Of a stretch of 64,000 nt of DNA, positions 1 to 64,000 are shown one piece after another (position 1 is the stretch's first letter; every line of letters begins with the position of its first letter). The translations under genes were made by a program, and so were the position numbers. Below the pieces are notes generated by a model, which made no database searches, was not told the origin of the DNA, and was given only the letters and a program-made list of their open reading frames with translations. This stretch comes from Marinosulfonomonas sp. Lineage in GTDB: Bacteria; Pseudomonadota; Alphaproteobacteria; Rhodobacterales; Rhodobacteraceae. The stretch lies in contig JBPOFA010000016.1 of the NCBI GenBank assembly GCA_051251595.1, positions 10,626 through 74,625 of the forward strand. The letters are read 5' to 3'.

Positions 1-657
1 TCCGAACCGCTTGGCGCTTCGGGTGGCGCAACCTTCTCTAATCGTAAGTCTTTTTGTGCGTGAAATCGAAGAGCGCGCATGTCTTCACCTTCCAATTTGT
101 GTTTCTGGCAACCTGCTGACACCTAGCCCGTGGATGGTAAAAGCAAAGCCGGGTCGCAAGGCCACGACTGCCCCACAGTTTTCACTTAAAGCACAGACTT
201 CGATGGAGTCTGGCTTTGGCGCGTATCTCATATTTTTTCCAGCTTCGTGGGCCGATTTTAAGATGGGACCAGATTTAGCCCCCCAGTACGCGGGATTGAT
301 CAGAGGGGCCCCAAAGCCCCTGTTTCGCAACTGTCGGAAATAATTGGCGAAAACTTCGATTTGCAGCATCATTTCCTTTCCCGACAGCAAAGACGGCCAT
401 TCAAACTTTAGGCAATTCTAAGTACAAAATGCGCCATTGCAAGTTTTGTTGCGAAAGACTGATTCCTGCAAAACTCATTCGTTCTTATATGCGGGAAAGT
501 TTATGGAGCCCGGGAAAGGACTGTGGGGGCTGCTACGCCAGAGAAATGTGTGCGCCACAGCTTCTGCTGTCTTGCATTCAAAGCTGGCACCCGATGCTGG
601 ATGAACCAGATTTTCTGGGGATTCCGTCTTTGATTTTGCATCATGTGATATGGCTGG

Positions 658-1701
658 TCAATTAAGACGATGCCCATCCTCGGCAAACCAATGCAGGTGA
701 TCTTCGTCGATCCGCACCCGGATTTTTCCTCTGGTATGTGGGTCGATGCGATGGCGGAAGACCGCAATAAAGACTTCTCCGCCAATTCGAAGATGGGCGA
801 GCGTTTCGGATCCCAAGGGCTCTATGACGACGACCTCGGCCTCAACGCCCGATTCAGAATCAAGAAGAATATGTTCGGGCCGAACACCGAGGGTCGCGGC
901 GCCGTCGGGCACGTGCGACAGCGGAAACACGGTGCCGTCGCCAATCTGAAAGCCTGAATCGACGGTTTGGCCGTCGGAAAGGTTCATAGATGGGGACCCA
1001 ATGAAGCTGGCCACGAATTTATTGGCGGGGGTGTCGAAAAGCTCCAGCGGGGTGCCGATTTGTTCAATCGTACCGCCTCTCATGACAACAATGCGGTCTG
1101 CCATGGTCATGGCCTCGACCTGGTCATGTGTCACGTAGATGATCGTTGTCTTCAAGCGTTGGTGCAGCTCTTTGATTTCAGCCCGCATCTGAACGCGAAG
1201 TTGGGCGTCAAGGTTCGACAACGGCTCGTCAAAAAGGAATACCTGAGGGTCACGCACAATGGCCCGCCCCATGGCGACCCGTTGGCGTTGTCCGCCCGAA
1301 AGCTGTCGTGGATACCGATCAAGCAACGCCTCCAACCCAAGCACATTGGCGGCCTCTTTGACCGCCTCCGAGATCACATGTTTCGGTGCCTTCTGCAGGC
1401 GCAACGAGAATCCCAAATTCTGGGCAACCGTCATGTGCGGGTAGAGTGCGTAGTTCTGAAAGACCATTGCGACATCGCGATCCTTGGCGGCTACGTTGTT
1501 CACAACCCGGCCGCCTATGGATAGCTTTCCGTCAGAAATATCCTCGAGCCCGGCGATCATACGCAGCAGCGTGGATTTCCCGCAGCCAGACGGTCCAACA
1601 AAGATAACGAATTCACCATCTGCGATGTCAAATGTGATGTCTTTGAGCACGCGGACATCGCCGTAGCTCTTTCCAAGATTGGATATCGTTAGATCGGCCA
1701 T
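658..1701 (-). CDS. Sugar-type ABC transporter ATP-binding protein (MalK/UgpC family)
   Basis: ORF 658..1740. Walker A GPSGCGKST, signature LSGGQRQR, Walker B FLFDEPLS, and a C-terminal MalK-like domain. Start moved to ATG 1701 (MADLTISNL), which is preceded by AGGAGA. Confidence 0.9.
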   Translation of the reverse strand: MADLTISNLGKSYGDVRVLKDITFDIADGEFVIFVGPSGCGKSTLLRMIAGLEDISDGKLSIGGRVVNNVAAKDRDVAMVFQNYALYPHMTVAQNLGFSLRLQKAPKHVISEAVKEAANVLGLEALLDRYPRQLSGGQRQRVAMGRAIVRDPQVFLFDEPLSNLDAQLRVQMRAEIKELHQRLKTTIIYVTHDQVEAMTMADRIVVMRGGTIEQIGTPLELFDTPANKFVASFIGSPSMNLSDGQTVDSGFQIGDGTVFPLSHVPDGAATLGVRPEHILLDSESGVEAEVVVIEPLGSETLAHLRIGGEVFIAVFRHRIDPHTRGKIRVRIDEDHLHWFAEDGHRLN

Positions 1702-1904
1702 CAAATTCTCCTGGTGAATTTTCTTAAGCTCACTGTGCATATTCTCATCGGCGCGGCAACAAAAAACATCTTATTCAATCAAAACCCATCAGTAATCTTC
1801 GTTGTGGTCCGAATGCCCAAAGGTGATCATTGATAATTGAGGCCGGCGATGAACCAGAGTCGTGCCTGCCCCGATATGGGGAAGTGACATGGGAGGAAAG
1901 TGAC

Positions 1905-3206
1905 ATGAATTCGATAGGAATCTCTCGGCGCCGGCTGCTTAAACTGTCCGGAGCTGCGACCGCGGCCGGAGCTTTGGGGCTCGGCTCGCAAGCGTCCTAC
2001 GCGCAATCGGCAAGCGTAAAGGTTTGGGACCAGTATTCGTCAGAACCGATGCGTTCGGCGTTCCAAAAGGTCTTGGACCGGTTTGGCAGTGACGCGGGAT
2101 ACAACCTGATCCGCGAAGTGCAGCTTGGTGCAAGCATCAAGGATATCGCAGCGACAGCCTTGTCTTCGGGAACTGGCCCGGATTTGTTGCAGTACTCAGT
2201 TGGTCAAGGCAACGCCGGCTTGCTTGCGGACGCCAACCTGATCATCCCACTGGACGATTATGCAGCGGAATATGGCTGGCAAGATCGGCTAAGCAGTATC
2301 GCATTGCTAGAGGCCAGTTTGGGGGGCCGGATCTGGGGCGGTCCGCAAGAAAGCGAAGTTAGCATGTTATTTGTGAACAAGACCTTGTTCGCGCAGCTTG
2401 GCCTGGACGTCCCAAGCACGCATGAAGAAATGATTGCGGTTGCAAAAGAGGCCAAGAAGGCGGGCGTTATTGCGCTGGCCTATGGGCAGCAGGACTGGTT
2501 CCCAAGCTGGTGGGCCGCCTCGAATATTTTCGGAAATGCTATGGGCGCGAAGGCCACTGCGGACCTTACGTTCAACAACGTCGGTAGTCTGAACACACCT
2601 GAAGTGGTCGACGGGCTTGAAAAGTTCTGTGTCGAGTTGCCCGAGGCTGGTGCATTTGTGGATCAGGTGAATTCTTTGCCGTTTGGCGATGCGCAGGCTT
2701 TGTTCCAGGCGGGTGGCGCGTTGATGTTGCTGACAGGCACGTGGAGCGTCGGGGCCATCGAAGAAACTATGACTGGCGTTGATGTGGATATCATGCCGAT
2801 GTGGTCCTTTGACGGCAAGCCGCGCGCATATCCAACCGGCTCTGGCTCGGCGATGTATATCTCTGCTGCAAGTGAAGCGAAGGATGAGACCGCCGCCTTG
2901 ATCAACTTCCTTTATGAGGTTGATATGGTGAAACTCATGATCGAAGAGGCAAGCATCATCGGGCCGGTCGAGGTCGATGCATCCACGCTTAACCTCAGTC
3001 ATCTGCAGATGCGATCCGCTCAGTCGGTTTCGACCGGTGATGGTGATCCGGCTGTCACCCAGAGCGCCTTTGTCCATCACGGCTTGGGCGGGTCTAACCT
3101 GCACAAGTTGTTGACAGGGGGCTTCCAAGCGATCTTCTCTGGGGATACGACGGCCAAGGAACTTGCTGCGGATCTGCAAGCGGCCTGGGAAAAAGACAAT
3201 TCCTGA
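1905..3206 (+). CDS. ABC transporter substrate-binding protein, family 1 (carbohydrate/CUT1 type)
   Basis: ORF 1830..3206. Start moved to ATG 1905, preceded by GGGAGGAAAG. Twin-arginine-like signal MNSIGISRRRLLKLSGAATAAGALGL. Length and composition are typical of sugar SBPs. Confidence 0.85.
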   Translation: MNSIGISRRRLLKLSGAATAAGALGLGSQASYAQSASVKVWDQYSSEPMRSAFQKVLDRFGSDAGYNLIREVQLGASIKDIAATALSSGTGPDLLQYSVGQGNAGLLADANLIIPLDDYAAEYGWQDRLSSIALLEASLGGRIWGGPQESEVSMLFVNKTLFAQLGLDVPSTHEEMIAVAKEAKKAGVIALAYGQQDWFPSWWAASNIFGNAMGAKATADLTFNNVGSLNTPEVVDGLEKFCVELPEAGAFVDQVNSLPFGDAQALFQAGGALMLLTGTWSVGAIEETMTGVDVDIMPMWSFDGKPRAYPTGSGSAMYISAASEAKDETAALINFLYEVDMVKLMIEEASIIGPVEVDASTLNLSHLQMRSAQSVSTGDGDPAVTQSAFVHHGLGGSNLHKLLTGGFQAIFSGDTTAKELAADLQAAWEKDNS

Positions 3207-3240
3207 TACTGACACGGCGAAATGGGAGGCGGAGCGTAAA

Positions 3241-4206
3241 ATGACGGACAATGCGTCCAAAGCGGTGTTTTCGCAAAACTCCGATCCCGATACGCCTGAC
3301 GAGACTGGCTGGCGGTTATCCGCCAGTCAGAGACAAGCTGTTTTCGGCTACGCCCTGCTCTTGGGGCCTTTTTTGATTTACGGCTATTTCATGCTGATCC
3401 CGTTGATTCGCACAGCCTATTTCAGCCTGACCAGCTGGAACGGTGTCACAGCCGAAAAAACCTTTGTCGGATTGGACAATTTCGTCCGAATGGCGTTTGA
3501 TCCGCTGTTCTGGGGGGCACTTACGAACACGGCAATTTGGGTCATTGGCGGCACAATTTTTGAGCTGGCCATAGCGTTGCTATTGGCGATGTTGGTTTGG
3601 AACCGACCACGTGGCTTTATGATCTATCGGACCATCTTTTTTATGCCGATGGTCCTGCCTGCTGTCGTTGTGGGGGTCGTGTGGATTTGGATTTACAGTC
3701 CGCTGTTCGGCATTCTGAACAGGGGCCTTAAGACGGTAGGCCTGGAAAGCTGGGCCCTTGGTTGGTTGGGGGATCCAGGCATTGCCCTTTATTCTGTGCT
3801 TGCCGCTTCGATCTGGGCGCATGTCGGGTTGTCCTTTGTGATATTTGTGGCGGCGCTTCAAAACGTGGATGAAGAGCTTTTGGACGCGGCAAAGATCGAC
3901 GGCGCGACCGCTTGGGAAAGATTTTACTTTGTTGTGGTCCCCCAGCTTTCCAACGCGATCACCCTGGTGGCGGTTTTGTTGCTTGTACATGGGTTGAACG
4001 GGTTTGATCTGATCTGGGTCATGACGCATGGCGGCCCCAATGACTCTACTCAAATTCTGGCCACCTATGCCTATGAAACGGCGTTCGTTCAAAACGAGGC
4101 TGGCTATGGTTCAGCCATTGCTTTGGTCCTCGCGGCGATTGCGCTTTTCGTGTCCGTCGCTACGGTCAATATGCGTGAGCGAACAGCAGCGGGGCAATCC
4201 TCATGA
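3241..4206 (+). CDS. ABC transporter permease (MalF/UgpA-like)
   Basis: ORF 3163..4206. Start moved to ATG 3241 with GGGAGG upstream. Multiple hydrophobic helices and the permease EAA loop DAAKIDGATAWERFYFVVVPQL. Confidence 0.85.
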   Translation: MTDNASKAVFSQNSDPDTPDETGWRLSASQRQAVFGYALLLGPFLIYGYFMLIPLIRTAYFSLTSWNGVTAEKTFVGLDNFVRMAFDPLFWGALTNTAIWVIGGTIFELAIALLLAMLVWNRPRGFMIYRTIFFMPMVLPAVVVGVVWIWIYSPLFGILNRGLKTVGLESWALGWLGDPGIALYSVLAASIWAHVGLSFVIFVAALQNVDEELLDAAKIDGATAWERFYFVVVPQLSNAITLVAVLLLVHGLNGFDLIWVMTHGGPNDSTQILATYAYETAFVQNEAGYGSAIALVLAAIALFVSVATVNMRERTAAGQSS

Positions 4207-5045
4207 GCGATTCAGGAAATCCATCGGTCTATACTGCTGCGCGTGTCATTCAATATGTGGTCCTGACGCTCTTTGCGGTTTTGTTTATCCTTCCCTTCAT
4301 TTGGCTTTGGTCGTCGGCGCTCAAGACCCCGGCCGAGATCATGCTTGATCCCTTTGCTTTGCCGAGCGATCCGCAGTGGGGCAATCTAAGCAAGGCTTGG
4401 ACCACGGGCCAGTTCAGCAGCTATATTGGAAATTCGTTTCTGTACTGCGCGATCATTGTGCCGATCGTTTTGGTGTTTTGCAGTGCTGCGGGCTATGCGC
4501 TTGGCAGTCTGCGGGTGCCGGGTGAAAAGATCATCTTTCCAATCTTCTTGCTTGGGATCATGATTCCGATCCAGGCGATCATGATCCCGCAATTCCATCA
4601 AGTCCGGGGACTGGGCTTGCTTGGAAGTGTTGGGGGCATCGTTATACCAGGCGTCGCTGTCGGACTGGCATTCGGTGTCTTTTTGATGCGTGCCTTTTTC
4701 CGTGGGCTGCCCAAAGAAATCGCTCAGGCGGCCAGATTGGATGGGGCGACGGAATGGCAAGTCTTCTGGATGGTCATGTTACCGATGGCGCGATCAGGTC
4801 TGGTCACGCTGGCGGTGTTTCAGTTCATGATTTCCTGGAACATGTTTCTGATCCCGCTACTGTATGGCCAAAGCGAAGGGCTGCGCCCCATTGCCACCGG
4901 CATCCTGTTCTTTATCGGCCGGTTCACGATGGATAGGGGCATGATTGCCGCGGGGGCTACGCTTTCGACCATCCCGATCATCGTCGTGTATTTGCTGTTG
5001 CAACGCTATGTCATTTCCGGCCTGACCGCCGGGGCGGTCAAGTAA
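4203..5045 (+). CDS. ABC transporter permease (MalG/UgpE-like)
   Basis: EAA loop QAARLDGATEWQVFWMVMLPMA and six hydrophobic segments. Start overlaps the upstream stop (ATGA at 4203-4206). Confidence 0.85.
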   Translation: MSDSGNPSVYTAARVIQYVVLTLFAVLFILPFIWLWSSALKTPAEIMLDPFALPSDPQWGNLSKAWTTGQFSSYIGNSFLYCAIIVPIVLVFCSAAGYALGSLRVPGEKIIFPIFLLGIMIPIQAIMIPQFHQVRGLGLLGSVGGIVIPGVAVGLAFGVFLMRAFFRGLPKEIAQAARLDGATEWQVFWMVMLPMARSGLVTLAVFQFMISWNMFLIPLLYGQSEGLRPIATGILFFIGRFTMDRGMIAAGATLSTIPIIVVYLLLQRYVISGLTAGAVK

Positions 5046-5071
5046 GACGATTTTCAGTCAGTGGGGAAAGG

Positions 5072-5099
5072 CCCGGCCGATGCAGTTTGCAGGGCCGGG
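5072..5099. terminator. GC-rich hairpin between convergent genes (candidate bidirectional terminator)
   Basis: CCCGGCC-N14-GGCCGGG lies between the permease stop (5045) and the GH127 stop (5146). There is no clear U-tract. Confidence 0.35.
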
Positions 5100-5145
5100 A
5101 AGGGGGCGGTATTGACGCATGTTGTGCGTCGGCAAAGGCAAGGCT

Positions 5146-7089
5146 TTAGTCCCTTGGTAAGATCGGTAGCCAGACCGCCATTTCTGCATCCCCCCGATTG
5201 TCCCAGGCGAAATAGGGAACGAGCGTTGCTTCGATGCTCTGGAATTGCGGCTGTTCACGGCGCCGATACAGCGTATCGTCCGACCAGTTTTGCGCTTTGC
5301 GCGCCCAGAATTTACCCTTCAGAACCCCAAGCTCTACCCCCGCGACGTCCTGCTTTTCGAAAACGAAATTTGCATCGGGGCCAAGATGCACATCTTCGAC
5401 AGAGACACCCTTTGGCAAGTCGACCGATTCCAGGCAATACACGACCGGCCCTCTTTGGACTGCGACATGATTGTGGTTTTCCTCGACAAGCGGGTGGCTT
5501 TCAATAAGTGCTGGTTCGATCGGCAACGACAAGCCAATTCGATCGCCCGCAGCCCATTCACGTTCTATCGAGACATAGCCATCCGTCAATTCGAGGTTTT
5601 CGATCTTGGTGCCGTTGACTGAAACGGCAAAACTTTCGGCCCAGCCCGGAATGCGAAGCGCAATGGGGAACGTTGTTCCAACGTCTGTTGCCTCGACTAA
5701 AACCTCTATTTCGCCGTCCCAGGGGTAGTCCGACGACATGGTGCATGTGATTGATGTGCCATCTGGCCGTTCAAACGTAACCGTTCCACTGCCATAGAGC
5801 AGGTATGCCGGGCCGCCATTGCGAAGAAACCCCTGCTTGTCCGGGGAACTTGCGACAGTGCGGACGACATTCGGCGGGCAACAAAAGCTTTCGATAAAGT
5901 CTTCACGGTGTGCGCCCCACTTTAGCGAATGCGGGTGGTCGTGCACGCAGCGCAGCGGGTTGGTGTAGAAATAGGCGTCGCCATCCAGGTCAATCCCGGA
6001 CAGGATCGTGTTCAAGAGCGCGCGCTCCATCTCGTCGCCGTATTTGCCTGACCCAAAGGCTTGCGCCATGCGGAAGTTCCACAAATAGCTGCCCACTGTT
6101 GCGCAGGTTTCGTTGTAGCCTGCGACATTTGGCAATTCATAGGCGCGGCCAAAGCTTTGGTGTGTGGTCTGGGTCAGGGCCCGATTGGCAACCCCGTAAG
6201 GCGATACGCCGTCATAAAGCGGTGCACAGCCCCCGGTGATGTACATCTTGCGGGCCACCATGTCGTTCCAGACCGCTTCTAGAACGGTGCGATAGTCTTC
6301 ATCGCCTTTGCCCATGTAAAGATCGGCCAGTCCGGCATAAAGATAGGTTGCGCGAACGCCGTGGCCTACGATCTCACGCTGTTCTTTCGTCGGAGTCCGG
6401 TCCTGATTGTCGTCATTGCCCTCGGGCACCATATCGCGCATCAGGATCAATTTCTCGAGCAGGTCGAGATAGCTTTGGTCTTGCGTGATCCTGTAAAGCT
6501 CGGCCAGCCCCATATAGTGTGACGGGCAGATGGCCGTGCGGGGGGTGGCCTCTCCTAGATTTGAGAATTGCTTTGCAATGTAGCCGGCTGCGCGCTTGCC
6601 CAGTTCCAGAAGGTTTGTTTTGCCCGTGGTCTGATAATGCGTGGCGCCGGCGCTCATTAGATGGCCCATGTTGTACACCTCAAAATTGAGGTCGTCGCCC
6701 AGTTCCTCATAGGCGCCGTTGTTGCGGCGTTGAATGGCGTCGTAGGTAAAGATGTAACCGTCGTCGCGTTGCACTTTGGCGATGGTTTCAATGATCTTGT
6801 CCAGCTCTTGGTGCCAGCCCGCGTCGTCAGACGCACCGTAGACCCTGATCGCCCCTTCAAGCCACTTGTAGACGTCGCCATCCCAAAAGGGGGGACCATC
6901 ATGTTCGCCCTCAGCTTCACCTACGGCAATTCGGAAATTCCGCCATGCGGGGGCGATTTCTTCATTCTGGTAGAGCGACCACATATGCGGAACCATTTGA
7001 TTGCGGCACGTGTCCCACCGGTCTTTCCAGAAGCCACCCGTCCATTTTCCGGTGACGTTGCCTTGCGACAATAAAGCATTCATATCCAT
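5146..7089 (-). CDS. Glycoside hydrolase family 127 protein (DUF1680; HypBA1-type beta-L-arabinofuranosidase-like), cytoplasmic
   Basis: ORF 5146..7140. Start moved to ATG 7089 (MDMNALL), preceded by AGGGAGAG. Contains NETCATVG and SFCCPPNVV, matching the Glu/Cys3 zinc site and Cys nucleophile motif of GH127 enzymes. No signal peptide. Confidence 0.85.
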   Translation of the reverse strand: MDMNALLSQGNVTGKWTGGFWKDRWDTCRNQMVPHMWSLYQNEEIAPAWRNFRIAVGEAEGEHDGPPFWDGDVYKWLEGAIRVYGASDDAGWHQELDKIIETIAKVQRDDGYIFTYDAIQRRNNGAYEELGDDLNFEVYNMGHLMSAGATHYQTTGKTNLLELGKRAAGYIAKQFSNLGEATPRTAICPSHYMGLAELYRITQDQSYLDLLEKLILMRDMVPEGNDDNQDRTPTKEQREIVGHGVRATYLYAGLADLYMGKGDEDYRTVLEAVWNDMVARKMYITGGCAPLYDGVSPYGVANRALTQTTHQSFGRAYELPNVAGYNETCATVGSYLWNFRMAQAFGSGKYGDEMERALLNTILSGIDLDGDAYFYTNPLRCVHDHPHSLKWGAHREDFIESFCCPPNVVRTVASSPDKQGFLRNGGPAYLLYGSGTVTFERPDGTSITCTMSSDYPWDGEIEVLVEATDVGTTFPIALRIPGWAESFAVSVNGTKIENLELTDGYVSIEREWAAGDRIGLSLPIEPALIESHPLVEENHNHVAVQRGPVVYCLESVDLPKGVSVEDVHLGPDANFVFEKQDVAGVELGVLKGKFWARKAQNWSDDTLYRRREQPQFQSIEATLVPYFAWDNRGDAEMAVWLPILPRD

Positions 7090-7252
7090 TTCTCTCCCTA
7101 CACGGTTAAATCTTTCATCCGAACGTTCTTTGTTGGACAAGGTCGAAATCAGTCGGACAGGCCATCAACTTTATCGAGCAATGGCCGATGCCCAATTCCT
7201 GGCGCATCCGACGGCATGAGGTCTCTAGTCTTGGTCGCATCGAAAAAGGGGG

Positions 7253-8536
7253 TCATCCTTTCGTTTTCTCCTCGTCCAAAGCGGCGAAATCGTCAAACAG
7301 ACGCTCTGCGCCCAACTGCCCGCCTTTTAGAAGTATCTGAATCCCGTCGCGATCGGGGCGGTCGCTGCGTGTGGTGCAGATACATGTTCCGCACCCGAAC
7401 CTGGTTCGATAGGCCAGCCCCCAAATGTCGATGTTCTGCGCCACGGCGCTAGACGTGTCTCCTCCGGCAATGGCAAGCCGCTTGACGGGTGCGCGGTCTA
7501 GGACCGCATCGACAAGTCTGCCGCATTCATCTGAAAACCCCCGTTTTGCCCGTGTGGGGCGAGGGCGGTCTGGCGCCGAGGAGGCAATTAAGACATTGCG
7601 CCCCGCATTCAAATCAGAGGCTGCCGCATCAATAAGCCCAGTTCGGAACGGTTCCGACGTGATGGTTTCGGGTTCAACCTGGTATTTTCTGTAACTTTGC
7701 GCGGCAGCGATCTGGGCGCTTGTGGCTTGTGACAGGCTTCCTGCGAATGCAAGCACAGGCCCTTTGAAAGCGGGGGCCTGGAAAAGCGGAGCAACGTTTC
7801 GTTTTGCGAACCAGGCCTCGGCAACACCGCTTGCGCCCAGAACAGCAAACGACCCCTCGCAAGCATGGAGCATGGCCCCAAATTGATCGACGTGGTGTTG
7901 CGTCAGGGCGTCGAACAAAACAAACTCGGCATCCGTGGCGGTTAGCCGTTTCGCAAGGTCTTTTGCTGGGATGGTTTCAAGATCCACAAAGGAAATCGCG
8001 TCGGTCTTGGTGGCCCCAAGATCGTTCAGGTGGCGCGTTAGGTCGGCCTCTACCATTGGCGTTGAAGGGTGTTGGCTCATTGTTGGATGTCGGTCCAGCC
8101 GGTAGGTGCTGTCCCCAAACTTTGCGAAAAGGTTTGAGAATACACAGTACCGCTCCAGCGACGGCTGACCGCCCAGAACCGCAACTGTGGCGCTTGTGGT
8201 GTGGCTTGCCAGGACTTTGGCGGCGCTTGCAAGGTTTCCGACGGATTTCGCGCTGTCAAAGGTTGAACAGCATTTGTAATTCAAAACCTTGCATTCTGAA
8301 TCGCGAAAGAAACGGCCTGCGCGATCCAGCTTGGATGCTATGTCCGCATTGCCCATGGTTCTGGTTGCCCCGGCAATCCCTATGGCGTCGAGCGCGCCAA
8401 TATCGGCCAGCTTTGCGTCATCCGGCACCTCTAGAAACAAGAAAGCGCGGTGGCCGCGTTCGGCGATGGTCGCAAGCATATCTGTTGCGCCGGTGAAATC
8501 GTCGCCGTACCACCCGTATGTAGGGCGGTTTTTCAT
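7253..8536 (-). CDS. Four-carbon/branched acid-sugar kinase family protein (DUF1537)
   Basis: ORF 7253..8755. The real start is ATG 8536 (MKNRPTYGWYGDDFTGATD, the typical DUF1537 N-terminus). It overlaps the RLP stop as ATGA. The Arg-rich extension upstream of it is non-coding shadow. Confidence 0.85.
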   Translation of the reverse strand: MKNRPTYGWYGDDFTGATDMLATIAERGHRAFLFLEVPDDAKLADIGALDAIGIAGATRTMGNADIASKLDRAGRFFRDSECKVLNYKCCSTFDSAKSVGNLASAAKVLASHTTSATVAVLGGQPSLERYCVFSNLFAKFGDSTYRLDRHPTMSQHPSTPMVEADLTRHLNDLGATKTDAISFVDLETIPAKDLAKRLTATDAEFVLFDALTQHHVDQFGAMLHACEGSFAVLGASGVAEAWFAKRNVAPLFQAPAFKGPVLAFAGSLSQATSAQIAAAQSYRKYQVEPETITSEPFRTGLIDAAASDLNAGRNVLIASSAPDRPRPTRAKRGFSDECGRLVDAVLDRAPVKRLAIAGGDTSSAVAQNIDIWGLAYRTRFGCGTCICTTRSDRPDRDGIQILLKGGQLGAERLFDDFAALDEEKTKG

Positions 8537-9798
8537 GTCCGTGGGCCGAAGAAGTCGTATGCGCGATCGAGGGCCGCGCTGTTTTTTCGTGCTGTGTTCA
8601 CGTCGACACCTTCCAACACGGCCTGCCATGCATCGCGCAAACTTTGCACCCCGGCCGCTCCTCCATCTGGATGCGCAAGAATGCCGCCGCCCGCCATGAA
8701 AAGAAGATCTGCCGTGCCCGTGGCCTGATAGGTCAGCGGCACGGTGCCTGCCCATTGGCCGTTGGAAAATGCAGGCAAGACACGGTCATCCGTGTTTGCC
8801 ATCGGTGTCAGGCAGGCCTGAGCCCCGACAACGACCTCTTCGTCTTTTTGCGCGAACTTGCCCTGCAATCCGTGCACATGAAAGTGATCCACCCCCGACA
8901 GCCGCCAAAGCGCTTGGTAGGCCTCGATGCCAATGCCAAGTGCCGGATGTCGTGACACGGCGCCATAACCGTTTCGGTGCGCATGCAGGGCCATATCAGT
9001 GCTCTTGCGCAGGGTTTGGGCGGCAGAAAAGCCGCACCAGTTCATGCTGAACATAGCGCAACTGCCCCCTTCGGCCTGGATGAGATCAAGGTGCCGTTGC
9101 ATGGCGCTGGTTTCGTCGCTGATGTTGAAACCGACCATTACGTTCTTGCCGGTGCGTTCACGGTGGTCGCGGATAACTTTCATGACCGCCGGCACGCGTT
9201 GTGCAAGGGGCGCATGGACCGGGTCGGCGCAAATTTCGTCGTCCTTAATAAAGTCCACACCTGCCTCGCACAGCGTGCGAACGATGTCTGCGGTGTCCTG
9301 TGCGGTCATGCCCACATTCGGTTTGATGATTGTCCCAATCATCGCGCCCGTTTCGACGCCTGCGGCCGAACGGGTTCCCGCGACACCAACCTGTGGCAAG
9401 GGAAACTGCGCCCGGTATTCGGGGGAGAGCGTAATCCGCTCTAGCCGAAGTCCGGTGGTCTCGCCCAGATCGAACAAGTTGCCTGCAACGGTCGCCACAA
9501 GCGTGGGCAAGTTGGCGCCCACATTGGCTACAGGAAAACGTAACCGGATTTTCGCCCTTTCAACGGGGCCGTTCAACCCTTTGCGGGAAAGCCATGCGCT
9601 TGGAAGGGAAGGCGAAACCTGACCCAGGCTTTCGACGCTGACCACCTCTGCACGGGCGCGCAGGCGCAATGCGTCGGTCTCACCAGAAACGCGTGTGAAG
9701 GTGCCGCAGGATTGTTCGCCGGCCATCGTCGCCGCAACGGCCCCTGGGGCAAGGGGCGTTTCGATAAGATAGTCGGCTTCGAAATGATCTGGGGACAT
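8533..9798 (-). CDS. RuBisCO-like protein (form IV RLP, large-subunit homologue)
   Basis: 421 aa with the RuBisCO large-subunit motif series GEQSCGTFT, AGNLFD, IIKPNVGM, GVDFIKDDE, HAHRNG, DHFHVHGLQGK and MAGGG. No small subunit or phosphoribulokinase gene is nearby. Confidence 0.9.
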   Translation of the reverse strand: MSPDHFEADYLIETPLAPGAVAATMAGEQSCGTFTRVSGETDALRLRARAEVVSVESLGQVSPSLPSAWLSRKGLNGPVERAKIRLRFPVANVGANLPTLVATVAGNLFDLGETTGLRLERITLSPEYRAQFPLPQVGVAGTRSAAGVETGAMIGTIIKPNVGMTAQDTADIVRTLCEAGVDFIKDDEICADPVHAPLAQRVPAVMKVIRDHRERTGKNVMVGFNISDETSAMQRHLDLIQAEGGSCAMFSMNWCGFSAAQTLRKSTDMALHAHRNGYGAVSRHPALGIGIEAYQALWRLSGVDHFHVHGLQGKFAQKDEEVVVGAQACLTPMANTDDRVLPAFSNGQWAGTVPLTYQATGTADLLFMAGGGILAHPDGGAAGVQSLRDAWQAVLEGVDVNTARKNSAALDRAYDFFGPRT

Positions 9799-9810
9799 CC
9801 ACTGTTCCTG

Positions 9811-10350
9811 TTAGACGCGGGATAGATCCGGGAATGGCCGCACGGGGTCCGAACCGTCCCAGTCTTTTGCGGCAAGGCGAATGGCGTCAAAAAGTCTGCC
9901 CTTTGGGCCGGCCACTTCGGACAATTCGACCACGGCACCGGGATGGAATTCAGTGTCAAAATAGACGAAACGTCCATCGCTGCCGACTTGGCCGCCCATG
10001 ACCACTTCGAACCCTTTTTCTTGGGCGCGCGCCAGATCAGCGTCGAAAGAGGACGTCCAGAACGCGACGTGCTGCAGACCGAAATTACCCGCACGCATAA
10101 AGTCACGATACATTGATGGCACATCGTTTCGGGTTTGGATCAGCTCAACCTGAACCGAGCCGGAATTTGCCAAGGCAACCGAGTTGCGTGGGGCGTAGCT
10201 TTCGCCCCGATATGTGTAGTTTTCAATCGGTACCTCTGGCGCATAGAAAAACGGCCCGACACCAAGCACGTTGGCCCAGTAATCCATTGCCGCTTCGATA
10301 TCCTCAACGACATAACCCAATTGGCGGATTTCCCCAAAAATGTGACTCAT
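9811..10350 (-). CDS. VOC (glyoxalase/bleomycin resistance/dioxygenase) family protein
   Basis: 179 aa. N-terminal IRQLGYVVEDIEAAMDYW and a second beta-alpha-beta-beta-beta module (GLQHVAFW) are typical of VOC-fold proteins. It is the first gene of the minus-strand operon. Confidence 0.75.
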   Translation of the reverse strand: MSHIFGEIRQLGYVVEDIEAAMDYWANVLGVGPFFYAPEVPIENYTYRGESYAPRNSVALANSGSVQVELIQTRNDVPSMYRDFMRAGNFGLQHVAFWTSSFDADLARAQEKGFEVVMGGQVGSDGRFVYFDTEFHPGAVVELSEVAGPKGRLFDAIRLAAKDWDGSDPVRPFPDLSRV

Positions 10351-10440
10351 CTGCGGTCTTTCGAAATTTCCTCTGGTTCGACATTGTATTCCATCATAAG
10401 ACTGATGGGGTCAAACCGGGTTTATGATTGGATTTGATTG

Positions 10441-11493
10441 ATGGCTAGTGATCGAAAATATCGCGTGACAGTGGAAAGTGTTGCGGAACGTGCCGGCGTT
10501 TCGACAGCAACGGTGGACCGTGTTCTGAACCAGCGAAGCGGTGTTCGCAGAATGACAGCAAAACGCGTGCTGCAAGCTGCTTCAGAGTTGGGGTATATCG
10601 ACGAATATGACGGCGCGACTTTGGAATTGGGCCCAAAGGCGCGTATCGCCTTTCTTCTTCCCAAGGGCACAAATCGTTACATCAACATGCTTGGACGTAC
10701 GATCGTCGGAATGACGGACGAATTCGCCAAGGCTGGCATGCGGCCTACCATTGAATATATCAGTTCCTTCAATGCTGACGCTCTTGCAAAGGCGATGCGG
10801 CGACAAGCCAAGACGGCTGACGGTTTGGCGATCATGGCGATCGATCACCCTTCTGTGCGCGAGATGGTCAACCGACTTGCCCAGGAAGGAAAGCCGATTG
10901 CCACGGTGATCAGCGACACCACGGCAACAAGCCGGGTTGCCTATTTCGGGCTGGACAATCGGGCGGCGGGGCGCATGGCTGGCTATCTGATCGGTCGATT
11001 TCTGCCCGGTGGCGAAGGCAAGGTTGCAATGGTTGCGGGCAGCCGCACCTATCGGGCGCATGGGGATCGCGAAATGGGGTTCATGGACATCAACCATGAA
11101 ATGTTCCCCGGCGTCGAGGTTGTAGACGTGCGCGAAGGGCAGGACGATGATCAATCGAATTATCATCACGTCAGATCCTTGCTAACCCAGCATCCGGATA
11201 TCCGTGCGATTTATAACATCGGTGGCGCGGCAACCGGTGTCGGCAAGGCGCTTCGATATATGAAACGGAACAAGGACGTCGTCTTTGTGGGCCATGGCCT
11301 GACCGACGACACGCGCGAGATGCTGCTGGACGGCACCATGTCTGCGGTGATCACTCAGGATGCTGTCGACACGGTGACACGGTGCATCCGATTGTTTTCG
11401 GATATCCGGTCTGAGGGTGCGCCGCCCAGGCTGCCTGAACCGATGCGGATTGAGGTGGTCTTTCGCGAAAACCTGGCGACGCCACGGTTTTAG
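10441..11493 (+). CDS. LacI family transcriptional regulator
   Basis: N-terminal HTH VTVESVAERAGVSTATVDRVLNQ followed by a periplasmic-binding-protein-like sugar-binding fold. Divergent from the VOC-RLP operon. ATG at 10441; the track starts at TTG 10438. Confidence 0.9.
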   Translation: MASDRKYRVTVESVAERAGVSTATVDRVLNQRSGVRRMTAKRVLQAASELGYIDEYDGATLELGPKARIAFLLPKGTNRYINMLGRTIVGMTDEFAKAGMRPTIEYISSFNADALAKAMRRQAKTADGLAIMAIDHPSVREMVNRLAQEGKPIATVISDTTATSRVAYFGLDNRAAGRMAGYLIGRFLPGGEGKVAMVAGSRTYRAHGDREMGFMDINHEMFPGVEVVDVREGQDDDQSNYHHVRSLLTQHPDIRAIYNIGGAATGVGKALRYMKRNKDVVFVGHGLTDDTREMLLDGTMSAVITQDAVDTVTRCIRLFSDIRSEGAPPRLPEPMRIEVVFRENLATPRF

Positions 11494-11609
11494 GGCTGCC
11501 GTTTTGGCTGCCAAATATCACAGTTGCAGGCAGGGCGATCATGTCGCTTATGCGGGCTTTGCGCGGTCTGGTCAGCGCAAAGACCAACGCGGCTGCGACG
11601 CCTTAACTG

Positions 11610-11621
11610 TTTGTCGACAAA
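11610..11621. promoter_or_regulatory. Perfect 12-bp palindrome TTTGTCGACAAA (GntR/FadR-type operator-like)
   Basis: Read directly from the sequence. It lies between the convergent 3' ends of the LacI and GntR genes and shares the TGTCGACA core with the site at 12440. Confidence 0.3.
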
Positions 11622-11640
11622 GTCTTGGGGGCAAATCTGA

Positions 11641-12357
11641 CTAAAGCGTGAGCAGGGCGTTCTGGCGGTTGTCTGCAGAAATAAACGATTGAATTTGCGT
11701 CACAATTTGATCGGCATGTGCGCGGGCCAGGGTGTCGGCCAGCATCACGTCCCGATCTATGATGGCCGCGATGATGTCTTCATGCTCTGATACATATTGC
11801 TGGGGAAGCTTGTCGTTGAATGTCGCATAATAAAGCCGCAAGATACGGCGACCTTCGTCAAGCAGACGTGTGAAAAGGTCTGTGTAATATTGATTGCCGC
11901 CGGCTTTGGCTATGGCCACATGAAAATCGCGGTTGATTGCGATCATCCCCAGCACATTTTGTTCTTTCACGTTGCGGGTGAAATCATCTTGAAATGCCCG
12001 GATCGTCGCAATGTCTTCGGCTTTGTGATTTGCAGCCGCCAACCGCGTTGTGGTTCGGTACATCAATGTTAAGGCGTCAAAGAAATTCGGAAGGTTGAGG
12101 AAATCAATATTCGACACAATGGTCGCGCGATTGGTCAGCGTTGTGATCAAACCTTCGGCAGACAGGCGCACCAATGCCTCACGGACGGGAGTGCGCGACA
12201 GGGAAAACCGCTCTGCAAGCAGCCCTTCGTCAATCGGGCTGCCTGGGGCGATCTTTAGTTCAATAATTTCATTTTTGAGGATTTCGTAAACATAAGACAC
12301 GCCTGCGCCGCGTTTTAACTGTGTCGGTGGTGAAGGCTTGCCTTTGGTTTGCGTCAT
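11641..12357 (-). CDS. GntR family transcriptional regulator (FadR/FCD subfamily)
   Basis: Winged-HTH segment LSRTPVREALVRLSAEGLI followed by an all-helical FCD-like C-terminal domain. Divergent from the peptide ABC operon. Confidence 0.9.
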   Translation of the reverse strand: MTQTKGKPSPPTQLKRGAGVSYVYEILKNEIIELKIAPGSPIDEGLLAERFSLSRTPVREALVRLSAEGLITTLTNRATIVSNIDFLNLPNFFDALTLMYRTTTRLAAANHKAEDIATIRAFQDDFTRNVKEQNVLGMIAINRDFHVAIAKAGGNQYYTDLFTRLLDEGRRILRLYYATFNDKLPQQYVSEHEDIIAAIIDRDVMLADTLARAHADQIVTQIQSFISADNRQNALLTL

Positions 12358-12439
12358 TCAAAATGGGTCCTGTTTCTGTCTTGGCGTTCAATTTTGCATT
12401 TTTTTAAGGATACGGCCATATTCTAGGTTAAATTACTTT

Positions 12440-12447
12440 TGTCGACA
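12440..12447. promoter_or_regulatory. TGTCGACA palindrome in the GntR/peptide-SBP divergent intergenic region (candidate GntR operator)
   Basis: Context is tTTTGTCGACAtAAa. It fits the generic FadR-subfamily t.GT.N.AC.a pattern and sits 83 bp upstream of the GntR start in an AT-rich stretch. Confidence 0.4.
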
Positions 12448-12848
12448 TAAAAAATACTAACAACCTGAATCGGTGACAACGGGCGAGGTCGATTAACGCC
12501 GGAATTTATGTTGTTGCCGGCGGGGGCCGTTCTCGCACTCGGCCGGCGCATCGCAGCTGATCAGCAAAGGCACTTCTTTTCAGGACGTAGCCGCAATCTA
12601 CCCGGTCTTTGATCTGGGGGCATTGTCCGGTGTTGTGCCTAGGCCGTCGAACGTCCCCGAATCATGATCACCGGATCTGCTGCAAAAAATGCGCATGCGA
12701 CGCAGCCATGACTTGGCTTGAGGTGACTAAAATTTAGGCATTACCAACTGAAACTACATTGAAAATACAAATAGTATTTTTAACGTGGACGAGAAAAAAA
12801 CACACTGTTAACGTTCGGTGACAATTAAACGACAATCAGGGAAATGTA

Positions 12849-14600
12849 ATGAAAGTACTTAAACTCTCGAAGTCGGCTCTCCAAACTACGGCTATTTGCA
12901 CGGCGATGGTGCTTTTGCAGGCGGGTGGCGCAATGGCCGCCGACGTGCAAAAGGGCGGGACCCTCAAAATCGTTGGTACGGCTGATCTGGATCACTTTGA
13001 CCCGACAAGTGCGGCACTTGTGACCACGAACAACTTTCTGCGTGCGACGCAGCGGACCTTGATCGGGTACAATTCCTCTACGGATGAAGATGAGCGTATT
13101 CGCCCTGTTGGCGATCTCGCAGTCGAAGTGCCTCAGCCGACCAATGGCGGTCTGACCTATACATTTAAGTTGCGTGATGGCGCGATGTGGAATGCGCCAA
13201 CCGGTGCGCGGCAAATCACATCGGTTGACTTTGAACGCGGCATGAAACGCATGTGCAACCCTGCGCTTGGCTCGGCTGCTCTTACATATTTTGTAACGCT
13301 GATCGACGGCATGGAAAGCTTCTGTGACGGGTTTGCAGAGGTAGAGCCAACCGTTGAGGCCATGAAGGCCTATATTCAGGACAACGATATTTCTGGCATT
13401 ACCCAGCCTGACGACTTGACCGTTGAAATCACCCTGACTGAAACGGCGGGCGACTTTGTTTACATGGTGTCTTTGCCGACATCCTCACCTGCACCGATCG
13501 AAGTTCTGGATTTCATGCCAGACGGACCGGAGTATCGTGAAAATTACATTGCGTCGGGCCCTTACACACCTGTTGATTATGTGCCCGATGGATCGCTGAA
13601 ACTGGATCGTAACCCAGCTTGGTCTGCCGATGCGGATCCACTGCGCGGTGCCAATGTTGACGCTATTGAAATCACCTTTGGCGTGCAGCCCGACGCGGCG
13701 ATCCAACAGCTTCAGGCTGGCAATGCTGACATGGTGTATGACATCACGATCCCTCCCGCTATTCTGTCACTTTTGACCGCGACTGCGGATCCCAAAGTGA
13801 TGACAATGTCTGCTGGGCGGACCGCGTTCTTGTTCATTAATACAGTTTCCGAAAACAACAATGGCGCGTTGAAAGACCTGCGGGTGCGTCAGGCGTTGAA
13901 CTACGCCATCGACAAAGCGGCGCTGGTTCAGCAAATGGGTGGCCCAACAGTTGCGCAACCGCAAAACGGCATCTTTGGGCCGGGCGTTCTGGGCTTCCAT
14001 GAGTTCGATCTGTACCCATCAGAAGGGCACGCAGGCGACCCGGAAAAAGCCCGCGCGCTTTTGGCTGAAGCTGGGTATCCTGATGGCATCACGCTGAAAA
14101 TGCCGTACCGGAACCAGAACAACATGCCGGAAATCGCCCAGACCATTCAGGCGGCCATGGCAGAGGCAGGGATCACGCTTGAGCTGACACCTGTAACGGC
14201 CTCGGACTACTATTCCAAGTTCATGACCAATCCGCTTAACACGCAAGAAGGTGCTTGGGACATTGCGCCTGTAGGTTGGGCCCCTGACTGGGTCGGCGGG
14301 GCTGCACGTTCTGTTTTCCAGCCGCAATTCTCGTATGACGGTCGTCACCAGACCTATAACTACACGGACTACAACAACGACAAAGCCAACGAGATTGCCA
14401 AACAGGCGATCAACGCGACCACGCCTGAAGATGCTGCAAAGCTTTGGGGCGAAGTCGATGTCTTGGTCATGACAGATGCGCCGGTCGTTCCGTATTACAC
14501 GGAACAGGTCGTTCTTTATCGCGGTCCTGCCGTAGAGAACTTCCAGCCATACGCTCTTGGTGGGCAAGGGGACTGGACGAACGTTTGGCTTAACCGCTGA
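12849..14600 (+). CDS. ABC transporter substrate-binding protein, family 5 (oligopeptide/dipeptide type)
   Basis: 583 aa with signal peptide MKVLKLSKSALQTTAICTAMVLLQAGGAMA. Size and composition are typical of DppA/OppA-like SBPs. Confidence 0.9.
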   Translation: MKVLKLSKSALQTTAICTAMVLLQAGGAMAADVQKGGTLKIVGTADLDHFDPTSAALVTTNNFLRATQRTLIGYNSSTDEDERIRPVGDLAVEVPQPTNGGLTYTFKLRDGAMWNAPTGARQITSVDFERGMKRMCNPALGSAALTYFVTLIDGMESFCDGFAEVEPTVEAMKAYIQDNDISGITQPDDLTVEITLTETAGDFVYMVSLPTSSPAPIEVLDFMPDGPEYRENYIASGPYTPVDYVPDGSLKLDRNPAWSADADPLRGANVDAIEITFGVQPDAAIQQLQAGNADMVYDITIPPAILSLLTATADPKVMTMSAGRTAFLFINTVSENNNGALKDLRVRQALNYAIDKAALVQQMGGPTVAQPQNGIFGPGVLGFHEFDLYPSEGHAGDPEKARALLAEAGYPDGITLKMPYRNQNNMPEIAQTIQAAMAEAGITLELTPVTASDYYSKFMTNPLNTQEGAWDIAPVGWAPDWVGGAARSVFQPQFSYDGRHQTYNYTDYNNDKANEIAKQAINATTPEDAAKLWGEVDVLVMTDAPVVPYYTEQVVLYRGPAVENFQPYALGGQGDWTNVWLNR

Positions 14601-14624
14601 TCTGACGCGAAGACCTTTCTTGGG

Positions 14625-14660
14625 CCAAGCCGCAGCCACCTCCCTATGGCTGCGGCTTGG
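14625..14660 (+). terminator. Strong intra-operon stem-loop after the SBP gene (attenuator/partial terminator)
   Basis: CCAAGCCGCAGCC-N10-GGCTGCGGCTTGG is a 13-bp perfect stem, extendable by G-U and G-C pairs. It is followed by tccccaatttcc and lies 24 nt after the SBP stop. Confidence 0.5.
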
Positions 14661-14720
14661 TCCCCAATTTCCTTATATTGACGACACAGTTCCGCCCGCG
14701 GAACGACGAATGGAACGAAA

Positions 14721-16582
<1,862 letters not shown>

Positions 16583-16586
<4 letters not shown>

Positions 16587-17572
16587 CCCAGAACTCCACC
16601 GGACAGACTGCCCCTGCGTTCGACGACGCCGTTGAGGATGACGCACCTCAGGTCATTCAACGCGGCTCTGCCGCACTGACGATGCGCCGCCTGTTGCGAG
16701 ATCCGGCAACGCTGATTGCATTTACATTTATCGTGGCGCTGACGTTGTTCGCAATTTTCGCGCCGCTGACCGAAATGTGGACGGGGCACACAACCATAGA
16801 ACAATACCGCGACATTGGCATGTCACCCATGGGACTTCCGGTTGGGCCCAATAGCGACTTTTTGATGGGGACGGATCAGCTGGGACGTGATGTGTTTGTT
16901 CGTCTGGCCTATGGCGCGCGGATTTCGCTGGCGGTTGGGGTGCTGGCCTCTTTGGCGGCTGCGGCCCTTGGGGTCACGATCGGCATGTGTGCCGGCTTTT
17001 TTGGCGGTTGGGTCGATACTATTTTGGGCAGGCTGATGGATCTGGTGATGAGCGTTCCTTTCCTGCTGTGTGCTTTGGCGCTGGTGTCGGTGTTCGGCCC
17101 ATCCCTGACGCTGTCTGTTTCTGTGATCGTCTTTTTCAGCTGGACCACAATCGGCCGGGTTATTCGTGCCGAAAGCGGTTCCATCGCGAAACGAGAGTTT
17201 ATTCAGGCCAGCCGATCTATGGGGGCCTCTAACCTGTCGATTTTGGTGCGCGATGTGCTGCCCAACCTTGCAGTGCCAATCATCATTTACACCACAATGA
17301 TGATCCCGTCCTCTATCGTATTCGAAGCAACGCTGTCGTTTTTGGGGCTGGGGATCGTCCCGCCGACCCCCAGTTGGGGCGGCATGTTGGCCGATGCCGG
17401 GGCCAATTCCATCTACCTTGTAGCGTGGTGGTTGGTGGTGTTCCCTGGTTTTGCGCTTTTGTTCACGACACTGGCCTTCAACATTCTGGGGGATGGGCTT
17501 CGGGATGCGCTTGACCCGCAAGGGCGGAAAATCGTTCGTCGCCGCAAACGTAAACAAGAGGCCGCCAAATGA
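16583..17572 (+). CDS. Peptide ABC transporter permease (DppC-like)
   Basis: Polytopic membrane protein with a binding-protein-dependent permease core. ATGA overlap with the ATPase stop. Confidence 0.9.
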
Positions 17573-18522
17573 TCCGTTTCCTTGCCCGTCGCTTGCCCTT
17601 TGGGGCTTTGGTTCTGTTCACCCTCAGTGCCTTTGTTTTCTTGCTGTTCTTCGTGGCCCCTGGCGATCCTGCACGGATGATCGCAGGGGAAAAAGCCACG
17701 GCGTTGCAACTGGAACAGATCCGCGAAAACCTAGGGCTCGACCGGCCTATTCTGGTGCAATATGGGTCATTTCTGGGGAATGCGGTGCAAGGAGATTTAG
17801 GGTTTTCCTACCGCAATCAACAGCCTGTCGTGGATTTGATCATGCGCCGCATTCCTGTGACGGTTTCATTAGTCTTGGGCGGCATGGTTGTCTGGCTGGC
17901 GATTGGCATCCCGATTGGCATCATGTCTGCGCGCTATGCAGGCGGGCTGCGGGACAGGCTTGGCCAGGTTTTCATTCTTGTGGGCCTCAGCTTTCCGACT
18001 TTTGTGCTTGGCATGTTGGCGCTTTACACCTTGTATTTCCTGCCCCGCAAAGCCGGGTTTACCCTGTTTCCACCCGGGGGCTATGCGCCGCTGTTGGATG
18101 ACCCGTTCAAATGGGCGTGGCATTTGACCTTGCCCTGGATCACCCTGGCGCTGGTCACCGCTGCGATCTATGCCCGTCTGACACGCGGCCAGCTGTTGTC
18201 GGTTCTGGGAGAGGACTACATCCGCACCGCTCGCGCCAAAGGGCTGAGCGAACGCAAGGTTATTTACAAGCACGGGATGCGTGCAACCCTGACGGCGCTT
18301 GTCACGCAGCTTGGCGCTGATATCGCGGTGATGCTGGGTGGCGTGATTGTCATCGAGCAGGTTTATGGCTTGCAAGGTGTGGGATCTATGGCGGTTCAGG
18401 CGGTGCGCAACCAAGACCGTCCGATTATTATCGGGGTTGTTCTGTTGGGGGGGCTGTTCATTGTCATCTCCAACATTCTTGTCGATCTGTTGTACACAGC
18501 ACTCGACCCCCGAACACGCTGA
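17569..18522 (+). CDS. Peptide ABC transporter permease (DppB-like)
   Basis: N-terminus MIRFLARRLPFGALVLF and motif YIRTARAKGLSERKV are typical of DppB/OppB. ATGA overlap with the upstream permease. Confidence 0.9.
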   Translation: MIRFLARRLPFGALVLFTLSAFVFLLFFVAPGDPARMIAGEKATALQLEQIRENLGLDRPILVQYGSFLGNAVQGDLGFSYRNQQPVVDLIMRRIPVTVSLVLGGMVVWLAIGIPIGIMSARYAGGLRDRLGQVFILVGLSFPTFVLGMLALYTLYFLPRKAGFTLFPPGGYAPLLDDPFKWAWHLTLPWITLALVTAAIYARLTRGQLLSVLGEDYIRTARAKGLSERKVIYKHGMRATLTALVTQLGADIAVMLGGVIVIEQVYGLQGVGSMAVQAVRNQDRPIIIGVVLLGGLFIVISNILVDLLYTALDPRTR

Positions 18523-18529
18523 GGTTTTC

Positions 18530-19813
18530 ATGACATCTATATCCTACGATCTTCCCGGTCTCGCCATCACGGATCGCAGCTTTTCTGTCCCGCTGGACTG
18601 GTCCCGCCCAGATGCAGAGACGATATCCTTGTTCCTGCGCGAGGTCGTCGATCCGACCCGCAAGACAGAGGATTTGCCCTATCTGGTCTTTCTTCAGGGT
18701 GGCCCCGGTGGCAAAGCAAACAGGCCGCAGGACGGGTCCCCGCCGTGGTTGGATGTCGCGCTAAAGCGGTTTCGCGTGCTTTTGTTGGATCAGCGCGGCA
18801 CCGGAAGGTCTTCGCCCTTGGAAGGCCGCCATATGAGCGCGATCACTGACGCTGAGAAAGGCGCGGATTTACTGGCGTGCTTTCGGGCTGACAGCATCAT
18901 CAAAGATGTCGAGCATTTGCGTAAGACCTATTACGGGGGCTGTAGGTGGTCCACTTTGGGCCAAAGCTATGGTGGGTTTCTGACGCTGACATATCTGTCC
19001 TACGCTCCCGAAGCCTTGGAGGCCTGTTATGTGACAGGGGGGCTGGCCGGGCTTACGGCCCATGCCGATGATGTCTATGCCCGTACATATCCGCGGGTTC
19101 AGGCCAAGACTGAACAGTTCTACGCCCGCTATCCGCAGAATGTGGAACATGTGGCCAAGATTGCCGACCGACTGGCCGAGGGCGACACGCGCTTGCCGGA
19201 TGGCGATTTGTTGACGGTCGAACGTTTTCAAACCCTTGGTATGGATTTCGGCATGGCCCCGGGTTTTGAGAATGTTCATTACCTGATTGATGAGGCCTTC
19301 GCCAATGACGGTGCGTTCAGCGATACGTTCTTGCATGAGGTGATGGTGAACACCGGGTTTGCGACCAATCCATTGTTTGCCGCATTGCAGGAAACGATCT
19401 ACGCGCAACATGGCAATGTCTCGGACTGGGCTGCACAAAGGGCGCGCGACGCGCATCCAGCCTTTGCACCCGATCAACGGCCAATGATGTTCACAGGTGA
19501 AATGATGTATCCGTGGATGTTTGATGACATTCGCACCTTACGCCCCTTCAAATCCGCGACAGAGGCTTTGGCCAAACGCCAATTTGACGCGCCGTTTTAC
19601 GATTTGGATCGGTTGCGCGGCAACAGCGTTCCCGTCGCGGCCGTGGTCTATTTCAACGACATGTATGTGGACGCTGACCTGTCGCTGGCGACTGCGGCGC
19701 AGGTTGGCAATCTGCGCAGTTGGGTCACGGATGAATATGAACATGATGGCTTGCGCAAAGATCCTCGGGTGTTGCAGCGGCTGTTTGATATGGTGGAAAG
19801 AAACATCCAATGA
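18530..19813 (+). CDS. Alpha/beta hydrolase, prolyl aminopeptidase-like (peptidase S33)
   Basis: ORF 18347..19813. Start moved to ATG 18530 (MTSISYDLPGL), preceded by GAGG. Nucleophile elbow GQSYGG and an LFLQGGPGG oxyanion region as in proline iminopeptidases. Confidence 0.8.
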   Translation: MTSISYDLPGLAITDRSFSVPLDWSRPDAETISLFLREVVDPTRKTEDLPYLVFLQGGPGGKANRPQDGSPPWLDVALKRFRVLLLDQRGTGRSSPLEGRHMSAITDAEKGADLLACFRADSIIKDVEHLRKTYYGGCRWSTLGQSYGGFLTLTYLSYAPEALEACYVTGGLAGLTAHADDVYARTYPRVQAKTEQFYARYPQNVEHVAKIADRLAEGDTRLPDGDLLTVERFQTLGMDFGMAPGFENVHYLIDEAFANDGAFSDTFLHEVMVNTGFATNPLFAALQETIYAQHGNVSDWAAQRARDAHPAFAPDQRPMMFTGEMMYPWMFDDIRTLRPFKSATEALAKRQFDAPFYDLDRLRGNSVPVAAVVYFNDMYVDADLSLATAAQVGNLRSWVTDEYEHDGLRKDPRVLQRLFDMVERNIQ

Positions 19814-21615
19814 CATTTTCTGAACGATTGACTGCTCTGCGGGCCTGGATGAAAGAGCAGGGGCTGCAAGCGTATCTTGTGACCTCTGCGGATGCGCATC
19901 AAAGCGAGGATTGCCCTGACCACGACCGAAGCTTGGCGTGGTTGACGGGGTTCTCGGGGTCTTTGGGGCGGGCCCTTGTTTTGGCAGAAAGTGCGGTTCT
20001 GTTCGTTGATGGACGGTATCAGGTTCAGGCGGCAAAGCAGGTCGATCCCGCGCTTTGGACCATTTCGCATCTGAATGACAGCCCGCCGGAAACGATCCTT
20101 GCAAAGATTACGACGCCGCTTTTGGTCGGGTATGATGCGATGCTTTGGTCTGTGAACCAGATCAAGACGCTGTCGACGGCGATTGCGCCCGTTGGACATC
20201 GGGTAGAGCCGGTTGCAAAGGATCCGTTTGATCAGATCTGGCCCGATCGCCCCGCATCCCCTTGTGGTGCGTTGCGTCAAATGCCCGACGCGGTTGCAGG
20301 CGAAACCGGAGCGGCCAAACGCGCAGGTCTGCGCGCGCGTTTGCGTGACTTGGGGCTTGCGGCCTGGGTCATCACCAGACCAGACGACATTGCCTGGCTG
20401 ACCAATACCCGCGGCACCGATATTCCGATGCATCCGGTGCCGCTGTCCTTTGCGATCCTGCCCTGTGAGGGGCCGATGATTTGGGCCATCCACACGGACA
20501 AAATCGAGCAGGGCCCTGTTGTGCTGGACGCGGATGTGAAACAGGTCGCGCCGGATATGTTTCTTGACACTCTGACGCAGACTTCTGACGGCGCAAAGAT
20601 CGGTCTTGATCCTGTCTTTGCCGGCAAAGCGGTTGAGGTCGCTATCGAGGCTGGGGGCGGAACGGCCGTTCACATGGATGACCCTGTCACCGTGTTCAAG
20701 GCCGCCAAGAATGAGGTGGAACTGGCAGGTTACCGCGACGCGCATCTTAAAGATGGTGCAGCATGGACGACGTTTATGGCGTGGTTGTGTGATACGGTTC
20801 CGGCGCGGTTTGATGCAGGGCATCCGGTCACCGAATGTGAGGCCGCCGACAAAATCGTTGAATTGCGTGCAAAGCAAGACGGATTTTTAGAGGCGAGCTT
20901 TAATTCAATTTCGGCCGCTGGTGCGAATGCTGCCATGTGCCACTATGCGCCCAAACGCAAAGACAATATCCCGATTGTGCCAACAGATATGTACCTGTTG
21001 GACAGTGGGGGGCAATACGTCAATGGGACCACGGATGCGACGCGCACGCTTGCCTTCACTGAGGTGCCCGATGAGACACGCCGGATTTGTACGGCAGTGT
21101 TGAAAGGGTTCATTGGGCTGTCTAATGCACGTTTTCCTGCAGGAAGTTTTCCGCATCAATTGGATGCTCTGGCCCGCGCGCCTTTGTGGGCCATCGGGTT
21201 GGACTACGATCATGGAACGGGACATGGGGTTGGGCATAATCTTTTGGTGCATGAATTCCCGCAGAGGTTTGGCAAGCTTCCGAACAGTTATCCGTTGCAC
21301 CCGGGGCATATCATGACAATCGAACCTGGATTTTACCTGGAGGGTCAGTTTGGCCTGCGTATTGAAAACCAAGTCGAAGTGATCGAGGATCCAGAGGCCT
21401 CGGGCTATCTGCGGTTTGCGCCCTTGACCTATGCGCCGATCCCGCTTTCTTTGTTCGACCTGACAATGCTCAACGATGCAGAATGCGCTTGGCTGGATGC
21501 TTATCACTCTGATGTTCGGGCGCGGCTGTCAGACCGTTTGTCTGGAAAGGCGTTGGACTGGATGCTGGCGCAAACCGAACCTTGTGCGCACCAGATCGGG
21601 CAAACATCCGACTAA
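19810..21615 (+). CDS. Aminopeptidase P family protein (Xaa-Pro aminopeptidase, M24B)
   Basis: 601 aa. Creatinase-like N-terminal domains plus the pita-bread domain with YDHGTGHGVGHNL and MTIEPGFY. ATGA overlap with the upstream gene. Confidence 0.85.
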   Translation: MTFSERLTALRAWMKEQGLQAYLVTSADAHQSEDCPDHDRSLAWLTGFSGSLGRALVLAESAVLFVDGRYQVQAAKQVDPALWTISHLNDSPPETILAKITTPLLVGYDAMLWSVNQIKTLSTAIAPVGHRVEPVAKDPFDQIWPDRPASPCGALRQMPDAVAGETGAAKRAGLRARLRDLGLAAWVITRPDDIAWLTNTRGTDIPMHPVPLSFAILPCEGPMIWAIHTDKIEQGPVVLDADVKQVAPDMFLDTLTQTSDGAKIGLDPVFAGKAVEVAIEAGGGTAVHMDDPVTVFKAAKNEVELAGYRDAHLKDGAAWTTFMAWLCDTVPARFDAGHPVTECEAADKIVELRAKQDGFLEASFNSISAAGANAAMCHYAPKRKDNIPIVPTDMYLLDSGGQYVNGTTDATRTLAFTEVPDETRRICTAVLKGFIGLSNARFPAGSFPHQLDALARAPLWAIGLDYDHGTGHGVGHNLLVHEFPQRFGKLPNSYPLHPGHIMTIEPGFYLEGQFGLRIENQVEVIEDPEASGYLRFAPLTYAPIPLSLFDLTMLNDAECAWLDAYHSDVRARLSDRLSGKALDWMLAQTEPCAHQIGQTSD

Positions 21616-21622
21616 CAAGATG

Positions 21623-21648
21623 GCCCCGCCGCTGCCAAGCTGCGGGGC
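21623..21648. terminator. Hairpin between convergent pepP-like and dctM genes
   Basis: GCCCCGC-N12-GCGGGGC lies 8 nt after the 21615 stop. Confidence 0.4.
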
Positions 21649-21669
21649 TGCCATTGGATCGACTCTTCG

Positions 21670-22980
21670 TTAAAGCCCCACCAGCACCGAAGGGAGCCAG
21701 GTTACCAAAGCGGGGAACAGGATGATCGCGATCAGCACCAACATCTGTGCGCCAACAAAGGGCACCACGCCGCGATACATCTGGCCGTAGGTCATGCTCT
21801 TGGGGGCAATGGATCTGAGGTAAAAGATGGATGGCGCCATGGGGGGCGTCAGGTAGGATGTTTGGATAACAACCAGAACCATCATCGCGAACCAGATCGG
21901 ATCAATACCAGCGCTTTTGACGATTGGGGCAAAGATCGGAATGAAGATCAAAACGATCGACACCCAATCCAGCACAAACCCTGCGAAAAACACAACCGTC
22001 AGAAAGAACGCAATGATGCCAGCATTGCCATACCCGATCGTGGCAACGGTGTCGCGCACCAAGGTCCCGCCGCCAGTCACTGCGAAAATACTGGTGAACA
22101 TGGTGCCGCCTGCCACGATAAGCATGATCATCGATGTGATGCGCAACGTGACGCCTAAGGAGTCTATCAACAGCTTTAGCGACAGCTCTCGAAACAGCAG
22201 GGTCAGCAACAGGGTCCCGGCCGCACCAACGGCTGCCGCTTCGGTGGCAGAGGCGATGCCCGCCAAGAGTGATCCCAGCACCATAACGATCAGCGCCAGG
22301 GGCGGCAGCATCGCGGTCAGGGAAATTTTTAGCTTTTCCTGCGTTGAAACAGAACGGTCCGCGACGGGCAGGGGCGGGGCATCCTGTGGCCGCGACATGC
22401 TGCGCACCAAAATGTAGCCGACAAAGAACAGCACCATCAAAGCGCCCGGCAGCAACGAGGCCGCGAAAAGCTGCCCGATAGAAAGCTGAGCGATGGATGC
22501 GTAGACAACCACAATCACAGAGGGTGGAATGATCGTGCCCAGGGACCCCCCTGCGCAGATCGTGCCGGCAATCAGATCATTCTTGTACCCGGCTTTCATC
22601 ATCGGGGGGATGGCCATCAACCCAACAACGATTTCAACAGCCCCCACAACACCAGAGGCCGCGGCAAAGATGGCGCACATCGCGATCGTTGACAGGGCAA
22701 GCCCCCCCGGGAACCGGCCAAGCCAAAGCTGCAGCGCATAAAAAAGACGCTTTGCTATGCCCGAACGTTCAAGGACTGCGCCCATGAAAATGAACAGAGG
22801 AATGGCGGCCAGCACGAAATTCGAAGCCGTGTTCAGCAGCGGGCCGTAAAGCTGAAGTATGATCAGATCGCCAAAGACCGTGTAGCCAAAGATGACAGCG
22901 ATGATTATCAGGGAAAACGCGACGGGCACGCCGAGGAAAACCAGCACAAAAAGCGCCGCAAACATAAGCAAGGGTAGCAT
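21670..22980 (-). CDS. TRAP transporter large permease (DctM family)
   Basis: 436 aa, highly hydrophobic, with the typical DctM N-terminus MLPLLMFAALFVLVFLGVPVAFSL. Confidence 0.9.
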   Translation of the reverse strand: MLPLLMFAALFVLVFLGVPVAFSLIIIAVIFGYTVFGDLIILQLYGPLLNTASNFVLAAIPLFIFMGAVLERSGIAKRLFYALQLWLGRFPGGLALSTIAMCAIFAAASGVVGAVEIVVGLMAIPPMMKAGYKNDLIAGTICAGGSLGTIIPPSVIVVVYASIAQLSIGQLFAASLLPGALMVLFFVGYILVRSMSRPQDAPPLPVADRSVSTQEKLKISLTAMLPPLALIVMVLGSLLAGIASATEAAAVGAAGTLLLTLLFRELSLKLLIDSLGVTLRITSMIMLIVAGGTMFTSIFAVTGGGTLVRDTVATIGYGNAGIIAFFLTVVFFAGFVLDWVSIVLIFIPIFAPIVKSAGIDPIWFAMMVLVVIQTSYLTPPMAPSIFYLRSIAPKSMTYGQMYRGVVPFVGAQMLVLIAIILFPALVTWLPSVLVGL

Positions 22981-22983
22981 GTG

Positions 22984-23517
22984 TCAGGTCTCCAAGTCTT
23001 GTAGTTCAGACTCTGTTTCACCGGGAAGCTTTTCGCCGGACAGATATTTGAATGCTTCAATGACGAACTGCAGTGAGAACGCACAAAGCCCAAGGGCGAT
23101 GACCGTGTAAAACGGCCAGACATGCGGGGCCCAGGGGCTCACCCGTTCAAGCTCCCCGTTCATAAACGCCTTCAGTGCCTTTTTCCCGGCGACCCAGGTA
23201 AAGGCAAAGCAGATCGGGGCCATCACAAGCAAATACACCAGCCCGTTGACCAACTGTTGCACCCGCTGAGGGAATTTTTGCGATAAAAAATCGATGCGCA
23301 CATGTGCGTCTTTGTTGAGCGAATAGGCCGACCCAAGAAGAAAGATCGACCCGTTCAACATGTAAGAGACATCAAAGGCCCAGAGGGTTGGTGCCCCAAA
23401 CGCATAGCGAGCCACGACTTCGTACAGCATCGATGCGATCAGCGCGAAAATAGCCAACCGGCCGAAGACGCCCAATATTTCCGAAAACCGTTCACAGATA
23501 TTGCGTAAAACTATCAT
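22984..23517 (-). CDS. TRAP transporter small permease (DctQ family)
   Basis: About 177 aa with four hydrophobic helices, located directly upstream of dctM. Start taken at ATG 23517 (MIVLRNICERF); the track ORF extends to 23547. Confidence 0.8.
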   Translation of the reverse strand: MIVLRNICERFSEILGVFGRLAIFALIASMLYEVVARYAFGAPTLWAFDVSYMLNGSIFLLGSAYSLNKDAHVRIDFLSQKFPQRVQQLVNGLVYLLVMAPICFAFTWVAGKKALKAFMNGELERVSPWAPHVWPFYTVIALGLCAFSLQFVIEAFKYLSGEKLPGETESELQDLET

Positions 23518-23573
23518 CGCGAGCTCCAGACATGATGGCCGGCACAATCGCCGGCCATCAATATAGGTTTCAG

Positions 23574-24638
23574 TTATTCCGCAGAGTCGCGCACAAGGTA
23601 GCCTGAATTCTCAGCCCAGTTTTCCTGGTAGGCCAGGTAACTGTCCAAAACTTCTTGCATCCCTGGGCTGCCTGCTTCGGCCAAAGCGATGGCCTGTTTC
23701 TTGGCCCAGTTGCGGCCTGCTTCGCGGATTTTTTCGGATTCGGCATGGTCCATTTGCACCATTTCAACCTTGGTTTCACGGTACGCAGCCATTGCTTTCA
23801 CATCTGCATCGCCGAAATGGGTGAAGCCTTCATATGTTGTCAGTTTGGCCGCAGCTGTCACCAAAGCCTGAAGGTCAGCAGGAAGCGCATCCCATGTCTC
23901 TTGTTTCACGAAGACTTCCCAAAGGAAGGAGGGTTGGTGAACGCCCGGCATGATCAAGTAAGGTGCGACTTCGTGGAAGCCTTCGGTGATATTTGCGCCC
24001 GGTGTGGACCATTCGATTGCGTCAACGCCTTTGCGCTGCAAAAGGGTGTAGATTTCGCTGCCCGGAACCACGGTCGGCACGCCGCCAAACTCTTCTTGCA
24101 GGACGGCGGCAAATGCGCCGGAGGTGCGGTATTTCACGCCTTTCAGGTCTTCGATTGTCTCGATTTTGACATTCGAATGCGCCATGATTTCAGAGGTGCC
24201 GACGCCCACAACAAGGCTGTGCAATCCCATTTCTTCCTGGCGGAAGTCTTGCAGCATCTTTTCGCCGCCGCCTTCGTAGATCCAGTGCAGCGTTGCTTCG
24301 GGGGACATACCGCCTGGAAAGCTGGCGAAAATCGCGTTGGTTGGATCCTGGTTCACCAAATAAGAGGGCGTTGAATGGCCCGCTTCGATGACGCCATCTT
24401 GGACAACTTGATAGGCCTCAAACGCAGAGGCAAGAACGCCAGCGCCAAAGGATTGAATCTTCAAACGGTCAGATGTCAGTGTTGAAACGTTTTGGACAAA
24501 TCGTTCCATGAAGTTCTGATAAAGGAATGAACCTTCTCCGACGCCGGCTGTCATTTTCCATTCAAAATCAGCGGCCTGAACGGGGCTGACGGTCACAAGG
24601 GCAAGCATGCTTGCCGCAATTAGGTTAAGTTTTTTCAT
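23574..24638 (-). CDS. TRAP transporter substrate-binding protein (DctP family)
   Basis: 354 aa with signal peptide MKKLNLIAASMLALVTVSPVQA. Gene order is P-Q-M. Confidence 0.9.
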   Translation of the reverse strand: MKKLNLIAASMLALVTVSPVQAADFEWKMTAGVGEGSFLYQNFMERFVQNVSTLTSDRLKIQSFGAGVLASAFEAYQVVQDGVIEAGHSTPSYLVNQDPTNAIFASFPGGMSPEATLHWIYEGGGEKMLQDFRQEEMGLHSLVVGVGTSEIMAHSNVKIETIEDLKGVKYRTSGAFAAVLQEEFGGVPTVVPGSEIYTLLQRKGVDAIEWSTPGANITEGFHEVAPYLIMPGVHQPSFLWEVFVKQETWDALPADLQALVTAAAKLTTYEGFTHFGDADVKAMAAYRETKVEMVQMDHAESEKIREAGRNWAKKQAIALAEAGSPGMQEVLDSYLAYQENWAENSGYLVRDSAE

Positions 24639-24877
24639 AATGTCCTCTGGCTGTTGATATGTTGGTTTTGGGCGTTTTGCGGCCTGATGTGCTCAGGCTC
24701 TTTTGTTGTTTAGAAGTGGCCTTGGATCGGAAGGGATCGGTGTTTGGCAAAACGGACCCCTTCCTTCCATATGTTTGGGGATTGAAATCCCTGCGTGTTC
24801 TGACGACGGGCTCGCCCCAAGGACAGGGCGATCGTCTCGGAGCACACGGGGTGGCGCCCCGCTTGTTTGGCGGCCAA

Positions 24878-25840
24878 TTACATGCATTCTGCGATGATAC
24901 CGCCCTGCTTTGACCAATCCGCGAACCACGCGTTGAACAGCGCATATTGCTGCTCGCAATAATTACGTTGCGCGTCCGACAATTCATCTGTTTCGACAAA
25001 GTGCAGGCGGTATTCTTCCTCGCCGTTCAAAACGAGAAGGTATTTGTAAAACAGCACCAGGTCCGTGCCCTCATCAAAGCTGGACAAGACGCCAAAGGCC
25101 TCTTCCAGCTCCAGGGCGCGTTTGCGTGCTTCTGCGTGACCCGCAGCGGCTTTTTGCGACAGAGAGGCCAGCAACAAGGCTTCTTTTGGCAATGCTGTGC
25201 CGATCCCGGTGATGGATCCTGTTGCGCCGCAGTTCACAAAACCGTGGAATACCTCGGTATCCACACCGACCATCAAGGTCACTTGATCGTCCTGAGATGT
25301 GATATACTCGGCTGCGTAGCGCAGATCATCTTTGCCGCCGAACTCTTTGAACCCAATGAGGTTTTTATGTTCTGCGCGCAGGGCAAAGAACAAATCCGCG
25401 CGCGTCGCAAAGCCATAGACAGGGCTGTTGTAAATGACCGCAGGCACGTCCGGCGCGGCACTTAGGATCGATTTGAAGTGGTTCTTTTGCGCGATGGCTG
25501 AAGAGCCACGTGACAAAACACGCGGGATGACCATGAGACCAACTGCGCCGACCTTTTGTGCGTGCGCGGCAATCGCCGTTGCGGATTTTGAGTTGATGGC
25601 ACCTGTGCCAACGACAACCGGAACACCGGCATCTACAAGCTTTTCGACACCTTCCATGCGCTGTTCGTCGGTCAGCAAGGGCCAGTCGCCCATTGAGCCG
25701 CAGTAAACAACGGCCGACATGCCTGCCGCGATCATTTCTTTCCCTTTTTTGACAAGAGCGTCAAAATCGGGGGTGCGATCTGCTTTGCAGGGGGTCATCA
25801 GCGCCGGCATTGTACCGCTAAAAATATTAGACATAGTCAT
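24878..25840 (-). CDS. Dihydrodipicolinate synthase/N-acetylneuraminate lyase family protein (class I aldolase-type)
   Basis: ORF 24878..25963. Start moved to ATG 25840, preceded by AAGGAA. N-terminus MSNIFSGTMPALMTPC, Schiff-base lysine region IGFKEFGG, and a roughly 40-aa C-terminal extension. Confidence 0.85.
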   Translation of the reverse strand: MTMSNIFSGTMPALMTPCKADRTPDFDALVKKGKEMIAAGMSAVVYCGSMGDWPLLTDEQRMEGVEKLVDAGVPVVVGTGAINSKSATAIAAHAQKVGAVGLMVIPRVLSRGSSAIAQKNHFKSILSAAPDVPAVIYNSPVYGFATRADLFFALRAEHKNLIGFKEFGGKDDLRYAAEYITSQDDQVTLMVGVDTEVFHGFVNCGATGSITGIGTALPKEALLLASLSQKAAAGHAEARKRALELEEAFGVLSSFDEGTDLVLFYKYLLVLNGEEEYRLHFVETDELSDAQRNYCEQQYALFNAWFADWSKQGGIIAECM

Positions 25841-25945
25841 TTCCTTTGTCTCGGTCCTGGCCCGTGAGGGGCAAGGCCATTTGTAACGTTTGATCAAAAC
25901 GCCAGCGTTTGTTGTTATCGACGGAATCTCTGTGTCAGCTTTGTT

Positions 25946-25964
25946 ATTGGATATTGTATCCAAT
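25946..25964. promoter_or_regulatory. Perfect 8-3-8 inverted repeat ATTGGATA-ttg-TATCCAAT upstream of the DapA-family/TRAP operon
   Basis: Read directly. It lies about 105 bp upstream of the preferred start at 25840. The TTG start of the long track ORF sits inside this palindrome. Confidence 0.4.
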
Positions 25965-26368
25965 TACGAGCGAAAACTGCCAACGTGGCTTTCAAGGCTG
26001 GGTTTTTGCCTAAAATTTATGCGGATTGACTGATGTGTTGGCGGGTTTAGCCAAAAGGCGAAGGCGTCGGCAAACACCTTGAAACCGGCAGGGCTTCGCC
26101 CGGCAGGCCGAAAGGGGCTTGCGAGTTTCTTCCCTTGGAGGCGCCGGAATTGCCGCCCACACGCCTCTCTGGCATAGATGACAGTCGGTTGGGTTACGCC
26201 TACGTTACTATCTGTTTGATGACGCTGTTCCTATGCCAAGCGGCATCTGTTCCTAGGGCGTGATCGGCGTTTCTGTTTGTAACGGCGACGATCAATGCGT
26301 TGGCGAACAGCATTCCAACCGGGGATCCTAGTGGAGGGGCGTTGAAAATTGTCAGATGAAAGACGTAA

Positions 26369-27811
26369 TCATCTCATCGGAACCTGTTTGGTCTGTTTGA
26401 GGGCGGCAAACAGAAAAAAGCTGAATATTAGCAATAAGCTGGCCCACACCCCCAATGCAAAGATTGGGGGTACGCCCCCTCTGCTTAGCTTCCAAAACTT
26501 GTTTTCGCCGGAAAAGAAGTCATGAATCGCAACGTGGACAAGCGGAAATTTTGCCTCTGCCATTGGAGTCATGTTTGTCGCGGCGGCCAAGAATGCAATG
26601 CCGATGCTGACACCAAGGGCAATTGCGGTCACTCGTTTCAGTACAACACTGGAGCTGGTCCACACAAAGATAAGGGCAAACGCCATAAAGCCAATTGCTG
26701 GAGAAACATGTCTTGGCCCGAAGGAAAAGCCACCATCCCAATAGTAATATGACGCGTTATAGAGCATGAAATAGATTATGATCAGGCCTGCGAAAGCCAC
26801 TGGCAGCCGGTGATTGGGGCGAATTATTCCCAACCACAGTCCGATCAGCGAAAAAAACAAAACTGGAGAAACAATGAAAAGGCCTCTGTAGAGGCCGAAG
26901 GTCAGCTCGTATAAGATTTCCAGTCGGGGGCGTGTCAGACCCAGGAAGCCCTGTTCCATTCCTTCGAAGCCAACAACGCTGTTATAGCCGACCGAAAAGG
27001 GCCCGCCGAAACTTACGGTATGGTAAACCAACATGGGAATCGCCGCGATGATTGCGGCGATAGCAGCAACGGTGCCAAGAACTATGCGCTGCTGGGGGGT
27101 GAACCGCGTCAGTTTCCACAGCCCCATACAAGCAAGCAGTAAGACTGCCGGTGCAGTTGGATATTCAAAAGCGACAGCCCAAGCAGCAAAAATACCGGCA
27201 AACACTGTCAGCCCTGTGTTCCGCTTGGGCGGGCCATTGGCATCAAGTGCCTCGATTGCGCAGAAAGCCAGGATAAGACAAGCTGCAGCTGCGGCGTGAC
27301 CAAAGAAAAGTGTCGACCAGCCCCAGATAGGCGTTGCCACTGCATAGGTTAGCGCCGTCGCGACACCGATTGCCGGGCTTGCCGACAAGCGCAAGGCGCA
27401 AAAATACAGTGCCAACGCTGCGATCACCGTTAGAAAACCTGATGTTCCCAAAGCCAAAAGATGCGCTGTCAAACGGCCATTTACAGTTTCGTCGGGACGT
27501 CCGCTGTCATCCACGAGTCTGAAATCCACCCCGACCTTCTGTCCGATCTGTCTCAGCGCGAAGTAGATCGGTGTCGCGGCGAGCGCCATGCCTGGGGCTT
27601 TGTCAGAATAATAGTGCCCATCAATAAATGCCTTGTCGACCGTGAACTCTTGTGAATGATCAATTTGTGTTGTTCCGCGCTCGACGATGGCCGAAACCAG
27701 TGCGAGCCGAGAGAAACTGTTGGGGTTTTTGTTCGTCCCAATCATCGGAAGTTGGCAGATAACGACGATGAAAAAAAGCAAGATTGGAATCCTGCGCGTG
27801 TAAATATTCAT
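26369..27811 (-). CDS. Polytopic membrane glycosyltransferase-like protein (GT-C fold, GT39/ArnT-like)
   Basis: About 480 aa with 11 or more hydrophobic segments. The first extracytoplasmic loop carries VDKAFIDGHYYSDKAPGMAL, resembling the Asp-rich/KPPL-type loop of lipid-linked-sugar GT-C enzymes. AT-richer than its neighbours. ATG at 27811; the track starts at TTG 27832. Confidence 0.55.
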   Translation of the reverse strand: MNIYTRRIPILLFFIVVICQLPMIGTNKNPNSFSRLALVSAIVERGTTQIDHSQEFTVDKAFIDGHYYSDKAPGMALAATPIYFALRQIGQKVGVDFRLVDDSGRPDETVNGRLTAHLLALGTSGFLTVIAALALYFCALRLSASPAIGVATALTYAVATPIWGWSTLFFGHAAAAACLILAFCAIEALDANGPPKRNTGLTVFAGIFAAWAVAFEYPTAPAVLLLACMGLWKLTRFTPQQRIVLGTVAAIAAIIAAIPMLVYHTVSFGGPFSVGYNSVVGFEGMEQGFLGLTRPRLEILYELTFGLYRGLFIVSPVLFFSLIGLWLGIIRPNHRLPVAFAGLIIIYFMLYNASYYYWDGGFSFGPRHVSPAIGFMAFALIFVWTSSSVVLKRVTAIALGVSIGIAFLAAATNMTPMAEAKFPLVHVAIHDFFSGENKFWKLSRGGVPPIFALGVWASLLLIFSFFLFAALKQTKQVPMR

Positions 27812-28520
27812 TAACGAAGTGCCTAATTCCAAGTTGGACTTACGTTACCTTACGTAACCTGTCTAATGCCATCGCCAGTGTTCGTTTACAAGTGTTCTCC
27901 CGAGGACTGGTTCACCTAAATATCTTCGGGCAAAGGTTCCCTAATAAAACTTTGATTTTTGGCGCTGCCATGCATAGGGCCTGATGACTGTGGGGATTTC
28001 ACGGCAGCGATGATTGGCATTCTTTGGCACCGACCTGACCATATTTGCGCGTGTGCTTATTTGGTGTCGTCTTTCTTTCATGATCTGGGTCATGTGGCCC
28101 GTGTTGGTCCGACGAACTGATCGACGCAAACAGTGCTGGCGGCATTGGTTAACCGCTCGGGGGCATGTCAGGCGATTTCAAGCCTGGCACCAGGGCACGT
28201 CGAATACCCGCCCCGGCACTGCGTCTTCAAGGTCTCAAGCATTTCGATCCAATCAACTGCAATGCCGGCGGCGACGTGCTTAACCGATCAGATGTCTGGG
28301 CGACCTCGTCATTCCAAATGTCCTGATTGCGGGATGGCGAGAAAGTAACGATAGTATTCTGTCCCGGCTTTTGGTTGCCATAGTATAAGTTCGTCCATTT
28401 CTGCGGTGTTGATCTTTGCTGCCGCCAAGGGGTGTTTTTCTGTTGGATTTTCAAGGTGGCACGACAAAGGATAGCTTAACAATTGTCCTGACCCCCACAG
28501 ACACCGGTTTTGTATTCCCT

Positions 28521-30407
28521 TTACGACCTAGGAATTCCCTTGCCCCGCATCAGCCGCTTTTGCGCGGCGATCCTGAATGGTGCGTTTGGGGCGCCGAAAC
28601 CGTCAAAGCGGCCACCGCGCTCGACGATTTCAAAGAACATGCCTTCTGCAAATGGCCGAGAGTAGAGCTGGAAAAAGGCGCCGTTTTCATCTTCGTCATA
28701 TAAAATGTTGTGCCGTTGCATGCTGGCCAATTGATCCGGTGCGATGTCAAATCTTGCGGTCAGGTCGGCATAATAGTTTGCGGCCATCGGCAGTGATTGG
28801 AACCCGATATCTGCCAGTTTTTGAGCAGTCTCAAAGATCTCACTGCATTCAAAAGCGACGTGTTGGACGGGCGCGCCAAAGCTGTCAGCAAGGAAAGATC
28901 CGGCGAAGGTTCTATGCGTCTCTGCCCCGTTTAGGGTGATTTGGAACCCTTCGGATGCCGCCCGCAGCGCCTGGCTGCGCACCAAACCATCCGGGTCGGT
29001 CACGTCCACCATCGGCGCTTTTTGCATCGCAAATAGTGAGGTGTAGAACAGCGACCAGCTGAGCATTTCATCATAGGACATGGTCTGCGCGATATGGTCG
29101 ATGCGCTTAAGGCCGACGCCTTGGGTGTCGGTGTCGGTCGCGACAAACTCTGTTGCCCAGACATCCGACAGGGATTGAGAGCCGTCCAGAAAATGCAGGA
29201 CACTGCCGCTGAGCCCACGAATGGCCGGGATTTCGATTTGTCCCGGGCTGAGGGGCTGGGAAAATGGCGCAGCCCCAAGCGCTTTGGCGCGTTCGACGGT
29301 GTCCTGAGCGGATGAAACCTCTAGCCCAATGTCATAGATGCTGGTGCCGCGTGTTGCATACATCGTCGCCGCAAGATCGTCGTCTTCTTCATTGATAAGA
29401 ATGCGGATCGCGCCTTGTTGCCACAGCGTTAAAGCCTTTGAGACATGCTGTCCCACTTGGGCAAAGCCCAAGGTTGAAATCAATTGTTCAAGTGCGCGCG
29501 CATCTGCGCCCTGGGCGGCAAATTCGATGAATGAAACGCCTTGAACATCAACATTGGCGGGGAGGGGGGGCAGATCAATTGCCAGAGTCGGTTCAGCGCG
29601 ACGCACATCGTCCATCAGGTTGATCAAGGAACGGTAACCATCACGGGCCACAGCTTTTGGGCTGCCCCCCCGAAACTGGTCGTTGAAGATTTCCAGGCTG
29701 ATAGGGCCTGAATATCCTGTCGCCATCAAGGCGCGGGTGAAGGCGGTGACGTCAAGGTCGCCTTCACCGGGCATGTTTCGAAAGTGCCGGGACCAATAGA
29801 GCAGGTCCATTTCAATGCGTGGGGCATCTGCGAATTGCGCAAAGAAAATCCGATCTCCGGGAATGCGTCGGATTGTGTCGGGATCGATGTTGCGGCCAAG
29901 GGTGTGGAAACTGTCCAGGATCAGGCCGATATTGGGATGATCGGCGCGGCGCACAATTTCCCAAGCGTCGCGATGGTCGTTGACGTGCTTGCCCCAGGCC
30001 AGGGCCTCATACCCGACGCGAATGCCTTGGGTCGCTGCGATCTCTCCCAATTGGGCGAAATCATCTGCGGTGCGATCGACGCCGCCCAGGCTTTGCGGAT
30101 GGACGCTGGAACAGAACAGCACAAGATCGGTGCCCAAGTCTTGCATCAGATCGAATTTACGCTTGGCCCGGTCAAAGGCCTTTTCGCGCAACTTGCCAGG
30201 AAGCCCTTCGAAATCGCGGAACGGTTGGAAAAGTGTGATCTCTAACCCGTGGTCGCGGATCATCTGCCCCACATCACGCGGGCTGCCGTCATCTGCGATG
30301 AAATCCTGTTCAAAGATTTCGACCCCGTCAAAACCCGCGTTCGAAATCGCTTCCAGTTTTTGGCGAAGATTGCCGGAAACCGACACGGTCGCGATTGATG
30401 TTTTCAT
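28521..30407 (-). CDS. 3-dehydroshikimate dehydratase-like fusion (xylose-isomerase-like TIM barrel + HPPD/VOC-like domain; QuiC1 type)
   Basis: ORF 28521..30482. The real start is ATG 30407 (MKTSIATVSVSGNLRQKLEAISNAGFDGVEIF), which overlaps the upstream stop as ATGA. The 628-aa two-domain architecture matches Pseudomonas QuiC1-type enzymes. Confidence 0.75.
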   Translation of the reverse strand: MKTSIATVSVSGNLRQKLEAISNAGFDGVEIFEQDFIADDGSPRDVGQMIRDHGLEITLFQPFRDFEGLPGKLREKAFDRAKRKFDLMQDLGTDLVLFCSSVHPQSLGGVDRTADDFAQLGEIAATQGIRVGYEALAWGKHVNDHRDAWEIVRRADHPNIGLILDSFHTLGRNIDPDTIRRIPGDRIFFAQFADAPRIEMDLLYWSRHFRNMPGEGDLDVTAFTRALMATGYSGPISLEIFNDQFRGGSPKAVARDGYRSLINLMDDVRRAEPTLAIDLPPLPANVDVQGVSFIEFAAQGADARALEQLISTLGFAQVGQHVSKALTLWQQGAIRILINEEDDDLAATMYATRGTSIYDIGLEVSSAQDTVERAKALGAAPFSQPLSPGQIEIPAIRGLSGSVLHFLDGSQSLSDVWATEFVATDTDTQGVGLKRIDHIAQTMSYDEMLSWSLFYTSLFAMQKAPMVDVTDPDGLVRSQALRAASEGFQITLNGAETHRTFAGSFLADSFGAPVQHVAFECSEIFETAQKLADIGFQSLPMAANYYADLTARFDIAPDQLASMQRHNILYDEDENGAFFQLYSRPFAEGMFFEIVERGGRFDGFGAPNAPFRIAAQKRLMRGKGIPRS

Positions 30408-31255
30408 TGGATACCCCCGGTGCGCTGCAAATCCTGGCGCAGTTGGATCTCGTTGATCGGGCGCTTTGTGAAAAGAGCCCAAGCATGGACGCCCTGGTGG
30501 AAAAACAGTTCCCAGCCTGAAATGAACTGCAGCCCTTGCTGCACAGCATCAGACGAAAACTGTGTGTCGACAGGTGTGTAAACGGCATCAAAGGCCCAAG
30601 CCGCGCCTGACATTTGGCTTGCGGGCAGGGGGGTGCCTTCGGACCCCACCATGCCGACGGGTGTGCAATTGATCAGGCCAGCCGCCCCCGTGGCGCATGT
30701 GTCCAAAGTGTCTGCCGTTGTGATGTTGACGTCCGGCGCTGCGGTTTTCAGGGCGGTTGCAAGCTCTTTTGCCTTGCTGATGTCCCGATCCATCAGACAA
30801 AGGTCTTTGGTCCCCAGTGCTGCAAGCCCGAAGGCAACAGCCCGTCCAACGCCGCCTGTCCCGATCAGCAGGACAGGGCCTGTTTCTGCTTCGCCACGCG
30901 CGGCGCGATAGGCGGCGATGAAACCGGAATAATCGGTGTTGTACCCGACGGCACCATCCACCTCGAAGACGACGGTGTTTGTGGCCCCAATGGCGCGGAC
31001 CAGCGGATCATCTATCCGCAACATCTCTACCACGGCTTCTTTGTAAGGGTAGGTGACGTTGATGCCGCGATAGCCGGTATTGCGGCAATGCTGGAACACT
31101 TGCTTTAGCGACATCCCCAGCTCTGCCGGGACCAACCGATCATAGGTCACCGAAAGGCCATTTTGCGCGCCAGCCAGCCGGTGCAGTCGCGGCGAAAGCG
31201 ACTGTGCGATATTGTCGCCGATCAGGCCGAGCTGGAGAGTTGACGCAGAAAACAT
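30404..31255 (-). CDS. Shikimate/quinate dehydrogenase family protein (AroE/YdiB-like)
   Basis: 283 aa with N-terminal LGLIGDNIAQSLSPRLH and Rossmann motif LLIGTGGVGRAV. Confidence 0.85.
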   Translation of the reverse strand: MFSASTLQLGLIGDNIAQSLSPRLHRLAGAQNGLSVTYDRLVPAELGMSLKQVFQHCRNTGYRGINVTYPYKEAVVEMLRIDDPLVRAIGATNTVVFEVDGAVGYNTDYSGFIAAYRAARGEAETGPVLLIGTGGVGRAVAFGLAALGTKDLCLMDRDISKAKELATALKTAAPDVNITTADTLDTCATGAAGLINCTPVGMVGSEGTPLPASQMSGAAWAFDAVYTPVDTQFSSDAVQQGLQFISGWELFFHQGVHAWALFTKRPINEIQLRQDLQRTGGIQ

Positions 31256-31557
31256 GCAAATTTCCTTTGGGGCATTTTGACCGAGGTGTTTTGACTTAGA
31301 TGAACAGTATCATCGGGCGCCCCTAAAGATGCCCTTGCTGTAGTATAACGTCAAATGCCGTTTTGTATGTTTTATTAACTTTGGGTTATTTCAGTGCTGG
31401 GGGAGGCCGCGTGAACTGGCGCTGATGGCAACACTGGCTTTTTCAGTTAGAGGCGGGTGCGTGGTTGCTTTGCGGACAAAGCACCACTTCGCTGGATCTG
31501 CGCCAAGGGCTGCTTTCTCAATCGGGAACTGACAAACAATCTGGGGAAAGATACACG

Positions 31558-31570
31558 CAATGAACTTTGC
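31558..31570. repeat. Left copy of a 13-bp inverted repeat (CAATGAACTTTGC) bounding the AT-richer cassette
   Basis: Exact reverse complement of 35349..35361. It lies 50 bp beyond the 3' end of the CPT-like gene. Confidence 0.5.
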
Positions 31571-31620
31571 AAACTACCGAAATGGTGGCGCAGCAGCGAA
31601 TGGCGGCTAAGAGCCCAAAC

Positions 31621-32175
31621 CTACCCGCGCCCCTTATCTTTTACTGCGAACTCAGACTGTCTAACGCCAGAACGCCAGCATTCCAAAATTGACTCTGCAT
31701 TTTCTACTACGCTTGCTTCGCTGTTCACTTCGATATCGTAGACGCGACCAGAATGGACGGTATGAAAGTCTTGTTCGGCACTGCCTATAGGACGGTCACC
31801 TCGAGCTAGCTCGCGAATTTTCAGTTCGTCCAATTCGCAATGCAATCCCACAAAGAAAACATCGAACGGTGCTAGCAAATTCTTCAACTTAGGAACCCAT
31901 TCAGGCGTGTCCAGAATATGTTCGACAATCAGGTTGTTACCTGCTTTGGCATATGAAGCTAGCGAAGCGTGAAAGCCATCAAAGAAGGGCTTACGCAAGT
32001 CAGACCAAAGGAACTCTTCTCGATTTATTCGTTCAGTCGGCAGAACGCCGCTGTCGCGCAGGTGATCTATTGAGATATGCAAGAACGGGACCTCAATCAA
32101 TCCTTGGATCGCCTTTGCTGTTGTGGATTTTCCGCTACTTGAAGGGCCGTGCAGGATAATGATCTGACCATTCAT
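31621..32175 (-). CDS. Chloramphenicol phosphotransferase-like (CPT family) P-loop kinase
   Basis: N-terminus MNGQIIILHGPSSSGKST. The motifs RELARGDRPIGSAEQ and VYDIEVNS parallel the RETARGDRVAGMAAKQ and EYDVEVDT segments that I recall from Streptomyces CPT. GGGAGG lies 5 nt before ATG 32175. AT-richer than the core genes. Confidence 0.7.
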   Translation of the reverse strand: MNGQIIILHGPSSSGKSTTAKAIQGLIEVPFLHISIDHLRDSGVLPTERINREEFLWSDLRKPFFDGFHASLASYAKAGNNLIVEHILDTPEWVPKLKNLLAPFDVFFVGLHCELDELKIRELARGDRPIGSAEQDFHTVHSGRVYDIEVNSEASVVENAESILECWRSGVRQSEFAVKDKGRG

Positions 32176-32340
32176 CACGGCCTCCCAAGATGTCGATGTG
32201 GCTACAGTTTTACATTGTCATTGGCCAAAGGGGAACAACAGACAACACAAGAACAACAGGCATAACAGTTTGAGCGCGTATCGGAAGCATGAGTCAGAAA
32301 ATTACTAGACACATGACACTATGTCATTTTATTTGACAGT

Positions 32341-33012
32341 ATGTCAGTTATTCAAGGCACACCAAGAATCCGTCGCGACTTGCAACCCAGCAAGTCCGCC
32401 CTGACGCGTTCACGGATACTGGATGCGGGCCATGAGTTCCTTGCGACGCGGCCATTTCGCGAAATGTCGGTTGGCGCTCTTATGAAGAATACGGAGGTTA
32501 GTCGCCCAACCTTCTATCAATACTTCAAGGACGTTCATGAATTGATGGAGGCGCTGCTTGAAGAGGTGAAGAGCGGTATCCTAGAGGGTGCGCAGGCGTG
32601 GTTTGCAAATGAAGGCGAACCGCTTGCAGAACTTCAAAAAAGCCTCTCAGCACTCGTTGAGGTGGGAGTCTCCCACGGAAGTATCTTGAAGGCAGTGGCG
32701 GATGCAGCCCCCGGCGATGCGCGGCTCGAAGCGGCGTGGAATACCTTTCTCGCGTCATTTGACGATGTTGTGGCCTCGCAGATCACGCACCACCAGTCAT
32801 TGGGCATTACCCCCAAGTTTGATCCGCTGCCGGTGGCGTACGCGCTGAACCGTATGGATGCGGGCGTCCTGATCCATGCATTCGGCACCCAGCACAAGGC
32901 CGACAAGGCAGAGGTGCTAAGCGCCATCACGCAGATTTGGATTTCGACACTCTACCCGGACTATCCGGAAAGCCGGACCCATCGCGAAGATCGAGTCAGC
33001 AACAAAACTTAG
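32341..33012 (+). CDS. TetR/AcrR family transcriptional regulator
   Basis: N-terminal HTH region ILDAGHEFLATRPFREMSVGALMKNTEVSRPTFYQYF followed by a helical ligand-binding domain. Confidence 0.85.
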   Translation: MSVIQGTPRIRRDLQPSKSALTRSRILDAGHEFLATRPFREMSVGALMKNTEVSRPTFYQYFKDVHELMEALLEEVKSGILEGAQAWFANEGEPLAELQKSLSALVEVGVSHGSILKAVADAAPGDARLEAAWNTFLASFDDVVASQITHHQSLGITPKFDPLPVAYALNRMDAGVLIHAFGTQHKADKAEVLSAITQIWISTLYPDYPESRTHREDRVSNKT

Positions 33013-33046
33013 GACAACTCCCTAAATTCATTGAAAGGAAAAATGA

Positions 33047-34066
33047 ATGAAACCGACTATAAGAACAATCGCGCTAACGGCCTCTGGCAGTCTCCTTGCT
33101 TTCGTTTCAGCGGCGCAAGCGGACCAAGTGACAGTCAACATGGACAACTATCCAGTTGTCGAAACGAACCGTCAAATGGGTGTTACATTAAAAGCCGCCG
33201 GTGACATAAACATGTTCACACATAACCGAAATGTGCCCCCTGTCGACGATCAACCCGTAATCCGTATGAACCGGGACACTCTTTATTCTAGGGCCGTCGT
33301 CAACGCCTCTATGGGCGCACATGTGACTATACCCGACGCCGGAGATCGCTATATTTCCCTAATGTATCTCGATGACAACCATCGGGTCTACGACATGGTT
33401 TATGGGCCGGGGAAACACGGCATTCCGGCCTACAGTGACTTCATGTGGGTTCTTGTCCGAATTGGTGTCGAGTCCGGTGACGCGGCGGACCTTGCCGAAA
33501 TCAACGCGCTTCAGGACATGCTTGAAATAAATGCAGCCAGTGACGCCCCCTTTGCCCCTATTGACTACGACCAACAGTCTCTTGAACAAACCCACGCTGC
33601 AATTCTCGAGAAGTTTGCGGCTTCAGGGATTTTGGACACCGAACAGATGTTCGGAACCGAGGACTACACCGATCCAGACCGGTATCTGATGGGGTCGGCC
33701 ATTGGCTGGGGCGGTGCGACATGGAAGGACAATATCTATCAGTTCTCCAAGTTTTTCGAGGGTGAGGAATGCCAGTCCACAACTTTTGAAGACCCAAATA
33801 ACGTCGGCGGTTTCTGGTCGGTGACCGTCTACGACAAAGATGGCTTCATGTTTGATGAAGTTGCAAATGTAAATTCCAACGTTGCGACGCCAAATGACGA
33901 CGGCACGTTTACAGTTCACTTCGGCTGTGGCGACGATGCGGTGAACAACATTCCGGTAAAGAACGATACCGGCGCTTGGAACGCGGCCATGCGTCACTAC
34001 ACCCCGTCAGATGCGGTTGCGAGCGGTCAGATCAAGCCTTTGCCCGACATCGCGCCGGTAAAGTAG
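33047..34066 (+). CDS. Secreted DUF1254/DUF1214-like protein
   Basis: Signal peptide MKPTIRTIALTASGSLLAFVSAAQA. RMNRDTLYSRAVV...GDRYISLMYLDD resembles DUF1254, and FWSVTVYDKDGFMF...DDGTFTVHFG resembles DUF1214. Function unknown. Confidence 0.55.
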   Translation: MKPTIRTIALTASGSLLAFVSAAQADQVTVNMDNYPVVETNRQMGVTLKAAGDINMFTHNRNVPPVDDQPVIRMNRDTLYSRAVVNASMGAHVTIPDAGDRYISLMYLDDNHRVYDMVYGPGKHGIPAYSDFMWVLVRIGVESGDAADLAEINALQDMLEINAASDAPFAPIDYDQQSLEQTHAAILEKFAASGILDTEQMFGTEDYTDPDRYLMGSAIGWGGATWKDNIYQFSKFFEGEECQSTTFEDPNNVGGFWSVTVYDKDGFMFDEVANVNSNVATPNDDGTFTVHFGCGDDAVNNIPVKNDTGAWNAAMRHYTPSDAVASGQIKPLPDIAPVK

Positions 34067-34354
34067 GGCACGATTCGGACGAGAAGACAGGCGGAGGCAG
34101 TTATGCCTCAGCCTTTTATGGCAACAGCAAGCGGGGATAGAGAAACTGGGAGGTGTACGGTCGGCAAGATCATAAACTCTGTAGCGAGTGCTGACGAGTT
34201 AGCACTATGGGCTTGAAGCGATCGACCAAGTCAGCAGTCTTCACACAACCTACGCTTGTGAGACACAAACCATTTGCAACAGCTTTTTTTGATTTTGGCA
34301 CGTATTTGGCCGCCGTCGCCAAACCAGACATTCGCTAACCCGCAGCATTCCTTC

Positions 34355-35320
34355 AATTTGGGCTTATTTTGTTGAAAAACTCTTCCTTGATCGAGGCATG
34401 ATGTGCTGAATCAATTCCCTTATCGAACGGAAGGATTGGCCGATGTTAGGGCCTAGGCAAGAGGCACAGGCGGCTTTGTTCTACGAGTTTTCACTGGAAG
34501 ATCACGTCCCTCAAGATCACCTGCTGCGTTCGATTGATCGGTTTGTTGACCTGAGCGACATCAGACAGTTTTTGGCTGAGTTTTACAGCCACACAGGTCG
34601 CCCATCGATTGATCCTGAGCTGCTGATCCGGATGCTGCTGGTGGGGTACTGCTTTGGAATCCGGTCTGAACGTCGGCTGTGTGAAGAGGTGCATTTGAAC
34701 TTGGCGTATCGTTGGTTTTGTCGCCTCGACCTGTCTGATCCGATACCAAACCATTCGACCTTCTCAAAGAACAGACATGGGCGTTTCCGGGAAAGCAAAC
34801 TGCTGCGACATCTGTTTGAGAAGACCGTCGCTCGCTGCATCGAAGAAGGGCTCGCCAGCGGGCAGCGTATGGCAGTCGATGCCAGTCTGATTGAAGCGGA
34901 CGCCAACAAACAGAACTCCACTCCAAAGAAAGAATGGGATGCGTCGACCATTGATATCGCTGATGCGCGCAAGATCACCCGCGAGGAGCACGAAGATGCG
35001 CGTCAAGTCGCCAGGGATCTGGCCAAAACCGAAGAGTACCAGATTGCGATGAAGCTCAGAAAGAAAGTTGAGATGCTCTTTGCCCACCTCAAACGCATTC
35101 TCGGGCTGGGACGATTGCGATTACGCGGCCCATGCGGTGCAAAGGACGAATTTCTCCTCGCCACCACCGCCCAGAACCTCCGCAAACTCGCCAAGATCCT
35201 TCCTGCACCGCAGCAACCGCGCAAAGCCTGACAAGGAGGGCGCTCGCCCATCGTTCAGAGCGCTAATTTCTGCGCCCGCAACACATTGTTTTTCAACAGA
35301 ATCGGCTCTTAGCCGAAATT
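34355..35320 (+). mobile_element. Internally deleted IS5/IS1182-family insertion sequence remnant
   Basis: Imperfect terminal inverted repeats: AATTTGGGCTTA...TGTTGAAAAAC (34355-34380) versus GTTTTTCAACA...TTAGCCGAAATT (35288-35320). They enclose a 262-aa transposase relic. At about 0.97 kb it is too short for an intact element of this family. Confidence 0.6.
34443..35231 (+). pseudogene. IS5/IS1182-family transposase lacking the central DDE region
   Basis: The N-terminal InsH-type domain (GRPSIDPELLIRMLLVGYCFGIRSERRLCEEVHLNLAYRWFCRL) is joined almost directly to the conserved C-terminal tail (KVEMLFAHLKRILGLGRLRLRG). Intact family members are much longer. Confidence 0.65.
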
Positions 35321-35348
35321 CGCTACTGCGGCAGAGTCTAGATGGCTC

Positions 35349-35361
35349 GCAAAGTTCATTG
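35349..35361. repeat. Right copy of the 13-bp inverted repeat (GCAAAGTTCATTG)
   Basis: Exact reverse complement of 31558..31570. It overlaps a local palindrome TTCATTgAATGAA and lies 29 bp outside the IS remnant. Confidence 0.5.
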
Positions 35362-35499
35362 AATGAATTTCTCCCGAGATTGGCGGAGTTTTGACGATGT
35401 CTGCAAGCTGGGCGTCAGCGGGCGCGCGCGTGCATTTTGCGTGAATGCAGCCCCAACCTCTTGGCCAACACCAAACATATTCTGATGAATGGTCCTGCC

Positions 35500-36417
35500 C
35501 TAGGCGCGGGTCTGCCAATGGGTTGACGCCTCTGACAATTCTTTGCGGAATTGCCGGATCGCGTAGTCGGAAAAATTCGACATGACGCGGCCCTTTTTGG
35601 ACACAGAATATATCGTGATCGGGGCGCTCTTGACCAACGGACGGCGGACCAATCCGGGCATGTAGACTTCTGCCACAGAGAATTCGTCGATCAACGCCAC
35701 GCCCAGACCATGGCGCACCAGGCTGACCACGGTTTGGGCGAAACGTCCGCGCATTGAATAAGTCGGGTCGATCCCTGCATCGTGAAACGGTTTGGCTACG
35801 ATCGCCCCGTAAGGGTCGTCCTCATCGACGCCGATCAGGGATTCTTTGGCCACGTCCTCTACCCTCAGTTCATCTTGCTGGGCCAGCTTATGTCCCTCTG
35901 GCAAAATGGCCACGATTTTACCGGTGGCGATTTCAGTGTTTTCAATCGCCGGGTTTTCAAGCGCAGAGCTCATGATCACGAACTCGCCGCGCTCTAGCAA
36001 CAGATAGTCCAGCGTTTCCTCGATCTTCAGGATGTTCAGGTCAATAAACAGATCGGGATAGCGCCGCCGGATGGTGCGCGTGGCGCGCGCGGCGATGAAT
36101 TGCGCGACCGAAGGGGCAGAGGCAAAGGACAGCCGGACGTCTTTCCCTTTCTTTAGAGAGCCGAGTGCGTTTTGCAGGTTTCCGACACCCTTGTAGACTT
36201 CGCGGATCTGGTCAAAGACCGGCCCCGCTTCAACGGCGGGAACGAACAGCCCTGCACGCCGTTCGAAAAGCCGGATGCCAAGGGATTCTTCGGTATGTTT
36301 GATCAGGCGGCTTACCCCGGGTGCGGAGACGCCCAGATGTTCTGCGGCCCCGTTGATTGTGCCGCGCAGCATCAGGGCCTGGATCATTTCAACCTGACGA
36401 AGTGTAATATCGTGCAT
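35500..36417 (-). CDS. LysR family transcriptional regulator
   Basis: N-terminal HTH LRQVEMIQALMLRGTINGAAEHLGVSAPGVSRLIKHTEESLG plus a LysR substrate-binding domain. Divergent from tctC. Confidence 0.9.
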   Translation of the reverse strand: MHDITLRQVEMIQALMLRGTINGAAEHLGVSAPGVSRLIKHTEESLGIRLFERRAGLFVPAVEAGPVFDQIREVYKGVGNLQNALGSLKKGKDVRLSFASAPSVAQFIAARATRTIRRRYPDLFIDLNILKIEETLDYLLLERGEFVIMSSALENPAIENTEIATGKIVAILPEGHKLAQQDELRVEDVAKESLIGVDEDDPYGAIVAKPFHDAGIDPTYSMRGRFAQTVVSLVRHGLGVALIDEFSVAEVYMPGLVRRPLVKSAPITIYSVSKKGRVMSNFSDYAIRQFRKELSEASTHWQTRA

Positions 36418-36575
36418 GATGCAAATGCTCTATTGGGTTAACGTAATGTTATGAATGCAGCAAAAACAGCAATTGAAGTTCAGAGCTACTTAACGCTAAT
36501 CTTACCTGTGGGCAACTTTATCCATTTGCCACAGAGATTTATGAGGAAAGCGGCGCCGCCGCATTGGGAGGAACT

Positions 36576-37571
36576 ATGAAAATGACTTGGATGGGTGCCG
36601 TTGCGGCGCTCTTGATGACGGGGTCAGCTGTATCCGCACAACAGTTCCCTGAGCGTGAGCTGCTTGGTGTTGTGATGTGGGGCGCAGGTGGCGCGACTGA
36701 CACGGTTGCGCGCGCGATCAACCCTGCGGCCGAAGAGGCTTTGGGCAAATCAATCGTCGTCTTGAACAAATCCGGCGGGGCCGGCGCGATTTCAACGGCT
36801 TACGTGAATGCAGCCCCGGCGGACGGGTACACATTCCTTTACGGGGCAGAGAACCCGCAGCTGCATCCCATCATGGGCGTGGCTGATCTGGATTATTCCA
36901 AGTTCACCCCGATCAATATCCTGGGCCGTGGTGTTGCTGTGATCGTGGTCCCGGCAGAGTCTAAATACCAAACGATGGCTGATCTGATGGCCGATATCGA
37001 GGCCAATCCGGGTGCTGTGATCATGGGCTCTACCGGGCCTGGCGGCTTGCCAAGCACGATTGGCGCATTGATCGCCAATTCCGCCCCGTTTGAGGTTACT
37101 GCGATTCCATTCGACGGCGAGGGCCCCGGTCTTACGGCCATGTTGGGCGGCGAAGTTGACTTTATGCCTGCAGGTATCTCTGCGGCGGCAGAGCAGGTTA
37201 AAGCGGGCAAAATGCGTGCCCTTGCTGTGGTCAACACAGAGCCGGTGGACAGTTTGCCAGAAGCACCCGCGATCACGGATGCAATCCCTGACATGGCGAA
37301 CCTTTTGCCATGGGGCCCGTTTTACGGTGTCTTCGTGCGTCAGGACACGCCAGATGATGTTGTGGCCACATTGACAGAGGCCTTCACAACCGCGGCTGAA
37401 AGCGAAACATTTACAACGCTGATGGCCAACCGCGGGAACATCGTGATGAACATGTCCGGCCAAGAAGCTGTCGATTTCCTTGTTAAGTGGCAGCAAGCCA
37501 CGGCTTGGGCATTGCAAGACACTGGGGCGGCCAAAGTCAGCCCCGAAACCTTGGGCATCCCACGTCCATAA
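36576..37571 (+). CDS. tctC: Tripartite tricarboxylate transporter substrate-binding protein (TctC/Bug family)
   Basis: Signal peptide MKMTWMGAVAALLMTGSAVSAQQ and a Bug-family sized mature protein, followed by tctB and tctA. GGGAGGA upstream; ATG 36576 or 36582. Confidence 0.85.
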   Translation: MKMTWMGAVAALLMTGSAVSAQQFPERELLGVVMWGAGGATDTVARAINPAAEEALGKSIVVLNKSGGAGAISTAYVNAAPADGYTFLYGAENPQLHPIMGVADLDYSKFTPINILGRGVAVIVVPAESKYQTMADLMADIEANPGAVIMGSTGPGGLPSTIGALIANSAPFEVTAIPFDGEGPGLTAMLGGEVDFMPAGISAAAEQVKAGKMRALAVVNTEPVDSLPEAPAITDAIPDMANLLPWGPFYGVFVRQDTPDDVVATLTEAFTTAAESETFTTLMANRGNIVMNMSGQEAVDFLVKWQQATAWALQDTGAAKVSPETLGIPRP

Positions 37572-37631
37572 CGCTTATCGCACCGGCCCGTCCTGATTTG
37601 GGCCGGTGCATCTGTTTTTCCCGGGAATATC

Positions 37632-38117
37632 ATGATGTCCAAAGAGGCCACCCGCAGGCCCGGAGAGCTTTTGTTTTCCGTGATCCTTGTCGTTTTTTCC
37701 GTCGCAGCTTTTTGGCAGGCTTATTCGATTTCTGGTTTCACCGGAAAGACCACGCCCGGGGTGTTTCCGATGCTTGCCTCTGGGGTGATGACCGTATCGG
37801 GGCTTTTGATCCTGATCTCGACGGCGCGTACGCCGCCTGATATGAGCGACGCAGCTGGCTTTTTCACCAAGGTTCTGTCGCGCAACCATATCGTGCTGAT
37901 CGGATTGGTTCTGGGCTATGTCGTCTTGATGCCGTTGCTTGGGTTCATCGTCAGCTCTGCGTTGTTTTTATTCTGCGCGTTTCAGTTTTTGTGGCGTAAG
38001 AGCCCATTGGTCACGCTGGCGCTGACGGCCCTTACATTGGCTGTGATCTACATCATATTCCGCGAAGTGTTTCAGGTCGTCCTGCCGCAAGGCAGTTTGC
38101 TGCGGGGACTGTTCTAA
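37632..38117 (+). CDS. tctB: Tripartite tricarboxylate transporter small membrane protein (TctB family)
   Basis: 161 aa with four hydrophobic helices, positioned between tctC and tctA. Confidence 0.75.
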   Translation: MMSKEATRRPGELLFSVILVVFSVAAFWQAYSISGFTGKTTPGVFPMLASGVMTVSGLLILISTARTPPDMSDAAGFFTKVLSRNHIVLIGLVLGYVVLMPLLGFIVSSALFLFCAFQFLWRKSPLVTLALTALTLAVIYIIFREVFQVVLPQGSLLRGLF

Positions 38118-39626
38118 ATGATCGAAGCACTTGGCTTTTTCGCAATCGCCTGGACGGACCCATGGCTTATTTTCCTGACCGCTGCGGGGACATTGGCCGG
38201 GATTTACGTCGGTGCCATTCCCGGGCTTTCGGTGACAATGGCGACATCCATTCTGATATCCTTCACCTTCAATTGGGATGTGAACGAAGCCCTGGCGCTG
38301 ATCGCCGGTGTCTTTTTTGGCGGGGTCTATGGCGGTTCGCGTACGGCCATTCTTCTTAATATCCCCGGCGCACCGTCTGCGATTGCAACGGCGATTGAGG
38401 GCTATCCGCTGGCCAAGCGCGGCGAGGCGGGTGAGGCCATCGGGCTGACCACGGTTATGTCGGTCTTTGGCGGTTTTGTGGGCATCATCGCCCTTGCGCT
38501 GTTCGCGCCGGTTATCTCTAGCTTTGCGCTGATGTTCCAATCGCGCGACTATTTGCTGCTTGGCATCATCGGGATCTTGCTGGTTGGCACCTTGTCGGGC
38601 GAAAGCTTTGCCAAGGGGGCCTTTGCCGGGGCGCTTGGCGTGTTGATCGGCATGGTTGGCCTTGACCCTATGACGGCCGAGGGGCGGTTTACATTTGGGT
38701 CGATTCACCTATTGGGCGGTATCCCCTACGTTGCGGCGATGATCGGCTTTTTTGGCGTGGCCGAGGCGCTTGTTCAGCTGCACACGCTGAACACCCCGGC
38801 GATCAAACAAAAGATTGACCGGATCATTCCGAAATTCTCGGATGTGAAAAAATACTTTTGGCTTGCAATGCGCGCCTCTGGGATCGGGACGATCATCGGT
38901 GCTTTGCCCGGTACGGGCGGCGACATCGCGGCCTTGCTTGCCTATGACGATGCGAAGCGGTCCACAAAGAACCCCGAACGCCCGTTTGGCACAGGCAATC
39001 GCGAAGGTCTTGTTGCGCCAGAGGCGGCGAATAATGCGGCCGTGGGCGGCGCGCATATCCCAATGCTGACCCTTGGTATTCCCGGCGATGCGGTGACGGC
39101 CGTCATCATCGGTGCGTTGTTTATTCACGGGCTAAAGCCCGGGCCGTTGTTGCTGGTGGAAACACCGCATCTGTTCTGGTTCATCGTGGGCAGCCTGACA
39201 CTTGCCAATGTCTTTTTGCTGATCTTTGGTCTGACGGGCATCCGCATGTTCACCAAGATTGTGGAATGCCCCAAAGCCGTGCTGATCCCGCTGATCATTG
39301 TGCTCAGCGCGGTTGGTACCTATGCGATCCAGAACAATCCCGTCGATGTGTACTGGATGCTGTTTTTCGGCGTCGTCGGCTATTTCATGAAGACCTATGG
39401 CTTTCAGGTGGGGCCGGTGATTTTGGGGGTCATTCTTGGCCCGATGATGGACAGCAACTATCGCCGAACGATGTTGCGCGCCCGGCAAGACATGGGCGAT
39501 TTCCTGTGGGGGTTTGTGTCCAACCCGATTTCCCTGATCCTGACAACGGGTCTGGTGATCATGTTCCTCAGCCAGACTCCGCTTTGGCCGTTCCTGCGAC
39601 GCAAACTCGGTTTGAAGTCAGAGTGA
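38118..39626 (+). CDS. tctA: Tripartite tricarboxylate transporter large permease (TctA family)
   Basis: 502 aa polytopic protein with typical TctA segments (GIPGLSVTMA, GALPGTGGDIAA). The start abuts the tctB stop. Confidence 0.9.
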   Translation: MIEALGFFAIAWTDPWLIFLTAAGTLAGIYVGAIPGLSVTMATSILISFTFNWDVNEALALIAGVFFGGVYGGSRTAILLNIPGAPSAIATAIEGYPLAKRGEAGEAIGLTTVMSVFGGFVGIIALALFAPVISSFALMFQSRDYLLLGIIGILLVGTLSGESFAKGAFAGALGVLIGMVGLDPMTAEGRFTFGSIHLLGGIPYVAAMIGFFGVAEALVQLHTLNTPAIKQKIDRIIPKFSDVKKYFWLAMRASGIGTIIGALPGTGGDIAALLAYDDAKRSTKNPERPFGTGNREGLVAPEAANNAAVGGAHIPMLTLGIPGDAVTAVIIGALFIHGLKPGPLLLVETPHLFWFIVGSLTLANVFLLIFGLTGIRMFTKIVECPKAVLIPLIIVLSAVGTYAIQNNPVDVYWMLFFGVVGYFMKTYGFQVGPVILGVILGPMMDSNYRRTMLRARQDMGDFLWGFVSNPISLILTTGLVIMFLSQTPLWPFLRRKLGLKSE

Positions 39627-39728
39627 GGCGACTTCAAATGTCTGCGGCTCAATGTGTTGAGTTTGGTTCATAGCTTCCATAAAACGCGGCGCTGCATGGA
39701 CCACCATGCAAATCCGAAGAGAATTGTC

Positions 39729-40976
39729 TCAAGATCTTTGGGTCAGTTTCCGGATGACCGGGGCGCCCCAGGTGAGCGCCATGACAAGAAGCCCAATAGC
39801 GGCAGCGAGTGCAGAGATATAGTAGGGTGAGCGTATCGAAAGGCTCATCAATCCGCCGCCAGCCAACGACATGACTCCGCCTGCCAGACAGAAGATCGCG
39901 GTGGTGACGCCCATGATCCAACCTTGATCGGCCTCGCTTACGCTTCCGGAAAACAGGCCCAAAAGGGTCGGGTATGAAACCCCAAAGAAAAAGTAGAACA
40001 AGAAGACCGGAATATAGGAAATCGGTCCGATAGTGATGAACACAAAGGCAAGCGCACAGATTACCATGATGACAAGGCTCGTTCCGACAATGGTGCCTTT
40101 GCCCACGCGTTTCTGGACTGGATTGACAAGGAAAGTGCTGCTGGTCGCCAGGGCGATCCCAATCACAAGCATGGCGACGCTGCCCCCGACAACGCCATAG
40201 CCAAATGCGCTCGTCAGATAGTTGTCGACAAATATGTAAAACGTGACATTTGCGATCATGAACAAGCTATAGACAGGCAGCAGTTTCATAACGACAGGGA
40301 ATTCCCTGACCCGGTTTAGGCTTTCAAAAATCTCGGCCGGGCGAAAGGCGTACGGAACGCGTTCGGTCCGAATGTCATTGAAACATAACGACACAAGTAT
40401 CATCGCGATCAACACCAATGCAAAGGCCGCATAAAAGGGCAATGTGTAGCTTGCCAGGGTACCGATAATGTCTGGATCTGCCAAAACGCCGCCAATGATC
40501 GGGCCACCGACCAGGCCGAAACTGACGCCCGTGACGATGTATCCCATGTTCCGATCCCGATCCGCGTCGTCGGTACTGCCGTCAATCATCGCTGCTTGGG
40601 CGATCGGTTGGTTTCCTGCGGTAAAGCCAGTAATCGCGCGTCCAAGCACCAACAGCCACAGACTGTTGAGCATGATCGACGCGATGGTGATGGCATACCC
40701 CACCAAGGCGCCTGCAAGACAGATCAACAGGGCATTCTTGCGTCCGATCGAGTCAGACAGCCTTGCGATATAGATCACCCCGAAAAACCAGGAAAGAAAG
40801 AAGATGCCTACAACCAAACCAAAATCGAAATGCCGCATCCCGATTGACGTATCCGTGGGCAAGAAGCTGGATTTCGGGTTCATGATCATCGCGTTTATGA
40901 TCGGAAATACAAGCCCTTGGCCGATCAGGTCGACAAAAACGACGAACATAAGGGTAATCTTTACCAACGGTGTCAT
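39729..40976 (-). CDS. MFS transporter (DHA1/TetA-like efflux type)
   Basis: 415 aa with about 12 TM segments and MFS motif A, ARLSDSIGRKN, after TM2. Confidence 0.85.
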   Translation of the reverse strand: MTPLVKITLMFVVFVDLIGQGLVFPIINAMIMNPKSSFLPTDTSIGMRHFDFGLVVGIFFLSWFFGVIYIARLSDSIGRKNALLICLAGALVGYAITIASIMLNSLWLLVLGRAITGFTAGNQPIAQAAMIDGSTDDADRDRNMGYIVTGVSFGLVGGPIIGGVLADPDIIGTLASYTLPFYAAFALVLIAMILVSLCFNDIRTERVPYAFRPAEIFESLNRVREFPVVMKLLPVYSLFMIANVTFYIFVDNYLTSAFGYGVVGGSVAMLVIGIALATSSTFLVNPVQKRVGKGTIVGTSLVIMVICALAFVFITIGPISYIPVFLFYFFFGVSYPTLLGLFSGSVSEADQGWIMGVTTAIFCLAGGVMSLAGGGLMSLSIRSPYYISALAAAIGLLVMALTWGAPVIRKLTQRS

Positions 40977-41144
40977 CTTGTGCCTCCCATGAGGTCGTTT
41001 CCTCGTAATTTCGTTTCTTCATGCTCGCGACGGTATTTGCGAAACCCTTCGATTTGGTCCCCAATTTCCCTTATCTCCGTGCGGCGCCCTGTGTTGGCGG
41101 AATTACCAAAGGACTCGTTGCACTGAACAAGGGAACGGCGGCAC

Positions 41145-41163
41145 GGCCAATCTGTGATTGGCC
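41145..41163. promoter_or_regulatory. Perfect 7-5-7 inverted repeat GGCCAAT-ctgtg-ATTGGCC in the MFS/acyltransferase divergent region
   Basis: Read directly from the sequence. No cognate regulator gene is evident nearby. Confidence 0.25.
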
Positions 41164-41277
41164 TACAATTCCACAAAAGAGCCTTCTTTGAAACAGGCAA
41201 GAATACTCAAGCGATTTGATGCATTAGCGATCAATTTAACACTCAACCGCCTCACACGCCCAAGTCTTTTTACCAGA

Positions 41278-41295
41278 GTGTCATCTATGTGTTGC
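41278..41295 (+). promoter_or_regulatory. Pho-box-like direct repeat GTGTCAT-ctat-GTGTTGC upstream of the acyltransferase gene
   Basis: 7-4-7 arrangement on the coding strand. It resembles the CTGTCAT-N4-CTGTCAT PhoB consensus and the better box at 44944..44961. It ends only 23 nt before ATG 41319. Confidence 0.35.
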
Positions 41296-41318
41296 GTGGC
41301 CATGCATAGTCATGGGGC

Positions 41319-42197
41319 ATGAGGGAAAGCATTGAACCTTTGATCGTGGAACGCGCGCCATGGTTGGCCAGGCAAGGCCTGTGGCCAAGGGCGGCGCGTG
41401 GTGTTCTGGACCAGATCCTGGGCTATGACGAGGTCGTGTCTTTGGCCGAAACGCTGAAGGACAAATCCGCCCCCGGCATCATGAACACCGTCGCGGACCG
41501 TTTGGCCAAGGATGTGCATGTGACCGGTTTGGAAAATATGCCCAAGACCGGCGCTGCGTTGGTTGTGGCAAACCATCCGACCGGCATCGGGGATGGTATC
41601 ATGCTGTGGCACGCTTTGCGTCAGCTGCGCCCTGACATGTTTTTCTACGCGAATTCAGATATTTTGCGCATCTTGCCCCAGATGGGGGATTTGATCGCCC
41701 CGGTAGAGTGGCGTCATGAAAAACGCAGCCACACCAAAGCCCGGGAAACGATGACCTATACGCGCGCCGCTTTTGATGCGGGGCGTCTTGGGGTGATTTT
41801 CCCGTCGGGTCGGCTGGCCAAGCGCCGGGGGCTGACCTTGCATGAACGGCCCTGGATGGGCTCTGCGGCGACCTTGGCGCGCAAGTTTGATTTGCCCGTG
41901 ATCCCGATCAACATTCAAGCCCGCAATTCGGCGCTGTTTTATATGTTTGACTATCTCCACCCGACCTTGCGCGACATTACTTTGTTTCACGAAACGCTCA
42001 ACAAGGACCGGCAGTTTTTTAGGATTACGGTTGGTCGCCCTGTTTCAGCGTCAGAGCTGTCGTCTGACGCCGAAGATGCCACCGCCTATATCAAGCGGGT
42101 GACGCTTCAGGCGGGTGATCCGCAGCTGCATCGCTCTGGCGCTTTGCGGCCTTCTTATTGGCGACGGATCAGCCCAAAGCCGCGGCGTTTGACCTAA
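41319..42197 (+). CDS. Lysophospholipid/lyso-lipid acyltransferase family protein (PlsC-like, COG3176 type)
   Basis: 292 aa with the acyltransferase block LVVANHPTGIGDGIML (His...Asp motif) and FPSGRLAKRR. Divergent from btaB. Confidence 0.65.
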   Translation: MRESIEPLIVERAPWLARQGLWPRAARGVLDQILGYDEVVSLAETLKDKSAPGIMNTVADRLAKDVHVTGLENMPKTGAALVVANHPTGIGDGIMLWHALRQLRPDMFFYANSDILRILPQMGDLIAPVEWRHEKRSHTKARETMTYTRAAFDAGRLGVIFPSGRLAKRRGLTLHERPWMGSAATLARKFDLPVIPINIQARNSALFYMFDYLHPTLRDITLFHETLNKDRQFFRITVGRPVSASELSSDAEDATAYIKRVTLQAGDPQLHRSGALRPSYWRRISPKPRRLT

Positions 42198-42226
42198 GTG
42201 GGCACAGCCTTTGGCGGCGGCCCGTT

Positions 42227-42853
42227 TCAGTTCAGCCGGGTGACGCAGGCATATTGGGCATAGCTGCGCAGCAATGGGGCATGTTCAATTTGCGTGTTGG
42301 CGTGCTGCTGCAAGACCGAACGCAGGCTGTCGCGCGGCTCGACGTGAAACCGCCCAAGCCAGTTGCGCAGCCCCTTGTCGAACCATTCCGGCATGCGGGA
42401 TTGATCGCCAAAATCAACGATATGCAATTCGCCCTTGGGGGCCAGATGGCGCAGCGCCTGATCAATGGCCTGTTCCCATACCGGGATCATCGACACGCAA
42501 TAGGACATGACGATCCGGTCAAACTTTTCCTGGCCGAAGATTTGCAGGGGATCAAAATCGCAGGCATCCGCCAGTCCAAGCTTGGCCCGGCCCCCCAGCT
42601 TTGCGCGGGCAGAGACCAGCATTTCAGACGAAATATCCAACCCATATAGGTTGCAGCCCGGGTAGCGCATGTCGATCTGGTCCAGATTTCGTCCGGTGCC
42701 ACAGGCGATTTCCAGGATATGCATTCCCTGTTCCGGGCGCAGTTGCTTGAGCGCATGATCCCGCCCCAGAAGGTAATATTTGCGCGTCGCATCATAGATC
42801 AGCCGCTGCCGACGGTAGACCTGATCCATCAAAGCTGCATGAGAGTTTGCCAT
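42227..42853 (-). CDS. btaB: Class I SAM-dependent methyltransferase, BtaB-like (DGTS N-methylation)
   Basis: ORF 42227..42994. Start moved to ATG 42853 (MANSHAALMDQVYRRQR), 4 nt after the btaA stop, with AGGGG upstream. SAM motif ILEIACGTGRNL. Size and position match Rhodobacter btaB. Confidence 0.7.
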   Translation of the reverse strand: MANSHAALMDQVYRRQRLIYDATRKYYLLGRDHALKQLRPEQGMHILEIACGTGRNLDQIDMRYPGCNLYGLDISSEMLVSARAKLGGRAKLGLADACDFDPLQIFGQEKFDRIVMSYCVSMIPVWEQAIDQALRHLAPKGELHIVDFGDQSRMPEWFDKGLRNWLGRFHVEPRDSLRSVLQQHANTQIEHAPLLRSYAQYACVTRLN

Positions 42854-42857
42854 AGGA

Positions 42858-44084
42858 TCACCCCTGGAATTCATATAGGTGAAACCCGCCGTAAATGGCG
42901 GATCGATCGTTTTGGAACCCTTTGGCAGAGGCCTCTGTCTGATAGGTCCAGCGGCGCAAGGTTTGATCGGCAACCCGGCCCGGCAAAATGTCATCCGCGC
43001 CGCCTGTGCGAAAGATCACACGCGCGCCCGGGCTGGCTGTGCGGGTGATTTGGTCCCACAGCGCATTCAGTTGCGCATCATTCATCCAATCCTGGGCATC
43101 CAGCAAAACATAGGCCTGTTTTGACCCGCTTGGTTGCCCGGCCAGAACGTCGGTCAATGATCTGTTTAATACGGTCATGCGATCGGCATTGGCACGCAAG
43201 GTTTCGAAGTTCCGGGCCTCTAGATAAGGGGGGACGGCGGCATCTTTTGTGGGTTCATAGCCGCGGGTCACAGCCTGCCAGGCAAAGTAGTTGTCCTGGA
43301 TCGGGAAATCGCAAAACAGTTTGCGGGTTCGTTCTTTTAGCACCGCGACGATATCGCCATCGGCATCAGCGGCCAGCTTGTCATATTGGGCGGGGGGGAT
43401 GCCCAAGCCGAACAGGCTCGCCCTTTGTCGGGCGAGGAATTTCACGAACCCGCTGTCGAAAAGCGGGGCGATCTGCGTGTCGAAAAAGGCGGTTTGCTCT
43501 GCCATGGATTTGGCGTTGAGCAGGCCGGAAAAGTCGACCCGAGCGACTGTGGTGATCAAGTTCACAGCGCCTAGGAACCGCCCCAAAAGCCCTTGGCGAA
43601 ACAGCCCGCGTGCCAGCATGTTCTTACGTGGCCTGGTCAGCGACCAGCCGTCCCAATAAGCGCGGACCTTAGGGTCCAGATGCGGCGCGACGTAGCGGTT
43701 GAAATGCGTGACGTTCGTTTTCAAATCGGCACGCGCCAGCATTTCATACAGCGTTGCATGGTCCGGAACGGTCTGGACGGTGGCCAGTTTCAACTTGTTG
43801 AGCATCACATGCGAGGGGGACAGATCCACCGCAGTGATAGAGGCCGGGCTGGCCGTGAGGTAGGACAAGGCGTTGCAGCCGCCGGACGCGATACAGACAA
43901 GATTGTCGCCAGCGCTTAACTGCAGGGCCTCCATGTCAACCACCGGGTCTTCCCAGATTTGGGCATAGACCAACCCGTGAAACAGCCTGGCAAAAACACG
44001 TTCCAACACGCCTTCGCGGCTGAGCACTGTGTTTTGGTTGACGGCCGCGCCAAGTTGTTCGGTGATCGTTGGTGTCGAGGTCAT
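42858..44084 (-). CDS. btaA: DUF3419 protein, BtaA-like S-adenosylmethionine:diacylglycerol 3-amino-3-carboxypropyl transferase
   Basis: 408 aa. The N-terminal block RLFHGLVYAQIWEDPVVDMEAL...CIASGGCNALSYL...AVDLSPSH is characteristic of DUF3419/BtaA. Followed by a btaB-like gene. Confidence 0.7.
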   Translation of the reverse strand: MTSTPTITEQLGAAVNQNTVLSREGVLERVFARLFHGLVYAQIWEDPVVDMEALQLSAGDNLVCIASGGCNALSYLTASPASITAVDLSPSHVMLNKLKLATVQTVPDHATLYEMLARADLKTNVTHFNRYVAPHLDPKVRAYWDGWSLTRPRKNMLARGLFRQGLLGRFLGAVNLITTVARVDFSGLLNAKSMAEQTAFFDTQIAPLFDSGFVKFLARQRASLFGLGIPPAQYDKLAADADGDIVAVLKERTRKLFCDFPIQDNYFAWQAVTRGYEPTKDAAVPPYLEARNFETLRANADRMTVLNRSLTDVLAGQPSGSKQAYVLLDAQDWMNDAQLNALWDQITRTASPGARVIFRTGGADDILPGRVADQTLRRWTYQTEASAKGFQNDRSAIYGGFHLYEFQG

Positions 44085-44097
44085 GTAGCTGTCCTTG

Positions 44098-44898
44098 CTA
44101 GCTGTCTTGGTTTTCCAGAACTTTTGATTTCTTGTGTTTTTTGGGGGCGGGGGTGTGTGCGGCTGCGCGTTTTTCCCAGTCGATCAGGATGATTTCGCCG
44201 GTTGTCTGTTCGGCAATCGCGGTGCAGCTTTCGACCCAATCCCCGGTGTTGATATAGGTGATGCCTTGGATCTCGCGCATATTCGCGTGATGGATATGGC
44301 CACAGATGACACCATCAAAACCGCCGCGCTTGGCCTCATCTGCCAGCACGTCTTCGTATTGACCGATAAAGCTGACGGCCGCTTTGACCTGGCGTTTCGC
44401 CCATTTCGAAAGCGACCAATATCGCCCGCCCCACAAAGACCGGATGCGGTTGATTTTGGGGTTCACCCAGATCAAAAAGTCATAGGCCGCGTCGCCCAGA
44501 TGGGCCAGCCATTTGGCGTTCATCACAACGGTGTCGAACTGATCCCCGTGGGTGACAAGAAAGCGTTTGCCCTCTAGGCCAATGAATTCAGAGGTTTGCA
44601 CAACTTCGATGCCACCGAAATGCGTGCCAAGATAGTTGCGCATCACCTCGTCATGGTTGCCTGGCACAAACACGACACGGGTTCCTTTGCGGGCTTTGTC
44701 CAGCAGCACCTGCACCACATTGTTGTGGGTTTGCGGCCAGTGCCAGCCCCGCCGGCTCAGCGCCCAGCCGTCAAAGATGTCACCGACGAGGTAAATCGTC
44801 TCTGCGCTGTTTTGCAGAAGGAAATCCGTCAAAAGTTCGGCTTGGCACCCGCGCGTGCCCAGATGCACATCGGAAAGAAAGAGTGTCCTGTACTGCAT
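44098..44898 (-). CDS. plcP: LpxH-family metallophosphoesterase, PlcP-like phospholipase C candidate
   Basis: ORF 44098..44943. Start moved to ATG 44898 (MQYRTLFLSDVHLG), preceded by AAGGGG. Calcineurin-like motifs DVHLG, GDIFDGW, PGNHDE, THGDQFD and CGHIHH. Context with btaAB and a Pho box matches the Sinorhizobium/roseobacter plcP paradigm. Confidence 0.7.
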   Translation of the reverse strand: MQYRTLFLSDVHLGTRGCQAELLTDFLLQNSAETIYLVGDIFDGWALSRRGWHWPQTHNNVVQVLLDKARKGTRVVFVPGNHDEVMRNYLGTHFGGIEVVQTSEFIGLEGKRFLVTHGDQFDTVVMNAKWLAHLGDAAYDFLIWVNPKINRIRSLWGGRYWSLSKWAKRQVKAAVSFIGQYEDVLADEAKRGGFDGVICGHIHHANMREIQGITYINTGDWVESCTAIAEQTTGEIILIDWEKRAAAHTPAPKKHKKSKVLENQDS

Positions 44899-44943
44899 CA
44901 CAGCCCCTTGGATACATTGCTGCGCTCTGTATATCGGGGTCAC

Positions 44944-44961
44944 ATGACACTTAGATGAAAC
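44944..44961 (-). promoter_or_regulatory. Pho box (PhoB-binding direct repeat) of the plcP-btaA-btaB operon
   Basis: The minus strand reads GTTTCAT-ctaa-GTGTCAT (7-4-7). It is followed after 8-10 nt by GATATACA (-10-like), about 22 nt of leader, and AAGGGG-ATG(44898). Confidence 0.55.
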
Positions 44962-45006
44962 AAACGTGATTTGGCGCGGATCAAAGCCGCTGGCCAGATT
45001 GGACGT

Positions 45007-45906
45007 TCAGTCTTTGCGTGCGATTTGCAAATCTTGGATTTGTTTCACAAGCTCTTGGCTGTCATCGGGAAACTTTCGCGCAAACAGAACCTTGCGTTTG
45101 ATGGGGGTGCCCTGGCGCGTGCGAAATGCACCGTCTGATTTTAAGACATCGACGTGGTCCTGCGATATCATCGCAGGGTTGCTGCCTCCTGCGGTCCAGT
45201 CTGTGTAGGTCAGTGCGGGTTTGATGGAGCCGACATCTGCCCAGTTGCATAGGATGGTCTGAAAAAACATTTCATCTGGGCAAATTGTGTTCTTGAAAAA
45301 GTTAACCATCTCTTGGTGCTGTTCAATCATCTCAATGACATGATCAACCGCGCGCACGGGCAGGGCCCACCACGTGCCTCCACCAAAAGGAGTGAAAGGA
45401 GCAAGCGATCTTTTGTAGGGGCGGCGAACCAAAAACTGAAATAGCGGGCGCGACAGTTCATACAGCTTTCGGCGCAGGGCCATGTCTCTGGATGGAATGA
45501 AACGTCTTAGCCGTTTCAGGGGCTTGGTTGGTGAAGGCATTTTTTCGGTGTCGATAAAGATACCGGTGTCGGCCTGTTCAAAAAATGCCTTGATCTGCTG
45601 CAAACTGAAAATCGGGTAATCCGCACCACTGAGCAGGACGAAGTAATCGAATGGGATTTCTTTGTAGGCTTTGGCCTCTTCCATTAGCAAAAGGATCGCT
45701 TCGACTTGCGAATACTCTCCCCAATAGACCGGAATTCGGCGTTTTGTGAATTGGGCGTTGGCACCCGTCGGCAGTTCGAATTGTCCAATATCGGATTTCG
45801 CATCGATATGGACGAAGGCCCGGCAATCCTTGTCGCAAATGGCGCCTACCAGCCGCCCCAGATGAGCCGGTCGGTCGTGGGCAAGAACGAGAAATGCTAT
45901 TTTCAT
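45007..45906 (-). CDS. Glycosyltransferase family 14-like protein (core-2/I-branching 'Branch' domain)
   Basis: 299 aa. N-terminus MKIAFLVLAHDRPAHLGRLV...FVHIDAKSD and overall length are typical of bacterial GT14/Branch-domain proteins. No TM segment or signal peptide is obvious. Confidence 0.65.
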   Translation of the reverse strand: MKIAFLVLAHDRPAHLGRLVGAICDKDCRAFVHIDAKSDIGQFELPTGANAQFTKRRIPVYWGEYSQVEAILLLMEEAKAYKEIPFDYFVLLSGADYPIFSLQQIKAFFEQADTGIFIDTEKMPSPTKPLKRLRRFIPSRDMALRRKLYELSRPLFQFLVRRPYKRSLAPFTPFGGGTWWALPVRAVDHVIEMIEQHQEMVNFFKNTICPDEMFFQTILCNWADVGSIKPALTYTDWTAGGSNPAMISQDHVDVLKSDGAFRTRQGTPIKRKVLFARKFPDDSQELVKQIQDLQIARKD

Positions 45907-45923
45907 TATTGCCTCTTGGAAAG

Positions 45924-45963
45924 CTGTAACATGCGTTTCATTTAAGGTCTGTGGGCCTGTCCA
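45924..45963 (+). promoter_or_regulatory. Four 11-bp-phased Pho-box-like heptamers (CTGTAAC / GTTTCAT / GGTCTGT / CTGTCCA)
   Basis: The plus strand reads CTGTAACatgcGTTTCATttaaGGTCTGTgggcCTGTCCA. It starts 18 nt from the GT14 start codon but in inverse orientation to that gene, and lies about 180 nt upstream of gadB in forward orientation. Confidence 0.3.
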
Positions 45964-46142
45964 CCTTTAAGATCACGAATGATTATTTGCCACAACTGGA
46001 AACGAATTACGGTGCTGCGCGGTATGGGGCAAATGTTGCGGCTGTTGTCCTTGCAGTCTGTTTTGAACTGGGCCACCATCGATGAAAACGCAACGTGGCC
46101 AAAGTTTAGGCAAGATTTTCGATCTATTTAAAGGGTGCATCC

Positions 46143-47528
46143 ATGACAACGTCGCCGATCCAAAACCCCGATGAAGAAACCTATGGCGCAGAGGACATGT
46201 TGCAGCCTTTGCCCAAAACGGCGTTCCCGCAGGCCGGGCGGAACCCGCGCCACGCTTTTGCTGGAATACGCGATGAGCTGTTGCTGGATGGAAATGCCCG
46301 CCAGAATCTGGCGACGTTTTGCCAGACATGGGAAGAGCCAGAGCTGCACCAGTTGATGGATCTGTGCATCGACAAGAATATGGTCGACAAGGATGAATAT
46401 CCCCAGACCGCAGAAATCGAGGCGCGCTGTGTGCGGATGCTGGCGGATCTTTGGCATGCGCCGGACGCGGCGGATGGGGTTGGCACCTCTACGACCGGAT
46501 CCTCAGAGGCGGCGATGCTGGGGGGGCTGGCGATGAAACGTCGGTGGGAAGCCCGGCAACGCGCGGCAGGAAAATCGACGGACAAGCCCAATCTGATCAC
46601 GGGGCCGGTGCAGATTTGCTGGCATAAATTCACCCGCTATTGGGATATCGAACATCGGGAAATTCCGATGGAAAACGGGCGGATGTTGATGACGCCGGAA
46701 GAGGTGCTGGCGCTGTGCGACGAATACACGATCGGCGTTGTGCCGACGCTTGGTGTGACGTTCACCGGCCAATACGAACCGGTTCAGGCGGTGTCTGACG
46801 CGTTGGACACGTTCCAAGCAGAGACCGGGCTTGATATTCCGATCCATGTTGACGGGGCCAGCGGGGCGTTTTTGGCGCCGTTCTGTGCACCGGATTTGGC
46901 CTGGGATTTCAGGCTGCCCCGGGTGCGGTCGATCAATGCTTCGGGCCATAAATTCGGCCTTGCCCCGCTTGGGGTTGGCTGGGTTTTGTGGCGCAGCCCC
47001 GCAGATTTGCCAGAAGAAATGGTGTTTTACGTCAATTACTTAGGCGGCAATATGCGCGACATCGCGTTGAACTTTTCCCGCCCCGGCGGGCAGATCGTTT
47101 GCCAATATTACAATTTCCTGCGTCTGGGTCATAGCGGGTATCAGGCGGTGCATGGGGCTTGTTACGAAACGGCCCAGTTTTTGGCAGATGAAATCGCTAA
47201 AATGGGTCCGTTTGAAATGATTTACAGCGGGGACCCGGGCGAAGGCATCCCTTGTCTGTGCTGGACGCTCAAAGACGGGGCCGATCTGGGCTATTCGCTG
47301 TTTGACCTTGCCGATCGCCTGCGGGCAACGGGGTGGCAGGTGCCGGCCTATACGTTGCCCTCCAACTGTCAGGATCGCGCCGTTCAGCGCATTTTGGTGC
47401 GCAATGGGGTCAGCCGTGATTTGGCATCCTTGCTGTTGCAGGACATGAAATCAGCGCTGGAGCATCTGGGCAAACATCCGCGTCAGGCGCCATTGGGCGA
47501 TGAGGATGCGTCCGGCTTTCATCACTGA
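46143..47528 (+). CDS. gadB: Glutamate decarboxylase (PLP-dependent, GadA/GadB type)
   Basis: 461 aa. Motifs [33 protein letters not shown] and the PLP-lysine segment [18 protein letters not shown] are diagnostic of bacterial GAD. Confidence 0.9.
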
Positions 47529-47545
47529 TGCGCCGGGGCTGATTG

Positions 47546-48406
47546 ATGGGCACACCAACAAACGAGTCCCCTGTCCTAGAAATCGGGGCAGGGCCCTTTG
47601 TTACGCTGCGCCAATATGGGGTGGCGGAAGGCCTGTCGATTTGGCGGGCACGGCACCACCGCAAGGGGATCGGCGCGCAAGCCGTCGCGGCCGGTTTTTG
47701 GCAGTCGCGCCGCGTCAACGCGTTGATGGGGACGTTGTTCGCGATTGGATCGCTGTTCTTTGTGATCGGCGCGGCCCTATCATTGTGGCCGGGTGTTGCG
47801 CAGTCCGCGGGTTTATCGGTCTCTCAGGTTAATATTCTGTTTTTTGTGGGGTCGGCGTTCTTCACGACGGCCGCCTATCTTCAGCTTGTACAGGCCGCGA
47901 ACGCCCCGCCGCATCCGGGGCAGCCGCCCGCAACGCGCGGTTTCAAATGGTTTGGCTGGCGGCCTTATGATCCGGGCTGGATCGCGAGTGTGGCGCAGTT
48001 CGCAGGGACGTTGCTGTTCAATGTGAACACCTATGACGGGCTAAATGGCGGGGGAAGCTGGCTGAGCCAGGATTTCAGGATTTGGGTGCCAGATTTTGTC
48101 GGGTCGATTTTGTTTCTGATCTCTGGCTATCTGGTCTGGATCGAGACCTGCCACAAATGGTTTGCCTGGCTTCCACAGGAATTGGATTGGTGGATCGTGG
48201 CGGTCAATTTTCTGGGCTGCGTGTTCTTTATGATCTCTGCCTGTTTGGCCTTTGTGCCACCCGGCGGGATCGGGGCGGGGGCGTTGGCCTTGTCCACGGA
48301 ATTGCTTTTGGCCGGGGCGGTCTGCTTTTTCATCGGGGCGCTTTTGTTGGTGGTCGAGGCGGCAACGAAGGCCCCCAGCCAAGCGGTTGCCGGGCTGGGG
48401 CGCTGA
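47546..48406 (+). CDS. Integral membrane protein with six internally repeated helices (YrhK-like repeats), function unknown
   Basis: Starts 17 nt after the gadB stop. Six hydrophobic helices each carry a small-x-x-aromatic signature: AIGSLFF, FVGSAFF, FAGTLLF, FVGSILF, FLGCVFF and LAGAVCFF. Confidence 0.6.
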   Translation: MGTPTNESPVLEIGAGPFVTLRQYGVAEGLSIWRARHHRKGIGAQAVAAGFWQSRRVNALMGTLFAIGSLFFVIGAALSLWPGVAQSAGLSVSQVNILFFVGSAFFTTAAYLQLVQAANAPPHPGQPPATRGFKWFGWRPYDPGWIASVAQFAGTLLFNVNTYDGLNGGGSWLSQDFRIWVPDFVGSILFLISGYLVWIETCHKWFAWLPQELDWWIVAVNFLGCVFFMISACLAFVPPGGIGAGALALSTELLLAGAVCFFIGALLLVVEAATKAPSQAVAGLGR

Positions 48407-48432
48407 ATTTCCGCAAGGTAGCGGCGGGGCGC

Positions 48433-49224
48433 TTAATTGTCGTAAATGTCCAAGAGTTCCTGGTAGATTTCGGGTTTGCCGGCAATCAAACGGTTGCCTT
48501 TGTTCAATCCGTCATCTGCCAGAAAGTCGTTTGTTTGCAGGCCAGAGGCACTGATGACGGCAATCGCGCCTAAGCAATCCCATGAATTGATATGTTGTTC
48601 GATATAGCCAAGGTAGCGCCCGCATGCGACGTAGCAAAGGGACAGCGCGCCAGAGCCTTCGCGGCAGAACATGCCGCCGTTTTTCAGGAAGCGTTCGAAG
48701 ATGGACAGGAATTCGTCCTGGTCGACGCGCGTGGAATAGCCCACGGCGACGATGCCGTCTTTGATGGTTTTGCCGGGATGCGCGGACATGGGTTGGCCGT
48801 TTAGCGTGGCCGGGAAATCGACCCCGCCTGCAAACAACTCGTCCCGCGCGGGGGCATAGACCATGCCGAATTGCACGGTGTTGTTTTCGACATAAGCGAT
48901 AGAGACGCACCAGCTGGACATGCCAGAGATGAAGGGCTGCGTGCCGTCAATCGGGTCCACGACCCAGATGCCTTGTTCAGGCGAAAACTCTGAGATCCCG
49001 GTTTCTTCGCCCAGGAAAGCATCCTGGGGATAGGCCTTTGACAGCTTTTCCTTGATCAGCAGTTCCGTGTTCACGTCCGCCTCGCTGGCCATGTCCTGCA
49101 GGCCTTTGCTTTTGATTGTCAGCGTGTCGAGCTTTTGGAAATAGCCATCAGCGAGGGCACCTGCCTCTCGGATCAGGGAGATTGCGAAGTCGTAGCGTTC
49201 GCTGAGGGCGGAGGTATCTGTCAT
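48433..49224 (-). CDS. Inositol monophosphatase family protein (SuhB-like)
   Basis: ORF 48433..49431. Start moved to ATG 49224 (MTDTSALSERYDF). Motifs FLGEETG and WVVDPIDGT. Confidence 0.85.
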   Translation of the reverse strand: MTDTSALSERYDFAISLIREAGALADGYFQKLDTLTIKSKGLQDMASEADVNTELLIKEKLSKAYPQDAFLGEETGISEFSPEQGIWVVDPIDGTQPFISGMSSWCVSIAYVENNTVQFGMVYAPARDELFAGGVDFPATLNGQPMSAHPGKTIKDGIVAVGYSTRVDQDEFLSIFERFLKNGGMFCREGSGALSLCYVACGRYLGYIEQHINSWDCLGAIAVISASGLQTNDFLADDGLNKGNRLIAGKPEIYQELLDIYDN

Positions 49225-49270
49225 GTTTGATCTTTCTGAATTGCTTGCGTTTCGGTCATGCGCCAAGAGA

Positions 49271-50170
49271 TTATTTCCAGAGCCATGCAGCCCCGCGCAC
49301 GCCGCTGGAATCGCCGTGGACGGCCCGTTCAATCGGGGTGTGGAACACTGTTGAAAACGTGCGTTTGGCCAGTTCGCGGGGCAGGTCTGTGTAAAGCTCA
49401 TCCACATTTGACATGCCGCCGCCCATGACAAAAATATCCGGGTCCAGAGAATTCACCACGGTGGCCAACCCCCGGGCGACACGGTCAATATACTGATCCC
49501 ACAGCAGCCGCGACAGGTGGTCACCTGCGCGCATTTGTTCGATAATATCGCGCGATTTCATGGGGTTGCCGGTATGTGTTTCATAGCTGGCCTCAAAGGC
49601 GCGGCCGGACACCCAGGTTTCCATGCAGCCGTGACGGCCGCAGTAGCACGGCTTGCCCGGAAGCTCTGACACGGTTGGGAAGGGCAGCGGGTTATGGCCC
49701 CATTCGCCGCCGCTGTTGTTGGGCCCGTGATGCGCCTTGCCGCCCACGGCGATACCCGCGCCCGCGCCGGATCCAAGGATCACGGCAAAGACGACGTTAT
49801 GCCCGGCCCCGGCGCCGTCCACGGCCTCTGATGCGGCGAAACAGTCGGCGTCGTTTTCGACCCGCAGCTCTCTCTGGAGCACGTCATGCAGGTCTTTTTC
49901 CACGGGGCGGCCCAGCAACCAGGTTGAACTTGCGCCTTTGCCCAGACGGCTTTTGGGCTCTAGCGAACCGGGGATGCCGATGCCGACAGAACCGGTCTGG
50001 CCGGTCTTGCTTTCCAGCGCGTCGATCATGGTTTTGATGACTTTGATGCAGCCAAAATAATCGTGGCGCGGCGTGTCTTCGCGCAGGCGAAGCAGCTCTT
50101 GCCCGGTTTGATCCATCGCGACACCTTCGATTTTGGTGCCGCCCCAATCAATGCCAATCAACATGTTCAA
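49271..50170 (-). CDS. ROK family sugar kinase (NagK/Mak-like)
   Basis: N-terminal ATP motif IGIDWGGTK, catalytic ENDADCFA, and the ROK zinc motif GEWGH...CYCGRHGCMETWVSG. Confidence 0.85.
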   Translation of the reverse strand: MNMLIGIDWGGTKIEGVAMDQTGQELLRLREDTPRHDYFGCIKVIKTMIDALESKTGQTGSVGIGIPGSLEPKSRLGKGASSTWLLGRPVEKDLHDVLQRELRVENDADCFAASEAVDGAGAGHNVVFAVILGSGAGAGIAVGGKAHHGPNNSGGEWGHNPLPFPTVSELPGKPCYCGRHGCMETWVSGRAFEASYETHTGNPMKSRDIIEQMRAGDHLSRLLWDQYIDRVARGLATVVNSLDPDIFVMGGGMSNVDELYTDLPRELAKRTFSTVFHTPIERAVHGDSSGVRGAAWLWK

Positions 50171-50377
50171 TGTTCTTTCTGGGTTTGACGTCAGAGACTG
50201 AAACTTTTGTCCGTGTTTTCGGGCATAAGTGCTACCCGGCCCCTTGTCGGATGTCCATTTCTAATCGCGGGTGGTGTGCGTGTCACGCCGCAGGGCGGGG
50301 CATTTTATTTGCGGGGACAGGATGACGTGGGGCTTGCGGGGTCTTAGGTAGGTGGGATCAAAGTGGAAGGTGTGGTC

Positions 50378-51370
50378 ATGAAATACGGGTTGCTTGATTT
50401 GTCGCCGGTGCGCGCGGGTGGAACTGTGGCAGAGGCGCTGCAGACGACTGTTGCGCTGGCCCAAGAGGCCGAGGCGAATGGCTATCACCGGTTTTGGCTG
50501 GCCGAGCATCACAACATGCCGGGCATCGCCAGCGCGGCGACTGCTGTTGTGATCGGTCAGGTGGCGGCGGCGACCCGGACGATCCGTGTTGGCGCAGGGG
50601 GGGTCATGCTGCCCAACCATGCGCCTTTGATCGTTGCGGAACAGTTTGGCACGCTGGCCACGCTTTACCCGGATCGGATCGATCTGGGGTTTGGCCGTGC
50701 ACCGGGGACGGATGGAGCGACGGCCCATGCCTTGCGGCGCAATCGCGAGGCGAATGAAAGTTTCCCGCAGGATGTGGCAGAGGTGCTGGGATATTTCGGC
50801 GATAGCGTGGCGGCATCTGGTATTCGGGCCATTCCCGGGCAGGGGACCCATGTGCCGGTCTGGATCCTTGGGTCCAGTCTTTACGGGGCGCAGCTGGCGG
50901 CCTATCTGGGGTTGCCTTATGCGTTTGCGTCGCATTTCGCCCCTGCGATGCTAGAGGATGCAGCCCTGACCTATCGGCGGACCTTTCGTCCGTCAGAATG
51001 GCTGGCAGAGCCTTATTTCATGATGGCCGCCGGGGTCTGCGCGGCGGATACGGATGAAGAAGCGTTGTTCTTGCGCACGTCGCAAATCCAGGCCTTTGCA
51101 GCTTTGCGCACAGGCAAGCCGGGCGCTTTGCCGGCCCCGGTAGAAGATATCACGACAGTGGTGCCCGCCGGGGTTCTGGCGCAGGTGGGGCAGGCGTTTT
51201 CCTGCTCGGCCGTGGGCAGCGCGGCGTCGGTGCGCAAAGACCTAGAGGCATTGATCGCGCGGTATCAGCCGGATGAGCTGATCGTGACGGGTATGATCCA
51301 TGACGTTTCGGCGCATTTGAAATCCTATCGGATTGCGGCAGAGCAATTGCGCCACATCACCGGATCCTGA
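50378..51370 (+). CDS. LLM-class (luciferase-like) flavin-dependent oxidoreductase
   Basis: [11 protein letters not shown]...[20 protein letters not shown] is the typical N-terminus of the YhbW-like LLM subgroup. ATG at 50378; the track starts at 50363. Confidence 0.85.
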
Positions 51371-51404
51371 GCGACGGGCGTTAATTTCCGCCTAACGCGT
51401 CGTT

Positions 51405-52682
51405 TCAGCCCACAAATGACAGGGCCCAAGCCGCGGCGGCAGACAGGGCCAGCACCTGCGCGATGCCCAGCTTTGCCCGCAGCATCAGCACCGCCGACAA
51501 GACGGCAAGGGCCAAGGCCCGCCAGTCGAGTGAGGCCAAATCTGGTGTCCAGACCGTGAACGGGCCAAGGGTGTTTTGGCTCACCTCTGTGAACAAGACA
51601 TGCAGCCCGAACCAGATCGACAGGTTCAGGATGACGCCGACCACGGCGGCTGTGATGGCTTGCAACGCGCCGCTTAACCGGGGCTGGGCAGACATCCATT
51701 CGATGTAGGGCGCGCCGGTGAAGATCCACAGAAAACAGGGGATGAACGTGGCCCAGAGCGTGACGAGGCCGCCCAGTATGGCCAGCCCATAGCTGCCTTC
51801 GCGAAAGGCGGCGATGAAGCCGACGAATTGGGTGACAAGGATCAGCGGGCCGGGCGTGGTTTCGGCCAGCCCCAGCCCGTCCATCATTTCCGCCGGGGTG
51901 AGCCAGTTGAAATCGGTGACGACGACCTGCGCCATATAGGCCAGAACCGCGTAGGCCCCGCCAAATGTGACCACTGCCAGCTTGGAAAAGAAGACGCCCA
52001 GAGTGCCCAAGATTGCGCCGCCTGTGGCGATGTTCAGTGCCAGTATAGGCAGCAGCCAGATGGCCAGCCCAAGGGCCACGGTCACGCAGGTGCGTTTGAT
52101 GGATGTGGCCACGATTGGGGCGGTTTCCGGCATGTTCTGATCGTTGGCAAACACTGCGCCATAAAGGGCGGCGGCCAGAACGATCAGCGGGTAGGGCAGT
52201 GCAAGAAAGAAGATCCCGATAAAGGCCAATGCGGCGATGATCCAGTGGGCTTTGCGCTTTAGCGCGCGGCCTGAGACGCGCAAAAGCGCCTCTAGCACGA
52301 TGATCAGAACGGCGGCTTTGACGCCGAGAAACAGCGTCGCCACCAATGGCAGATCGCCATAGGTGACGTAAAGGGCTGCGAGGATGAAGATGACCACGGC
52401 GCCGGGTAGGACGAACAAAAGCCCGGCCAGAATGCCGCCGGCAATCCCGTGCAGACGCCAGCCGGAATAGGTGGCCAGCTGCATCGCTTCGGGGCCGGGC
52501 AGCAGCATGCAAAAGTTGAGAGCGTTCAGGAACTGGCGTTCTTGCAGCCATCCTTTTTCATCGACCAGCATGCGGTGCATCAGGGCGATCTGGGCGGCGG
52601 GGCCACCAAAGGAGAGAAGGCCGATTTTGAGGAAGACCGTAAAGAGTTCGGCCATCGTGACCGTGCTGTTGGGGCGGTTCAT
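51405..52682 (-). CDS. chrA: Chromate transporter (CHR family, ChrA)
   Basis: 425 aa duplicated CHR domain, with FLKIGLLSFGGPAAQIALM in the first half and KLAVVTFGGAYAVLAYM in the second. Confidence 0.9.
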   Translation of the reverse strand: MNRPNSTVTMAELFTVFLKIGLLSFGGPAAQIALMHRMLVDEKGWLQERQFLNALNFCMLLPGPEAMQLATYSGWRLHGIAGGILAGLLFVLPGAVVIFILAALYVTYGDLPLVATLFLGVKAAVLIIVLEALLRVSGRALKRKAHWIIAALAFIGIFFLALPYPLIVLAAALYGAVFANDQNMPETAPIVATSIKRTCVTVALGLAIWLLPILALNIATGGAILGTLGVFFSKLAVVTFGGAYAVLAYMAQVVVTDFNWLTPAEMMDGLGLAETTPGPLILVTQFVGFIAAFREGSYGLAILGGLVTLWATFIPCFLWIFTGAPYIEWMSAQPRLSGALQAITAAVVGVILNLSIWFGLHVLFTEVSQNTLGPFTVWTPDLASLDWRALALAVLSAVLMLRAKLGIAQVLALSAAAAWALSFVG

Positions 52683-52860
52683 TTTTGGGTGGGCCCGGCG
52701 TGCTGGCGGTGTATCGGCGGTGTCAAAACGAGTCTCTTCCCCAGATCAGAAACGAAGCGGCCCGATATGCGTCGGCGTGCCCTATGTGGCCCGGTTGCGG
52801 GTTGGGGAACTGTTCTCAACCCCGGTGGGTCTTGTCAACGCAATCTATGTAAAAACTGTG

Positions 52861-52904
52861 CTGCGTACGGTGGGCTGCGTGCGGTGGTTTTGTGTCTGCG
52901 TGCG
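52861..52904 (+). repeat. Cluster of three direct copies of CTGCGT(A/G)CGGTGG (third copy partial)
   Basis: Copies at 52861-52873 (CTGCGTACGGTGG), 52875-52887 (CTGCGTGCGGTGG) and 52896-52904 (CTGCGTGCG), in the chrA/ParB-like intergenic region. Confidence 0.6.
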
Positions 52905-53012
52905 AATCCCGAGGTTAACGTTTGAAAAGAAAGGGAAAACCACGGTCTGCCTTGCGTCGGCACCCTGTCGGCAAAGCGTATGGCACTTTGTCGGCTTTGA
53001 CCGGGGTTAAGC

Positions 53013-53025
53013 CTGCGTGCGGTGG
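53013..53025 (+). repeat. Fourth copy of CTGCGTGCGGTGG
   Basis: Exact 13-mer match to 52875-52887. It lies 62 nt upstream of the ParB-like start. Confidence 0.6.
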
Positions 53026-53086
53026 TGTTGGACATTTGTGGGGAATTGGGATGTGCTGCCAGTGTCGTCATCACGAAGGGCTTGGC

Positions 53087-53488
53087 ATGGAGCATCCAGA
53101 GGTTATCCGCGAATATTGGTATTCGATCGACTGGGATGTCGAGACGCTGTGGGCGTTGGACCTGCCGGTGGAGACGGTCGATCTGGCGCGTTTGATCTGG
53201 CATTTGGACGTGCCGATCTGGGCGGATGGGGGGCGGCCTTATTCTGTCACGCCGCGCCAGGTGATGGGGGACCCGGCCCGGTTTGCGGTGGAAGCGGCGC
53301 GGATCGCTGCGGCGGATTTGGCCTTTCCCCTAGAGGTTTTTGAAAACAAAGGCCGGTTGATGATTTTGGACGGTGTGCACCGGTTGGCAAGGGCCGTTGA
53401 GCTGGGCCATGACAGGATTAATGTGCGCTTTGTTCCGGCATCGGCGGTGACCCGTCTGGACGGCGATGCCGGGGCTTTGCCGGTTTAA
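53087..53488 (+). CDS. Small ParB/sulfiredoxin-like N-terminal-domain protein
   Basis: ORF 52922..53488. Start taken at ATG 53087 (MEHPEVIREYW), preceded by GAAGGG. The C-terminal half contains LMILDGVHRLARAVELG, resembling the ParB/Srx DGxHR box. The family call is tentative. Confidence 0.5.
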   Translation: MEHPEVIREYWYSIDWDVETLWALDLPVETVDLARLIWHLDVPIWADGGRPYSVTPRQVMGDPARFAVEAARIAAADLAFPLEVFENKGRLMILDGVHRLARAVELGHDRINVRFVPASAVTRLDGDAGALPV

Positions 53489-53517
53489 ATCGTAAAAAAT
53501 TTTGCAAAATGGTAAAC

Positions 53518-53534
53518 CTGACTAAAAAAGTCGG
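53518..53534. promoter_or_regulatory. IscR type-1 / Iron-Rhodo-box-like operator (cTGACT-aaaaa-AGTCgg)
   Basis: The GACT-N5-AGTC core (53520-53532) with an A/T spacer matches the core of the IscR type-1 consensus ATASYYGACTRWWWYAGTCRRSTAT. It sits in an AT-rich region 115 nt upstream of hemP. Confidence 0.45.
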
Positions 53535-53548
53535 ATTGACATATCCGA
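53531..53548. promoter_or_regulatory. Perfect 6-6-6 inverted repeat TCGGAT-tgacat-ATCCGA overlapping a TTGACA -35-like hexamer
   Basis: Read directly. It shares 4 nt with the preceding operator-like site. Confidence 0.35.
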
Positions 53549-53648
53549 TCAAATCACTCAGGTATGGAATCATTATTCTAGCCACCCAGTTCGCTGCGGA
53601 AGCCCGACATTGATGCAATGAAAGGAATCCGTTTATGGGGTATCGCAG

Positions 53649-53813
53649 ATGAGTGAGTTAAGAGACACAATCGTTACACCACCTGTGCTGGATATTCCCA
53701 CACATGACGCGCGGGAACTGACGCGGGGCGGGGATCAGGCGCAGATCGTCTATGACGACAAGGTCTATACGCTGCGCATCACGCGCGCAGGCAAGCTGAT
53801 TTTAACAAAATGA
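53649..53813 (+). CDS. hemP: Hemin uptake protein HemP family (54 aa; below the ORF-track cutoff)
   Basis: Hand translation gives MSELRDTIVTPPVLDIPTHDARELTRGGDQAQIVYDDKVYTLRITRAGKLILTK. The C-terminal Y-x-LRIT-x-x-GKLILTK is the HemP signature. The stop overlaps the next start (ATGA at 53810-53813). Confidence 0.7.
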   Translation: MSELRDTIVTPPVLDIPTHDARELTRGGDQAQIVYDDKVYTLRITRAGKLILTK

Positions 53814-54289
53814 CAGATCGGGTTCTTAATCGCGGCGGGGCGGCTGTCGGCTTTATGTCTGATTTGAATTCAGTCGAAGCAGCGACCGTGGACTGCCTGC
53901 GTCGGTGGAGCGATGGGCCAGAGGCCCAGGCCGATCTGTGGAATGACATGTCTTCGGCGATGGGGTCGCAAAACGCGCGACGCGCGGTGCAGTCTTTTGA
54001 TCAGCTTTACGGTTTATGTGCCCGGTTCGGGCGGCGCAAACTGATGCGTCATTCCGTGGCCTGCGAATGTCTGGGCGCTGACGAGGCGTGTTTTGCCAAT
54101 TTTATCGGGGCGGCGGCGGATGGCCAGCGCGAGGATGCAATGATGATTGCAACCCTGCTGGTGCGTGCGGATTACGCCCCAATCGTGACAACGCTGGCCA
54201 CGGATTTCGGCATGGCCTTGAGGCATCTGCCCTGTCCGGCAGGGCGTGCTGTTTTGATGGATACAAAAACAACCACAACTCTTCATTAG
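53810..54289 (+). CDS. Hypothetical protein with a His/Cys cluster (H81-x3-C-x-C-x5-C)
   Basis: 159 aa, translationally coupled to hemP and ending 10 nt before the imelysin gene. I recognise no family. Confidence 0.55.
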   Translation: MTDRVLNRGGAAVGFMSDLNSVEAATVDCLRRWSDGPEAQADLWNDMSSAMGSQNARRAVQSFDQLYGLCARFGRRKLMRHSVACECLGADEACFANFIGAAADGQREDAMMIATLLVRADYAPIVTTLATDFGMALRHLPCPAGRAVLMDTKTTTTLH

Positions 54290-54299
54290 AGGGACTAAT

Positions 54300-55562
54300 A
54301 TGAAGAAAATTTATTTATTGTCGTCGGTCTTTGGACTGGCGCTGGCGGCACCCGCATTTGCGGTCGAGAAATCAGCCGTTTTGGAAAATTACGCCAATAT
54401 GGCAGAGGCTGGATTTCAGGACAGTCTGATTGGTGCGGAGCGTTTGCAAGCCGCCGTGGCAGAGCTGGTCTCTGACCCGTCGGCAGAGCATTTGCAGGCG
54501 GCGCGGGATGCGTGGCTGGCTGCGCGCGTGTCCTACCAGCAGACAGAGGTGTTCCGTTTTGGCAATGCCGTCGTGGATGACTGGGAAGGCAAAGTGAATG
54601 CCTGGCCCTTGGACGAAGGTCTGATCGATTATGTGGACGGGTCTTATGGCGGTCCTTCGGATGAAAACGAATTTGCGGTTCTGAACGTGATTGCGAACCC
54701 GACATTCACCTTGTCTGGGAAAGAGATCGACGCCAGCAACATTACGCCGGCCCTGTTGTCGGACACTTTGCAAGAGGCCGACGGCATCGAAGCAAATGTT
54801 GCGACAGGGTATCACGCGATTGAGTTTTTGCTGTGGGGCCAGGATCTGAACGGCCACGCCCATGGGGCGGGCAACCGGCCTTGGACGGATTATGCAACGG
54901 GTGATGACTGCACGAACGGCAATTGCGACCGGCGCGGTGCTTATCTTGCTGCGGCGAGTGAATTGTTGGTGTCCGATCTGGACTATATGGTGGCGCAGTG
55001 GGGTGCGGATGGCATCGGGCGCACGACTTTGATGGACAACGAAGACAGCGGAATTTCCGCCATGCTGACCGGCATGGGATCCCTGTCTTATGGAGAGTTG
55101 GCCGGTGAGCGCATGCGTCTTGGCGTCATGCTGAACGATCCTGAAGAAGAGCAGGATTGTTTTTCTGACAACACCTATAACAGCCATTTCTACGACGTTC
55201 TGGGCGTTCAGAACGTCTATTTGGGGCGCTATGTGCGCAGCAATGGCGACGTCGTGACGGGGCCGTCCTTGTCGGATCTGGTTCTGGAAGTGAACCCAGA
55301 GCTGGACACTGAAATCCAGGTCAAGATCGGGGCGACGATCATGGCGATGACGCTGATGAAAACAGCGGCTGAGGCTGGCTTTTCTTACGACCAGATGCTG
55401 GAACGCGGCAATGTTGCGGGCGAGGCGTTGATCATGGGGGGCGTGGATGCGTTGGTCGATCACACGCGGTCGATTGAACGCGCGGTTTCGGCGCTTGGGC
55501 TGGACCAGATCGCCTTTGAGGGATCCGACAGTCTTGATGATCCAGACGCTGTGTTCCAGTAG
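54300..55562 (+). CDS. Imelysin family protein (peptidase M75-like / IrpA-type iron-regulated protein)
   Basis: Signal peptide MKKIYLLSSVFGLALAAPAFA and the imelysin GxHxxE motif in TGYHAIEFLLWGQD. Confidence 0.85.
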   Translation: MKKIYLLSSVFGLALAAPAFAVEKSAVLENYANMAEAGFQDSLIGAERLQAAVAELVSDPSAEHLQAARDAWLAARVSYQQTEVFRFGNAVVDDWEGKVNAWPLDEGLIDYVDGSYGGPSDENEFAVLNVIANPTFTLSGKEIDASNITPALLSDTLQEADGIEANVATGYHAIEFLLWGQDLNGHAHGAGNRPWTDYATGDDCTNGNCDRRGAYLAAASELLVSDLDYMVAQWGADGIGRTTLMDNEDSGISAMLTGMGSLSYGELAGERMRLGVMLNDPEEEQDCFSDNTYNSHFYDVLGVQNVYLGRYVRSNGDVVTGPSLSDLVLEVNPELDTEIQVKIGATIMAMTLMKTAAEAGFSYDQMLERGNVAGEALIMGGVDALVDHTRSIERAVSALGLDQIAFEGSDSLDDPDAVFQ

Positions 55563-55573
55563 GATTTTGAAAC

Positions 55574-57088
55574 GTGAAGTCAAATCTTCTGGCCTTTGCA
55601 GCCATTCTGATGGGGTCAGCCGTTTCGGCTGCCCCCACAGACGAGCCACATCTGAGCATAGTACCCCGGACTGAAAAAGAAGCAGCCCGGATTTCAGCCG
55701 TCACCAAACCCACCACGGATTTTTCCGCCGCTTCGAAATTCGAAGAGCGCCCGGGTGGGGCCGCGACGGTTCGGGTTCGTCCGAATGCGAATGCGTTTTC
55801 GCAATCTTCGGCGAACCTGAGTTTTGAAGATGAACTTAATTTTCGCGTCGGCAATGGGCTGTTTCGCAAGCTGTGGGTGTCTGCCCCATCTTCGACACTG
55901 GCCTCTGACGGGTTGGGGCCGATTTACAATGCCCGGTCCTGTCAGCGTTGCCATTTGAAGGACGGTCGCGGGCATCCGCCCGAAGGACCGGACGACAATG
56001 CAATTTCAATGTTTTTACGCATCTCAATTCCCGGTGGTCCGGATGATGGGATTGCCGAGATTGAAGATTACCTTGCCACTTTGCCAGACCCGCATTACGG
56101 CACCCAGATGCAGGATTTTTCTGTGGCGGGCGTGCCAGCCGAATACCGGTTGGACATCACATATGAAGACCTTCCGGTAACCTTGGCCGACGGCACGGTG
56201 GTTACCTTGCGCAAGCCTACCTATCGCGCCGAGGATCTGGGCTATGGGCCTTTGCATCCTGATGCGATGCTTAGCCCACGTGTCGCACCGCAGATGATCG
56301 GGCTGGGTTTGCTAGAGGCTATTCCAGCGGCTGATATTCTGGCCCATGCGGATCCGGATGATCTGGATGGGGATGGTATTTCGGGGCGTCCGAATATTGT
56401 GTGGTCCGATGAATATGACACGGCCATGCTGGGGCGTTTCGGGCTCAAGGCCGGTGCGCCAACGATCAAACAGCAATCCGCGGGGGCGTTCCGCGGGGAT
56501 ATTGGGATCGGGTCGCCTTTGTACCCGACACCGCAAGGGGAATGCACCGATTTGCAGACCGTGTGTCTGGATGCGCCAGACGGGGATACGGATGTTCCTG
56601 GCGTGGAAATCGATCAGGAAGGCTTGGACATGGTCACGTTCTATAGCCGCAACCTGGCGGTTCCGGCGCGCCGTGGTGTGAATGACCCAGAGGTGTTGCG
56701 TGGAAAAGAGATTTTCTACAACACCGGTTGCATATCCTGCCACACCCCATCTTTTGTGACGCATCGTCTGGAAGACCGGCCAGAGCAAAGCTTTCAGCTG
56801 ATCTGGCCTTACACAGACATGTTGCTGCATGACATGGGTGAAGGTCTGGCCGATCACCGCCCTGAAGCCCGCGCAACGGGCAGTGAATGGCGCACGGCAC
56901 CTTTGTGGGGTATCGGCTTGACGGAACAGGTCAGTGGGCACACATACTTTTTGCACGACGGACGCGCGCGCAACATCCTGGAAGCGGTGCTTTGGCACGG
57001 TGGAGAGGCGCAACCAATGCGTGACGCTGTCGTCGAACTTTCAAAATCTGACCGCGATGCTTTGATCGCTTACCTGGAAAGTCTGTAA
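55574..57088 (+). CDS. DUF1111 di-haem cytochrome c-type oxidoreductase (peroxidase-like)
   Basis: GTG start with signal peptide MKSNLLAFAAILMGSAVSA. Two CxxCH haem-binding motifs (CQRCH, CISCH). C-terminal WHGGEA is typical of DUF1111. Confidence 0.85.
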   Translation: MKSNLLAFAAILMGSAVSAAPTDEPHLSIVPRTEKEAARISAVTKPTTDFSAASKFEERPGGAATVRVRPNANAFSQSSANLSFEDELNFRVGNGLFRKLWVSAPSSTLASDGLGPIYNARSCQRCHLKDGRGHPPEGPDDNAISMFLRISIPGGPDDGIAEIEDYLATLPDPHYGTQMQDFSVAGVPAEYRLDITYEDLPVTLADGTVVTLRKPTYRAEDLGYGPLHPDAMLSPRVAPQMIGLGLLEAIPAADILAHADPDDLDGDGISGRPNIVWSDEYDTAMLGRFGLKAGAPTIKQQSAGAFRGDIGIGSPLYPTPQGECTDLQTVCLDAPDGDTDVPGVEIDQEGLDMVTFYSRNLAVPARRGVNDPEVLRGKEIFYNTGCISCHTPSFVTHRLEDRPEQSFQLIWPYTDMLLHDMGEGLADHRPEARATGSEWRTAPLWGIGLTEQVSGHTYFLHDGRARNILEAVLWHGGEAQPMRDAVVELSKSDRDALIAYLESL

Positions 57089-57089
57089 T

Positions 57090-58103
57090 ATGAAGACCCT
57101 GGCACTTGTTTTGGCATTGTCATTGCCCTCTGCGGCAATGGCGGATCACAGTGAAGACGTTGTTGAAAACGTTATTCAGCACCATATTTTGCCAGGGTTT
57201 GAACGGTTGAGTGAACAAGCAGATCGGCTGGCCGAGGTGGCTGGCCGATCTTGCAAAGCTGATAGCGCAGAGTTGCGCGCACAGTATCAGGATACGTTTG
57301 ACGCCTGGATCGCGGTCAGCCATTTGCGGTTCGGCCCGACAGAGGTTGACGACCGCGCTTTTGCGCTGGCGTTTTGGCCAGACAGCCGCGGGGCGACGCC
57401 CAAAGCGTTGAATGCGTTGATTGCGAACGAGGATCCGATTGCGGGTTCCGTTGAGGACTATGCCAGCGTGTCGATCGCCGCGCGTGGTTTTTATGCGTTG
57501 GAATTCTTGCTGTATGATCCGGTGATTTCGACGGAAGGGCAGGATGGCTATCGCTGTCAGCTGATCCAGACGGTGACCGCCGATATTGCCCAAAACGCGG
57601 ATGAAATTCTGGACGATTGGGAAAATGGCTATGCGGCGTTGCTGATGGATGTGGATGGCAGCGGGCTTTATCGAAGTGAAGAGGAAGCCGCGCAGGAATT
57701 GTTCAAGGCGCTGTCGGCGGGTTTGGAATTCACCTCTGAGACGCGGCTGGGACGCCCGATGGGAACCTATGACAGACCGCGCCCGAAACGGGCGGAAAAC
57801 TGGCGGTCGGGACGGTCTTTGCGGAATGTTTATGTTTCCATTGAAAGCCTGAAGGGGCTGGCCGTGGCCTTGTCCGACGATGATCCCGAACTTACCGGGG
57901 AACTGGTCGAGGCTTTTGACGAAAGCCTTGAGCAGGCTCAAAAACTGGACGACCCGATCTTTGCGGGTGTGGCAACACCAAAAGGACGGTTTCGGGTTGA
58001 ATTGCTGAAGAACTCTATCGAGCAGGTACGCCATGTGGTCCGGGATGAACTGGGCCCAAGTCTGGGCGTGGCGTCTGGGTTCAACGCGATGGATGGAGAC
58101 TGA
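57090..58103 (+). CDS. Imelysin family protein, second copy (motif His replaced)
   Basis: Signal peptide MKTLALVLALSLPSAAMA. The homologous motif reads RGFYALEFLLYDP: the Glu is kept and the His is replaced by Tyr. Confidence 0.8.
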   Translation: MKTLALVLALSLPSAAMADHSEDVVENVIQHHILPGFERLSEQADRLAEVAGRSCKADSAELRAQYQDTFDAWIAVSHLRFGPTEVDDRAFALAFWPDSRGATPKALNALIANEDPIAGSVEDYASVSIAARGFYALEFLLYDPVISTEGQDGYRCQLIQTVTADIAQNADEILDDWENGYAALLMDVDGSGLYRSEEEAAQELFKALSAGLEFTSETRLGRPMGTYDRPRPKRAENWRSGRSLRNVYVSIESLKGLAVALSDDDPELTGELVEAFDESLEQAQKLDDPIFAGVATPKGRFRVELLKNSIEQVRHVVRDELGPSLGVASGFNAMDGD

Positions 58104-58105
58104 TC

Positions 58106-59176
58106 ATGGCCAACAGACGGCAGTTTTTGGCGGGGCTTTTGGCCGCTGGAATGGTTCCCAAGCCCAGCTGGGCGGATGCCGGTGGGCCGGCCTATTTGTC
58201 GGCAGCGGGCTTGCCAAGCGGCGGCTATGCCCTGTGCGGGATCGGCGCGAACCGGGAGGTTCTGTTCCAGATCACCTTGCCCAGCCGGGGCCATGCCGCA
58301 GCGGCACATCCCACAAGGCCAGAGGCCGTCGCTTTTGCCCGGCGTCCGGGGACCTTTGCGATCGTTTTGGACTGTTCTGATGGTCGGGTGAAAACCAGGC
58401 TTGAATCCCCAGAGGGGCGGCATTTTTACGGGCATGGGGCGTTTTCCGGCGATGGGCAATGGCTGTTCACGACGGAGAATGACTATGAGGCGGCAGAAGG
58501 GCGCATTGGCGTTTGGGACGTGGCTGCAGGCTATGCCCGCGTGGATGAGTTTGCCAGCGGGGGCACCGGCCCCCATGATTTGAAACGCCTGCCGGGATCA
58601 GAGGTTCTGGTTGTGGCCAATGGTGGGATTGAAACCCATCCCGATGCGGGACGGGCCAAGTTGAACATCGCGACGATGCAACCCAATCTCAGCTATCTGG
58701 AAGACGGGCAGGTGGTGGAACAGGCGCGTCTGTCCCCCGATCTGCATCGCAACTCCATACGGCATCTGGCGGTGTCAGAGACCGGGCAGGTTGCGTTTGG
58801 GATGCAATGGCAGGGCGATGGCGCTGCGCCTGCGCTTGTTGGGCTGCACCGTCGCGGTGCAGAGGTTCAGCTGTTTGACAGCCCCGAGGAGGAGCTGCAT
58901 CGCATGGGCAATTACATCGGCAGCATTGCCTTTTCAGAGGATGAAAGCCGGGTTGCTGTGACCTCTCCGCGGGGGGGGCGGGTGCAGCAATTCGATGTTG
59001 AAACCGGGGTTTTCGCCGCCGGTCTGGATATTGAGGATGCCTGCGGTGTCGCAGCACAGCAGGGCGGTTTTGTTGTCACCACCGGGCAGGGCAATATTGA
59101 TGCGGTCACGGGCCAGCAGATTACGCCGTTTCAGGTGCGCGATCTGATGTGGGACAATCATTTGATCCCGGTTTGA
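58106..59176 (+). CDS. DUF1513 domain-containing protein (Tat-exported, beta-propeller-like)
   Basis: Twin-arginine signal MANRRQFLAGLLAAGMV. Its size and its position as the last gene of the imelysin/DUF1111 cluster are typical of DUF1513. Confidence 0.8.
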   Translation: MANRRQFLAGLLAAGMVPKPSWADAGGPAYLSAAGLPSGGYALCGIGANREVLFQITLPSRGHAAAAHPTRPEAVAFARRPGTFAIVLDCSDGRVKTRLESPEGRHFYGHGAFSGDGQWLFTTENDYEAAEGRIGVWDVAAGYARVDEFASGGTGPHDLKRLPGSEVLVVANGGIETHPDAGRAKLNIATMQPNLSYLEDGQVVEQARLSPDLHRNSIRHLAVSETGQVAFGMQWQGDGAAPALVGLHRRGAEVQLFDSPEEELHRMGNYIGSIAFSEDESRVAVTSPRGGRVQQFDVETGVFAAGLDIEDACGVAAQQGGFVVTTGQGNIDAVTGQQITPFQVRDLMWDNHLIPV

Positions 59177-59281
59177 TCCTGGTCGCTGTTTGCGGCTAGG
59201 CCCAAACGGGTTGAGTGTGCCTGAAGGCTGTTCTATTGGCAGGGAAAGGGGCGGTTTGCCCTGCCAAACAGGGGCCGTGTG

Positions 59282-59773
59282 ATGAAAGACGTTCGAATTG
59301 TCGTAACCGGTGGAACCATCGACAAAATCCATGACCCGGCGACAGAGTCCCTCGCTTTTGCCGCGGATGGCAGCACGCATTTGCCAGAGATCCTGTCGAT
59401 GAGCCGCTGTCACTTTCCCACGGTCGATCTGTTGATGCTGAAAGACAGCCTGTATTTCGATGACGCCGACCGCGAGGCGATCACCGACGCGGTTCGAAAC
59501 GCACCGGAACAGGCCATTGTTGTCACCCACGGCACCGGCACGATGGGGGAAACAGCCCGCTGGCTTGCGCCGCGCATCACCGGTAAAACCGTTGTGCTGA
59601 CCGGGGCAATGCGCCCGCATTCGCTAAGCTTTTCTGACGGGCCGTTTAATCTGGGCGGCGCCATTGTGGCGGCGCAGATCATGGATGCGGGGATTTACGG
59701 CGTGATGAATGGCCGTGTGTTCCACGCCGAAGAGCTGAACAAAAACACAGAGCTGGGCCGGTTTGACGCCTGA
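59282..59773 (+). CDS. Asparaginase N-terminal-domain-only protein
   Basis: 163 aa. MKDVRIVVTGGTIDK carries the asparaginase TGGTI nucleophile motif and HGTGTM follows. No C-terminal domain is present. Confidence 0.65.
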   Translation: MKDVRIVVTGGTIDKIHDPATESLAFAADGSTHLPEILSMSRCHFPTVDLLMLKDSLYFDDADREAITDAVRNAPEQAIVVTHGTGTMGETARWLAPRITGKTVVLTGAMRPHSLSFSDGPFNLGGAIVAAQIMDAGIYGVMNGRVFHAEELNKNTELGRFDA

Positions 59774-59895
59774 ACGGCTGATGTCAGCGCATCCCAAATT
59801 TTTACAGTCGTTTTGGGGTGTGGGTCTTGATCGTGTTACAACTAGAGGCTTTCACTGGCCCCATCACAAAGCCTTTCATTCTGGAGATTGAATTC

Positions 59896-61077
59896 ATGAA
59901 ACGAATTTCCGCAGGTGTCATCGCAAGTTTTTTGATTGCACCCCTTCCTGGACACGCACAGGAGCTTAGGACGGATGAAGGCACGCCGGCCGGGCTTGAG
60001 ACAGAGGCATGGTCCAGCTATGAGGATTTCCTGAACCGCACCAAATTCAAAAGCTTTTACGGGCAATTGAGCCTGGGGACGCTGATCTATGACGATGGCG
60101 TGCAGACCAAGGGCTATCCGGTTCTGGACAATGGCAATTCGGGCACTCGTTTTGGGTTCGTCGTCTCCTCGACAGAGCTGTTGGACGATTGGCGCGTGTC
60201 TGGCCATTTCGAAATGAGCGTTGCGACGGTTTCCACCTCTGGGGCGAATGTCATCAGTCTGAACCCGGATTACGGTCTGGACGTGTTCGGGTTGCGGATT
60301 GCTGAACTGACATTTCAAAGTGACAGCTACGGCAAGATCTGGGTCGGGCAAGGGGCCATGGCATCGGATGGGGCCTCTGGCGTTGACCTGTCTGGAACCA
60401 CGATCGTTGCCAGTTCCTCTGTTGCGGATAGTGCAGGGGGGCAGTTGCTGCGCACCACAGGCGGGGCGGTGTCGAACATTGCGATTGGGGATAGCTTTGC
60501 GATTGACAGCGGGCTAAGCCGGAAATTGCGCCTGCGCTATGGCACGCCTGATCTTGGCGGCTTTGATCTGCGCGGGTCGGTTGGCTACGACGCGCTGAAC
60601 AATGACACAACGGTGCTGTATGACCTTGCGGCGGTGTTCGGCGGGTCCGCAGGCGTGGGAGAGGCCTATTCCTACAGGGCGGCTGTGGCGGTGTCCAAGC
60701 CGGCAAGCTCTGACGCTTTGGTCAACGGATCGGTGTCGGTGCTGCATGAACCCACAGGGCTAAGCCTGACCGGCGCGATGGCGGCAGAGTATCACACGGA
60801 CAGAACCGGGCGCTATTCCTTCGTGAAGGCGGGGTATCAAAAGCAGTTCTTTGACGTGGGCGCCACGGCGTTTTCGGTGGATGCGTATTTCGGCAGCGAC
60901 ATCGACGCGCCGGGGGCGGACAGCCGGTCTTATGCCTTGTCCGTTGTGCAAAACTACGACCGCACCAAAGCAGAGATCTACGGCACGGTGCGCAGCTATG
61001 ACTATTCCAATTCCAGCGGCTCTGTCGGCTACCGCAACGGCCTTGCCGTGTTTACGGGGCTGCGCCTGAAGTTCTGA
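59896..61077 (+). CDS. Outer-membrane porin
   Basis: ORF 59818..61077. Start at ATG 59896, preceded by GGAG. Signal peptide MKRISAGVIASFLIAPLPGHAQE, alternating beta-strand pattern rich in G/S/Y/D, and C-terminal LRLKF. Confidence 0.75.
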   Translation: MKRISAGVIASFLIAPLPGHAQELRTDEGTPAGLETEAWSSYEDFLNRTKFKSFYGQLSLGTLIYDDGVQTKGYPVLDNGNSGTRFGFVVSSTELLDDWRVSGHFEMSVATVSTSGANVISLNPDYGLDVFGLRIAELTFQSDSYGKIWVGQGAMASDGASGVDLSGTTIVASSSVADSAGGQLLRTTGGAVSNIAIGDSFAIDSGLSRKLRLRYGTPDLGGFDLRGSVGYDALNNDTTVLYDLAAVFGGSAGVGEAYSYRAAVAVSKPASSDALVNGSVSVLHEPTGLSLTGAMAAEYHTDRTGRYSFVKAGYQKQFFDVGATAFSVDAYFGSDIDAPGADSRSYALSVVQNYDRTKAEIYGTVRSYDYSNSSGSVGYRNGLAVFTGLRLKF

Positions 61078-61104
61078 GCGGCCTTTGAGTTTGGAGGGAT
61101 AAGC

Positions 61105-61135
61105 CGGGCGCGCATCTGCGTGGCCCGTTTTTTTT
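61105..61135 (+). terminator. Intrinsic terminator of the porin gene
   Basis: CGGGC...GCCCG stem with an internal GCG/CGC mini-stem, followed by T8 (61128-61135). Confidence 0.6.
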
Positions 61136-61153
61136 GTTTTGGTCTGAGGCGGG

Positions 61154-61171
61154 AAAAGGACCGTCGAAGCG
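61154..61171 (+). repeat. Left copy of the 18-bp direct repeat AAAAGGACCG(T)CGAAGCG flanking the Abi mini-island
   Basis: 17/18 identity with 62083-62100. Here the copy is truncated so that the hairpin's right arm is missing. Confidence 0.7.
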
Positions 61172-61212
61172 TTGATATTTAATCTAGGTTTTTCATTTTA
61201 TCTACGTAGGAT

Positions 61213-61986
61213 ATGCGGATGCTTGGAACTTACACAGAAGAATTACCTGATACGCCTTTGGAACGAGCGTTATTGTTGAAAAGACAGATCGAAGCTGTAG
61301 GAACTGAGGGGGCGTTTGCTGAACCCATCTACAGGCAACTTCGCGGCGAATTCATTGGCGACCCGCTCTTGAAAAAACTTATCCCGGCATTTGTCGTACG
61401 CTGCCGTGATCAAAATTGCTTGTGGGCTGAATTGAAGGCCGTTCACGAAGGCAGCGGTGCATATGCTGCACGGAGGCTTTTTCTGAACGAACAATTTTCA
61501 CCGCTTCTTGATTTCCTTGAGACCGGCGGAAGTGCGGCTGACGCTGCCATTACTGATGGTCTTAAGGAATATGACGCGCCTGCTGTGCAGTCTGTTTGGA
61601 CCAAAGCTCTTGAGCGCAGGTCGTCAGACCCCCAAGGGGCTGTTACCGCCGCCTGTACACTTCTCGAAGAAGTCTGCAAGCACATCATTGAAGACAGTGG
61701 CGGGACGTGGGAAGACACATCGAACATTCCAAAGCTGTATGGTGAAGCAGCCAAGGTGCTCGACCTTGCGCCGAACCAGCATCAGGCTAAGATTTTTAAA
61801 ACTATCCTTGGCAATAGCCAAAGTATCGTCAATAGCATTGGGGCACTTCGGAATAAAGGAAGTGATGCTCATGCTGGCGGCAGGGACAGGGTGCCTTTCA
61901 AGCCCCGACATGCTGCTCTTGCAGTCAACTTGGCCGGATCTATGGCCCTTTTCCTTATTGAGACATGGCAAGAGCGCGATCTGTAG
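61213..61986 (+). CDS. Abortive-infection-like protein with C-terminal Abi_C/HEPN-type domain
   Basis: 257 aa, AT-richer. The C-terminal segment ILGNSQSIVNSIGALRNKGSDAHAGG carries an R-x6-H HEPN-like motif as in Abi_C (AbiJ-type) domains. I do not recognise the N-terminal ~130 aa. Confidence 0.65.
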   Translation: MRMLGTYTEELPDTPLERALLLKRQIEAVGTEGAFAEPIYRQLRGEFIGDPLLKKLIPAFVVRCRDQNCLWAELKAVHEGSGAYAARRLFLNEQFSPLLDFLETGGSAADAAITDGLKEYDAPAVQSVWTKALERRSSDPQGAVTAACTLLEEVCKHIIEDSGGTWEDTSNIPKLYGEAAKVLDLAPNQHQAKIFKTILGNSQSIVNSIGALRNKGSDAHAGGRDRVPFKPRHAALAVNLAGSMALFLIETWQERDL

Positions 61987-62082
61987 CGTCAGAGTTATTG
62001 GAACCTGTCGCCCTACAACTTGCCCGTTCAGATTCCGGAAGCAGTTCTTGACGGCTGCAGCCAATCTATACCCCCAAACAGC

Positions 62083-62100
62083 AAAAGGACCGCCGAAGCG
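62083..62100 (+). repeat. Right copy of the 18-bp direct repeat (AAAAGGACCGCCGAAGCG)
   Basis: Forms part of the complete tRNA-Gly terminator hairpin. Confidence 0.7.
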
Positions 62101-62105
62101 GTCCC
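62087..62105 (-). terminator. Intrinsic terminator downstream of tRNA-Gly
   Basis: The minus strand reads GGGACCGC-ttcg-GCGGTCC followed by TTTTGCTGTTT, about 30 nt after the tRNA 3' end. Confidence 0.7.
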
Positions 62106-62134
62106 GTTTGTCGCTGATACATTCAGCTGAAAAT

Positions 62135-62209
62135 TGGAGCGGGCGAAGAGATTCGAACTCTCGACCCTAACCTTGGCAAGGTTATGCTCTACCCCTGAGC
62201 TACGCCCGC
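62135..62209 (-). tRNA. tRNA-Gly (anticodon GCC), CCA encoded
   Basis: The minus strand reads GCGGGCGTAGCTCAGGGGTAGAGCATAACCTTGCCAAGGTTAGGGTCGAGAGTTCGAATCTCTTCGCCCGCTCCA. It has a 7-bp acceptor stem, a D-loop AGCTCAGGGGTAGAGC, anticodon loop CTTGCCAAG and T-arm GAGAGTTCGAATCTCTT. Confidence 0.95.
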
Positions 62210-62350
62210 GTCCATTGGGTGTGCAGCAGATATTCAGTCTGGGCGCGGGCTGCAAGTAAAAAAAGCATCTCGGGCGAAAAATTTGCGCTTTTTTTCGGGT
62301 GGGCGATTTTTGGTGCCTGTGGGGCTGGGGAAAGGCCCGGGGAGGGGTGT

Positions 62351-62737
62351 TTAGAATATGGCGTGGGTGACGTTGGCGATGGCGGTGATAAAAATCATGC
62401 CCACGGTCAGGTACATGCCCCAGACCCGCAGGAACGGGATTTGAGGGGTGCTGCCCAGCCCGATGGCATGCAGGACGCGCCCTAAAAGCAGTGCGATCCC
62501 AGAGACATGCACCAGCCAGCCGGGCATGCCCTGGATTTCGGCCATGGCCAGCAGGATGATCCCGAGGGGCGCATACTCGGCACAGTTTGCCTGCACGCGC
62601 ATGCGTTTTTCCATGTCTTTGTCATCGCCGTCCCCGATCGAGATGCGCAGGTTGCGGCGGCCCAGGACGACCCGGTAGCTGATGGCAAGAAAGAGCAGGG
62701 CGATCAGCCCCGCATAGATCGGTGTGATGGCAAGCAT
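62351..62737 (-). CDS. MAPEG family membrane protein
   Basis: 128 aa with four hydrophobic helices. N-terminus MLAITPIYAGLIALLFLAISYRVVLGRR and the AEYAPL segment are typical of bacterial MAPEG proteins. Confidence 0.7.
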   Translation of the reverse strand: MLAITPIYAGLIALLFLAISYRVVLGRRNLRISIGDGDDKDMEKRMRVQANCAEYAPLGIILLAMAEIQGMPGWLVHVSGIALLLGRVLHAIGLGSTPQIPFLRVWGMYLTVGMIFITAIANVTHAIF

Positions 62738-62782
62738 GTGTCTGACCCCTATGCTGTTTTGTTCAGCATAGGGGCAGATCGC

Positions 62783-64000
62783 TTAGCTTTCCAGTTCGAC
62801 GAGCAAATCCTTGGCGTCGATCTGGGTTCCGGGCTGGACCAGCACGGCTTTGACGGTTGCGTCGCGTTCGGCGTGGATGCCGGTTTCCATCTTCATTGCC
62901 TCGATGGTGAGCAGCAGGTCGCCCTGTTTCACCTTGGCCCCGGCCTGGGTTGCGACAACGGCGACGACGCCGGGCATCGGCGCGCCGATATGGTCGGCAT
63001 TGCCCAGTTCGGCTTTGGGGTTGGCGGCGGTTTTGGCCGTCGCTTTGCGGTCGGTCACGCGGACGACGCGGGGTTGGCCGTTCAGTTCGAAAAAGACCTT
63101 GGCTTCGCCTTCTTCATTGGTCTCGCCCACGGCCTGACAGCGGATTTCGAGCGTCACGCCGGGGTCGATTTCTGTTGAGATTTCCTCTCCGGCTGACATG
63201 CCGTAGAAATAGGTGTGCGTGGGCAGGGTTCTGACCGGGCCATAGGTTGCGTGGCGGTTCATGTAGTCGGTGAAGACCTTGGGGTACATGAGGTAGCCGT
63301 TCAGGTCTTCGTCATCGATAGCGATCCCGTCGAGCTTGGCAGAGACCTCTGCGCGGGCCTCTTCCAGATCGACCGGGGGCAGGTGTTTGCCGGGGCGTTC
63401 GACCGAGGGCTTTTCGGATTTAAGCACCTTTTTGACGATGCCTTTGGGCCAGCCGCCCGGAGGTTGCCCCAGATTGCCGCGCATCATGTCGATGACGCTG
63501 TCGGGGAAGGACAGGTCTGTGTTCGGGTCTTCGACCTGTTCGCGGGTCAGGTTCTGGCTGACCATCATCAGCGCCATGTCGCCCACCACTTTGGAGCTTG
63601 GCGTCACTTTGACGATATCACCGAACATTTTGTTCACGTCGGCATAGGTCTGCGCGACCTCGTGCCAGCGGTCTTCCAGCCCAAGCGAGCGGGCCTGCGC
63701 CTTGAGGTTGGTGAACTGGCCGCCGGGCATTTCGTGCAGGTAGACTTCGGAGGCGGGGGCTTCGATCCCGGATTCAAAGGCGGCGTATTGCTGGCGCACG
63801 GCCTCCCAGTAGTTGGAGATTTCGCGGATCGCGCCGACGTCAAGGCCCGGGTCGCGGTCTGTGTGTTTCAGCGCCTCGACGATAGAGCCCATGCAGGGCT
63901 GGGATGTGCCGCCGGAAAACGCATCCATGGCGGCATCGACGGCATCGACGCCGGCCTCTGTCGCGGCAAGCACAGTCGCGGCAGACAGGCCGGACGTGTC
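62783..64000 (-). CDS. pyc: Pyruvate carboxylase, C-terminal part (gene continues beyond the window)
   Basis: The frame is open to position 64000. Contains the carboxyltransferase/tetramerisation region (AGVDAVDAAMDAFSGGTSQPCMGSIVEAL) and the C-terminal biotinyl domain with EAMKME. Confidence 0.9.
   Translation of the reverse strand, partial: DTSGLSAATVLAATEAGVDAVDAAMDAFSGGTSQPCMGSIVEALKHTDRDPGLDVGAIREISNYWEAVRQQYAAFESGIEAPASEVYLHEMPGGQFTNLKAQARSLGLEDRWHEVAQTYADVNKMFGDIVKVTPSSKVVGDMALMMVSQNLTREQVEDPNTDLSFPDSVIDMMRGNLGQPPGGWPKGIVKKVLKSEKPSVERPGKHLPPVDLEEARAEVSAKLDGIAIDDEDLNGYLMYPKVFTDYMNRHATYGPVRTLPTHTYFYGMSAGEEISTEIDPGVTLEIRCQAVGETNEEGEAKVFFELNGQPRVVRVTDRKATAKTAANPKAELGNADHIGAPMPGVVAVVATQAGAKVKQGDLLLTIEAMKMETGIHAERDATVKAVLVQPGTQIDAKDLLVELES

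Follow-up and report, generated by a model that had tools for sequence, protein, structure and literature searches.

The window analysed here is a 64,000-nucleotide stretch of DNA from Marinosulfonomonas sp. Four of its genes run head to tail on the minus strand, encoding in order a VOC-fold protein, a RuBisCO-like protein (RLP), a DUF1537 kinase and a GH127 enzyme (Table 1), and the RLP stop overlaps the kinase start as ATGA (8533-8536). A LacI-family regulator gene is divergent from the VOC operon, and a CUT1 ABC importer with a solute-binding protein (SBP), two permeases and a MalK-like ATPase adjoins on the GH127 side. The ATPase gene is divergent from the SBP gene, and its product matches the NCBIfam UgpC subfamily (497 bits). 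Apart from the orientation of the ATPase gene and this match, the arrangement had been described in an earlier note: the four genes were found in the sequence in that order and at those coordinates, the overlap is present, and the Pfam domains agree with the regulator and importer assignments. PGAP gives only generic names to the VOC protein, RLP and kinase. By tblastn, no homologue of ApnO, ApnL, ApsD, GH78, transketolase, racemase or BKACE was found in the 64-kb window, which also lacks rhamnose or apiose catabolic genes for the aglycone and any other rhamnogalacturonan-II (RG-II) genes.

Table 1. Genes and predicted regulatory features of the locus
Feature	Position	Strand	Basis
ABC transporter ATPase, MalK/UgpC type	658..1701	-	Pfam ABC_tran, OB_MalK and TOBE_2; 347-aa gene call
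Operator-like motif ATCAAAACCCATCA	1778..1791	+	between ATPase and SBP genes
CUT1 solute-binding protein, Tat signal	1905..3206	+	Pfam SBP_bac_1/SBP_bac_8 and TAT_signal
ABC permease 1	3241..4206	+	Pfam BPD_transp_1; orthologues 66-83 % identical
ABC permease 2	4203..5045	+	Pfam BPD_transp_1; orthologues 75-94 % identical
GH127, cytoplasmic, proposed aceric acid hydrolase	5146..7083	-	three GH127 Pfam domains; 645 aa
DUF1537 acid-sugar kinase	7253..8536	-	427 aa; PF07005 (SBD_N) and PF17042 (NBD_C)
RLP, distinct VOC-linked clade	8533..9798	-	421 aa; PF00016 and PF02788 (RuBisCO_large)
VOC-fold protein, MMCE/glyoxalase-I-like	9811..10350	-	179 aa; PF13669 (Glyoxalase_4)
Palindrome CCATCAtaagacTGATGG	10391..10408		just after TTTGAC (-35-like) box read towards VOC
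Operator-like motif, second copy ATCAAATCCAATCA	10425..10438	-	directly upstream of LacI start
LacI-family regulator	10441..11493	+	Pfam LacI HTH and Peripla_BP_4

The longest open reading frame of the GH127 gene begins at a TTG at 7140, and the ATG at 7083 is backed by gene callers and homologues. Judged by eye, without a predictor, no hydrophobic signal segment is present at the N-terminus of the protein, MNALLSQGNVTGKW, and the alignment to the periplasmic enzyme BT1003 starts with residue 12 against residue 44. The best and only NCBIfam match is "aceric acid hydrolase" (783 bits, full length), short of the equivalog cut-off of 950 bits, so that specificity is inferred from relatedness and homologue context only. 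Among solved structures the best match is 5MQO (565 bits), which we take to be BT1003, reportedly of the RG-II PUL of B. thetaiotaomicron; the next GH127 structures, which are arabinofuranosidases, reach at most 335 bits, and HypBA1 reaches 228. The NETCA and FCCPPN motifs are kept. GH127 homologues at 52-62 % have as neighbours GH78, GH106, GH95, a GH140-like apiosidase, a split-transketolase/FGGY apiose pathway or an apionate lactonase, all of them genes that deal with the AceA-Rha-Api stub in chain B of RG-II. We propose that GH127 frees L-aceric acid (AceA; 3-C-carboxy-5-deoxy-L-xylose) from an imported glycoside.

The best NCBIfam matches of the RLP and the kinase are OiaX (404 bits) and OiaK (240 bits, followed by OtnK at 152), each with a cut-off of 700 bits, placing both proteins outside the characterised OiaX and OiaK families, which are among those with which the earlier note had suggested comparing them. 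We rejected the assignments RLP = OiaX and kinase = OiaK because both scores are far under the cut-offs and ApnO, ApnL and ApsD are missing from the window; the same evidence upholds the view that the locus does not correspond to the described apiose and apionate routes. The RLP scores 576 bits against PDB 3NWR, 129-151 bits against MtnW models, and is 38-47 % identical to PGAP-labelled OiaX proteins. It retains the equivalents of the RuBisCO active-site residues E60, N123, H327 and K334, whereas the PGAP-labelled OiaX proteins have D, G and Q in place of E60, N123 and H327. The best PDB match of the kinase is 5DMH. Members of the VOC family are 71-81 % identical, with Q10, E69, H94 and E142, a putative metal tetrad, invariant. 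An AlphaFold2 model of the VOC protein (pLDDT 90) gave 3GM5, MMCE and glyoxalase I as its top Foldseek matches.

In 80 related genome loci, the conserved operon consists of LacI, a TRAP SBP, a TRAP permease, VOC, RLP and kinase, and nothing else is conserved. The VOC-RLP-kinase part of the adjacency that the earlier note had proposed to check is kept throughout these 80 loci, with VOC always beside the RLP; by gene counts, VOC occurs in 78 of the 80 and the kinase in 77. GH127 adjoins in none of the 80, where a TRAP (carboxylate) transporter takes the place of GH127 and the ABC importer. GH127 with an orthologous CUT1 ABC importer (SBP orthologues at 53-79 % identity) is found both in the window and, in at least three other divergent lineages, in L085-87, L088 and L089, and the otherwise universal TRAP transporter is missing in exactly these loci. 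These loci span 54-67 % GC, and the two most divergent groups share 67 % identity in the RLP and 56 % in GH127. The exchange of TRAP genes for GH127 and an ABC importer suggests that one and the same substrate can also reach the cell in glycosidic form. In yet another locus (L178), VOC still adjoins GH127 though RLP and kinase are missing.

The likely start of the LacI gene is the ATG at 10441, in preference to a TTG at 10438, and orthologues 44-76 % identical lie beside VOC-RLP-kinase in nearly all related loci. A 14-nucleotide operator-like pattern, ATCAAANNCNATCA, matches exactly twice in the 64-kb window, against 0.07 expected, once in the VOC/LacI promoter and once in the ABC promoter. 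The motif also occurs upstream of the SBP gene in L085, L088, L089 and L178 and in the LacI/transporter intergenic region of about 60 of the 80 TRAP-type loci, and in no locus that has GH127 without VOC and LacI (L090-L176). Equivalents of the palindrome (CATCA-N6-7-TGATG) follow TTTGAC in L085, L029, L089 and L178, and we predict that the palindrome is probably a repressor site over the VOC promoter. The arrangement of the locus is more than chance, because the gene order recurs in other lineages and the operator-like motif links the two promoters. The earlier note had held that absence of the GH127 adjacency from relatives would make it fortuitous. That absence was indeed found in all 80 relatives, but the adjacency recurs with ABC orthologues in at least three lineages, and the ABC promoter carries the operator motif. 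From such sequence comparison, we infer that the adjacency is not fortuitous.

A survey of the neighbourhoods of BT1003-like GH127 genes covered 87 loci, of which 80 came from metagenomes, one was the window and 6 were further loci. Neighbours left unexplained were an Asp/Glu-racemase-fold protein (34 loci), BKACE (23) and RLPs (10), and DUF1537 kinases formed two clusters, of 14 and 11 loci. Examples of gene order are RLP-kinase-racemase-GH127 (L104) and racemase-GH127-GntR-kinase-BKACE. By a subtractive argument, since apiose and rhamnose genes cover the other two sugars of the stub, these recurrent neighbours are left over for aceric acid. The canonical BKACE mechanism needs an alpha-hydrogen, so the BKACE variant cannot simply be mapped onto the intermediate proposed below. 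For some of the RLP/kinase pairs linked to GH127, apionate could be the substrate in place of aceric acid, as exemplified by Marinihelvus, in which GH127, RLP and kinase occur with ApnO and ApnL nearby.

Our main interpretation, to which we assign a probability of roughly 0.55, is that the locus forms a regulon, repressed by LacI, for an RG-II fragment that contains aceric acid, with L-aceric acid as the sugar processed. Gene content, synteny and motifs are observed; all function is inferred, without biochemical or genetic evidence. L-AceAf-alpha-1,3-L-Rha, either alone or with apiose attached, could plausibly be the substrate. This oligosaccharide would be taken up by the CUT1 ABC system, whose SBP is the proposed receptor, and L-aceric acid would be set free by the cytoplasmic GH127. 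The VOC protein would then convert the aldose to the 2-ketose by a metal-assisted 1,2-proton shift, giving 2-(1-hydroxyethyl)-2,4-dihydroxy-3-oxobutanoate, a beta-keto acid that would differ from 3-oxo-isoapionate solely in having CH(OH)CH3 for CH2OH. This CH2OH homologue is what OiaK and OiaX act on, and among characterised enzymes these two are the nearest to the kinase and the RLP. The kinase is proposed to phosphorylate the new primary hydroxyl beside the ketone; alternatively, it may act first on the anomeric hydroxyl, with VOC isomerising the 1-phosphate. The RLP would act on the phosphorylated beta-keto acid either as a decarboxylase or as a transcarboxylase/hydrolase. The former, OiaX-like, would yield 5-deoxy-L-pentulose 1-phosphate, which an aldolase encoded elsewhere could cleave to DHAP and acetaldehyde; the latter, OiaC-like, would yield 3-phosphoglycerate and lactate. 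We slightly prefer the OiaC-like route because no aldolase is conserved in the operons and the RLP keeps the E60, N123, H327 and K334 equivalents. In most other bacteria, a TRAP transporter would feed free aceric acid to the same LacI-VOC-RLP-kinase module. The TRAP system implies a carboxylate substrate, and the absence of an oxidoreductase from the module implies that the substrate already has a carbonyl; aceric acid, an aldose with a carboxylate, fits both demands. The earlier note's inferences that an imported furanosyl oligosaccharide is cleaved in the cytoplasm, and that a branched or acidic sugar is then phosphorylated and processed by the RLP, are both supported by the comparisons it had proposed, on computational grounds only. 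We found no published catabolic pathway for aceric acid in the literature; if true, the proposal would describe a RuBisCO-like route for a rare branched pectin sugar in a marine Roseobacter-group bacterium, of which we found no description.

VOC is proposed to be the first enzyme, an aceric acid aldose-ketose isomerase. It is the only isomerase candidate in the operon, and since aceric acid has no primary hydroxyl before isomerisation, that step has to precede or accompany phosphorylation. However, the MMCE-like VOC and Asp/Glu-racemase superfamilies usually abstract a proton alpha to a carboxylate or thioester, and aceric acid, with its quaternary C3, offers none, which counts against this role. 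The assignment rests on the glyoxalase-I precedent only, and VOC could instead be an epimerase at another step.

The same architecture might serve another sugar, an unidentified branched or keto acid furanose, maybe from a marine or bacterial glycan. The TRAP-type operons would then import either this acid itself or some common metabolite built around a tertiary alpha-hydroxy-beta-keto acid core. We consider this unlikely but a serious possibility. GH127 is under its equivalog cut-off, and the window has no further RG-II genes. As sugars go, aceric acid is very minor, yet TRAP-type operons have a very wide distribution that takes in taxa without a known pectin-scavenging habit, and Achromobacter, Bordetella and Pandoraea are among the hosts; this hints at a commoner free-acid substrate with the same core. 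The operon's TRAP SBP is a close relative (448 bits) of PDB 4OAN, a structure reportedly modelled not with a sugar but with (S)-2-acetolactate, which has the same tertiary alpha-hydroxy-beta-keto acid core; 2-acetolactate has been reported as a TRAP ligand in a review. Through this shared core the relationship also counts in favour of the main interpretation. Acetolactate itself, however, lacks a hydroxyl usable by a DUF1537 kinase, and every 52-62 % GH127 relative examined lies among RG-II chain-B or apiose genes. To our knowledge, aceric acid is the sole acidic substrate of GH127.

Two further explanations keep to known sugars. A divergent OiaX/OiaC and OiaK acting on 3-oxo-isoapionate from D-apiose, with ApsD, ApnL and ApnO encoded elsewhere or partly replaced by VOC, would account for the best NCBIfam matches, for apiose being the neighbour of AceA-Rha in RG-II, and for the Marinihelvus locus. 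We regard it as improbable given the subthreshold scores and low identity to OiaX; moreover, every annotated apionate locus examined carries ApnO, ApnL and ApsD, which occur in 0 of the 80 VOC-type loci, a cofactor-less VOC could not perform the NAD-dependent oxidation of ApnO, and GH127 is not an apiosidase family. That GH127 and the importer are an ordinary HypBA1-type system for beta-L-arabinofuranosides, by chance beside an unrelated acid-sugar module, seems very improbable, even though the GH127 family was founded on beta-L-arabinofuranosidases, Bifidobacterium is generally known to pair cytoplasmic HypBA1 with ABC import, and none of the RLP's 80 closest genome relatives has GH127. Against coincidence stand the recurrence of the adjacency with ABC orthologues at 56 % GH127 identity and in differing GC backgrounds, the module's operator motif at the ABC promoter, the absence of the TRAP transporter from exactly these loci, the much weaker matches to characterised arabinofuranosidases, and the lack of araA/B/D-type genes near GH127.

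The proposed aceric acid pathway can be compared with several known systems. BT1003, from the RG-II PUL of Bacteroides thetaiotaomicron (Ndeh et al. 2017), is a GH127 enzyme named as aceric acid hydrolase in PMC13501991. The window enzyme has its closest solved structure there, aligns over the full length and conserves the catalytic motifs, but BT1003 is periplasmic and belongs to a SusC/D-type PUL, whereas the window enzyme lacks a signal peptide and would be cytoplasmic and ABC-fed. It is also co-transcribed with candidate enzymes for its product, while no fate of AceA is described in Bacteroides. Bifidobacterium HypBA1-type systems, in which beta-L-arabino-oligosaccharides are imported by an ABC transporter and cleaved by a cytoplasmic GH127, share with the window a CUT1 importer, an intracellular exo-acting GH127 and a LacI-type regulator; HypBA1 is, however, a distant GH127 relative, and the window's downstream genes are not arabinose genes.

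For the later steps, the L-threonate and D-erythronate pathways reportedly use the isomerase OtnI, the kinase OtnK and the decarboxylase OtnC (Zhang et al. 2016, PNAS), and share the proposed sequence of ketol isomerase, DUF1537 kinase and beta-keto acid decarboxylase giving a ketose phosphate. They differ in having a TIM-barrel isomerase rather than VOC, a class-II-aldolase-fold decarboxylase rather than an RLP, an upstream dehydrogenase and unbranched C4 acids. Salvage of 5-deoxyribose (DrdK/DrdI/DrdA) and methylthioribose (MtnK/MtnA) also combines a kinase and an aldose-ketose isomerase to turn a 5-deoxy-pentofuranose into a 5-deoxy-pentulose 1-phosphate, and there too a 1-phospho-2-keto sugar is the substrate of an RLP, either MtnW or that of R. 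rubrum. DHAP and acetaldehyde would be common end products if the decarboxylase route applies, but these salvage pathways use other kinase and isomerase families, their substrates have no carboxyl branch and their RLPs are much weaker matches.

The D-apionate pathways reportedly proceed through ApnO and OiaK to either the OiaX decarboxylase or the OiaC transcarboxylase/hydrolase (Carter et al. 2018, Nat Chem Biol, cited via PMC6302742). As in the window, the RLP has a DUF1537 kinase as its partner and the two are coupled in translation; as in our proposal, a branched 2-hydroxy-3-oxo acid sugar is phosphorylated on the CH2OH beside the ketone, and the source is plant pectin RG-II. The D-apionate pathways use ApsD, ApnL and ApnO, whereas window-type loci have VOC instead, and the window RLP belongs to a separate clade, 40-47 % identical to OiaX, that keeps the E60, N123 and H327 equivalents lost by OiaX. 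Their substrate bears CH2OH and is derived from an aldonate by oxidoisomerisation, while the proposed one bears CH(OH)CH3 and would be derived from an aldose by isomerisation, and in contrast to them the uptake of the module described here is coupled to a glycoside hydrolase or a TRAP system.

We predict that the VOC, RuBisCO-like protein (RLP), DUF1537 kinase and GH127 genes of this locus, together with the divergent LacI regulator and the neighboring ABC importer, form a regulon for the utilization of glycosides of L-aceric acid (AceA), a reading in which all functions are inferred and to which we assign a probability of about 0.55. That the genes encode some undescribed acid-sugar route of this architecture, again on inferred functions, is likely. 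The earlier note had described a minus-strand four-gene set, an ATGA overlap of the RLP stop with the kinase start, a CUT1-type importer and a divergent LacI. Pfam domains and coordinates agree with the gene set, the overlap is seen in the sequence, and both the LacI and the CUT1 system (ATPase, Tat-signal SBP, two permeases) are present. The VOC and RLP genes are separated by 12 bases, and no terminator-like site was found in the 169-bp gap between kinase and GH127; terminator and promoter scans were otherwise uninformative. A metagenomic contig of identical sequence, with gene calls made independently, has the GH127 start at 7083 (645 aa) and the LacI start at 10441. The window derives from a MAG of Marinosulfonomonas sp., and the NCBI names of the four proteins (MGJ8586103-106) are only generic.

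Positions, strands and domain evidence of the four minus-strand genes
Gene	Position	Strand	Domains
VOC	9811-10350	-	PF13669
RLP	8533-9798	-	PF00016 + PF02788
DUF1537 kinase	7253-8536	-	PF07005 + PF17042
GH127	stop at 5146	-	all three GH127 domains

AceA is a signature sugar of rhamnogalacturonan-II (RG-II), the most complex plant polysaccharide, and its release by the GH127 hydrolase BT1003 is known. The sole NCBIfam match of the window GH127 is the "aceric acid hydrolase" model (NF049879), with 783 bits over model positions 27-657 of 657, below the equivalog cut-off of 950. Among PDB entries the best match is 5MQO (565 bits), which we take to be BT1003 deposited under an arabinofuranosidase name, followed by 4QJY (335), 6EX6 (298) and HypBA1 (228), so that arabinofuranosidases lie at 228-335 bits. 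Judged by sequence, the enzyme is closer to BT1003 than to GH127s of other specificity; the release of AceA itself is inferred. The catalytic and zinc motifs are kept (E/C in NETCA and CC in FCCPPN in the alignment to 5MQO, and invariant in A2). A signal peptide had been said to be lacking, and by eye the N-terminus indeed carries no signal sequence, residue 12 aligning to residue 44 of the periplasmic BT1003.

The genomic surroundings of related enzymes point in the same direction. Homologs 52-62% identical to the window GH127 lie among GH78, GH106, GH95, apiosidase and apiose-pathway genes. In Paraglaciecola, for example, the neighbors are two 1200-aa GH78 rhamnosidases, an MFS transporter, a rhamnulose-phosphate-aldolase fusion and the split transketolase, FGGY kinase and sugar isomerases of the known apiose route. 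Those in Marinihelvus include an apionate lactonase, ApnO, a TonB-dependent receptor and an RLP-kinase-racemase triad, and in two further loci (L177 and L179) GH106, GH95, GH42, an apiosidase and an esterase accompany a CUT1 ABC system. Such genes are what is needed to process the AceA-Rha-Api stub on side chain B of RG-II. Neither the PDB ranking nor this context supports a role of the GH127 as a 3,6-anhydro-D-galactosidase or a beta-L-arabinofuranosidase. In the remainder of the 64-kb window we found no rhamnose, apiose or RG-II genes, including any for a rhamnose or apiose aglycone.

RLP and DUF1537 kinase pairs are known from the D-apionate pathway, and the best characterized relatives of the window proteins by NCBIfam come from it: the RLP scores 403.7 bits against the decarboxylase OiaX and the kinase 240 bits against OiaK (NF042436). 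Both scores fall far under the 700-bit cut-offs, in keeping with the claim that the pair lies outside the characterized OiaX and OiaK families. The RLP is only 38-44% identical to PGAP-labeled OiaX of rhizobial and Paracoccus plasmids, and the kinase reaches 152 bits against OtnK (cut-off, 350). Annotated apionate loci carry an ApnO-type "phosphogluconate dehydrogenase C-terminal domain" protein, a Gfo/Idh/MocA dehydrogenase and a lactonase of about 620 aa. The apionate-forming genes had been reported missing from the locus, and homologs of these three markers (ApnO, ApsD and ApnL) are in fact absent from the whole 64-kb window and from all 80 related VOC-type loci compared here. Membership in the apionate pathway is rejected on both the scores and the missing genes. 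Some GH127-linked RLP/kinase pairs, such as that of Marinihelvus, may nonetheless serve apionate. The kinase has the two-domain SBD_N and NBD_C architecture of the DUF1537 superfamily (PF07005, 146 bits; PF17042, 69.5 bits). Its closest structure, 5DMH (110 bits), and that of the RLP, 3NWR, are both structural-genomics entries without assigned function.

The active site of the RLP also differs from that of OiaX, whose pattern of D, G and Q at RuBisCO positions 60, 123 and 327 is absent. The window protein has the RuBisCO residues there, namely E60 (E28 in the window RLP), N123 (N107) and H327 (H307), which in RuBisCO are associated with carboxylate handling and hydration. Further equivalents are T65 (T33), K175 (K159), K201 (K185), D203 (D187), E204 (E188), H294 (H274), R295 (R275), K334 (K314), S379 (S345) and G403/G404 (G370/G371), and all of these are kept across the VOC-linked RLP clade. 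K177 is replaced by N161 and H298, in the second-phosphate site, by Y278, losses that are consistent with a mono-phosphate substrate. The same two losses, a score of 212 bits against the rubisco_III model (cut-off, 497) and a context that is catabolic and not one of the CBB cycle or nucleotide salvage exclude a bona fide RuBisCO of forms I-III. A homolog search returned thousands of matches, the best 120 each sharing 64% identity or more with the window protein.

The VOC protein belongs to its superfamily by PF13669 (84 bits) and by paired beta-alpha-beta-beta-beta modules with metal-ligand positions. Its structural model has a pLDDT of 90, and the nearest folds by Foldseek are methylmalonyl-CoA epimerases and glyoxalase I. 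The metal-ligand positions of methylmalonyl-CoA epimerase are occupied in the family alignment by four invariant residues, Q10, E69, H94 and E142, and the family is highly conserved (71-81% identity). The protein falls outside the methylmalonyl-CoA epimerase family (TIGR03081), with 26 bits against a cut-off of 114.95; only the fold is held in common (TMq 0.5-0.67, 15-29% identity). Glyoxalase I provides a precedent within the superfamily for a metal-bound enediolate 1,2-proton shift. The VOC protein is the only candidate isomerase of the operon, isomerase activity being inferred. MMCE-like VOC and Asp/Glu-racemase enzymes normally take a proton alpha to a carboxylate or thioester. Since AceA has no proton alpha to its carboxylate, the auxiliary enzyme may instead be an epimerase at another step.

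A scan with the RLP alignment of one genome per species yielded 535 related loci, the best 80 of which were kept (RLP identity 62-66%; Variovorax, Azospirillum, Bosea, Acidovorax, Achromobacter, Microvirga, Paraburkholderia and others). Within these best 80 of 535, VOC lies directly upstream of RLP in 78 (64-75% identical) and the kinase directly downstream in 77, so that the proposed VOC-RLP-kinase adjacency is conserved. A LacI orthologue is near the module in almost all 80, and the interval between LacI and VOC in these TRAP-type loci is occupied by a TRAP transporter, either DctP with a DctQM fusion or with separate DctQ and DctM. No further conserved gene was found in the 80 loci beyond LacI, TRAP, VOC, RLP and kinase, and the PGAP names of the last three are all generic. 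A TRAP system points to a carboxylate substrate, and three enzymes without an oxidoreductase suggest a substrate that already bears a carbonyl. Upstream of the LacI of the TRAP-type operon in two loci (L084, Azospirillum argentinense Az39 plasmid p2, 1-3238; L004, 3249-5227) are genes for an acetolactate-synthase-like ThDP enzyme, a BKACE ("3-keto-5-aminohexanoate cleavage protein") and a DMT transporter, and Roseivivax and Paracoccus loci are also flanked by a DMT transporter. A link of these genes to the module is possible.

Conservation of the GH127 adjacency, which the earlier note had proposed as a check, held only in part. Neither GH127 nor a CUT1 system occurs in any of the 80 TRAP-type loci, the nearest genome relatives, and a fortuitous adjacency was at first possible. 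A search from the GH127 side showed that the order LacI, VOC-RLP-kinase-GH127, permease-permease-SBP recurs, with the ABC genes convergent on GH127: in three marine run assemblies (L085-87; GH127 77% and RLP 74% identical to the window) and in two JGI contigs of 254 kb and 679 kb (L088 and L089; GH127 56%, RLP 67%, SBP 53-60%, permeases 66-76% identical; GC content 64-67%, compared to 55% in the window). An ENA scaffold (L178; ERZ23496362 scaffold_325, 4280-13868) carries LacI, VOC, GH127, orthologous ABC genes and a 2-hydroxyacid dehydrogenase; between VOC and GH127 it has neither RLP nor kinase, which ties the VOC protein directly to the GH127 product. With these loci and the operator motif described below, a fortuitous juxtaposition is rejected. 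By RLP identity the GH127-type loci are not one group within the VOC-linked clade, the L088 and L089 RLPs being closer to those of TRAP-type Microvirga than to the window RLP. This scatter suggests that the transporter swap occurred more than once or moved laterally. L088 (11954-12880) and L089 (11956-13643) have a D-2-hydroxyacid dehydrogenase inserted between GH127 and the ABC permeases, accompanied in L089 by an SDR, and L088 has a galactonate-dehydratase-like MR_MLE gene beside LacI. The inserted genes may act on the pathway product or on the aglycone.

Evidence for shared regulation comes from the LacI/VOC intergenic regions, which in GH127-type and TRAP-type loci alike contain a CATCA-N6-7-TGATG palindrome and a motif resembling CATCAAAANCCATCA followed by a TTTGAC box. 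The CATCAAAANCCATCA-like motif also precedes the ABC SBP gene at all GH127-type loci. The pattern ATCAAANNCNATCA has exactly two matches in the 64-kb window, at 1778-1791 and 10425-10438, where shuffles predict 0.07 and none of 100 shuffles had two. Across the compared loci L001-L176, about 60 TRAP-type loci have it in the intergenic region beside LacI, and none of the loci that have GH127 without VOC and LacI contain it. Its presence at both promoters and across loci places the ABC importer in the same regulon as VOC-RLP-kinase-GH127. In L178 the operator motif and TTTGAC box also precede a pair of genes for an enolase-superfamily (MR_MLE) protein and an ApbA reductase, which suggests a different downstream route.

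Elsewhere in the window the genes are of other kinds. The region 11641-21615, unrelated to the proposed AceA locus, encodes a GntR/FCD regulator, an Opp-type peptide ABC system (SBP_bac_5, fused double ATPase, two permeases), an alpha/beta hydrolase and an M24 prolidase/creatinase-like peptidase. A 487-aa ORF at 26369-27832 has no Pfam match. An AP_endonuc_2 TIM barrel fused to an HPPD-N/VOC domain (3-dehydroshikimate-dehydratase-like) beside a shikimate-dehydrogenase-like gene (28521-31255, minus strand) probably serves quinate/shikimate catabolism. An IS element transposase (DUF772 and DDE domain; 34443-35231, plus strand) stands beside a LysR-regulated TTT transporter (TctC 36564-37571, TctA 38118-39626). 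Four adjacent genes at 42227-45906 (minus strand), for a methyltransferase and a DUF3419 protein (BtaB/BtaA-like, betaine-lipid synthesis), a PlcP-like metallophosphoesterase and a "Branch" glycosyltransferase, look like a phosphate-starvation membrane-lipid remodeling cluster of the kind known from marine roseobacters. The plus-strand cluster at 54300-59176 (imelysin, di-haem oxidoreductase, imelysin, DUF1513) is an iron-acquisition-type module.

The neighbors of AceA-type GH127 genes were clustered and scanned with Pfam in 87 loci: the window, six others and another 80 from metagenomes, whose GH127 proteins share 38-63% identity with the window enzyme. Next to GH127 were an Asp/Glu-racemase-fold protein in 34 of the 87 loci, BKACE in 23, DUF1537 kinases of two clusters in 14 and 11, and RLPs in 10, as well as GH78 (21), a split transketolase (19-20), an FGGY kinase (15) and CUT1 permeases (26-27). 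Gene orders include RLP-kinase-racemase-GH127 (L104), GH127-GH78-esterase-RLP-kinase-racemase (L113) and, on human-gut contigs, apiosidase-racemase-GH127-BKACE-GH78. The order racemase-GH127-GntR-kinase-BKACE is recurrent, and racemase, BKACE and that kinase type occur together in 11 loci. The routes for apiose and rhamnose are known and their genes are present, which leaves aceric acid as the remaining sugar; the remaining genes are for a proton-transfer enzyme, a DUF1537 kinase and an enzyme of beta-keto-acid C-C chemistry. The window VOC, kinase and RLP fit this three-role scheme, with VOC replacing the racemase-fold protein, and no locus contains both. The racemase-fold protein of these loci (about 226 aa) is unannotated and has no NCBIfam match, and the divergent kinase (about 480 aa) has only 48 bits to DtnK. 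BT1003-like GH127 genes flanked by the racemase-fold/kinase/BKACE set are seen in L104, L113, L126, L136, L138, L140, L142, L144-L152, L161, L164, L167, L170 and L173. These genes resemble a second form of the pathway, assembled from non-orthologous enzymes. The canonical BKACE mechanism needs an alpha-H, and the proposed beta-keto acid has a quaternary alpha-carbon, a misfit that is left unexplained. The Marinihelvus fidelis locus (L091, VYXP01000005.1; GH127 60% identical), in which the ApnO is an ApnO-like oxidoisomerase, also carries a GH140-like DUF5060 protein, an MFS transporter and a GntR regulator, and seems to handle the entire AceA-Rha-Api stub within one compact system.

AceA is OHC-CHOH-C(OH)(COO-)-CHOH-CH3 and has no primary hydroxyl. 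An aldose-to-ketose shift by the VOC protein would give HOCH2-CO-C(OH)(COO-)-CHOH-CH3, and only after this shift is the carboxylate beta to a carbonyl. The isomerized acid is 3-oxo-isoapionate with CH(OH)CH3 in place of CH2OH, a likeness that would explain why OiaK and OiaX are the nearest characterized relatives. The "iso" carbon skeleton is already present in AceA, which would make ApnO dispensable. Alternatively, the kinase might act first to form an anomeric phosphate, to be followed by the isomerase, as in methylthioribose or 5-deoxyribose salvage. The RLP could then act as an OiaC-like transcarboxylase/hydrolase, yielding 3-phosphoglycerate (3-PGA) and lactate, or it could decarboxylate to a 5-deoxy-pentulose 1-phosphate destined for DHAP and acetaldehyde. 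No conserved aldolase was found in more than 80 operons, and together with the retained E60/N123/H327 equivalents this makes the OiaC-like outcome slightly more attractive, without comparison to a genuine OiaC sequence.

A structural-genomics entry lends this chemistry some support. In the Azospirillum operon, the TRAP SBP resembles PDB 4OAN (448 bits); this entry is presumably R. palustris RPB_2686, its density modeled as (S)-2-acetolactate, a tertiary alpha-hydroxy-beta-keto acid. 2-Acetolactate was reported as a new TRAP ligand in that study. As the true substrate, acetolactate is rejected because it offers no hydroxyl for the DUF1537 kinase. A caveat applies to the aceric-acid reading as well: aceric acid is scarce, and the TRAP-type operon is common, also in genera not known for pectin scavenging.

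The fullest form of our proposal remains tentative, and we hold it with less than even confidence. It would be a first AceA catabolic pathway in which an orphan RLP clade (including 3NWR), a DUF1537 kinase and a dedicated VOC isomerase reach central metabolites in three steps, the RLP acting as a RuBisCO-style transcarboxylase/hydrolase that forms 3-phosphoglycerate and lactate. Non-orthologous displacement would have produced the pathway on three or more occasions, with isomerization by VOC or an Asp/Glu-racemase-fold enzyme and C-C cleavage by RLP or BKACE, and the pathway would be fed by TRAP for the free acid or by ABC and cytoplasmic GH127. We found no description of aceric acid catabolism in the literature searched, including a 2026 review and a 2026 RG-II preprint, and no model in NCBIfam of June 2026 claims the VOC, RLP or kinase.

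If true, the proposal provides a concrete and directly testable three-enzyme AceA pathway. A widespread orphan RuBisCO-like clade with a solved structure would gain a function, as would an orphan group of DUF1537 kinases, a highly conserved VOC family and a crystallized TRAP binding protein, and a new reaction context would be added to the evolution of the RuBisCO superfamily. Bacteroides thetaiotaomicron secretes the AceA-Rha-Api trisaccharide (2026 preprint), and our reading suggests scavenging of AceA, or of this Bacteroides-secreted product, by Proteobacteria of soil, the rhizosphere and the sea, a cross-feeding link in pectin turnover. The earlier note held that the route matches none of those described; we place the locus among the known RLP/DUF1537 acid-sugar pathways, as a variant whose first enzyme, proposed substrate and coupling to a glycoside hydrolase are new.

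What the first reader, a model, noticed from the sequence alone, without database searches (positions are those of the whole stretch)
41278..45963. Phosphate-stress lipid-remodelling island with three Pho-box-like sites
The genes GT14-like, plcP-like, btaA and btaB are co-oriented on the minus strand with short gaps of 108, 13 and 4 nt. A lyso-lipid acyltransferase gene is divergent. A good Pho box (GTTTCAT-ctaa-GTGTCAT) with a correctly spaced -10-like element precedes plcP. A weaker one (GTGTCAT-ctat-GTGTTGC) precedes the acyltransferase. Four phased heptamers lie beyond the GT14 gene. Established: PlcP-type phospholipase C releases diacylglycerol from phospholipids under P limitation, and BtaA/BtaB convert DAG to the betaine lipid DGTS. 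The combination seen here puts degradation, head-group synthesis and two extra lipid enzymes under one putative PhoB regulon.
Basis: partly seen in the sequence, partly recalled or inferred. Interest (0 to 1): 0.6.

Follow-up and report, generated by a model that had tools for sequence, protein, structure and literature searches.

The report
Phosphate-starvation betaine-lipid operon plus acyltransferase
A marine Rhodobacteraceae genome carries the already described phosphate-starvation operon plcP-btaA-btaB, which swaps phospholipids for the phosphorus-free lipid DGTS; beside it lie a separately Pho-controlled acyltransferase and an uncharacterised glycosyltransferase, so the core is ordinary and only the two side genes are new details.

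Summary
All the genes and the gaps of 108, 13 and 4 nt are real. plcP-btaA-btaB behind a Pho box is the published 'type 1' cluster (Sebastián 2016, PMC4796936). This scan has already noted the same module in at least 10 other genomes.

- **Site 1 (plcP)** is a good PhoB site. It scores 9.7 bits on a matrix built from pstS promoters. It sits at the same distance from the ATG in most plcP orthologues. It is the conserved block in two syntenic metagenome contigs.
- **Site 2 (acyltransferase)** scores weakly (4.5 bits). However, 18 of 29 orthologues carry a Pho box ending exactly 18-20 nt before the ATG. This predicts a leaderless, PhoB-activated mRNA.
- **The acyltransferase** is not OlsA. It is an HX5D enzyme of the SqdA/SalA class whose orthologues co-occur with sqdB, and this genome has no sqdB. 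It converges on btaB rather than being divergent.
- **Site 3 (four heptamers)** is not supported. It points towards gadB, only two heptamers score, and it is lost in the closest relatives.
- **GT14** is a true GT14 fold. It sits next to plcP only in a small clade, and there is no evidence of Pho control or of a lipid role.

The parts
44098..44898 (-). plcP: PlcP-type (LpxH-like) metallophosphoesterase, 266 aa, first gene of the operon
   Evidence: PF00149 Metallophos. It is 63-68% identical to orthologues in 13 of 300 family genera, 12 of which are followed by btaA (10 of these also show btaB within the fetched flank). The ATG 44898 start with AAGGGG 7 nt upstream is conserved in L166 and L167.
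42858..44084 (-). btaA: SAM:diacylglycerol 3-amino-3-carboxypropyl transferase
   Evidence: PF11899 DUF3419 at 344.7 bits, E 1e-102. It lies 13 nt after plcP.
42227..42853 (-). btaB: SAM-dependent N-methyltransferase completing DGTS
   Evidence: Class I methyltransferase domains. The ATG at 42853 lies 4 nt after the btaA stop. Orthologues are 58-69% identical downstream of btaA in the related loci.
44944..44961 (-). Pho box of plcP (GTTTCAT ctaa GTGTCAT); -10-like TATACA at 44933-44928
   Evidence: 9.7 bits on the family pstS matrix; 232 of 8.37 million genome positions score as high; shuffle p 0.009. This is equivalent to about the top 1.7% of 2175 upstream regions. It is the conserved block in alignment A1. 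Eleven of the 13 close plcP orthologues have their best oriented site 39-66 nt from the ATG; the other two lie at 87 and 113 nt.
41319..42197 (+). HX5D lyso-lipid acyltransferase (SqdA/SalA/OlsF-N class), convergent with btaB; probably an orphan SqdA
   Evidence: PF01553 and PF19576. It has H86-PTGIG-D92 and FPSGRL. It is below every NCBIfam cut-off. Orthologues occur in 41 of 120 family genomes. They co-occur with sqdB in 16 of 22 genomes, against 25 of 98 without sqdB. At class level the figures are 5 of 12 against 6 of 238.
41267..41295 (+). Pho box of the acyltransferase: TTTTTAC caga GTGTCAT ctat GTGTTGC; CATAGT at 41305-41310; ATG at 41319 (predicted leaderless mRNA)
   Evidence: 4.5 bits, weak on its own. 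However, 18 of 29 orthologues have their best site ending 18-20 nt before the conserved ATG.
45007..45906 (-). GT14 (Core-2/I-branching type) glycosyltransferase, 299 aa, no transmembrane segment; function unknown; not shown to belong to the regulon
   Evidence: PF02485. The AF2 model has pLDDT 91.8. Best folds are human XylT1 and C2GnT-L at TM 0.73-0.74. No orthologue in 40 relatives. Two homologues of 69-70% lie in the same gadB<>GT14-plcP synteny (btaA is also seen on L166; L167 ends within plcP).
45924..45963 (+). Four 11-bp-phased heptamers; probably not a functional Pho array
   Evidence: They are oriented towards gadB (197 nt away). The first pair scores 5.5 bits on the family matrix and 10.1 bits on the 10-site own-genome matrix; pairs 2-3 and 3-4 score -8.9 and -17.3. 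They are not conserved in L166 or L167, where an indel breaks the phase. No gadB orthologue has a site.

Best explanation
Two independent PhoB-activated transcription units lie tail to tail.

(1) plcP-btaA-btaB is one operon. Under phosphate starvation, PhoB~P binds the box at 44961-44944, which takes the place of a -35 element 10 nt upstream of TATACA. It drives a transcript with a leader of about 23 nt. PlcP removes the phosphorylated head group from phospholipids to give diacylglycerol, and BtaA and BtaB convert that into the phosphorus-free betaine lipid DGTS.

(2) The convergent acyltransferase gene has its own Pho box, which ends 23 nt before the ATG. Transcription should therefore start at or within a base or two of the start codon, giving a leaderless mRNA. 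The enzyme is an HX5D lyso-lipid acyltransferase. It is most probably an orphan SqdA-type enzyme that acylates a phosphorus-free lyso-lipid, for example scavenged sulfoquinovosyl-glycerol or -monoacylglycerol.

GT14 and the four heptamers upstream of it are not demonstrably part of this regulon.

Shown here: gene identities, site geometry, matrix scores and conservation. Inferred: PhoB binding, induction, the transcription start sites, the lipid products and the acyltransferase substrate.
For: - Domains fit the proposed roles.
- The type 1 plcP-btaAB arrangement with a Pho box is published, and plcP deletion and complementation with lipid analysis were done in Phaeobacter sp. MED193 (PMC4796936).
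- An unseeded Gibbs sampler run on 30 pstS upstream regions recovered TGTCATAAAACTGTTAC.
- The resulting matrix finds phnG, a PHO4/Pit transporter, a phnC-like ABC gene, solute-binding proteins and a 5'-nucleotidase in this genome, so it captures the real regulon.
- The plcP site scores 9.7 bits with p 0.009. It is positionally conserved in the orthologues and in alignment A1.
- The acyltransferase box lies at a fixed 18-20 nt from the ATG in 18 of 29 orthologues whose flanks are otherwise unalignable. The binomial p against a uniform null is 1e-22.
- 26 of the 29 orthologues show ATG at the aligned start, and none shows a consistent Shine-Dalgarno sequence.
- HX5D and FPxGxx motifs are present.
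- S. meliloti sqdA is PhoB-induced and has a Pho box.
- The acyltransferase orthologues co-occur with sqdB.
Against:
- The acyltransferase site scores within background: it ranks 147th of 2175 upstream regions.
- A small matrix built from 10 sites of this genome ranks the plcP site lower, at 5.4 bits.
- This genome has no sqdB; the best match is 32 bits. In addition, 25 of 98 family genomes without sqdB carry the acyltransferase orthologue, so the enzyme may use another substrate.
- I could not compare the protein directly with a characterised SqdA or SalA.
- The positional statistics treat related genomes as independent and so overstate significance.
Confidence: 0.78

Rival explanations
1. 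One reading: one PhoB regulon with three Pho boxes covers GT14, plcP, btaA, btaB and the acyltransferase. The four-heptamer array controls GT14.
For: - The four heptamers are 11-bp phased.
- The first pair scores 10.1 bits on a matrix of 10 own-genome sites.
- GT14-plcP adjacency recurs on two metagenome contigs, and btaA follows on the one contig long enough to show it.
- No terminator-like hairpin separates GT14 from plcP.
Against: - The array reads away from GT14. The best site oriented towards GT14 scores -5.7 bits (family matrix) or 2.0 bits (own matrix).
- Heptamer pairs 2-3 and 3-4 score -8.9 and -17.3 bits.
- L166 and L167, whose GadB is 93-94% identical, have lost both heptamers and the 11-bp phase.
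- The GT14 upstream region ranks 1641st of 2175.
Confidence: 0.12
2. GT14 is a new kind of lipid glycosyltransferase. It would use the diacylglycerol released by PlcP, or DGTS itself, to make a phosphorus-free glycolipid, taking the place that the GT4 Agt or GT21 Pgt enzymes hold next to plcP in other bacteria.
For: - It occupies the position next to plcP in three lineages whose GT14 proteins are only 69-70% identical.
- Glycosyltransferases are the commonest plcP neighbours.
- The model is confident and conserved residues are intact, including the invariant P210/E212 and A276-R277-K278.
- No searched paper combines GT14 with PlcP.
Against: - The three lineages are close relatives (GadB 93-94% identical), so the shared synteny may be inherited rather than selected.
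- None of the 13 other plcP-btaAB loci has the gene.
- There is no Pho box and no membrane anchor.
- More distant homologues (43-45%) lie in polysaccharide clusters with Wzy and GT2, or stand alone.
- Structural neighbours act on peptides and glycans, not on lipids.
Confidence: 0.13
3. The acyltransferase is not an SqdA. It serves the neighbouring pathway or aminolipids, for example by re-acylating lyso-DGTS or a lyso-aminolipid under P stress.
For: - It sits next to btaB.
- The genome lacks sqdB.
- Most carriers of the orthologue (25 of 41) also lack sqdB.
- HX5D relatives include SalA and the OlsF N-terminal domain, which act on aminolipids.
Against: - The adjacency to btaB is not conserved. 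In G101, G106 and G135 the orthologue lies on a different contig from plcP-btaAB.
- Only 3 of the 41 carriers of the orthologue among the 120 family genomes searched (G101, G106, G135) also appear among the close plcP orthologues.
- Co-occurrence with sqdB is seven- to 28-fold enriched.
Confidence: 0.25
4. The Pho-box matches are chance, and none of these genes responds to PhoB.
For: A bare consensus match occurs at the chance rate genome-wide. The acyltransferase and gadB sites lie within the background score range.
Against: The sites are conserved in position across orthologues whose flanks have diverged. There are published Pho boxes and P-dependent lipid changes for the same module.
Confidence: 0.04

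Closest known systems
'Type 1' plcP-btaA-btaB cluster of Phaeobacter sp. MED193 (Sebastián et al. 2016, ISME J, PMC4796936)
   Same: Same three genes in the same order and in the same bacterial family. A Pho box lies upstream of plcP. The predicted outcome is also the same: phospholipid is converted to diacylglycerol and then to DGTS under P starvation.
   Different: Here a GT14 gene lies directly upstream of plcP and an HX5D acyltransferase converges on btaB. Neither neighbour is seen within the roughly 1.5-kb flanks fetched for the 13 other family loci examined.
SqdA (Cereibacter sphaeroides; S. meliloti SMc02490), the acyl-ACP-dependent sulfoquinovosyl-(mono)acylglycerol acyltransferase (bioRxiv 10.1101/2022.08.18.504050)
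   Same: It has the HX5D catalytic motif and the FPxGxx block and is about 290 aa long. It has a Pho box upstream. Its orthologues co-occur with alphaproteobacterial-type sqdB. 'Orphan' copies in genomes without sqdBDC have been described.
   Different: No sqdB was found in this genome. The Pho box ends 23 nt from the ATG, against 41 bp in S. meliloti. I could not make a direct sequence comparison with a characterised SqdA.
SalA (R. pomeroyi SPO0716) and the OlsF N-terminal domain
   Same: Both belong to the same HX5D lyso-lipid acyltransferase class. The best NCBIfam hit is the OlsF O-acyltransferase half, at 119 bits.
   Different: The score is far below the OlsF cut-off of 620. Two other paralogues in this genome (on C1 and C56) are much more widespread in the family (about 91 and 77 of 120 genomes), which fits SalA better.
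Agt (GT4) and Pgt (GT21), the glycolipid synthases found next to plcP
   Same: A glycosyltransferase gene adjacent to plcP.
   Different: The family and fold differ: this is GT14, a metal-independent GT-A. The gene lies upstream rather than downstream of plcP. It has no Pho box and there is no evidence of a lipid acceptor.
E. coli / S. meliloti Pho box (two 7-bp direct repeats, 4-bp spacer, replacing the -35 element)
   Same: Same 7-4-7 geometry with a -10 element 9-10 nt downstream. The family consensus CTGTCAT-AAAA-CTGTTAC is close to the classical CTGTCAT.
   Different: The pstS promoters of this family carry three or four phased repeats. The plcP and acyltransferase sites begin with G instead of C and lack the A-rich spacer.

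Membership tests
Pho box (PhoB-binding site) | Two 7-bp direct repeats with 11-bp periodicity, placed about 10 bp upstream of a -10 hexamer | tested here: met
   plcP: box at 44961-44944 with TATACA after 10 nt. Acyltransferase: box at 41278-41295 with CATAGT after 9 nt. Site 3 has no suitably spaced -10 element.
Pho box (PhoB-binding site) | Matches a matrix derived from bona fide pstS promoters of the same clade | tested here: inconclusive
   plcP scores 9.7 bits (top ~1.7%), the acyltransferase 4.5 bits (top 6.9%) and site 3 5.5 bits (top 5.2%). A 10-site own-genome matrix gives 5.4, 2.1 and 10.1 bits respectively.
Pho box (PhoB-binding site) | Conserved in sequence and position upstream of orthologues | tested here: met
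   Met for plcP and for the acyltransferase. Not met for site 3.
Pho box (PhoB-binding site) | PhoB binding and phosphate-dependent induction | not testable with these tools
PlcP (SMc00171-type phospholipase C) | LpxH-like calcineurin-type metallophosphoesterase domain with an N-terminal DxH motif | tested here: met
   PF00149 and weak LpxH model hits. SDVHLG lies at residues 9-14.
PlcP (SMc00171-type phospholipase C) | Phospholipase C activity releasing diacylglycerol | not testable with these tools
   Inferred from the family and from the plcP deletion and complementation work in MED193.
BtaA/BtaB DGTS pathway | A DUF3419 protein followed by a small SAM methyltransferase in one operon | tested here: met
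   PF11899 at 344.7 bits. btaB starts 4 nt after btaA.
OlsA (lyso-ornithine lipid O-acyltransferase) | Reaches the OlsA equivalog model, has HX4D, and is paired with olsB | tested here: not met
   There is no OlsA model hit and the motif is HX5D. The genuine olsB-olsA pair is at G000:C12:299828-301461, at 427.7 and 411.7 bits, both above cut-off.
SqdA | HX5D and FPxGxx motifs | tested here: met
   H86-PTGIG-D92 and FPSGRL.
SqdA | Occurs together with sqdBDC | tested here: not met
   This genome has no sqdB; the best match is 32 bits. Orthologues elsewhere do co-occur with it: 16 of 22 against 25 of 98 in the family, and 5 of 12 against 6 of 238 in the class. Orphan SqdA genes are known.
SqdA | Sequence closer to characterised SqdA than to SalA or OlsF | not tested
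GT14 (CAZy) | Branch domain and a metal-independent GT-A fold like C2GnT-L and XylT1 | tested here: met
   PF02485 at 87.7 bits. Foldseek gives XylT1 at E 2.5e-19 with TM 0.74, and C2GnT-L at TM 0.73.
Diacylglycerol glycosyltransferase (Agt/Pgt-like function) | Transfers a sugar to diacylglycerol; P-stress induced | not testable with these tools
   The only evidence is adjacency to plcP in three close lineages. There is no Pho box.

The most novel reading that the evidence does not exclude
Two separate novel readings remain open.

(a) The GT14 enzyme is the first member of its family to glycosylate a membrane lipid. It would give this small roseobacter clade a previously undescribed phosphorus-free glycolipid alongside DGTS.

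(b) The HX5D acyltransferase is an orphan SqdA expressed from a conserved, leaderless, PhoB-dependent promoter. P-starved roseobacters that lack sqdBDC could then build the anionic sulfolipid SQDG from algal sulfoquinovosyl-glycerol that they scavenge.
Probability: 0.15. Interest if true: 0.65.

Novelty: new member of a known kind. Interest (0 to 1): 0.33.

Why it matters
Lipid remodelling sets the cellular phosphorus quota of abundant marine bacteria. The core module found here adds nothing new to that picture.

Two side results may be useful:
- A Pho box at a fixed 22-24 nt from the ATG of an SqdA-like acyltransferase recurs across many Rhodobacteraceae genera. This predicts a leaderless class of PhoB promoters. 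It also marks this poorly annotated gene ('putative hemolysin' or 'lysophospholipid acyltransferase') as a regular member of the Pho regulon.
- The GT14 gene next to plcP is a cheap knockout candidate for an undescribed surrogate lipid.

Tried and rejected
- **The search for related loci** with the single GT14 protein found nothing in genome contigs.
- **Rfam** found nothing credible in 40900-46300.
- **The promoter/terminator scan** found no site in the intergenic regions and no more hits than in shuffles.
- **OlsA assignment** for the acyltransferase was rejected.
- **An sqdB search** in this genome was negative. An epimerase gene with a nearby Pho-like site (G000:C3:48335) turned out to be a CDP-glucose 4,6-dehydratase in a sugar cluster.
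- **A bare consensus count** showed no genome-wide enrichment.
- **The 10-site own-genome matrix** gave a different ranking of the three sites from the 21-site family matrix. I trust the family matrix and the conservation data more, but I report both.
- **A regulatory RNA reading** of the strong conservation in the gadB-GT14 spacer was considered and dropped. The compared contigs are close relatives (GadB 93-94% identical).
Full report
**Anatomy.** The region holds the following genes:
- MFS transporter, 39729-40976 (-)
- acyltransferase, 41319-42197 (+), PF01553 and PF19576
- btaB, 42227-42853 (-), a SAM methyltransferase
- btaA, 42858-44084 (-), PF11899/DUF3419 at 344.7 bits
- plcP, 44098-44898 (-), Metallophos
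- a GT14/Branch protein, 45007-45906 (-), PF02485
- glutamate decarboxylase gadB, 46143-47528 (+), TIGR01788 at 622 bits

Orthologue alignments support both starts. One detail in the finding is wrong. The acyltransferase converges on btaB, with 29 nt between the stop codons; it is divergent only from the MFS gene. Names attached to homologues place the genome in the Rhodobacteraceae or roseobacter group.

**Is the Pho-box consensus valid in this genome?** The genome has phoR-pstSCAB-phoU-phoB on contig C45. Upstream of pstS lies CTGTTAC-actc-CTGTTAC-ataa-CTGTCGT-aatc-CCATTAC. I fetched 30 pstS upstream regions from relatives. An unseeded Gibbs sampler converged on TGTCATAAAACTGTTAC, usually followed by a third repeat TGTCAC.

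I built a 22-column matrix from 21 of those sites, leaving out this genome's own site. Scanned over the genome, its best intergenic, correctly oriented hits lie upstream of phnG, a PHO4/Pit transporter, a phnC-like ABC gene, solute-binding proteins, a 5'-nucleotidase and a low-molecular-weight phosphatase. The matrix therefore captures the real regulon. A bare consensus count is uninformative: there are 14 hits against about 18 expected. A looser pattern is four-fold enriched in intergenic DNA.

**Site 1, plcP.** GTTTCAT-ctaa-GTGTCAT lies at 44961-44944.
- It scores 9.7 bits. Only 232 of 8.37 million genome positions score as high, and the dinucleotide-shuffle p for the 160-nt upstream region is 0.009.
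- Only 37 of 2175 upstream regions reach that score.
- TATACA follows after 10 nt, and AAGGGG lies 7 nt before the ATG.
- In a sample of 300 family genera, 13 have a 63-68% identical PlcP. Twelve of these are followed by btaA, and btaB is also seen in 10 of them. None has GT14 within the fetched flanks.
- Eleven of the 13 have their best oriented site 39-66 nt from the ATG, against 41 nt here. Twelve of the 13 have shuffle p of 0.08 or less.
- The two closest syntenic contigs are L166 and L167. There the box and the -10 region form the conserved block, while the flanks of L167 have diverged.

This is the published type 1 plcP neighbourhood, with a reported Pho box and with plcP deletion, complementation and lipid analysis in Phaeobacter sp. 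MED193. Earlier notes of this scan describe the same module in at least 10 other genomes.

**Site 2, the acyltransferase.** The site has three phased heptamers, TTTTTAC-caga-GTGTCAT-ctat-GTGTTGC, at 41267-41295. CATAGT follows at 41305-41310 and the ATG at 41319.
- On its own it scores 4.5 bits and ranks 147th of 2175 upstream regions.
- Orthologues of 51-65% identity exist in 41 of 120 family genomes. Their alignments begin at residue 1.
- In 18 of the 29 loci examined, the best oriented site in the 150 nt upstream ends exactly 18-20 nt before the ATG, although the surrounding DNA is unalignable.
- Against a uniform null this gives p of about 1e-22. That figure is inflated because related genomes are not independent.
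- With the classical geometry (box, 10 nt, -10 hexamer, about 7 nt, start), transcription begins at the A of the ATG. 26 of the 29 orthologues show ATG at the aligned start, and none shows a consistent Shine-Dalgarno sequence.

I conclude that this is a conserved, PhoB-dependent and probably leaderless promoter.

**What the acyltransferase is.**
- It is not OlsA. The genuine olsB-olsA pair lies at G000:C12:299828-301461 and passes the NCBIfam equivalog cut-offs.
- The window protein carries H86-PTGIG-D92 (HX5D) and FPSGRL. These are the signature of the SqdA/SalA/OlsF-N group.
- The genome has three such paralogues. The C1 type is in about 91 of 120 family genomes and the C56 type in about 77 of 120. 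One of these is presumably SalA, which is reported as widespread in roseobacters.
- The window type is the rarest, in 41 of 120 genomes. It co-occurs with alphaproteobacterial-type sqdB in 16 of 22 sqdB-positive genomes, against 25 of 98 sqdB-negative ones (Fisher p 8e-5).
- Outside the family, homologues of 33-43% identity occur in 5 of 12 genomes with that sqdB type, against 6 of 238 without it (p 4e-5).
- S. meliloti sqdA is PhoB-induced and has a Pho box, and orphan sqdA genes have been proposed to scavenge sulfoquinovosyl-glycerol.
- This genome has no sqdB.

I therefore read the gene as a probable orphan SqdA, at about 60%. Its adjacency to btaB is not conserved in G101, G106 or G135.

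**Site 3, the four heptamers.** CTGTAAC-atgc-GTTTCAT-ttaa-GGTCTGT-gggc-CTGTCCA lies at 45924-45963.
- It reads on the + strand, towards gadB (197 nt away) and away from GT14.
- The first pair scores 5.5 bits on the family matrix and 10.1 bits on a noisy 10-site own-genome matrix. Pairs 2-3 and 3-4 score -8.9 and -17.3 bits.
- In L166 and L167, whose GadB is 93-94% identical, both heptamers are mutated and a 1-nt deletion breaks the phase. No other site replaces them.
- None of five further gadB orthologues has a site above 1.9 bits.
- Oriented towards GT14, the best score is -5.7 bits (family matrix) or 2.0 bits (own matrix).

I regard site 3 as probably a chance match, with about 15% odds that it is functional.

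**GT14.**
- The 299-aa protein has no membrane segment.
- It folds with high confidence: pLDDT 91.8 and pTM 0.91.
- Its best structural matches are the two solved GT14 enzymes, human xylosyltransferase 1 and C2GnT-L, at TM 0.73-0.74.
- Residues invariant in 31 homologues include P210/E212 and A276-R277-K278. From my own knowledge of C2GnT-L, these probably correspond to the catalytic glutamate and the phosphate-binding basic residues. I did not align them to check.
- No orthologue exists in 40 relatives; only paralogues of 24-31% identity were found.
- Only three close homologues were found among 5.8 billion proteins, at 70%, 69% and 54% identity.
- The two on contigs long enough to read show gadB<>GT14-plcP. 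btaA follows on L166, while L167 ends within plcP.
- More distant homologues sit in polysaccharide clusters or alone.
- The G+C content drops to 50% over the gene, against 55.5% for the genome.
- No searched paper links GT14 with PlcP.

A lipid role is possible but unsupported.

**Distribution.** plcP, btaAB and GT14 were not found in the two same-genus genomes, which are 73% and 91% complete. Nor were they found in 22 of the 23 nearest genera. The module is therefore accessory in this lineage. I saw no mobile-element boundaries.

**Verdict.** The core of the finding is real but already known. Two of the three proposed sites hold. The third site and GT14 are not shown to belong to the regulon. 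The acyltransferase is reassigned to the SqdA/SalA class, and its conserved leaderless Pho promoter is the most useful new detail.

Noticed in passing
window 12814-12835 (-): TTGTCGTTTAATTGTCACCGAA is a Pho-like site scoring 16.0 bits on the pstS matrix. It lies 14 nt upstream of an SBP_bac_5 solute-binding gene (12849-14600, +) but in the reverse orientation. The gene it points to is a GntR/FCD regulator 457 nt away.
   Followed up: partly
G000:C56:159365-160314 (outside the window): A second HX5D acyltransferase paralogue (292 aa) has a 13.8-bit Pho box 50 nt upstream and is followed by glutamate racemase. Two of the three paralogues of this class therefore look PhoB-controlled.
   Followed up: partly
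loci L080-L084, L090 (same order, genus g24): The pstS upstream regions of this sister family lack the TGTCAT repeats. They show repeated GCAACA/TTGCAA motifs instead, for example TGCAACATTTCCGCAACATAAT. This suggests a different PhoB-site consensus or a different regulator.
   Followed up: no
G000:C2:104677-107606 and G000:C12:88687-89409: Very strong Pho boxes precede an 879-aa protein with no Pfam or NCBIfam hit (22.4 bits) and a 194-aa HNH endonuclease (20.6 bits). These would be unexpected Pho-regulon members.
   Followed up: no
window 45907-46142 and L166, L167: GadB is 93-94% identical between the window and the two metagenome contigs, whereas the adjacent GT14 is only 69-70% identical. 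GT14 therefore evolves much faster than its neighbour, or has been exchanged.
   Followed up: no
window 46143-48406: gadB is followed after 14 nt by a 287-aa membrane protein with only a sub-threshold YrhK hit, rather than by a GadC-type antiporter. gadB orthologues are rare in the family, in 5 of 120 genomes.
   Followed up: no

Follow-up and report, generated by a model that had tools for sequence, protein, structure and literature searches.

A hemP-orf159 pair and the icmP/irpA gene quartet in a candidate iron-repressed operon of Marinosulfonomonas sp.

We analysed a 64,000-nucleotide stretch of DNA from Marinosulfonomonas sp. (contig JBPOFA010000016.1, positions 10,626 to 74,625; hereafter the window), in which six open reading frames occupy positions 53649–59176 of the + strand, at the coordinates given in the original prediction (Table 1). 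Successive gaps are −4 (an ATGA overlap), 10, 11, 1 and 2 nt, again as described there. Pfam E-values are 4e-16 for hemP, 7e-81 and 1e-52 for Peptidase_M75 in imeA and imeB, 5e-100 for DHOR/DUF1111 and 1e-122 for DUF1513. The last four genes form a tight imelysin/DUF1111/imelysin/DUF1513 cluster (PF09375, PF06537, PF09375 and PF07433, all far over their cut-offs), referred to here as the quartet. Inspection of the N-termini by eye agrees with four exported products, three carrying Sec-type signals (MKKIYLLSSVFGLALAAPAFA/VE, VKSNLLAFAAILMGSAVSA/AP and MKTLALVLALSLPSAAMA/DH) and one a Tat-type signal (MANRRQFLAGLL...).

Table 1. Genes and regulatory features of the locus (window coordinates).
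Feature	Position	Strand	Description	Match or basis
Iron-Rhodo box 1 (AACCTGACTAAAAAAGTCGGATT)	53515..53537		predicted IscR/RirA-type operator	27.2 bits, genome rank 1
TTGACA	53536..53541	+	-35-like hexamer bridging both boxes, inferred promoter element	read from sequence
Iron-Rhodo box 2 (TATCCGATCAAATCACTCAGGTA)	53542..53564		predicted IscR/RirA-type operator	23.0 bits, genome rank 4
hemP	53649..53813	+	54 aa, HemP/HmuP-family small regulator	Pfam PF10636
orf159	53810..54289	+	159 aa, cytoplasmic, predicted all-helical Cys/His protein	Pfam, NCBIfam, PDB: no match
imeA	54300..55562	+	420 aa, IcmP/IrpA-type imelysin, Sec signal	Pfam M75
DHOR/DUF1111 di-haem c protein	55574..57088	+	504 aa, Sec signal	Pfam PF06537
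imeB	57090..58103	+	337 aa, IPPA-type imelysin, Sec signal	Pfam M75
DUF1513 protein	58106..59176	+	356 aa, Tat signal, predicted seven-bladed propeller	Pfam PF07433
GC-rich hairpin GGCAGGG...CCCTGCC	59238..59265	+	3' of last gene, possible terminator (inferred)	read from sequence

The six genes probably constitute one iron-repressed operon of a known but chemically unsolved type, built from two modules. The hairpin following the last gene is devoid of a T-run and was not picked up by the terminator scan. A terminator-like hairpin also lies within the 3' end of orf159 (54228–54246). Because of this internal hairpin and the autonomy of hemP-orf159 in other genomes (see below), it is possible that the two modules are partly uncoupled.

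The operator was scored with a matrix derived from 20 sites that precede hemP in relatives; the sites of the window itself did not enter it. The scan of the 4.19-Mb genome returned five matches of at least 20 bits, against none in the reversed-sequence control. The two 23-bp boxes upstream of hemP are arranged in tandem, 27 bp apart, and this spacing is kept in relatives L038–L041. The earlier description of a single packed unit behind an iron-type operator is supported. Both fit the Iron-Rhodo type, a palindrome of about 19 bp (cTGAc-N-gTCAg), and are predicted to be bound accordingly. At the bridging hexamer, no complete -35/-10 pair was detected by the promoter scan. Other top matches precede genes for an FbpA-like binding protein, with no obvious permease genes downstream, a siderophore/catechol-type ABC binding protein and a SUF protein. 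The second of these carries a tandem pair with the same 27-bp spacing (C34:325087/325114). Two candidates for the repressor are encoded in the genome, namely a single-Cys IscR (...KPCPAVP..., PCPAV motif; C12:235856-236254) and a three-Cys RirA/NsrR-like Rrf2 protein.

The original prediction had treated iron regulation of the quartet as a prediction, which understates the case, since orthologues are known to respond to iron in their expression (PMC4618611, PMC3143127); for the operon described here, iron control is suggested by the predicted operator. In Rhodobacter sphaeroides, hemP-irpA(RSP_1548)-bfd-bfr-RSP_1545-RSP_1544-RSP_1543 is co-transcribed from the hemP promoter and derepressed in a ΔiscR strain; IscR shifts this promoter, and its sites overlap the -35/-10 region (Remes et al. 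2015, PMC4618611). Both operons have hemP first, followed by an imelysin and a di-haem 'thiol oxidoreductase'; in each case the hemP promoter carries an Iron-Rhodo box, and both genomes encode an IscR with a single Cys. The signal-peptide protein and the hypothetical protein that end the R. sphaeroides operon are counterparts of imeB and DUF1513 by position. In the window, by contrast, orf159 separates hemP from the imelysin, the promoter has two tandem boxes with no further box inside the operon, and bfd-bfr is absent from operon and genome alike.

The same four families occur in the same order in Pseudomonas aeruginosa PA4370–PA4373 (icmP) and Vibrio cholerae VC1264–VC1267 (irpA). There too the first imelysin carries GxHxxE, the second lacks the His, a di-haem protein is encoded, a permease is not, and the operon is iron-repressed. 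However, these operons are Fur-regulated (PMC3143127) and have been described without hemP or orf159, whereas the boxes in the window are of the Rrf2 type.

ImeA keeps the GxHxxE motif as GYHAIE, and its best PDB relative is IcmP (7xrx) at 6.5e-112. IcmP has been described as associated with the outer membrane, whereas the Sec signal of ImeA is a plain one that lacks a lipobox. A role in molybdate uptake has been reported for P. aeruginosa IcmP, as a partner of the secreted protein ModA (PMC8602904). In ImeB the motif reads GFYALE, with His replaced by Tyr, and the best PDB relative is IPPA (3pf0, 2.8e-11). M75 domains bind Fe(II)/Fe(III), as in EfeM (PMC9174327). The di-haem protein has CQRCH at residues 123–127 and CISCH at 386–390, and a Pfam Cytochrom_C match besides PF06537. 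With regard to the bacterial di-haem cytochrome c peroxidase (CCP)/MauG superfamily, two CXXCH motifs are present, and neither phmmer nor an 8-sequence profile matched any PDB chain, those of CCP and MauG included; no solved relative emerged by sequence or profile.

DUF1513 is predicted to be a Tat-exported seven-bladed β-propeller of about 330 residues. The AlphaFold2 model has a pLDDT of 89 and a pTM of 0.87, and in 25 diverse sequences (32–61% identity) the Tat RR motif and five His residues (H63, H110, H157, H220 and H352) are invariant. The best non-WD40 Foldseek neighbours are periplasmic propeller subunits of haem-c enzymes, namely QHNDH beta (1jju_B), hydrazine synthase beta (5c2v_B) and the AADH heavy chain (2h47); E. 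coli YncE (3vgz) also resembles the model. DUF1513 shares with these a predicted periplasmic location and seven blades, and its gene lies beside that of a di-haem c protein. Nevertheless, the matches (E ∼1e-10, TM ∼0.6) are generic to seven-bladed propellers, with identities of just 12–15% and many WD40 proteins scoring alike, and both its Tat signal and its set of invariant His residues are peculiar to DUF1513. The prediction favours an exported propeller over an outer-membrane component.

HemP, present as a single copy in the genome, scores 59 bits against PF10636 (cut-off 25); its C-terminal core reads ...YTLRITRAGKLILTK. Proteins of the HemP/HmuP type are small haem-binding positive regulators (10.1101/2022.02.10.479982). 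HemP of the window resembles HemP/HmuP/ChuP regulators of haem-receptor genes in size and Pfam match, and it heads an iron-repressed operon. Unlike them, it is regularly paired with orf159 in this bacterial family, and we found no linkage to a haem TonB-dependent receptor or to hmu genes in the genome.

Orf159, translationally coupled to hemP through the ATGA overlap, belongs to a new, unnamed family found only in alphaproteobacteria and has a Cys2His2 signature, R-x4-H-x3-C-x-C-x-G-x-D-E plus an invariant C-terminal His. H81, G89, D91, E92 and H159 are invariant, and C85 and C87 are kept in 96% of sequences. The 'Cys cluster' ascribed to this protein is overstated: just H81, C85, C87 and the C-terminal His remain once distant homologues are included. 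The AlphaFold2 model (pLDDT 87) is all-helical and has no fold neighbour in the PDB. The gene is present in 66 of 201 genomes of the bacterial family, and distant homologues occur in other alphaproteobacterial families. HemP and orf159 are kept as a pair in 26 of 29 loci, form a two-gene unit of their own in 12 of the 20 extended loci of relatives, and adjoin the quartet in half of the genomes that have both (26/52). Most likely, hemP-orf159 is a separate, cytoplasmic module with a regulatory role.

As had been proposed, the quartet recurs in proteobacteria: a DUF1513 match above the Pfam cut-off is present in 66 of the 401 Pseudomonadota sampled, and 96 of the 201 family genomes have one. All four genes cofit in transposon screens for which mutant fitness data have been published (bioRxiv 10.1101/072470), but the chlorite and metal sensitivity phenotypes reported there do not prove iron uptake. 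In agreement with the view that the quartet's molecular function is unresolved, we found no paper establishing its biochemistry.

The best explanation, which we consider rather likely, is a single iron-repressed unit combining the probably regulatory hemP-orf159 with the icmP/irpA quartet. The first module would consist of a HemP/HmuP-type small positive regulator and the coupled Cys2His2-signature protein, the second of an exported GxHxxE imelysin, a di-haem c oxidoreductase, a His-less imelysin and a Tat-exported propeller, with no permease. Under iron sufficiency, an Rrf2 repressor carrying Fe-S, either single-Cys IscR of the Rhodobacter type or the RirA/NsrR-like paralogue, would sit on the tandem boxes straddling the -35-like hexamer and block transcription; shortage of iron or Fe-S would release it.

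For the chemistry, the most plausible functional analogy is the EfeUOB ferrous-iron uptake system, with oxidation of Fe(II) and subsequent capture of Fe(III). In EfeUOB and EfeUOB-M a periplasmic, metal-binding M75 protein acts beside a haem peroxidase, and the imelysins and the putative di-haem peroxidase of the window would form a similar pairing. In contrast, the haem protein here is a di-haem c DUF1111 protein rather than a DyP-type EfeB, no cupredoxin domain is present, a propeller protein is added, and the NCBIfam EfeO model scores 15 bits against a cut-off of 270. By analogy, the di-haem protein would oxidize periplasmic Fe(II) using peroxide or O2, the imelysins would catch the resulting Fe(III), and this would be handed to an Fe(III)-type ABC importer encoded elsewhere in the genome, with its binding-protein gene under the same operator; DUF1513 may be a subunit of the di-haem enzyme that binds metal or serves as a scaffold. 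The hand-over partner is a guess, because the 100%-complete genome encodes no FTR1/EfeU (PF03239) permease and no true FeoB, and the quartet has no permease of its own. By a rough estimate, the four steps taken jointly fall somewhat short of an even chance.

An unlikely alternative is that the quartet does not supply iron but clears peroxide or other oxidants in the periplasm, or prevents envelope Fenton chemistry during iron import. DUF1111 carries the annotation of a putative di-haem peroxidase, one DUF1513 mutant shows a specific sensitivity to chlorite (10.1101/072470), the DUF1111 protein of D. shibae is peroxide-induced in a RirA-dependent manner (PMC8007024), and imelysin receives mention in Leptospira peroxide-response papers. 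Nevertheless, the operon lies under an iron/Fe-S operator shared with uptake genes and not under a peroxide regulator, and detoxification alone hardly accounts for two imelysins of the metal-binding type. Moreover, Synechococcus IrpA is required for iron-limited growth, according to work cited in PMC3143127.

The original prediction held that the link to hemP strengthens a haem/iron acquisition hypothesis. In a haem reading, the exported proteins would extract or process haem and HemP would mark a haem system. HemP does head the operon, HemP proteins elsewhere bind haem and control haem receptors (10.1101/2022.02.10.479982), and in D. shibae haem-uptake proteins change alongside the DUF1111 protein (PMC8007024). 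However, HemP is a small regulator and not a transporter, the genome has no HemS gene and a single TonB-dependent receptor, situated on another contig of 2.7 kb, and hemP-orf159 is autonomous in other loci; the haem reading is therefore not strengthened. In addition, 44 of the 96 DUF1513-bearing family genomes lack orf159, and the imelysin site is a metal-ion site (PMC9174327). We consider a role in haem acquisition or handling quite improbable.

QHNDH and AADH carry protein-derived quinone cofactors, and that of AADH is matured by a di-haem enzyme. Together with the strictly conserved Tat export of DUF1513 and the presence of these amine dehydrogenase subunits among the best neighbours of its model, this would fit a MauG-like di-haem protein that oxidatively modifies DUF1513 or an imelysin to form such a cofactor and uses no small substrate. 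The generic nature of the fold matches, the lack of detectable sequence similarity of DUF1111 to MauG or CCP chains in the PDB and the absence of a gene for a small cofactor-bearing subunit make this quite improbable. Least probable is that the cluster loads or unloads bacterioferritin, as Rodionov suggested for irpA (PMC1698941): several relatives and R. sphaeroides do carry bfd-bfr between imeA and the di-haem gene, and a distant orf159 homologue directly precedes bfd-bfr in L060, but the quartet proteins are exported while Bfr is cytoplasmic, the gamma-proteobacterial operons are listed without bfr (PMC3143127), and the quartet is intact in the present genome, which has no ferritin-family gene anywhere.

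The icmP/irpA quartet, its hemP-first version and iron control in orthologues were known before; the orf159 family, the propeller prediction for DUF1513 and an operon copy that lacks the bfd-bfr or porin insert of most relatives, in a ferritin-less genome, are new.

All six open reading frames lie on the forward strand exactly where the original prediction had placed them, and the intergenic distances of −4 (an ATGA overlap between hemP and orf159), 10, 11, 1 and 2 nt were likewise reproduced. The same holds for the four exported products, whose N-termini, judged by eye, are of the Sec type in three cases and carry a twin-arginine signal (MANRRQFLAGLL) in the fourth. The window is part of contig C8; the assembly totals 4.19 Mb and is 100% complete. 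Homologues bearing the names Sulfitobacter, Yoonia, Roseovarius and Loktanella put it with the roseobacters. The identity of the locus is hardly in doubt.

Features of the hemP–DUF1513 locus and its surroundings (window numbering)
Feature	Position	Strand	Assignment
Upstream ORF	52922-53488		Pfam and NCBIfam: no match at E ≤ 1
Box 1	53515-53537		Iron-Rhodo box
TTGACA hexamer	53536-53541		
Box 2	53542-53564		Iron-Rhodo box
hemP	53649-53813	+	Pfam hemP 4e-16
orf159	53810-54289	+	Pfam: no assignment
Hairpin	54228-54246		Terminator-like, within orf159 3' end
imeA	54300-55562	+	Pfam Peptidase_M75 7e-81; GYHAIE (GxHxxE)
Di-haem protein	55574-57088	+	Pfam DHOR/DUF1111 5e-100; CQRCH and CISCH
imeB	57090-58103	+	Pfam Peptidase_M75 1e-52; GFYALE
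DUF1513	58106-59176	+	Pfam 1e-122
Asparaginase-like ORF	59279-59773		Pfam 8e-26, only N-terminal domain of asparaginases
Outer-membrane-protein-like ORF	59818-61077		Pfam: no match

Genes three to six form the icmP/irpA quartet, which is among the most widespread iron-regulated Gram-negative gene sets without a known reaction. Xu et al. reported that PA4370–PA4373 and VC1264–VC1267 are Fur-regulated and solved two imelysin structures (PMC3143127). In R. sphaeroides, hemP-irpA-bfd-bfr-RSP_1545-1543 is co-transcribed and upregulated in a ΔiscR strain, and the hemP promoter is shifted by IscR (PMC4618611); experimental work in a related bacterium has thus already covered a hemP-first, iron-repressed version of the operon. 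The operon described here is a variant of this known, still unsolved kind: compared with that of R. sphaeroides, it has orf159 inserted and lacks bfd-bfr, and its boxes stand in tandem. Our literature search (imelysin with DUF1513, DUF1111, PA4370-73 or IcmP) found no paper establishing the reaction of the quartet, in line with the original prediction.

When the sequences preceding hemP were compared across 17 relatives, a common CTGA-N9-TCAG motif emerged; its centre is A/T-rich, and it often occurs twice at a 27-bp spacing. Rodionov et al. described this motif as the Iron-Rhodo box (PMC1698941), and Remes et al. showed that the single-Cys, Fe-S-binding IscR of Rhodobacter sphaeroides targets it (PMC4618611). 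With a weight matrix derived from 20 sites upstream of hemP in relatives, leaving out the window's own sites, boxes 1 and 2 score 27.2 and 23.0 bits and rank first and fourth in the genome. Five sites in the whole genome reach at least 20 bits, compared with none in a reversed-sequence control, and the other top sites stand before genes for an FbpA-like binding protein, a siderophore/catechol-type ABC binding protein and SUF assembly. A second tandem pair, also with 27-bp spacing (contig C34:325087-325136), precedes the siderophore/catechol-type ABC transporter, and a single 24.7-bit box (contig C12:243669-243691) precedes an FbpA-like binding protein without adjacent permease genes. Since both boxes flank and overlap the TTGACA hexamer, their arrangement would fit repression by promoter occlusion. 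The genome encodes a single-Cys IscR (...KPCPAVP...) plus a three-Cys RirA/NsrR-like Rrf2 protein, and we consider iron control of the operon highly probable.

An earlier guess at the operator, a TGA-N9-TCA palindrome (ATTGACATATCCGATCAAAT) around the TTGACA hexamer, was abandoned after a genome-wide scan for TTGA-N9-TCAA gave 106 matches, mostly intragenic and without an iron theme; this middle palindrome arises because two palindromic boxes stand in tandem. Counted from the hemP ATG, the boxes lie ~85–130 nt upstream in the window; in most relatives (loci L038–L057) they lie ~250–300 nt upstream of the aligned HemP core, indicating a longer leader or N-terminus there.

In 26 of 29 related loci hemP is situated directly upstream of orf159, often with the same ATGA overlap. 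When 20 loci were extended to 18 kb, the quartet was found downstream of hemP-orf159 in 8; the remaining 12 lack it and continue with unrelated, mostly opposite-strand genes. Among the 201 sampled genomes of the family, orf159 homologues occur in 66, DUF1513 in 96 and both in 52, and in 26 of these 52 no more than 9 kb separates the two. Given these standalone loci and the count of linked genomes, hemP-orf159 is an autonomous bicistronic unit, docked before the quartet often but not always. It is thus a module of its own, and orf159 within it represents a protein family not described before. The terminator-like hairpin at the orf159 3' end (8 pairs, then TGCTGTTTTG) could partially uncouple hemP-orf159 from the quartet, or it may be due to chance, as the region contains 16 such motifs versus 7.6 expected.

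In a collection of 5.8 billion proteins, orf159 homologues form 34 clusters, none of which has a name or a Pfam domain, and orf159 itself has no match in Pfam, NCBIfam, PDB sequences or a PDB profile search. Its AlphaFold model is all-helical and confident (pLDDT 87, pTM 0.80), with no fold neighbour in the PDB (best Foldseek E ~1, TM ≤0.35). A profile search reveals weaker homologues in ~20 other alphaproteobacterial families. In another alphaproteobacterial family, locus L060:428-1968 has bfd and bfr immediately after a distant homologue (...YHQPCCACLGADE...LLVH), all on the same strand, giving the orf159 family a second iron context, one independent of hemP. One relative carries tandem orf159 paralogues (G086:C6:64851-65813; E 1e-24 and 1e-14).

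An alignment of 32 orf159 sequences reveals that L19, R31, R76, H81, G89, D91, E92 and the C-terminal His are invariant and that C85 and C87 reach 96% conservation; C94 is variable. The protein has no signal peptide. With this Cys2His2-type signature, a cytoplasmic location, coupling to HemP and an Fe-S-sensing operator, orf159 may be a sensor or partner protein for a metal, an Fe-S cluster or haem. Its ligands would be H81, C85, C87 and the C-terminal His, and it would partner HemP and tune iron-regulon genes after derepression.

Within the quartet, imeA matches the IcmP structure 7xrx (6.5e-112) and retains the GxHxxE motif. The second imelysin, imeB, matches IPPA 3pf0 (2.8e-11) and has lost the motif His, as in the IPPA family. 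For DUF1111, neither sequence nor profile searches of the PDB revealed a solved relative. In most relatives, imeA and the di-haem gene are separated by an insert consisting of bfd and bfr, a gene for a Porin_4-like outer-membrane protein, or both; among nine clusters examined, the insert is absent only in the window and in one other locus (L042). The window copy is a stripped-down version of the quartet, with neither bfd-bfr nor the porin insert, and its orf159-to-DUF1513 distance of 4464 bp is undercut by a single intact cluster in the family sample (genome G135). More widely, 66 of the 401 Pseudomonadota sampled have a DUF1513 match above the Pfam cut-off.

A search for Ferritin-family genes (Bfr/Ftn/Dps) found none in the Marinosulfonomonas genome and gave matches in 14 of 14 control genomes. 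This complete genome also has no FTR1/EfeU gene and no convincing FeoB. The quartet thus persists intact without ferritin or EfeU, which argues that it is independent of both bacterioferritin and an EfeU-type permease. The iron-storage and iron-uptake inventory of the genome is unusually bare for a roseobacter.

The DUF1513 model is an all-beta propeller of seven four-stranded blades (pLDDT 89, pTM 0.87). Its best non-WD40 neighbours are propeller subunits of periplasmic haem-c redox enzymes (QHNDH beta, hydrazine synthase beta, AADH heavy chain) and E. coli YncE, with TM values of only ~0.6, which generic WD40 proteins equal. We compared 25 sequences from distant Pseudomonadota (32–61% identity) and found invariant, among others, the Tat residue R5, five histidines (H63, H110, H157, H220 and H352), R61, R79, E124, R183, R219, Y270 and W349-D350-N351. 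In the model, H63, H110, H157 and H220 occur at roughly one-blade intervals on equivalent strands. This spacing, combined with Tat export, suggests that the predicted hub holds a metal or cofactor site. By analogy to the CuZ propeller of nitrous-oxide reductase, the five invariant histidines would provide one ligand per blade to a metal centre, and DUF1513 would then be the catalytic or metal-transfer core of the quartet. That orf159 represents an alphaproteobacterial family of cytoplasmic iron, Fe-S or haem sensors and that DUF1513 is such a His-held core is, as a joint proposal, somewhat unlikely. The outer-membrane location guessed for DUF1513 in the preprint of Price et al. is not favoured, because it is at odds with both the Tat signal and the confidently modelled soluble propeller.

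The best-supported reading of the operon is a repressor-controlled regulatory pair plus a metal-redox set, the biochemical steps of which we infer throughout. An Fe-S-loaded Rrf2 repressor of the IscR type would keep the operon off; upon iron or Fe-S shortage, the regulatory pair HemP and orf159 would be switched on together with a periplasmic, permease-less metal-redox set. The di-haem protein may then oxidise Fe(II), and the imelysins may capture Fe(III), by analogy to iron binding in EfeO/EfeM (PMC9174327), before Fe(III) would be passed to a separately encoded ABC importer having the same operator. This sequence of oxidation, capture and hand-over is a tentative possibility.

Price et al. 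reported cofitness of the four quartet genes in several bacteria, along with phenotypes on chlorite and metals, and their guess was ferrous-iron uptake (10.1101/072470); a DUF1111 protein of Dinoroseobacter shibae is peroxide-induced in a RirA-dependent manner (PMC8007024). That the quartet serves oxidant defence is improbable. P. aeruginosa IcmP has, unexpectedly, been claimed as a partner of T6SS-secreted ModA in molybdate uptake (PMC8602904), and such a role for an IcmP-type imelysin seems unlikely here because of the iron-type control and the lack of a lipobox in imeA.

A role in haem handling is very unlikely. The original prediction had taken the link to hemP as support for haem/iron acquisition; however, the small haem-binding proteins of the HemP/HmuP/ChuP type act as positive regulators of TonB-receptor genes and not as transport parts (10.1101/2022.02.10.479982), and hemP-orf159 is autonomous. 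Haem-uptake genes are missing from the complete genome, which has a single hemP, no HemS-family gene and just one TonB-dependent receptor (C49:6-1892, minus strand, on a 2.7-kb contig and cut by the contig end), upstream of which no Iron-Rhodo box was scored. From the first interpretation, the iron-type operator and the unsettled reaction stand, and the leaning towards haem does not. MauG-like maturation of a partner protein is likewise very unlikely, and so is bacterioferritin-linked storage in a genome devoid of any ferritin gene.

Since the quartet question is approachable in P. aeruginosa, V. cholerae and R. sphaeroides, the locus provides leads and not a breakthrough. The first is a Cys/His protein, not described before, that is linked to HemP and to iron operons across alphaproteobacteria; the second is the conserved His set on a Tat-exported propeller, a residue-level hypothesis for DUF1513.

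The ORF upstream of the boxes is found beside hemP in 0 of 29 related loci. Downstream, the 164-aa asparaginase-like ORF starts 102 nt past DUF1513 and is followed by the outer-membrane-protein-like ORF (~393 aa from an internal Met, with signal MKRISAGVIASFLIAPLPGHAQE and C-terminal ...GLRLKF). Homologues of either are absent up to 9 kb from the cluster in the 20 relatives compared, and both were therefore dropped as parts of the system. In three relatives, a Porin_4-like gene is situated inside the cluster, compared with the porin-like ORF beyond it here.
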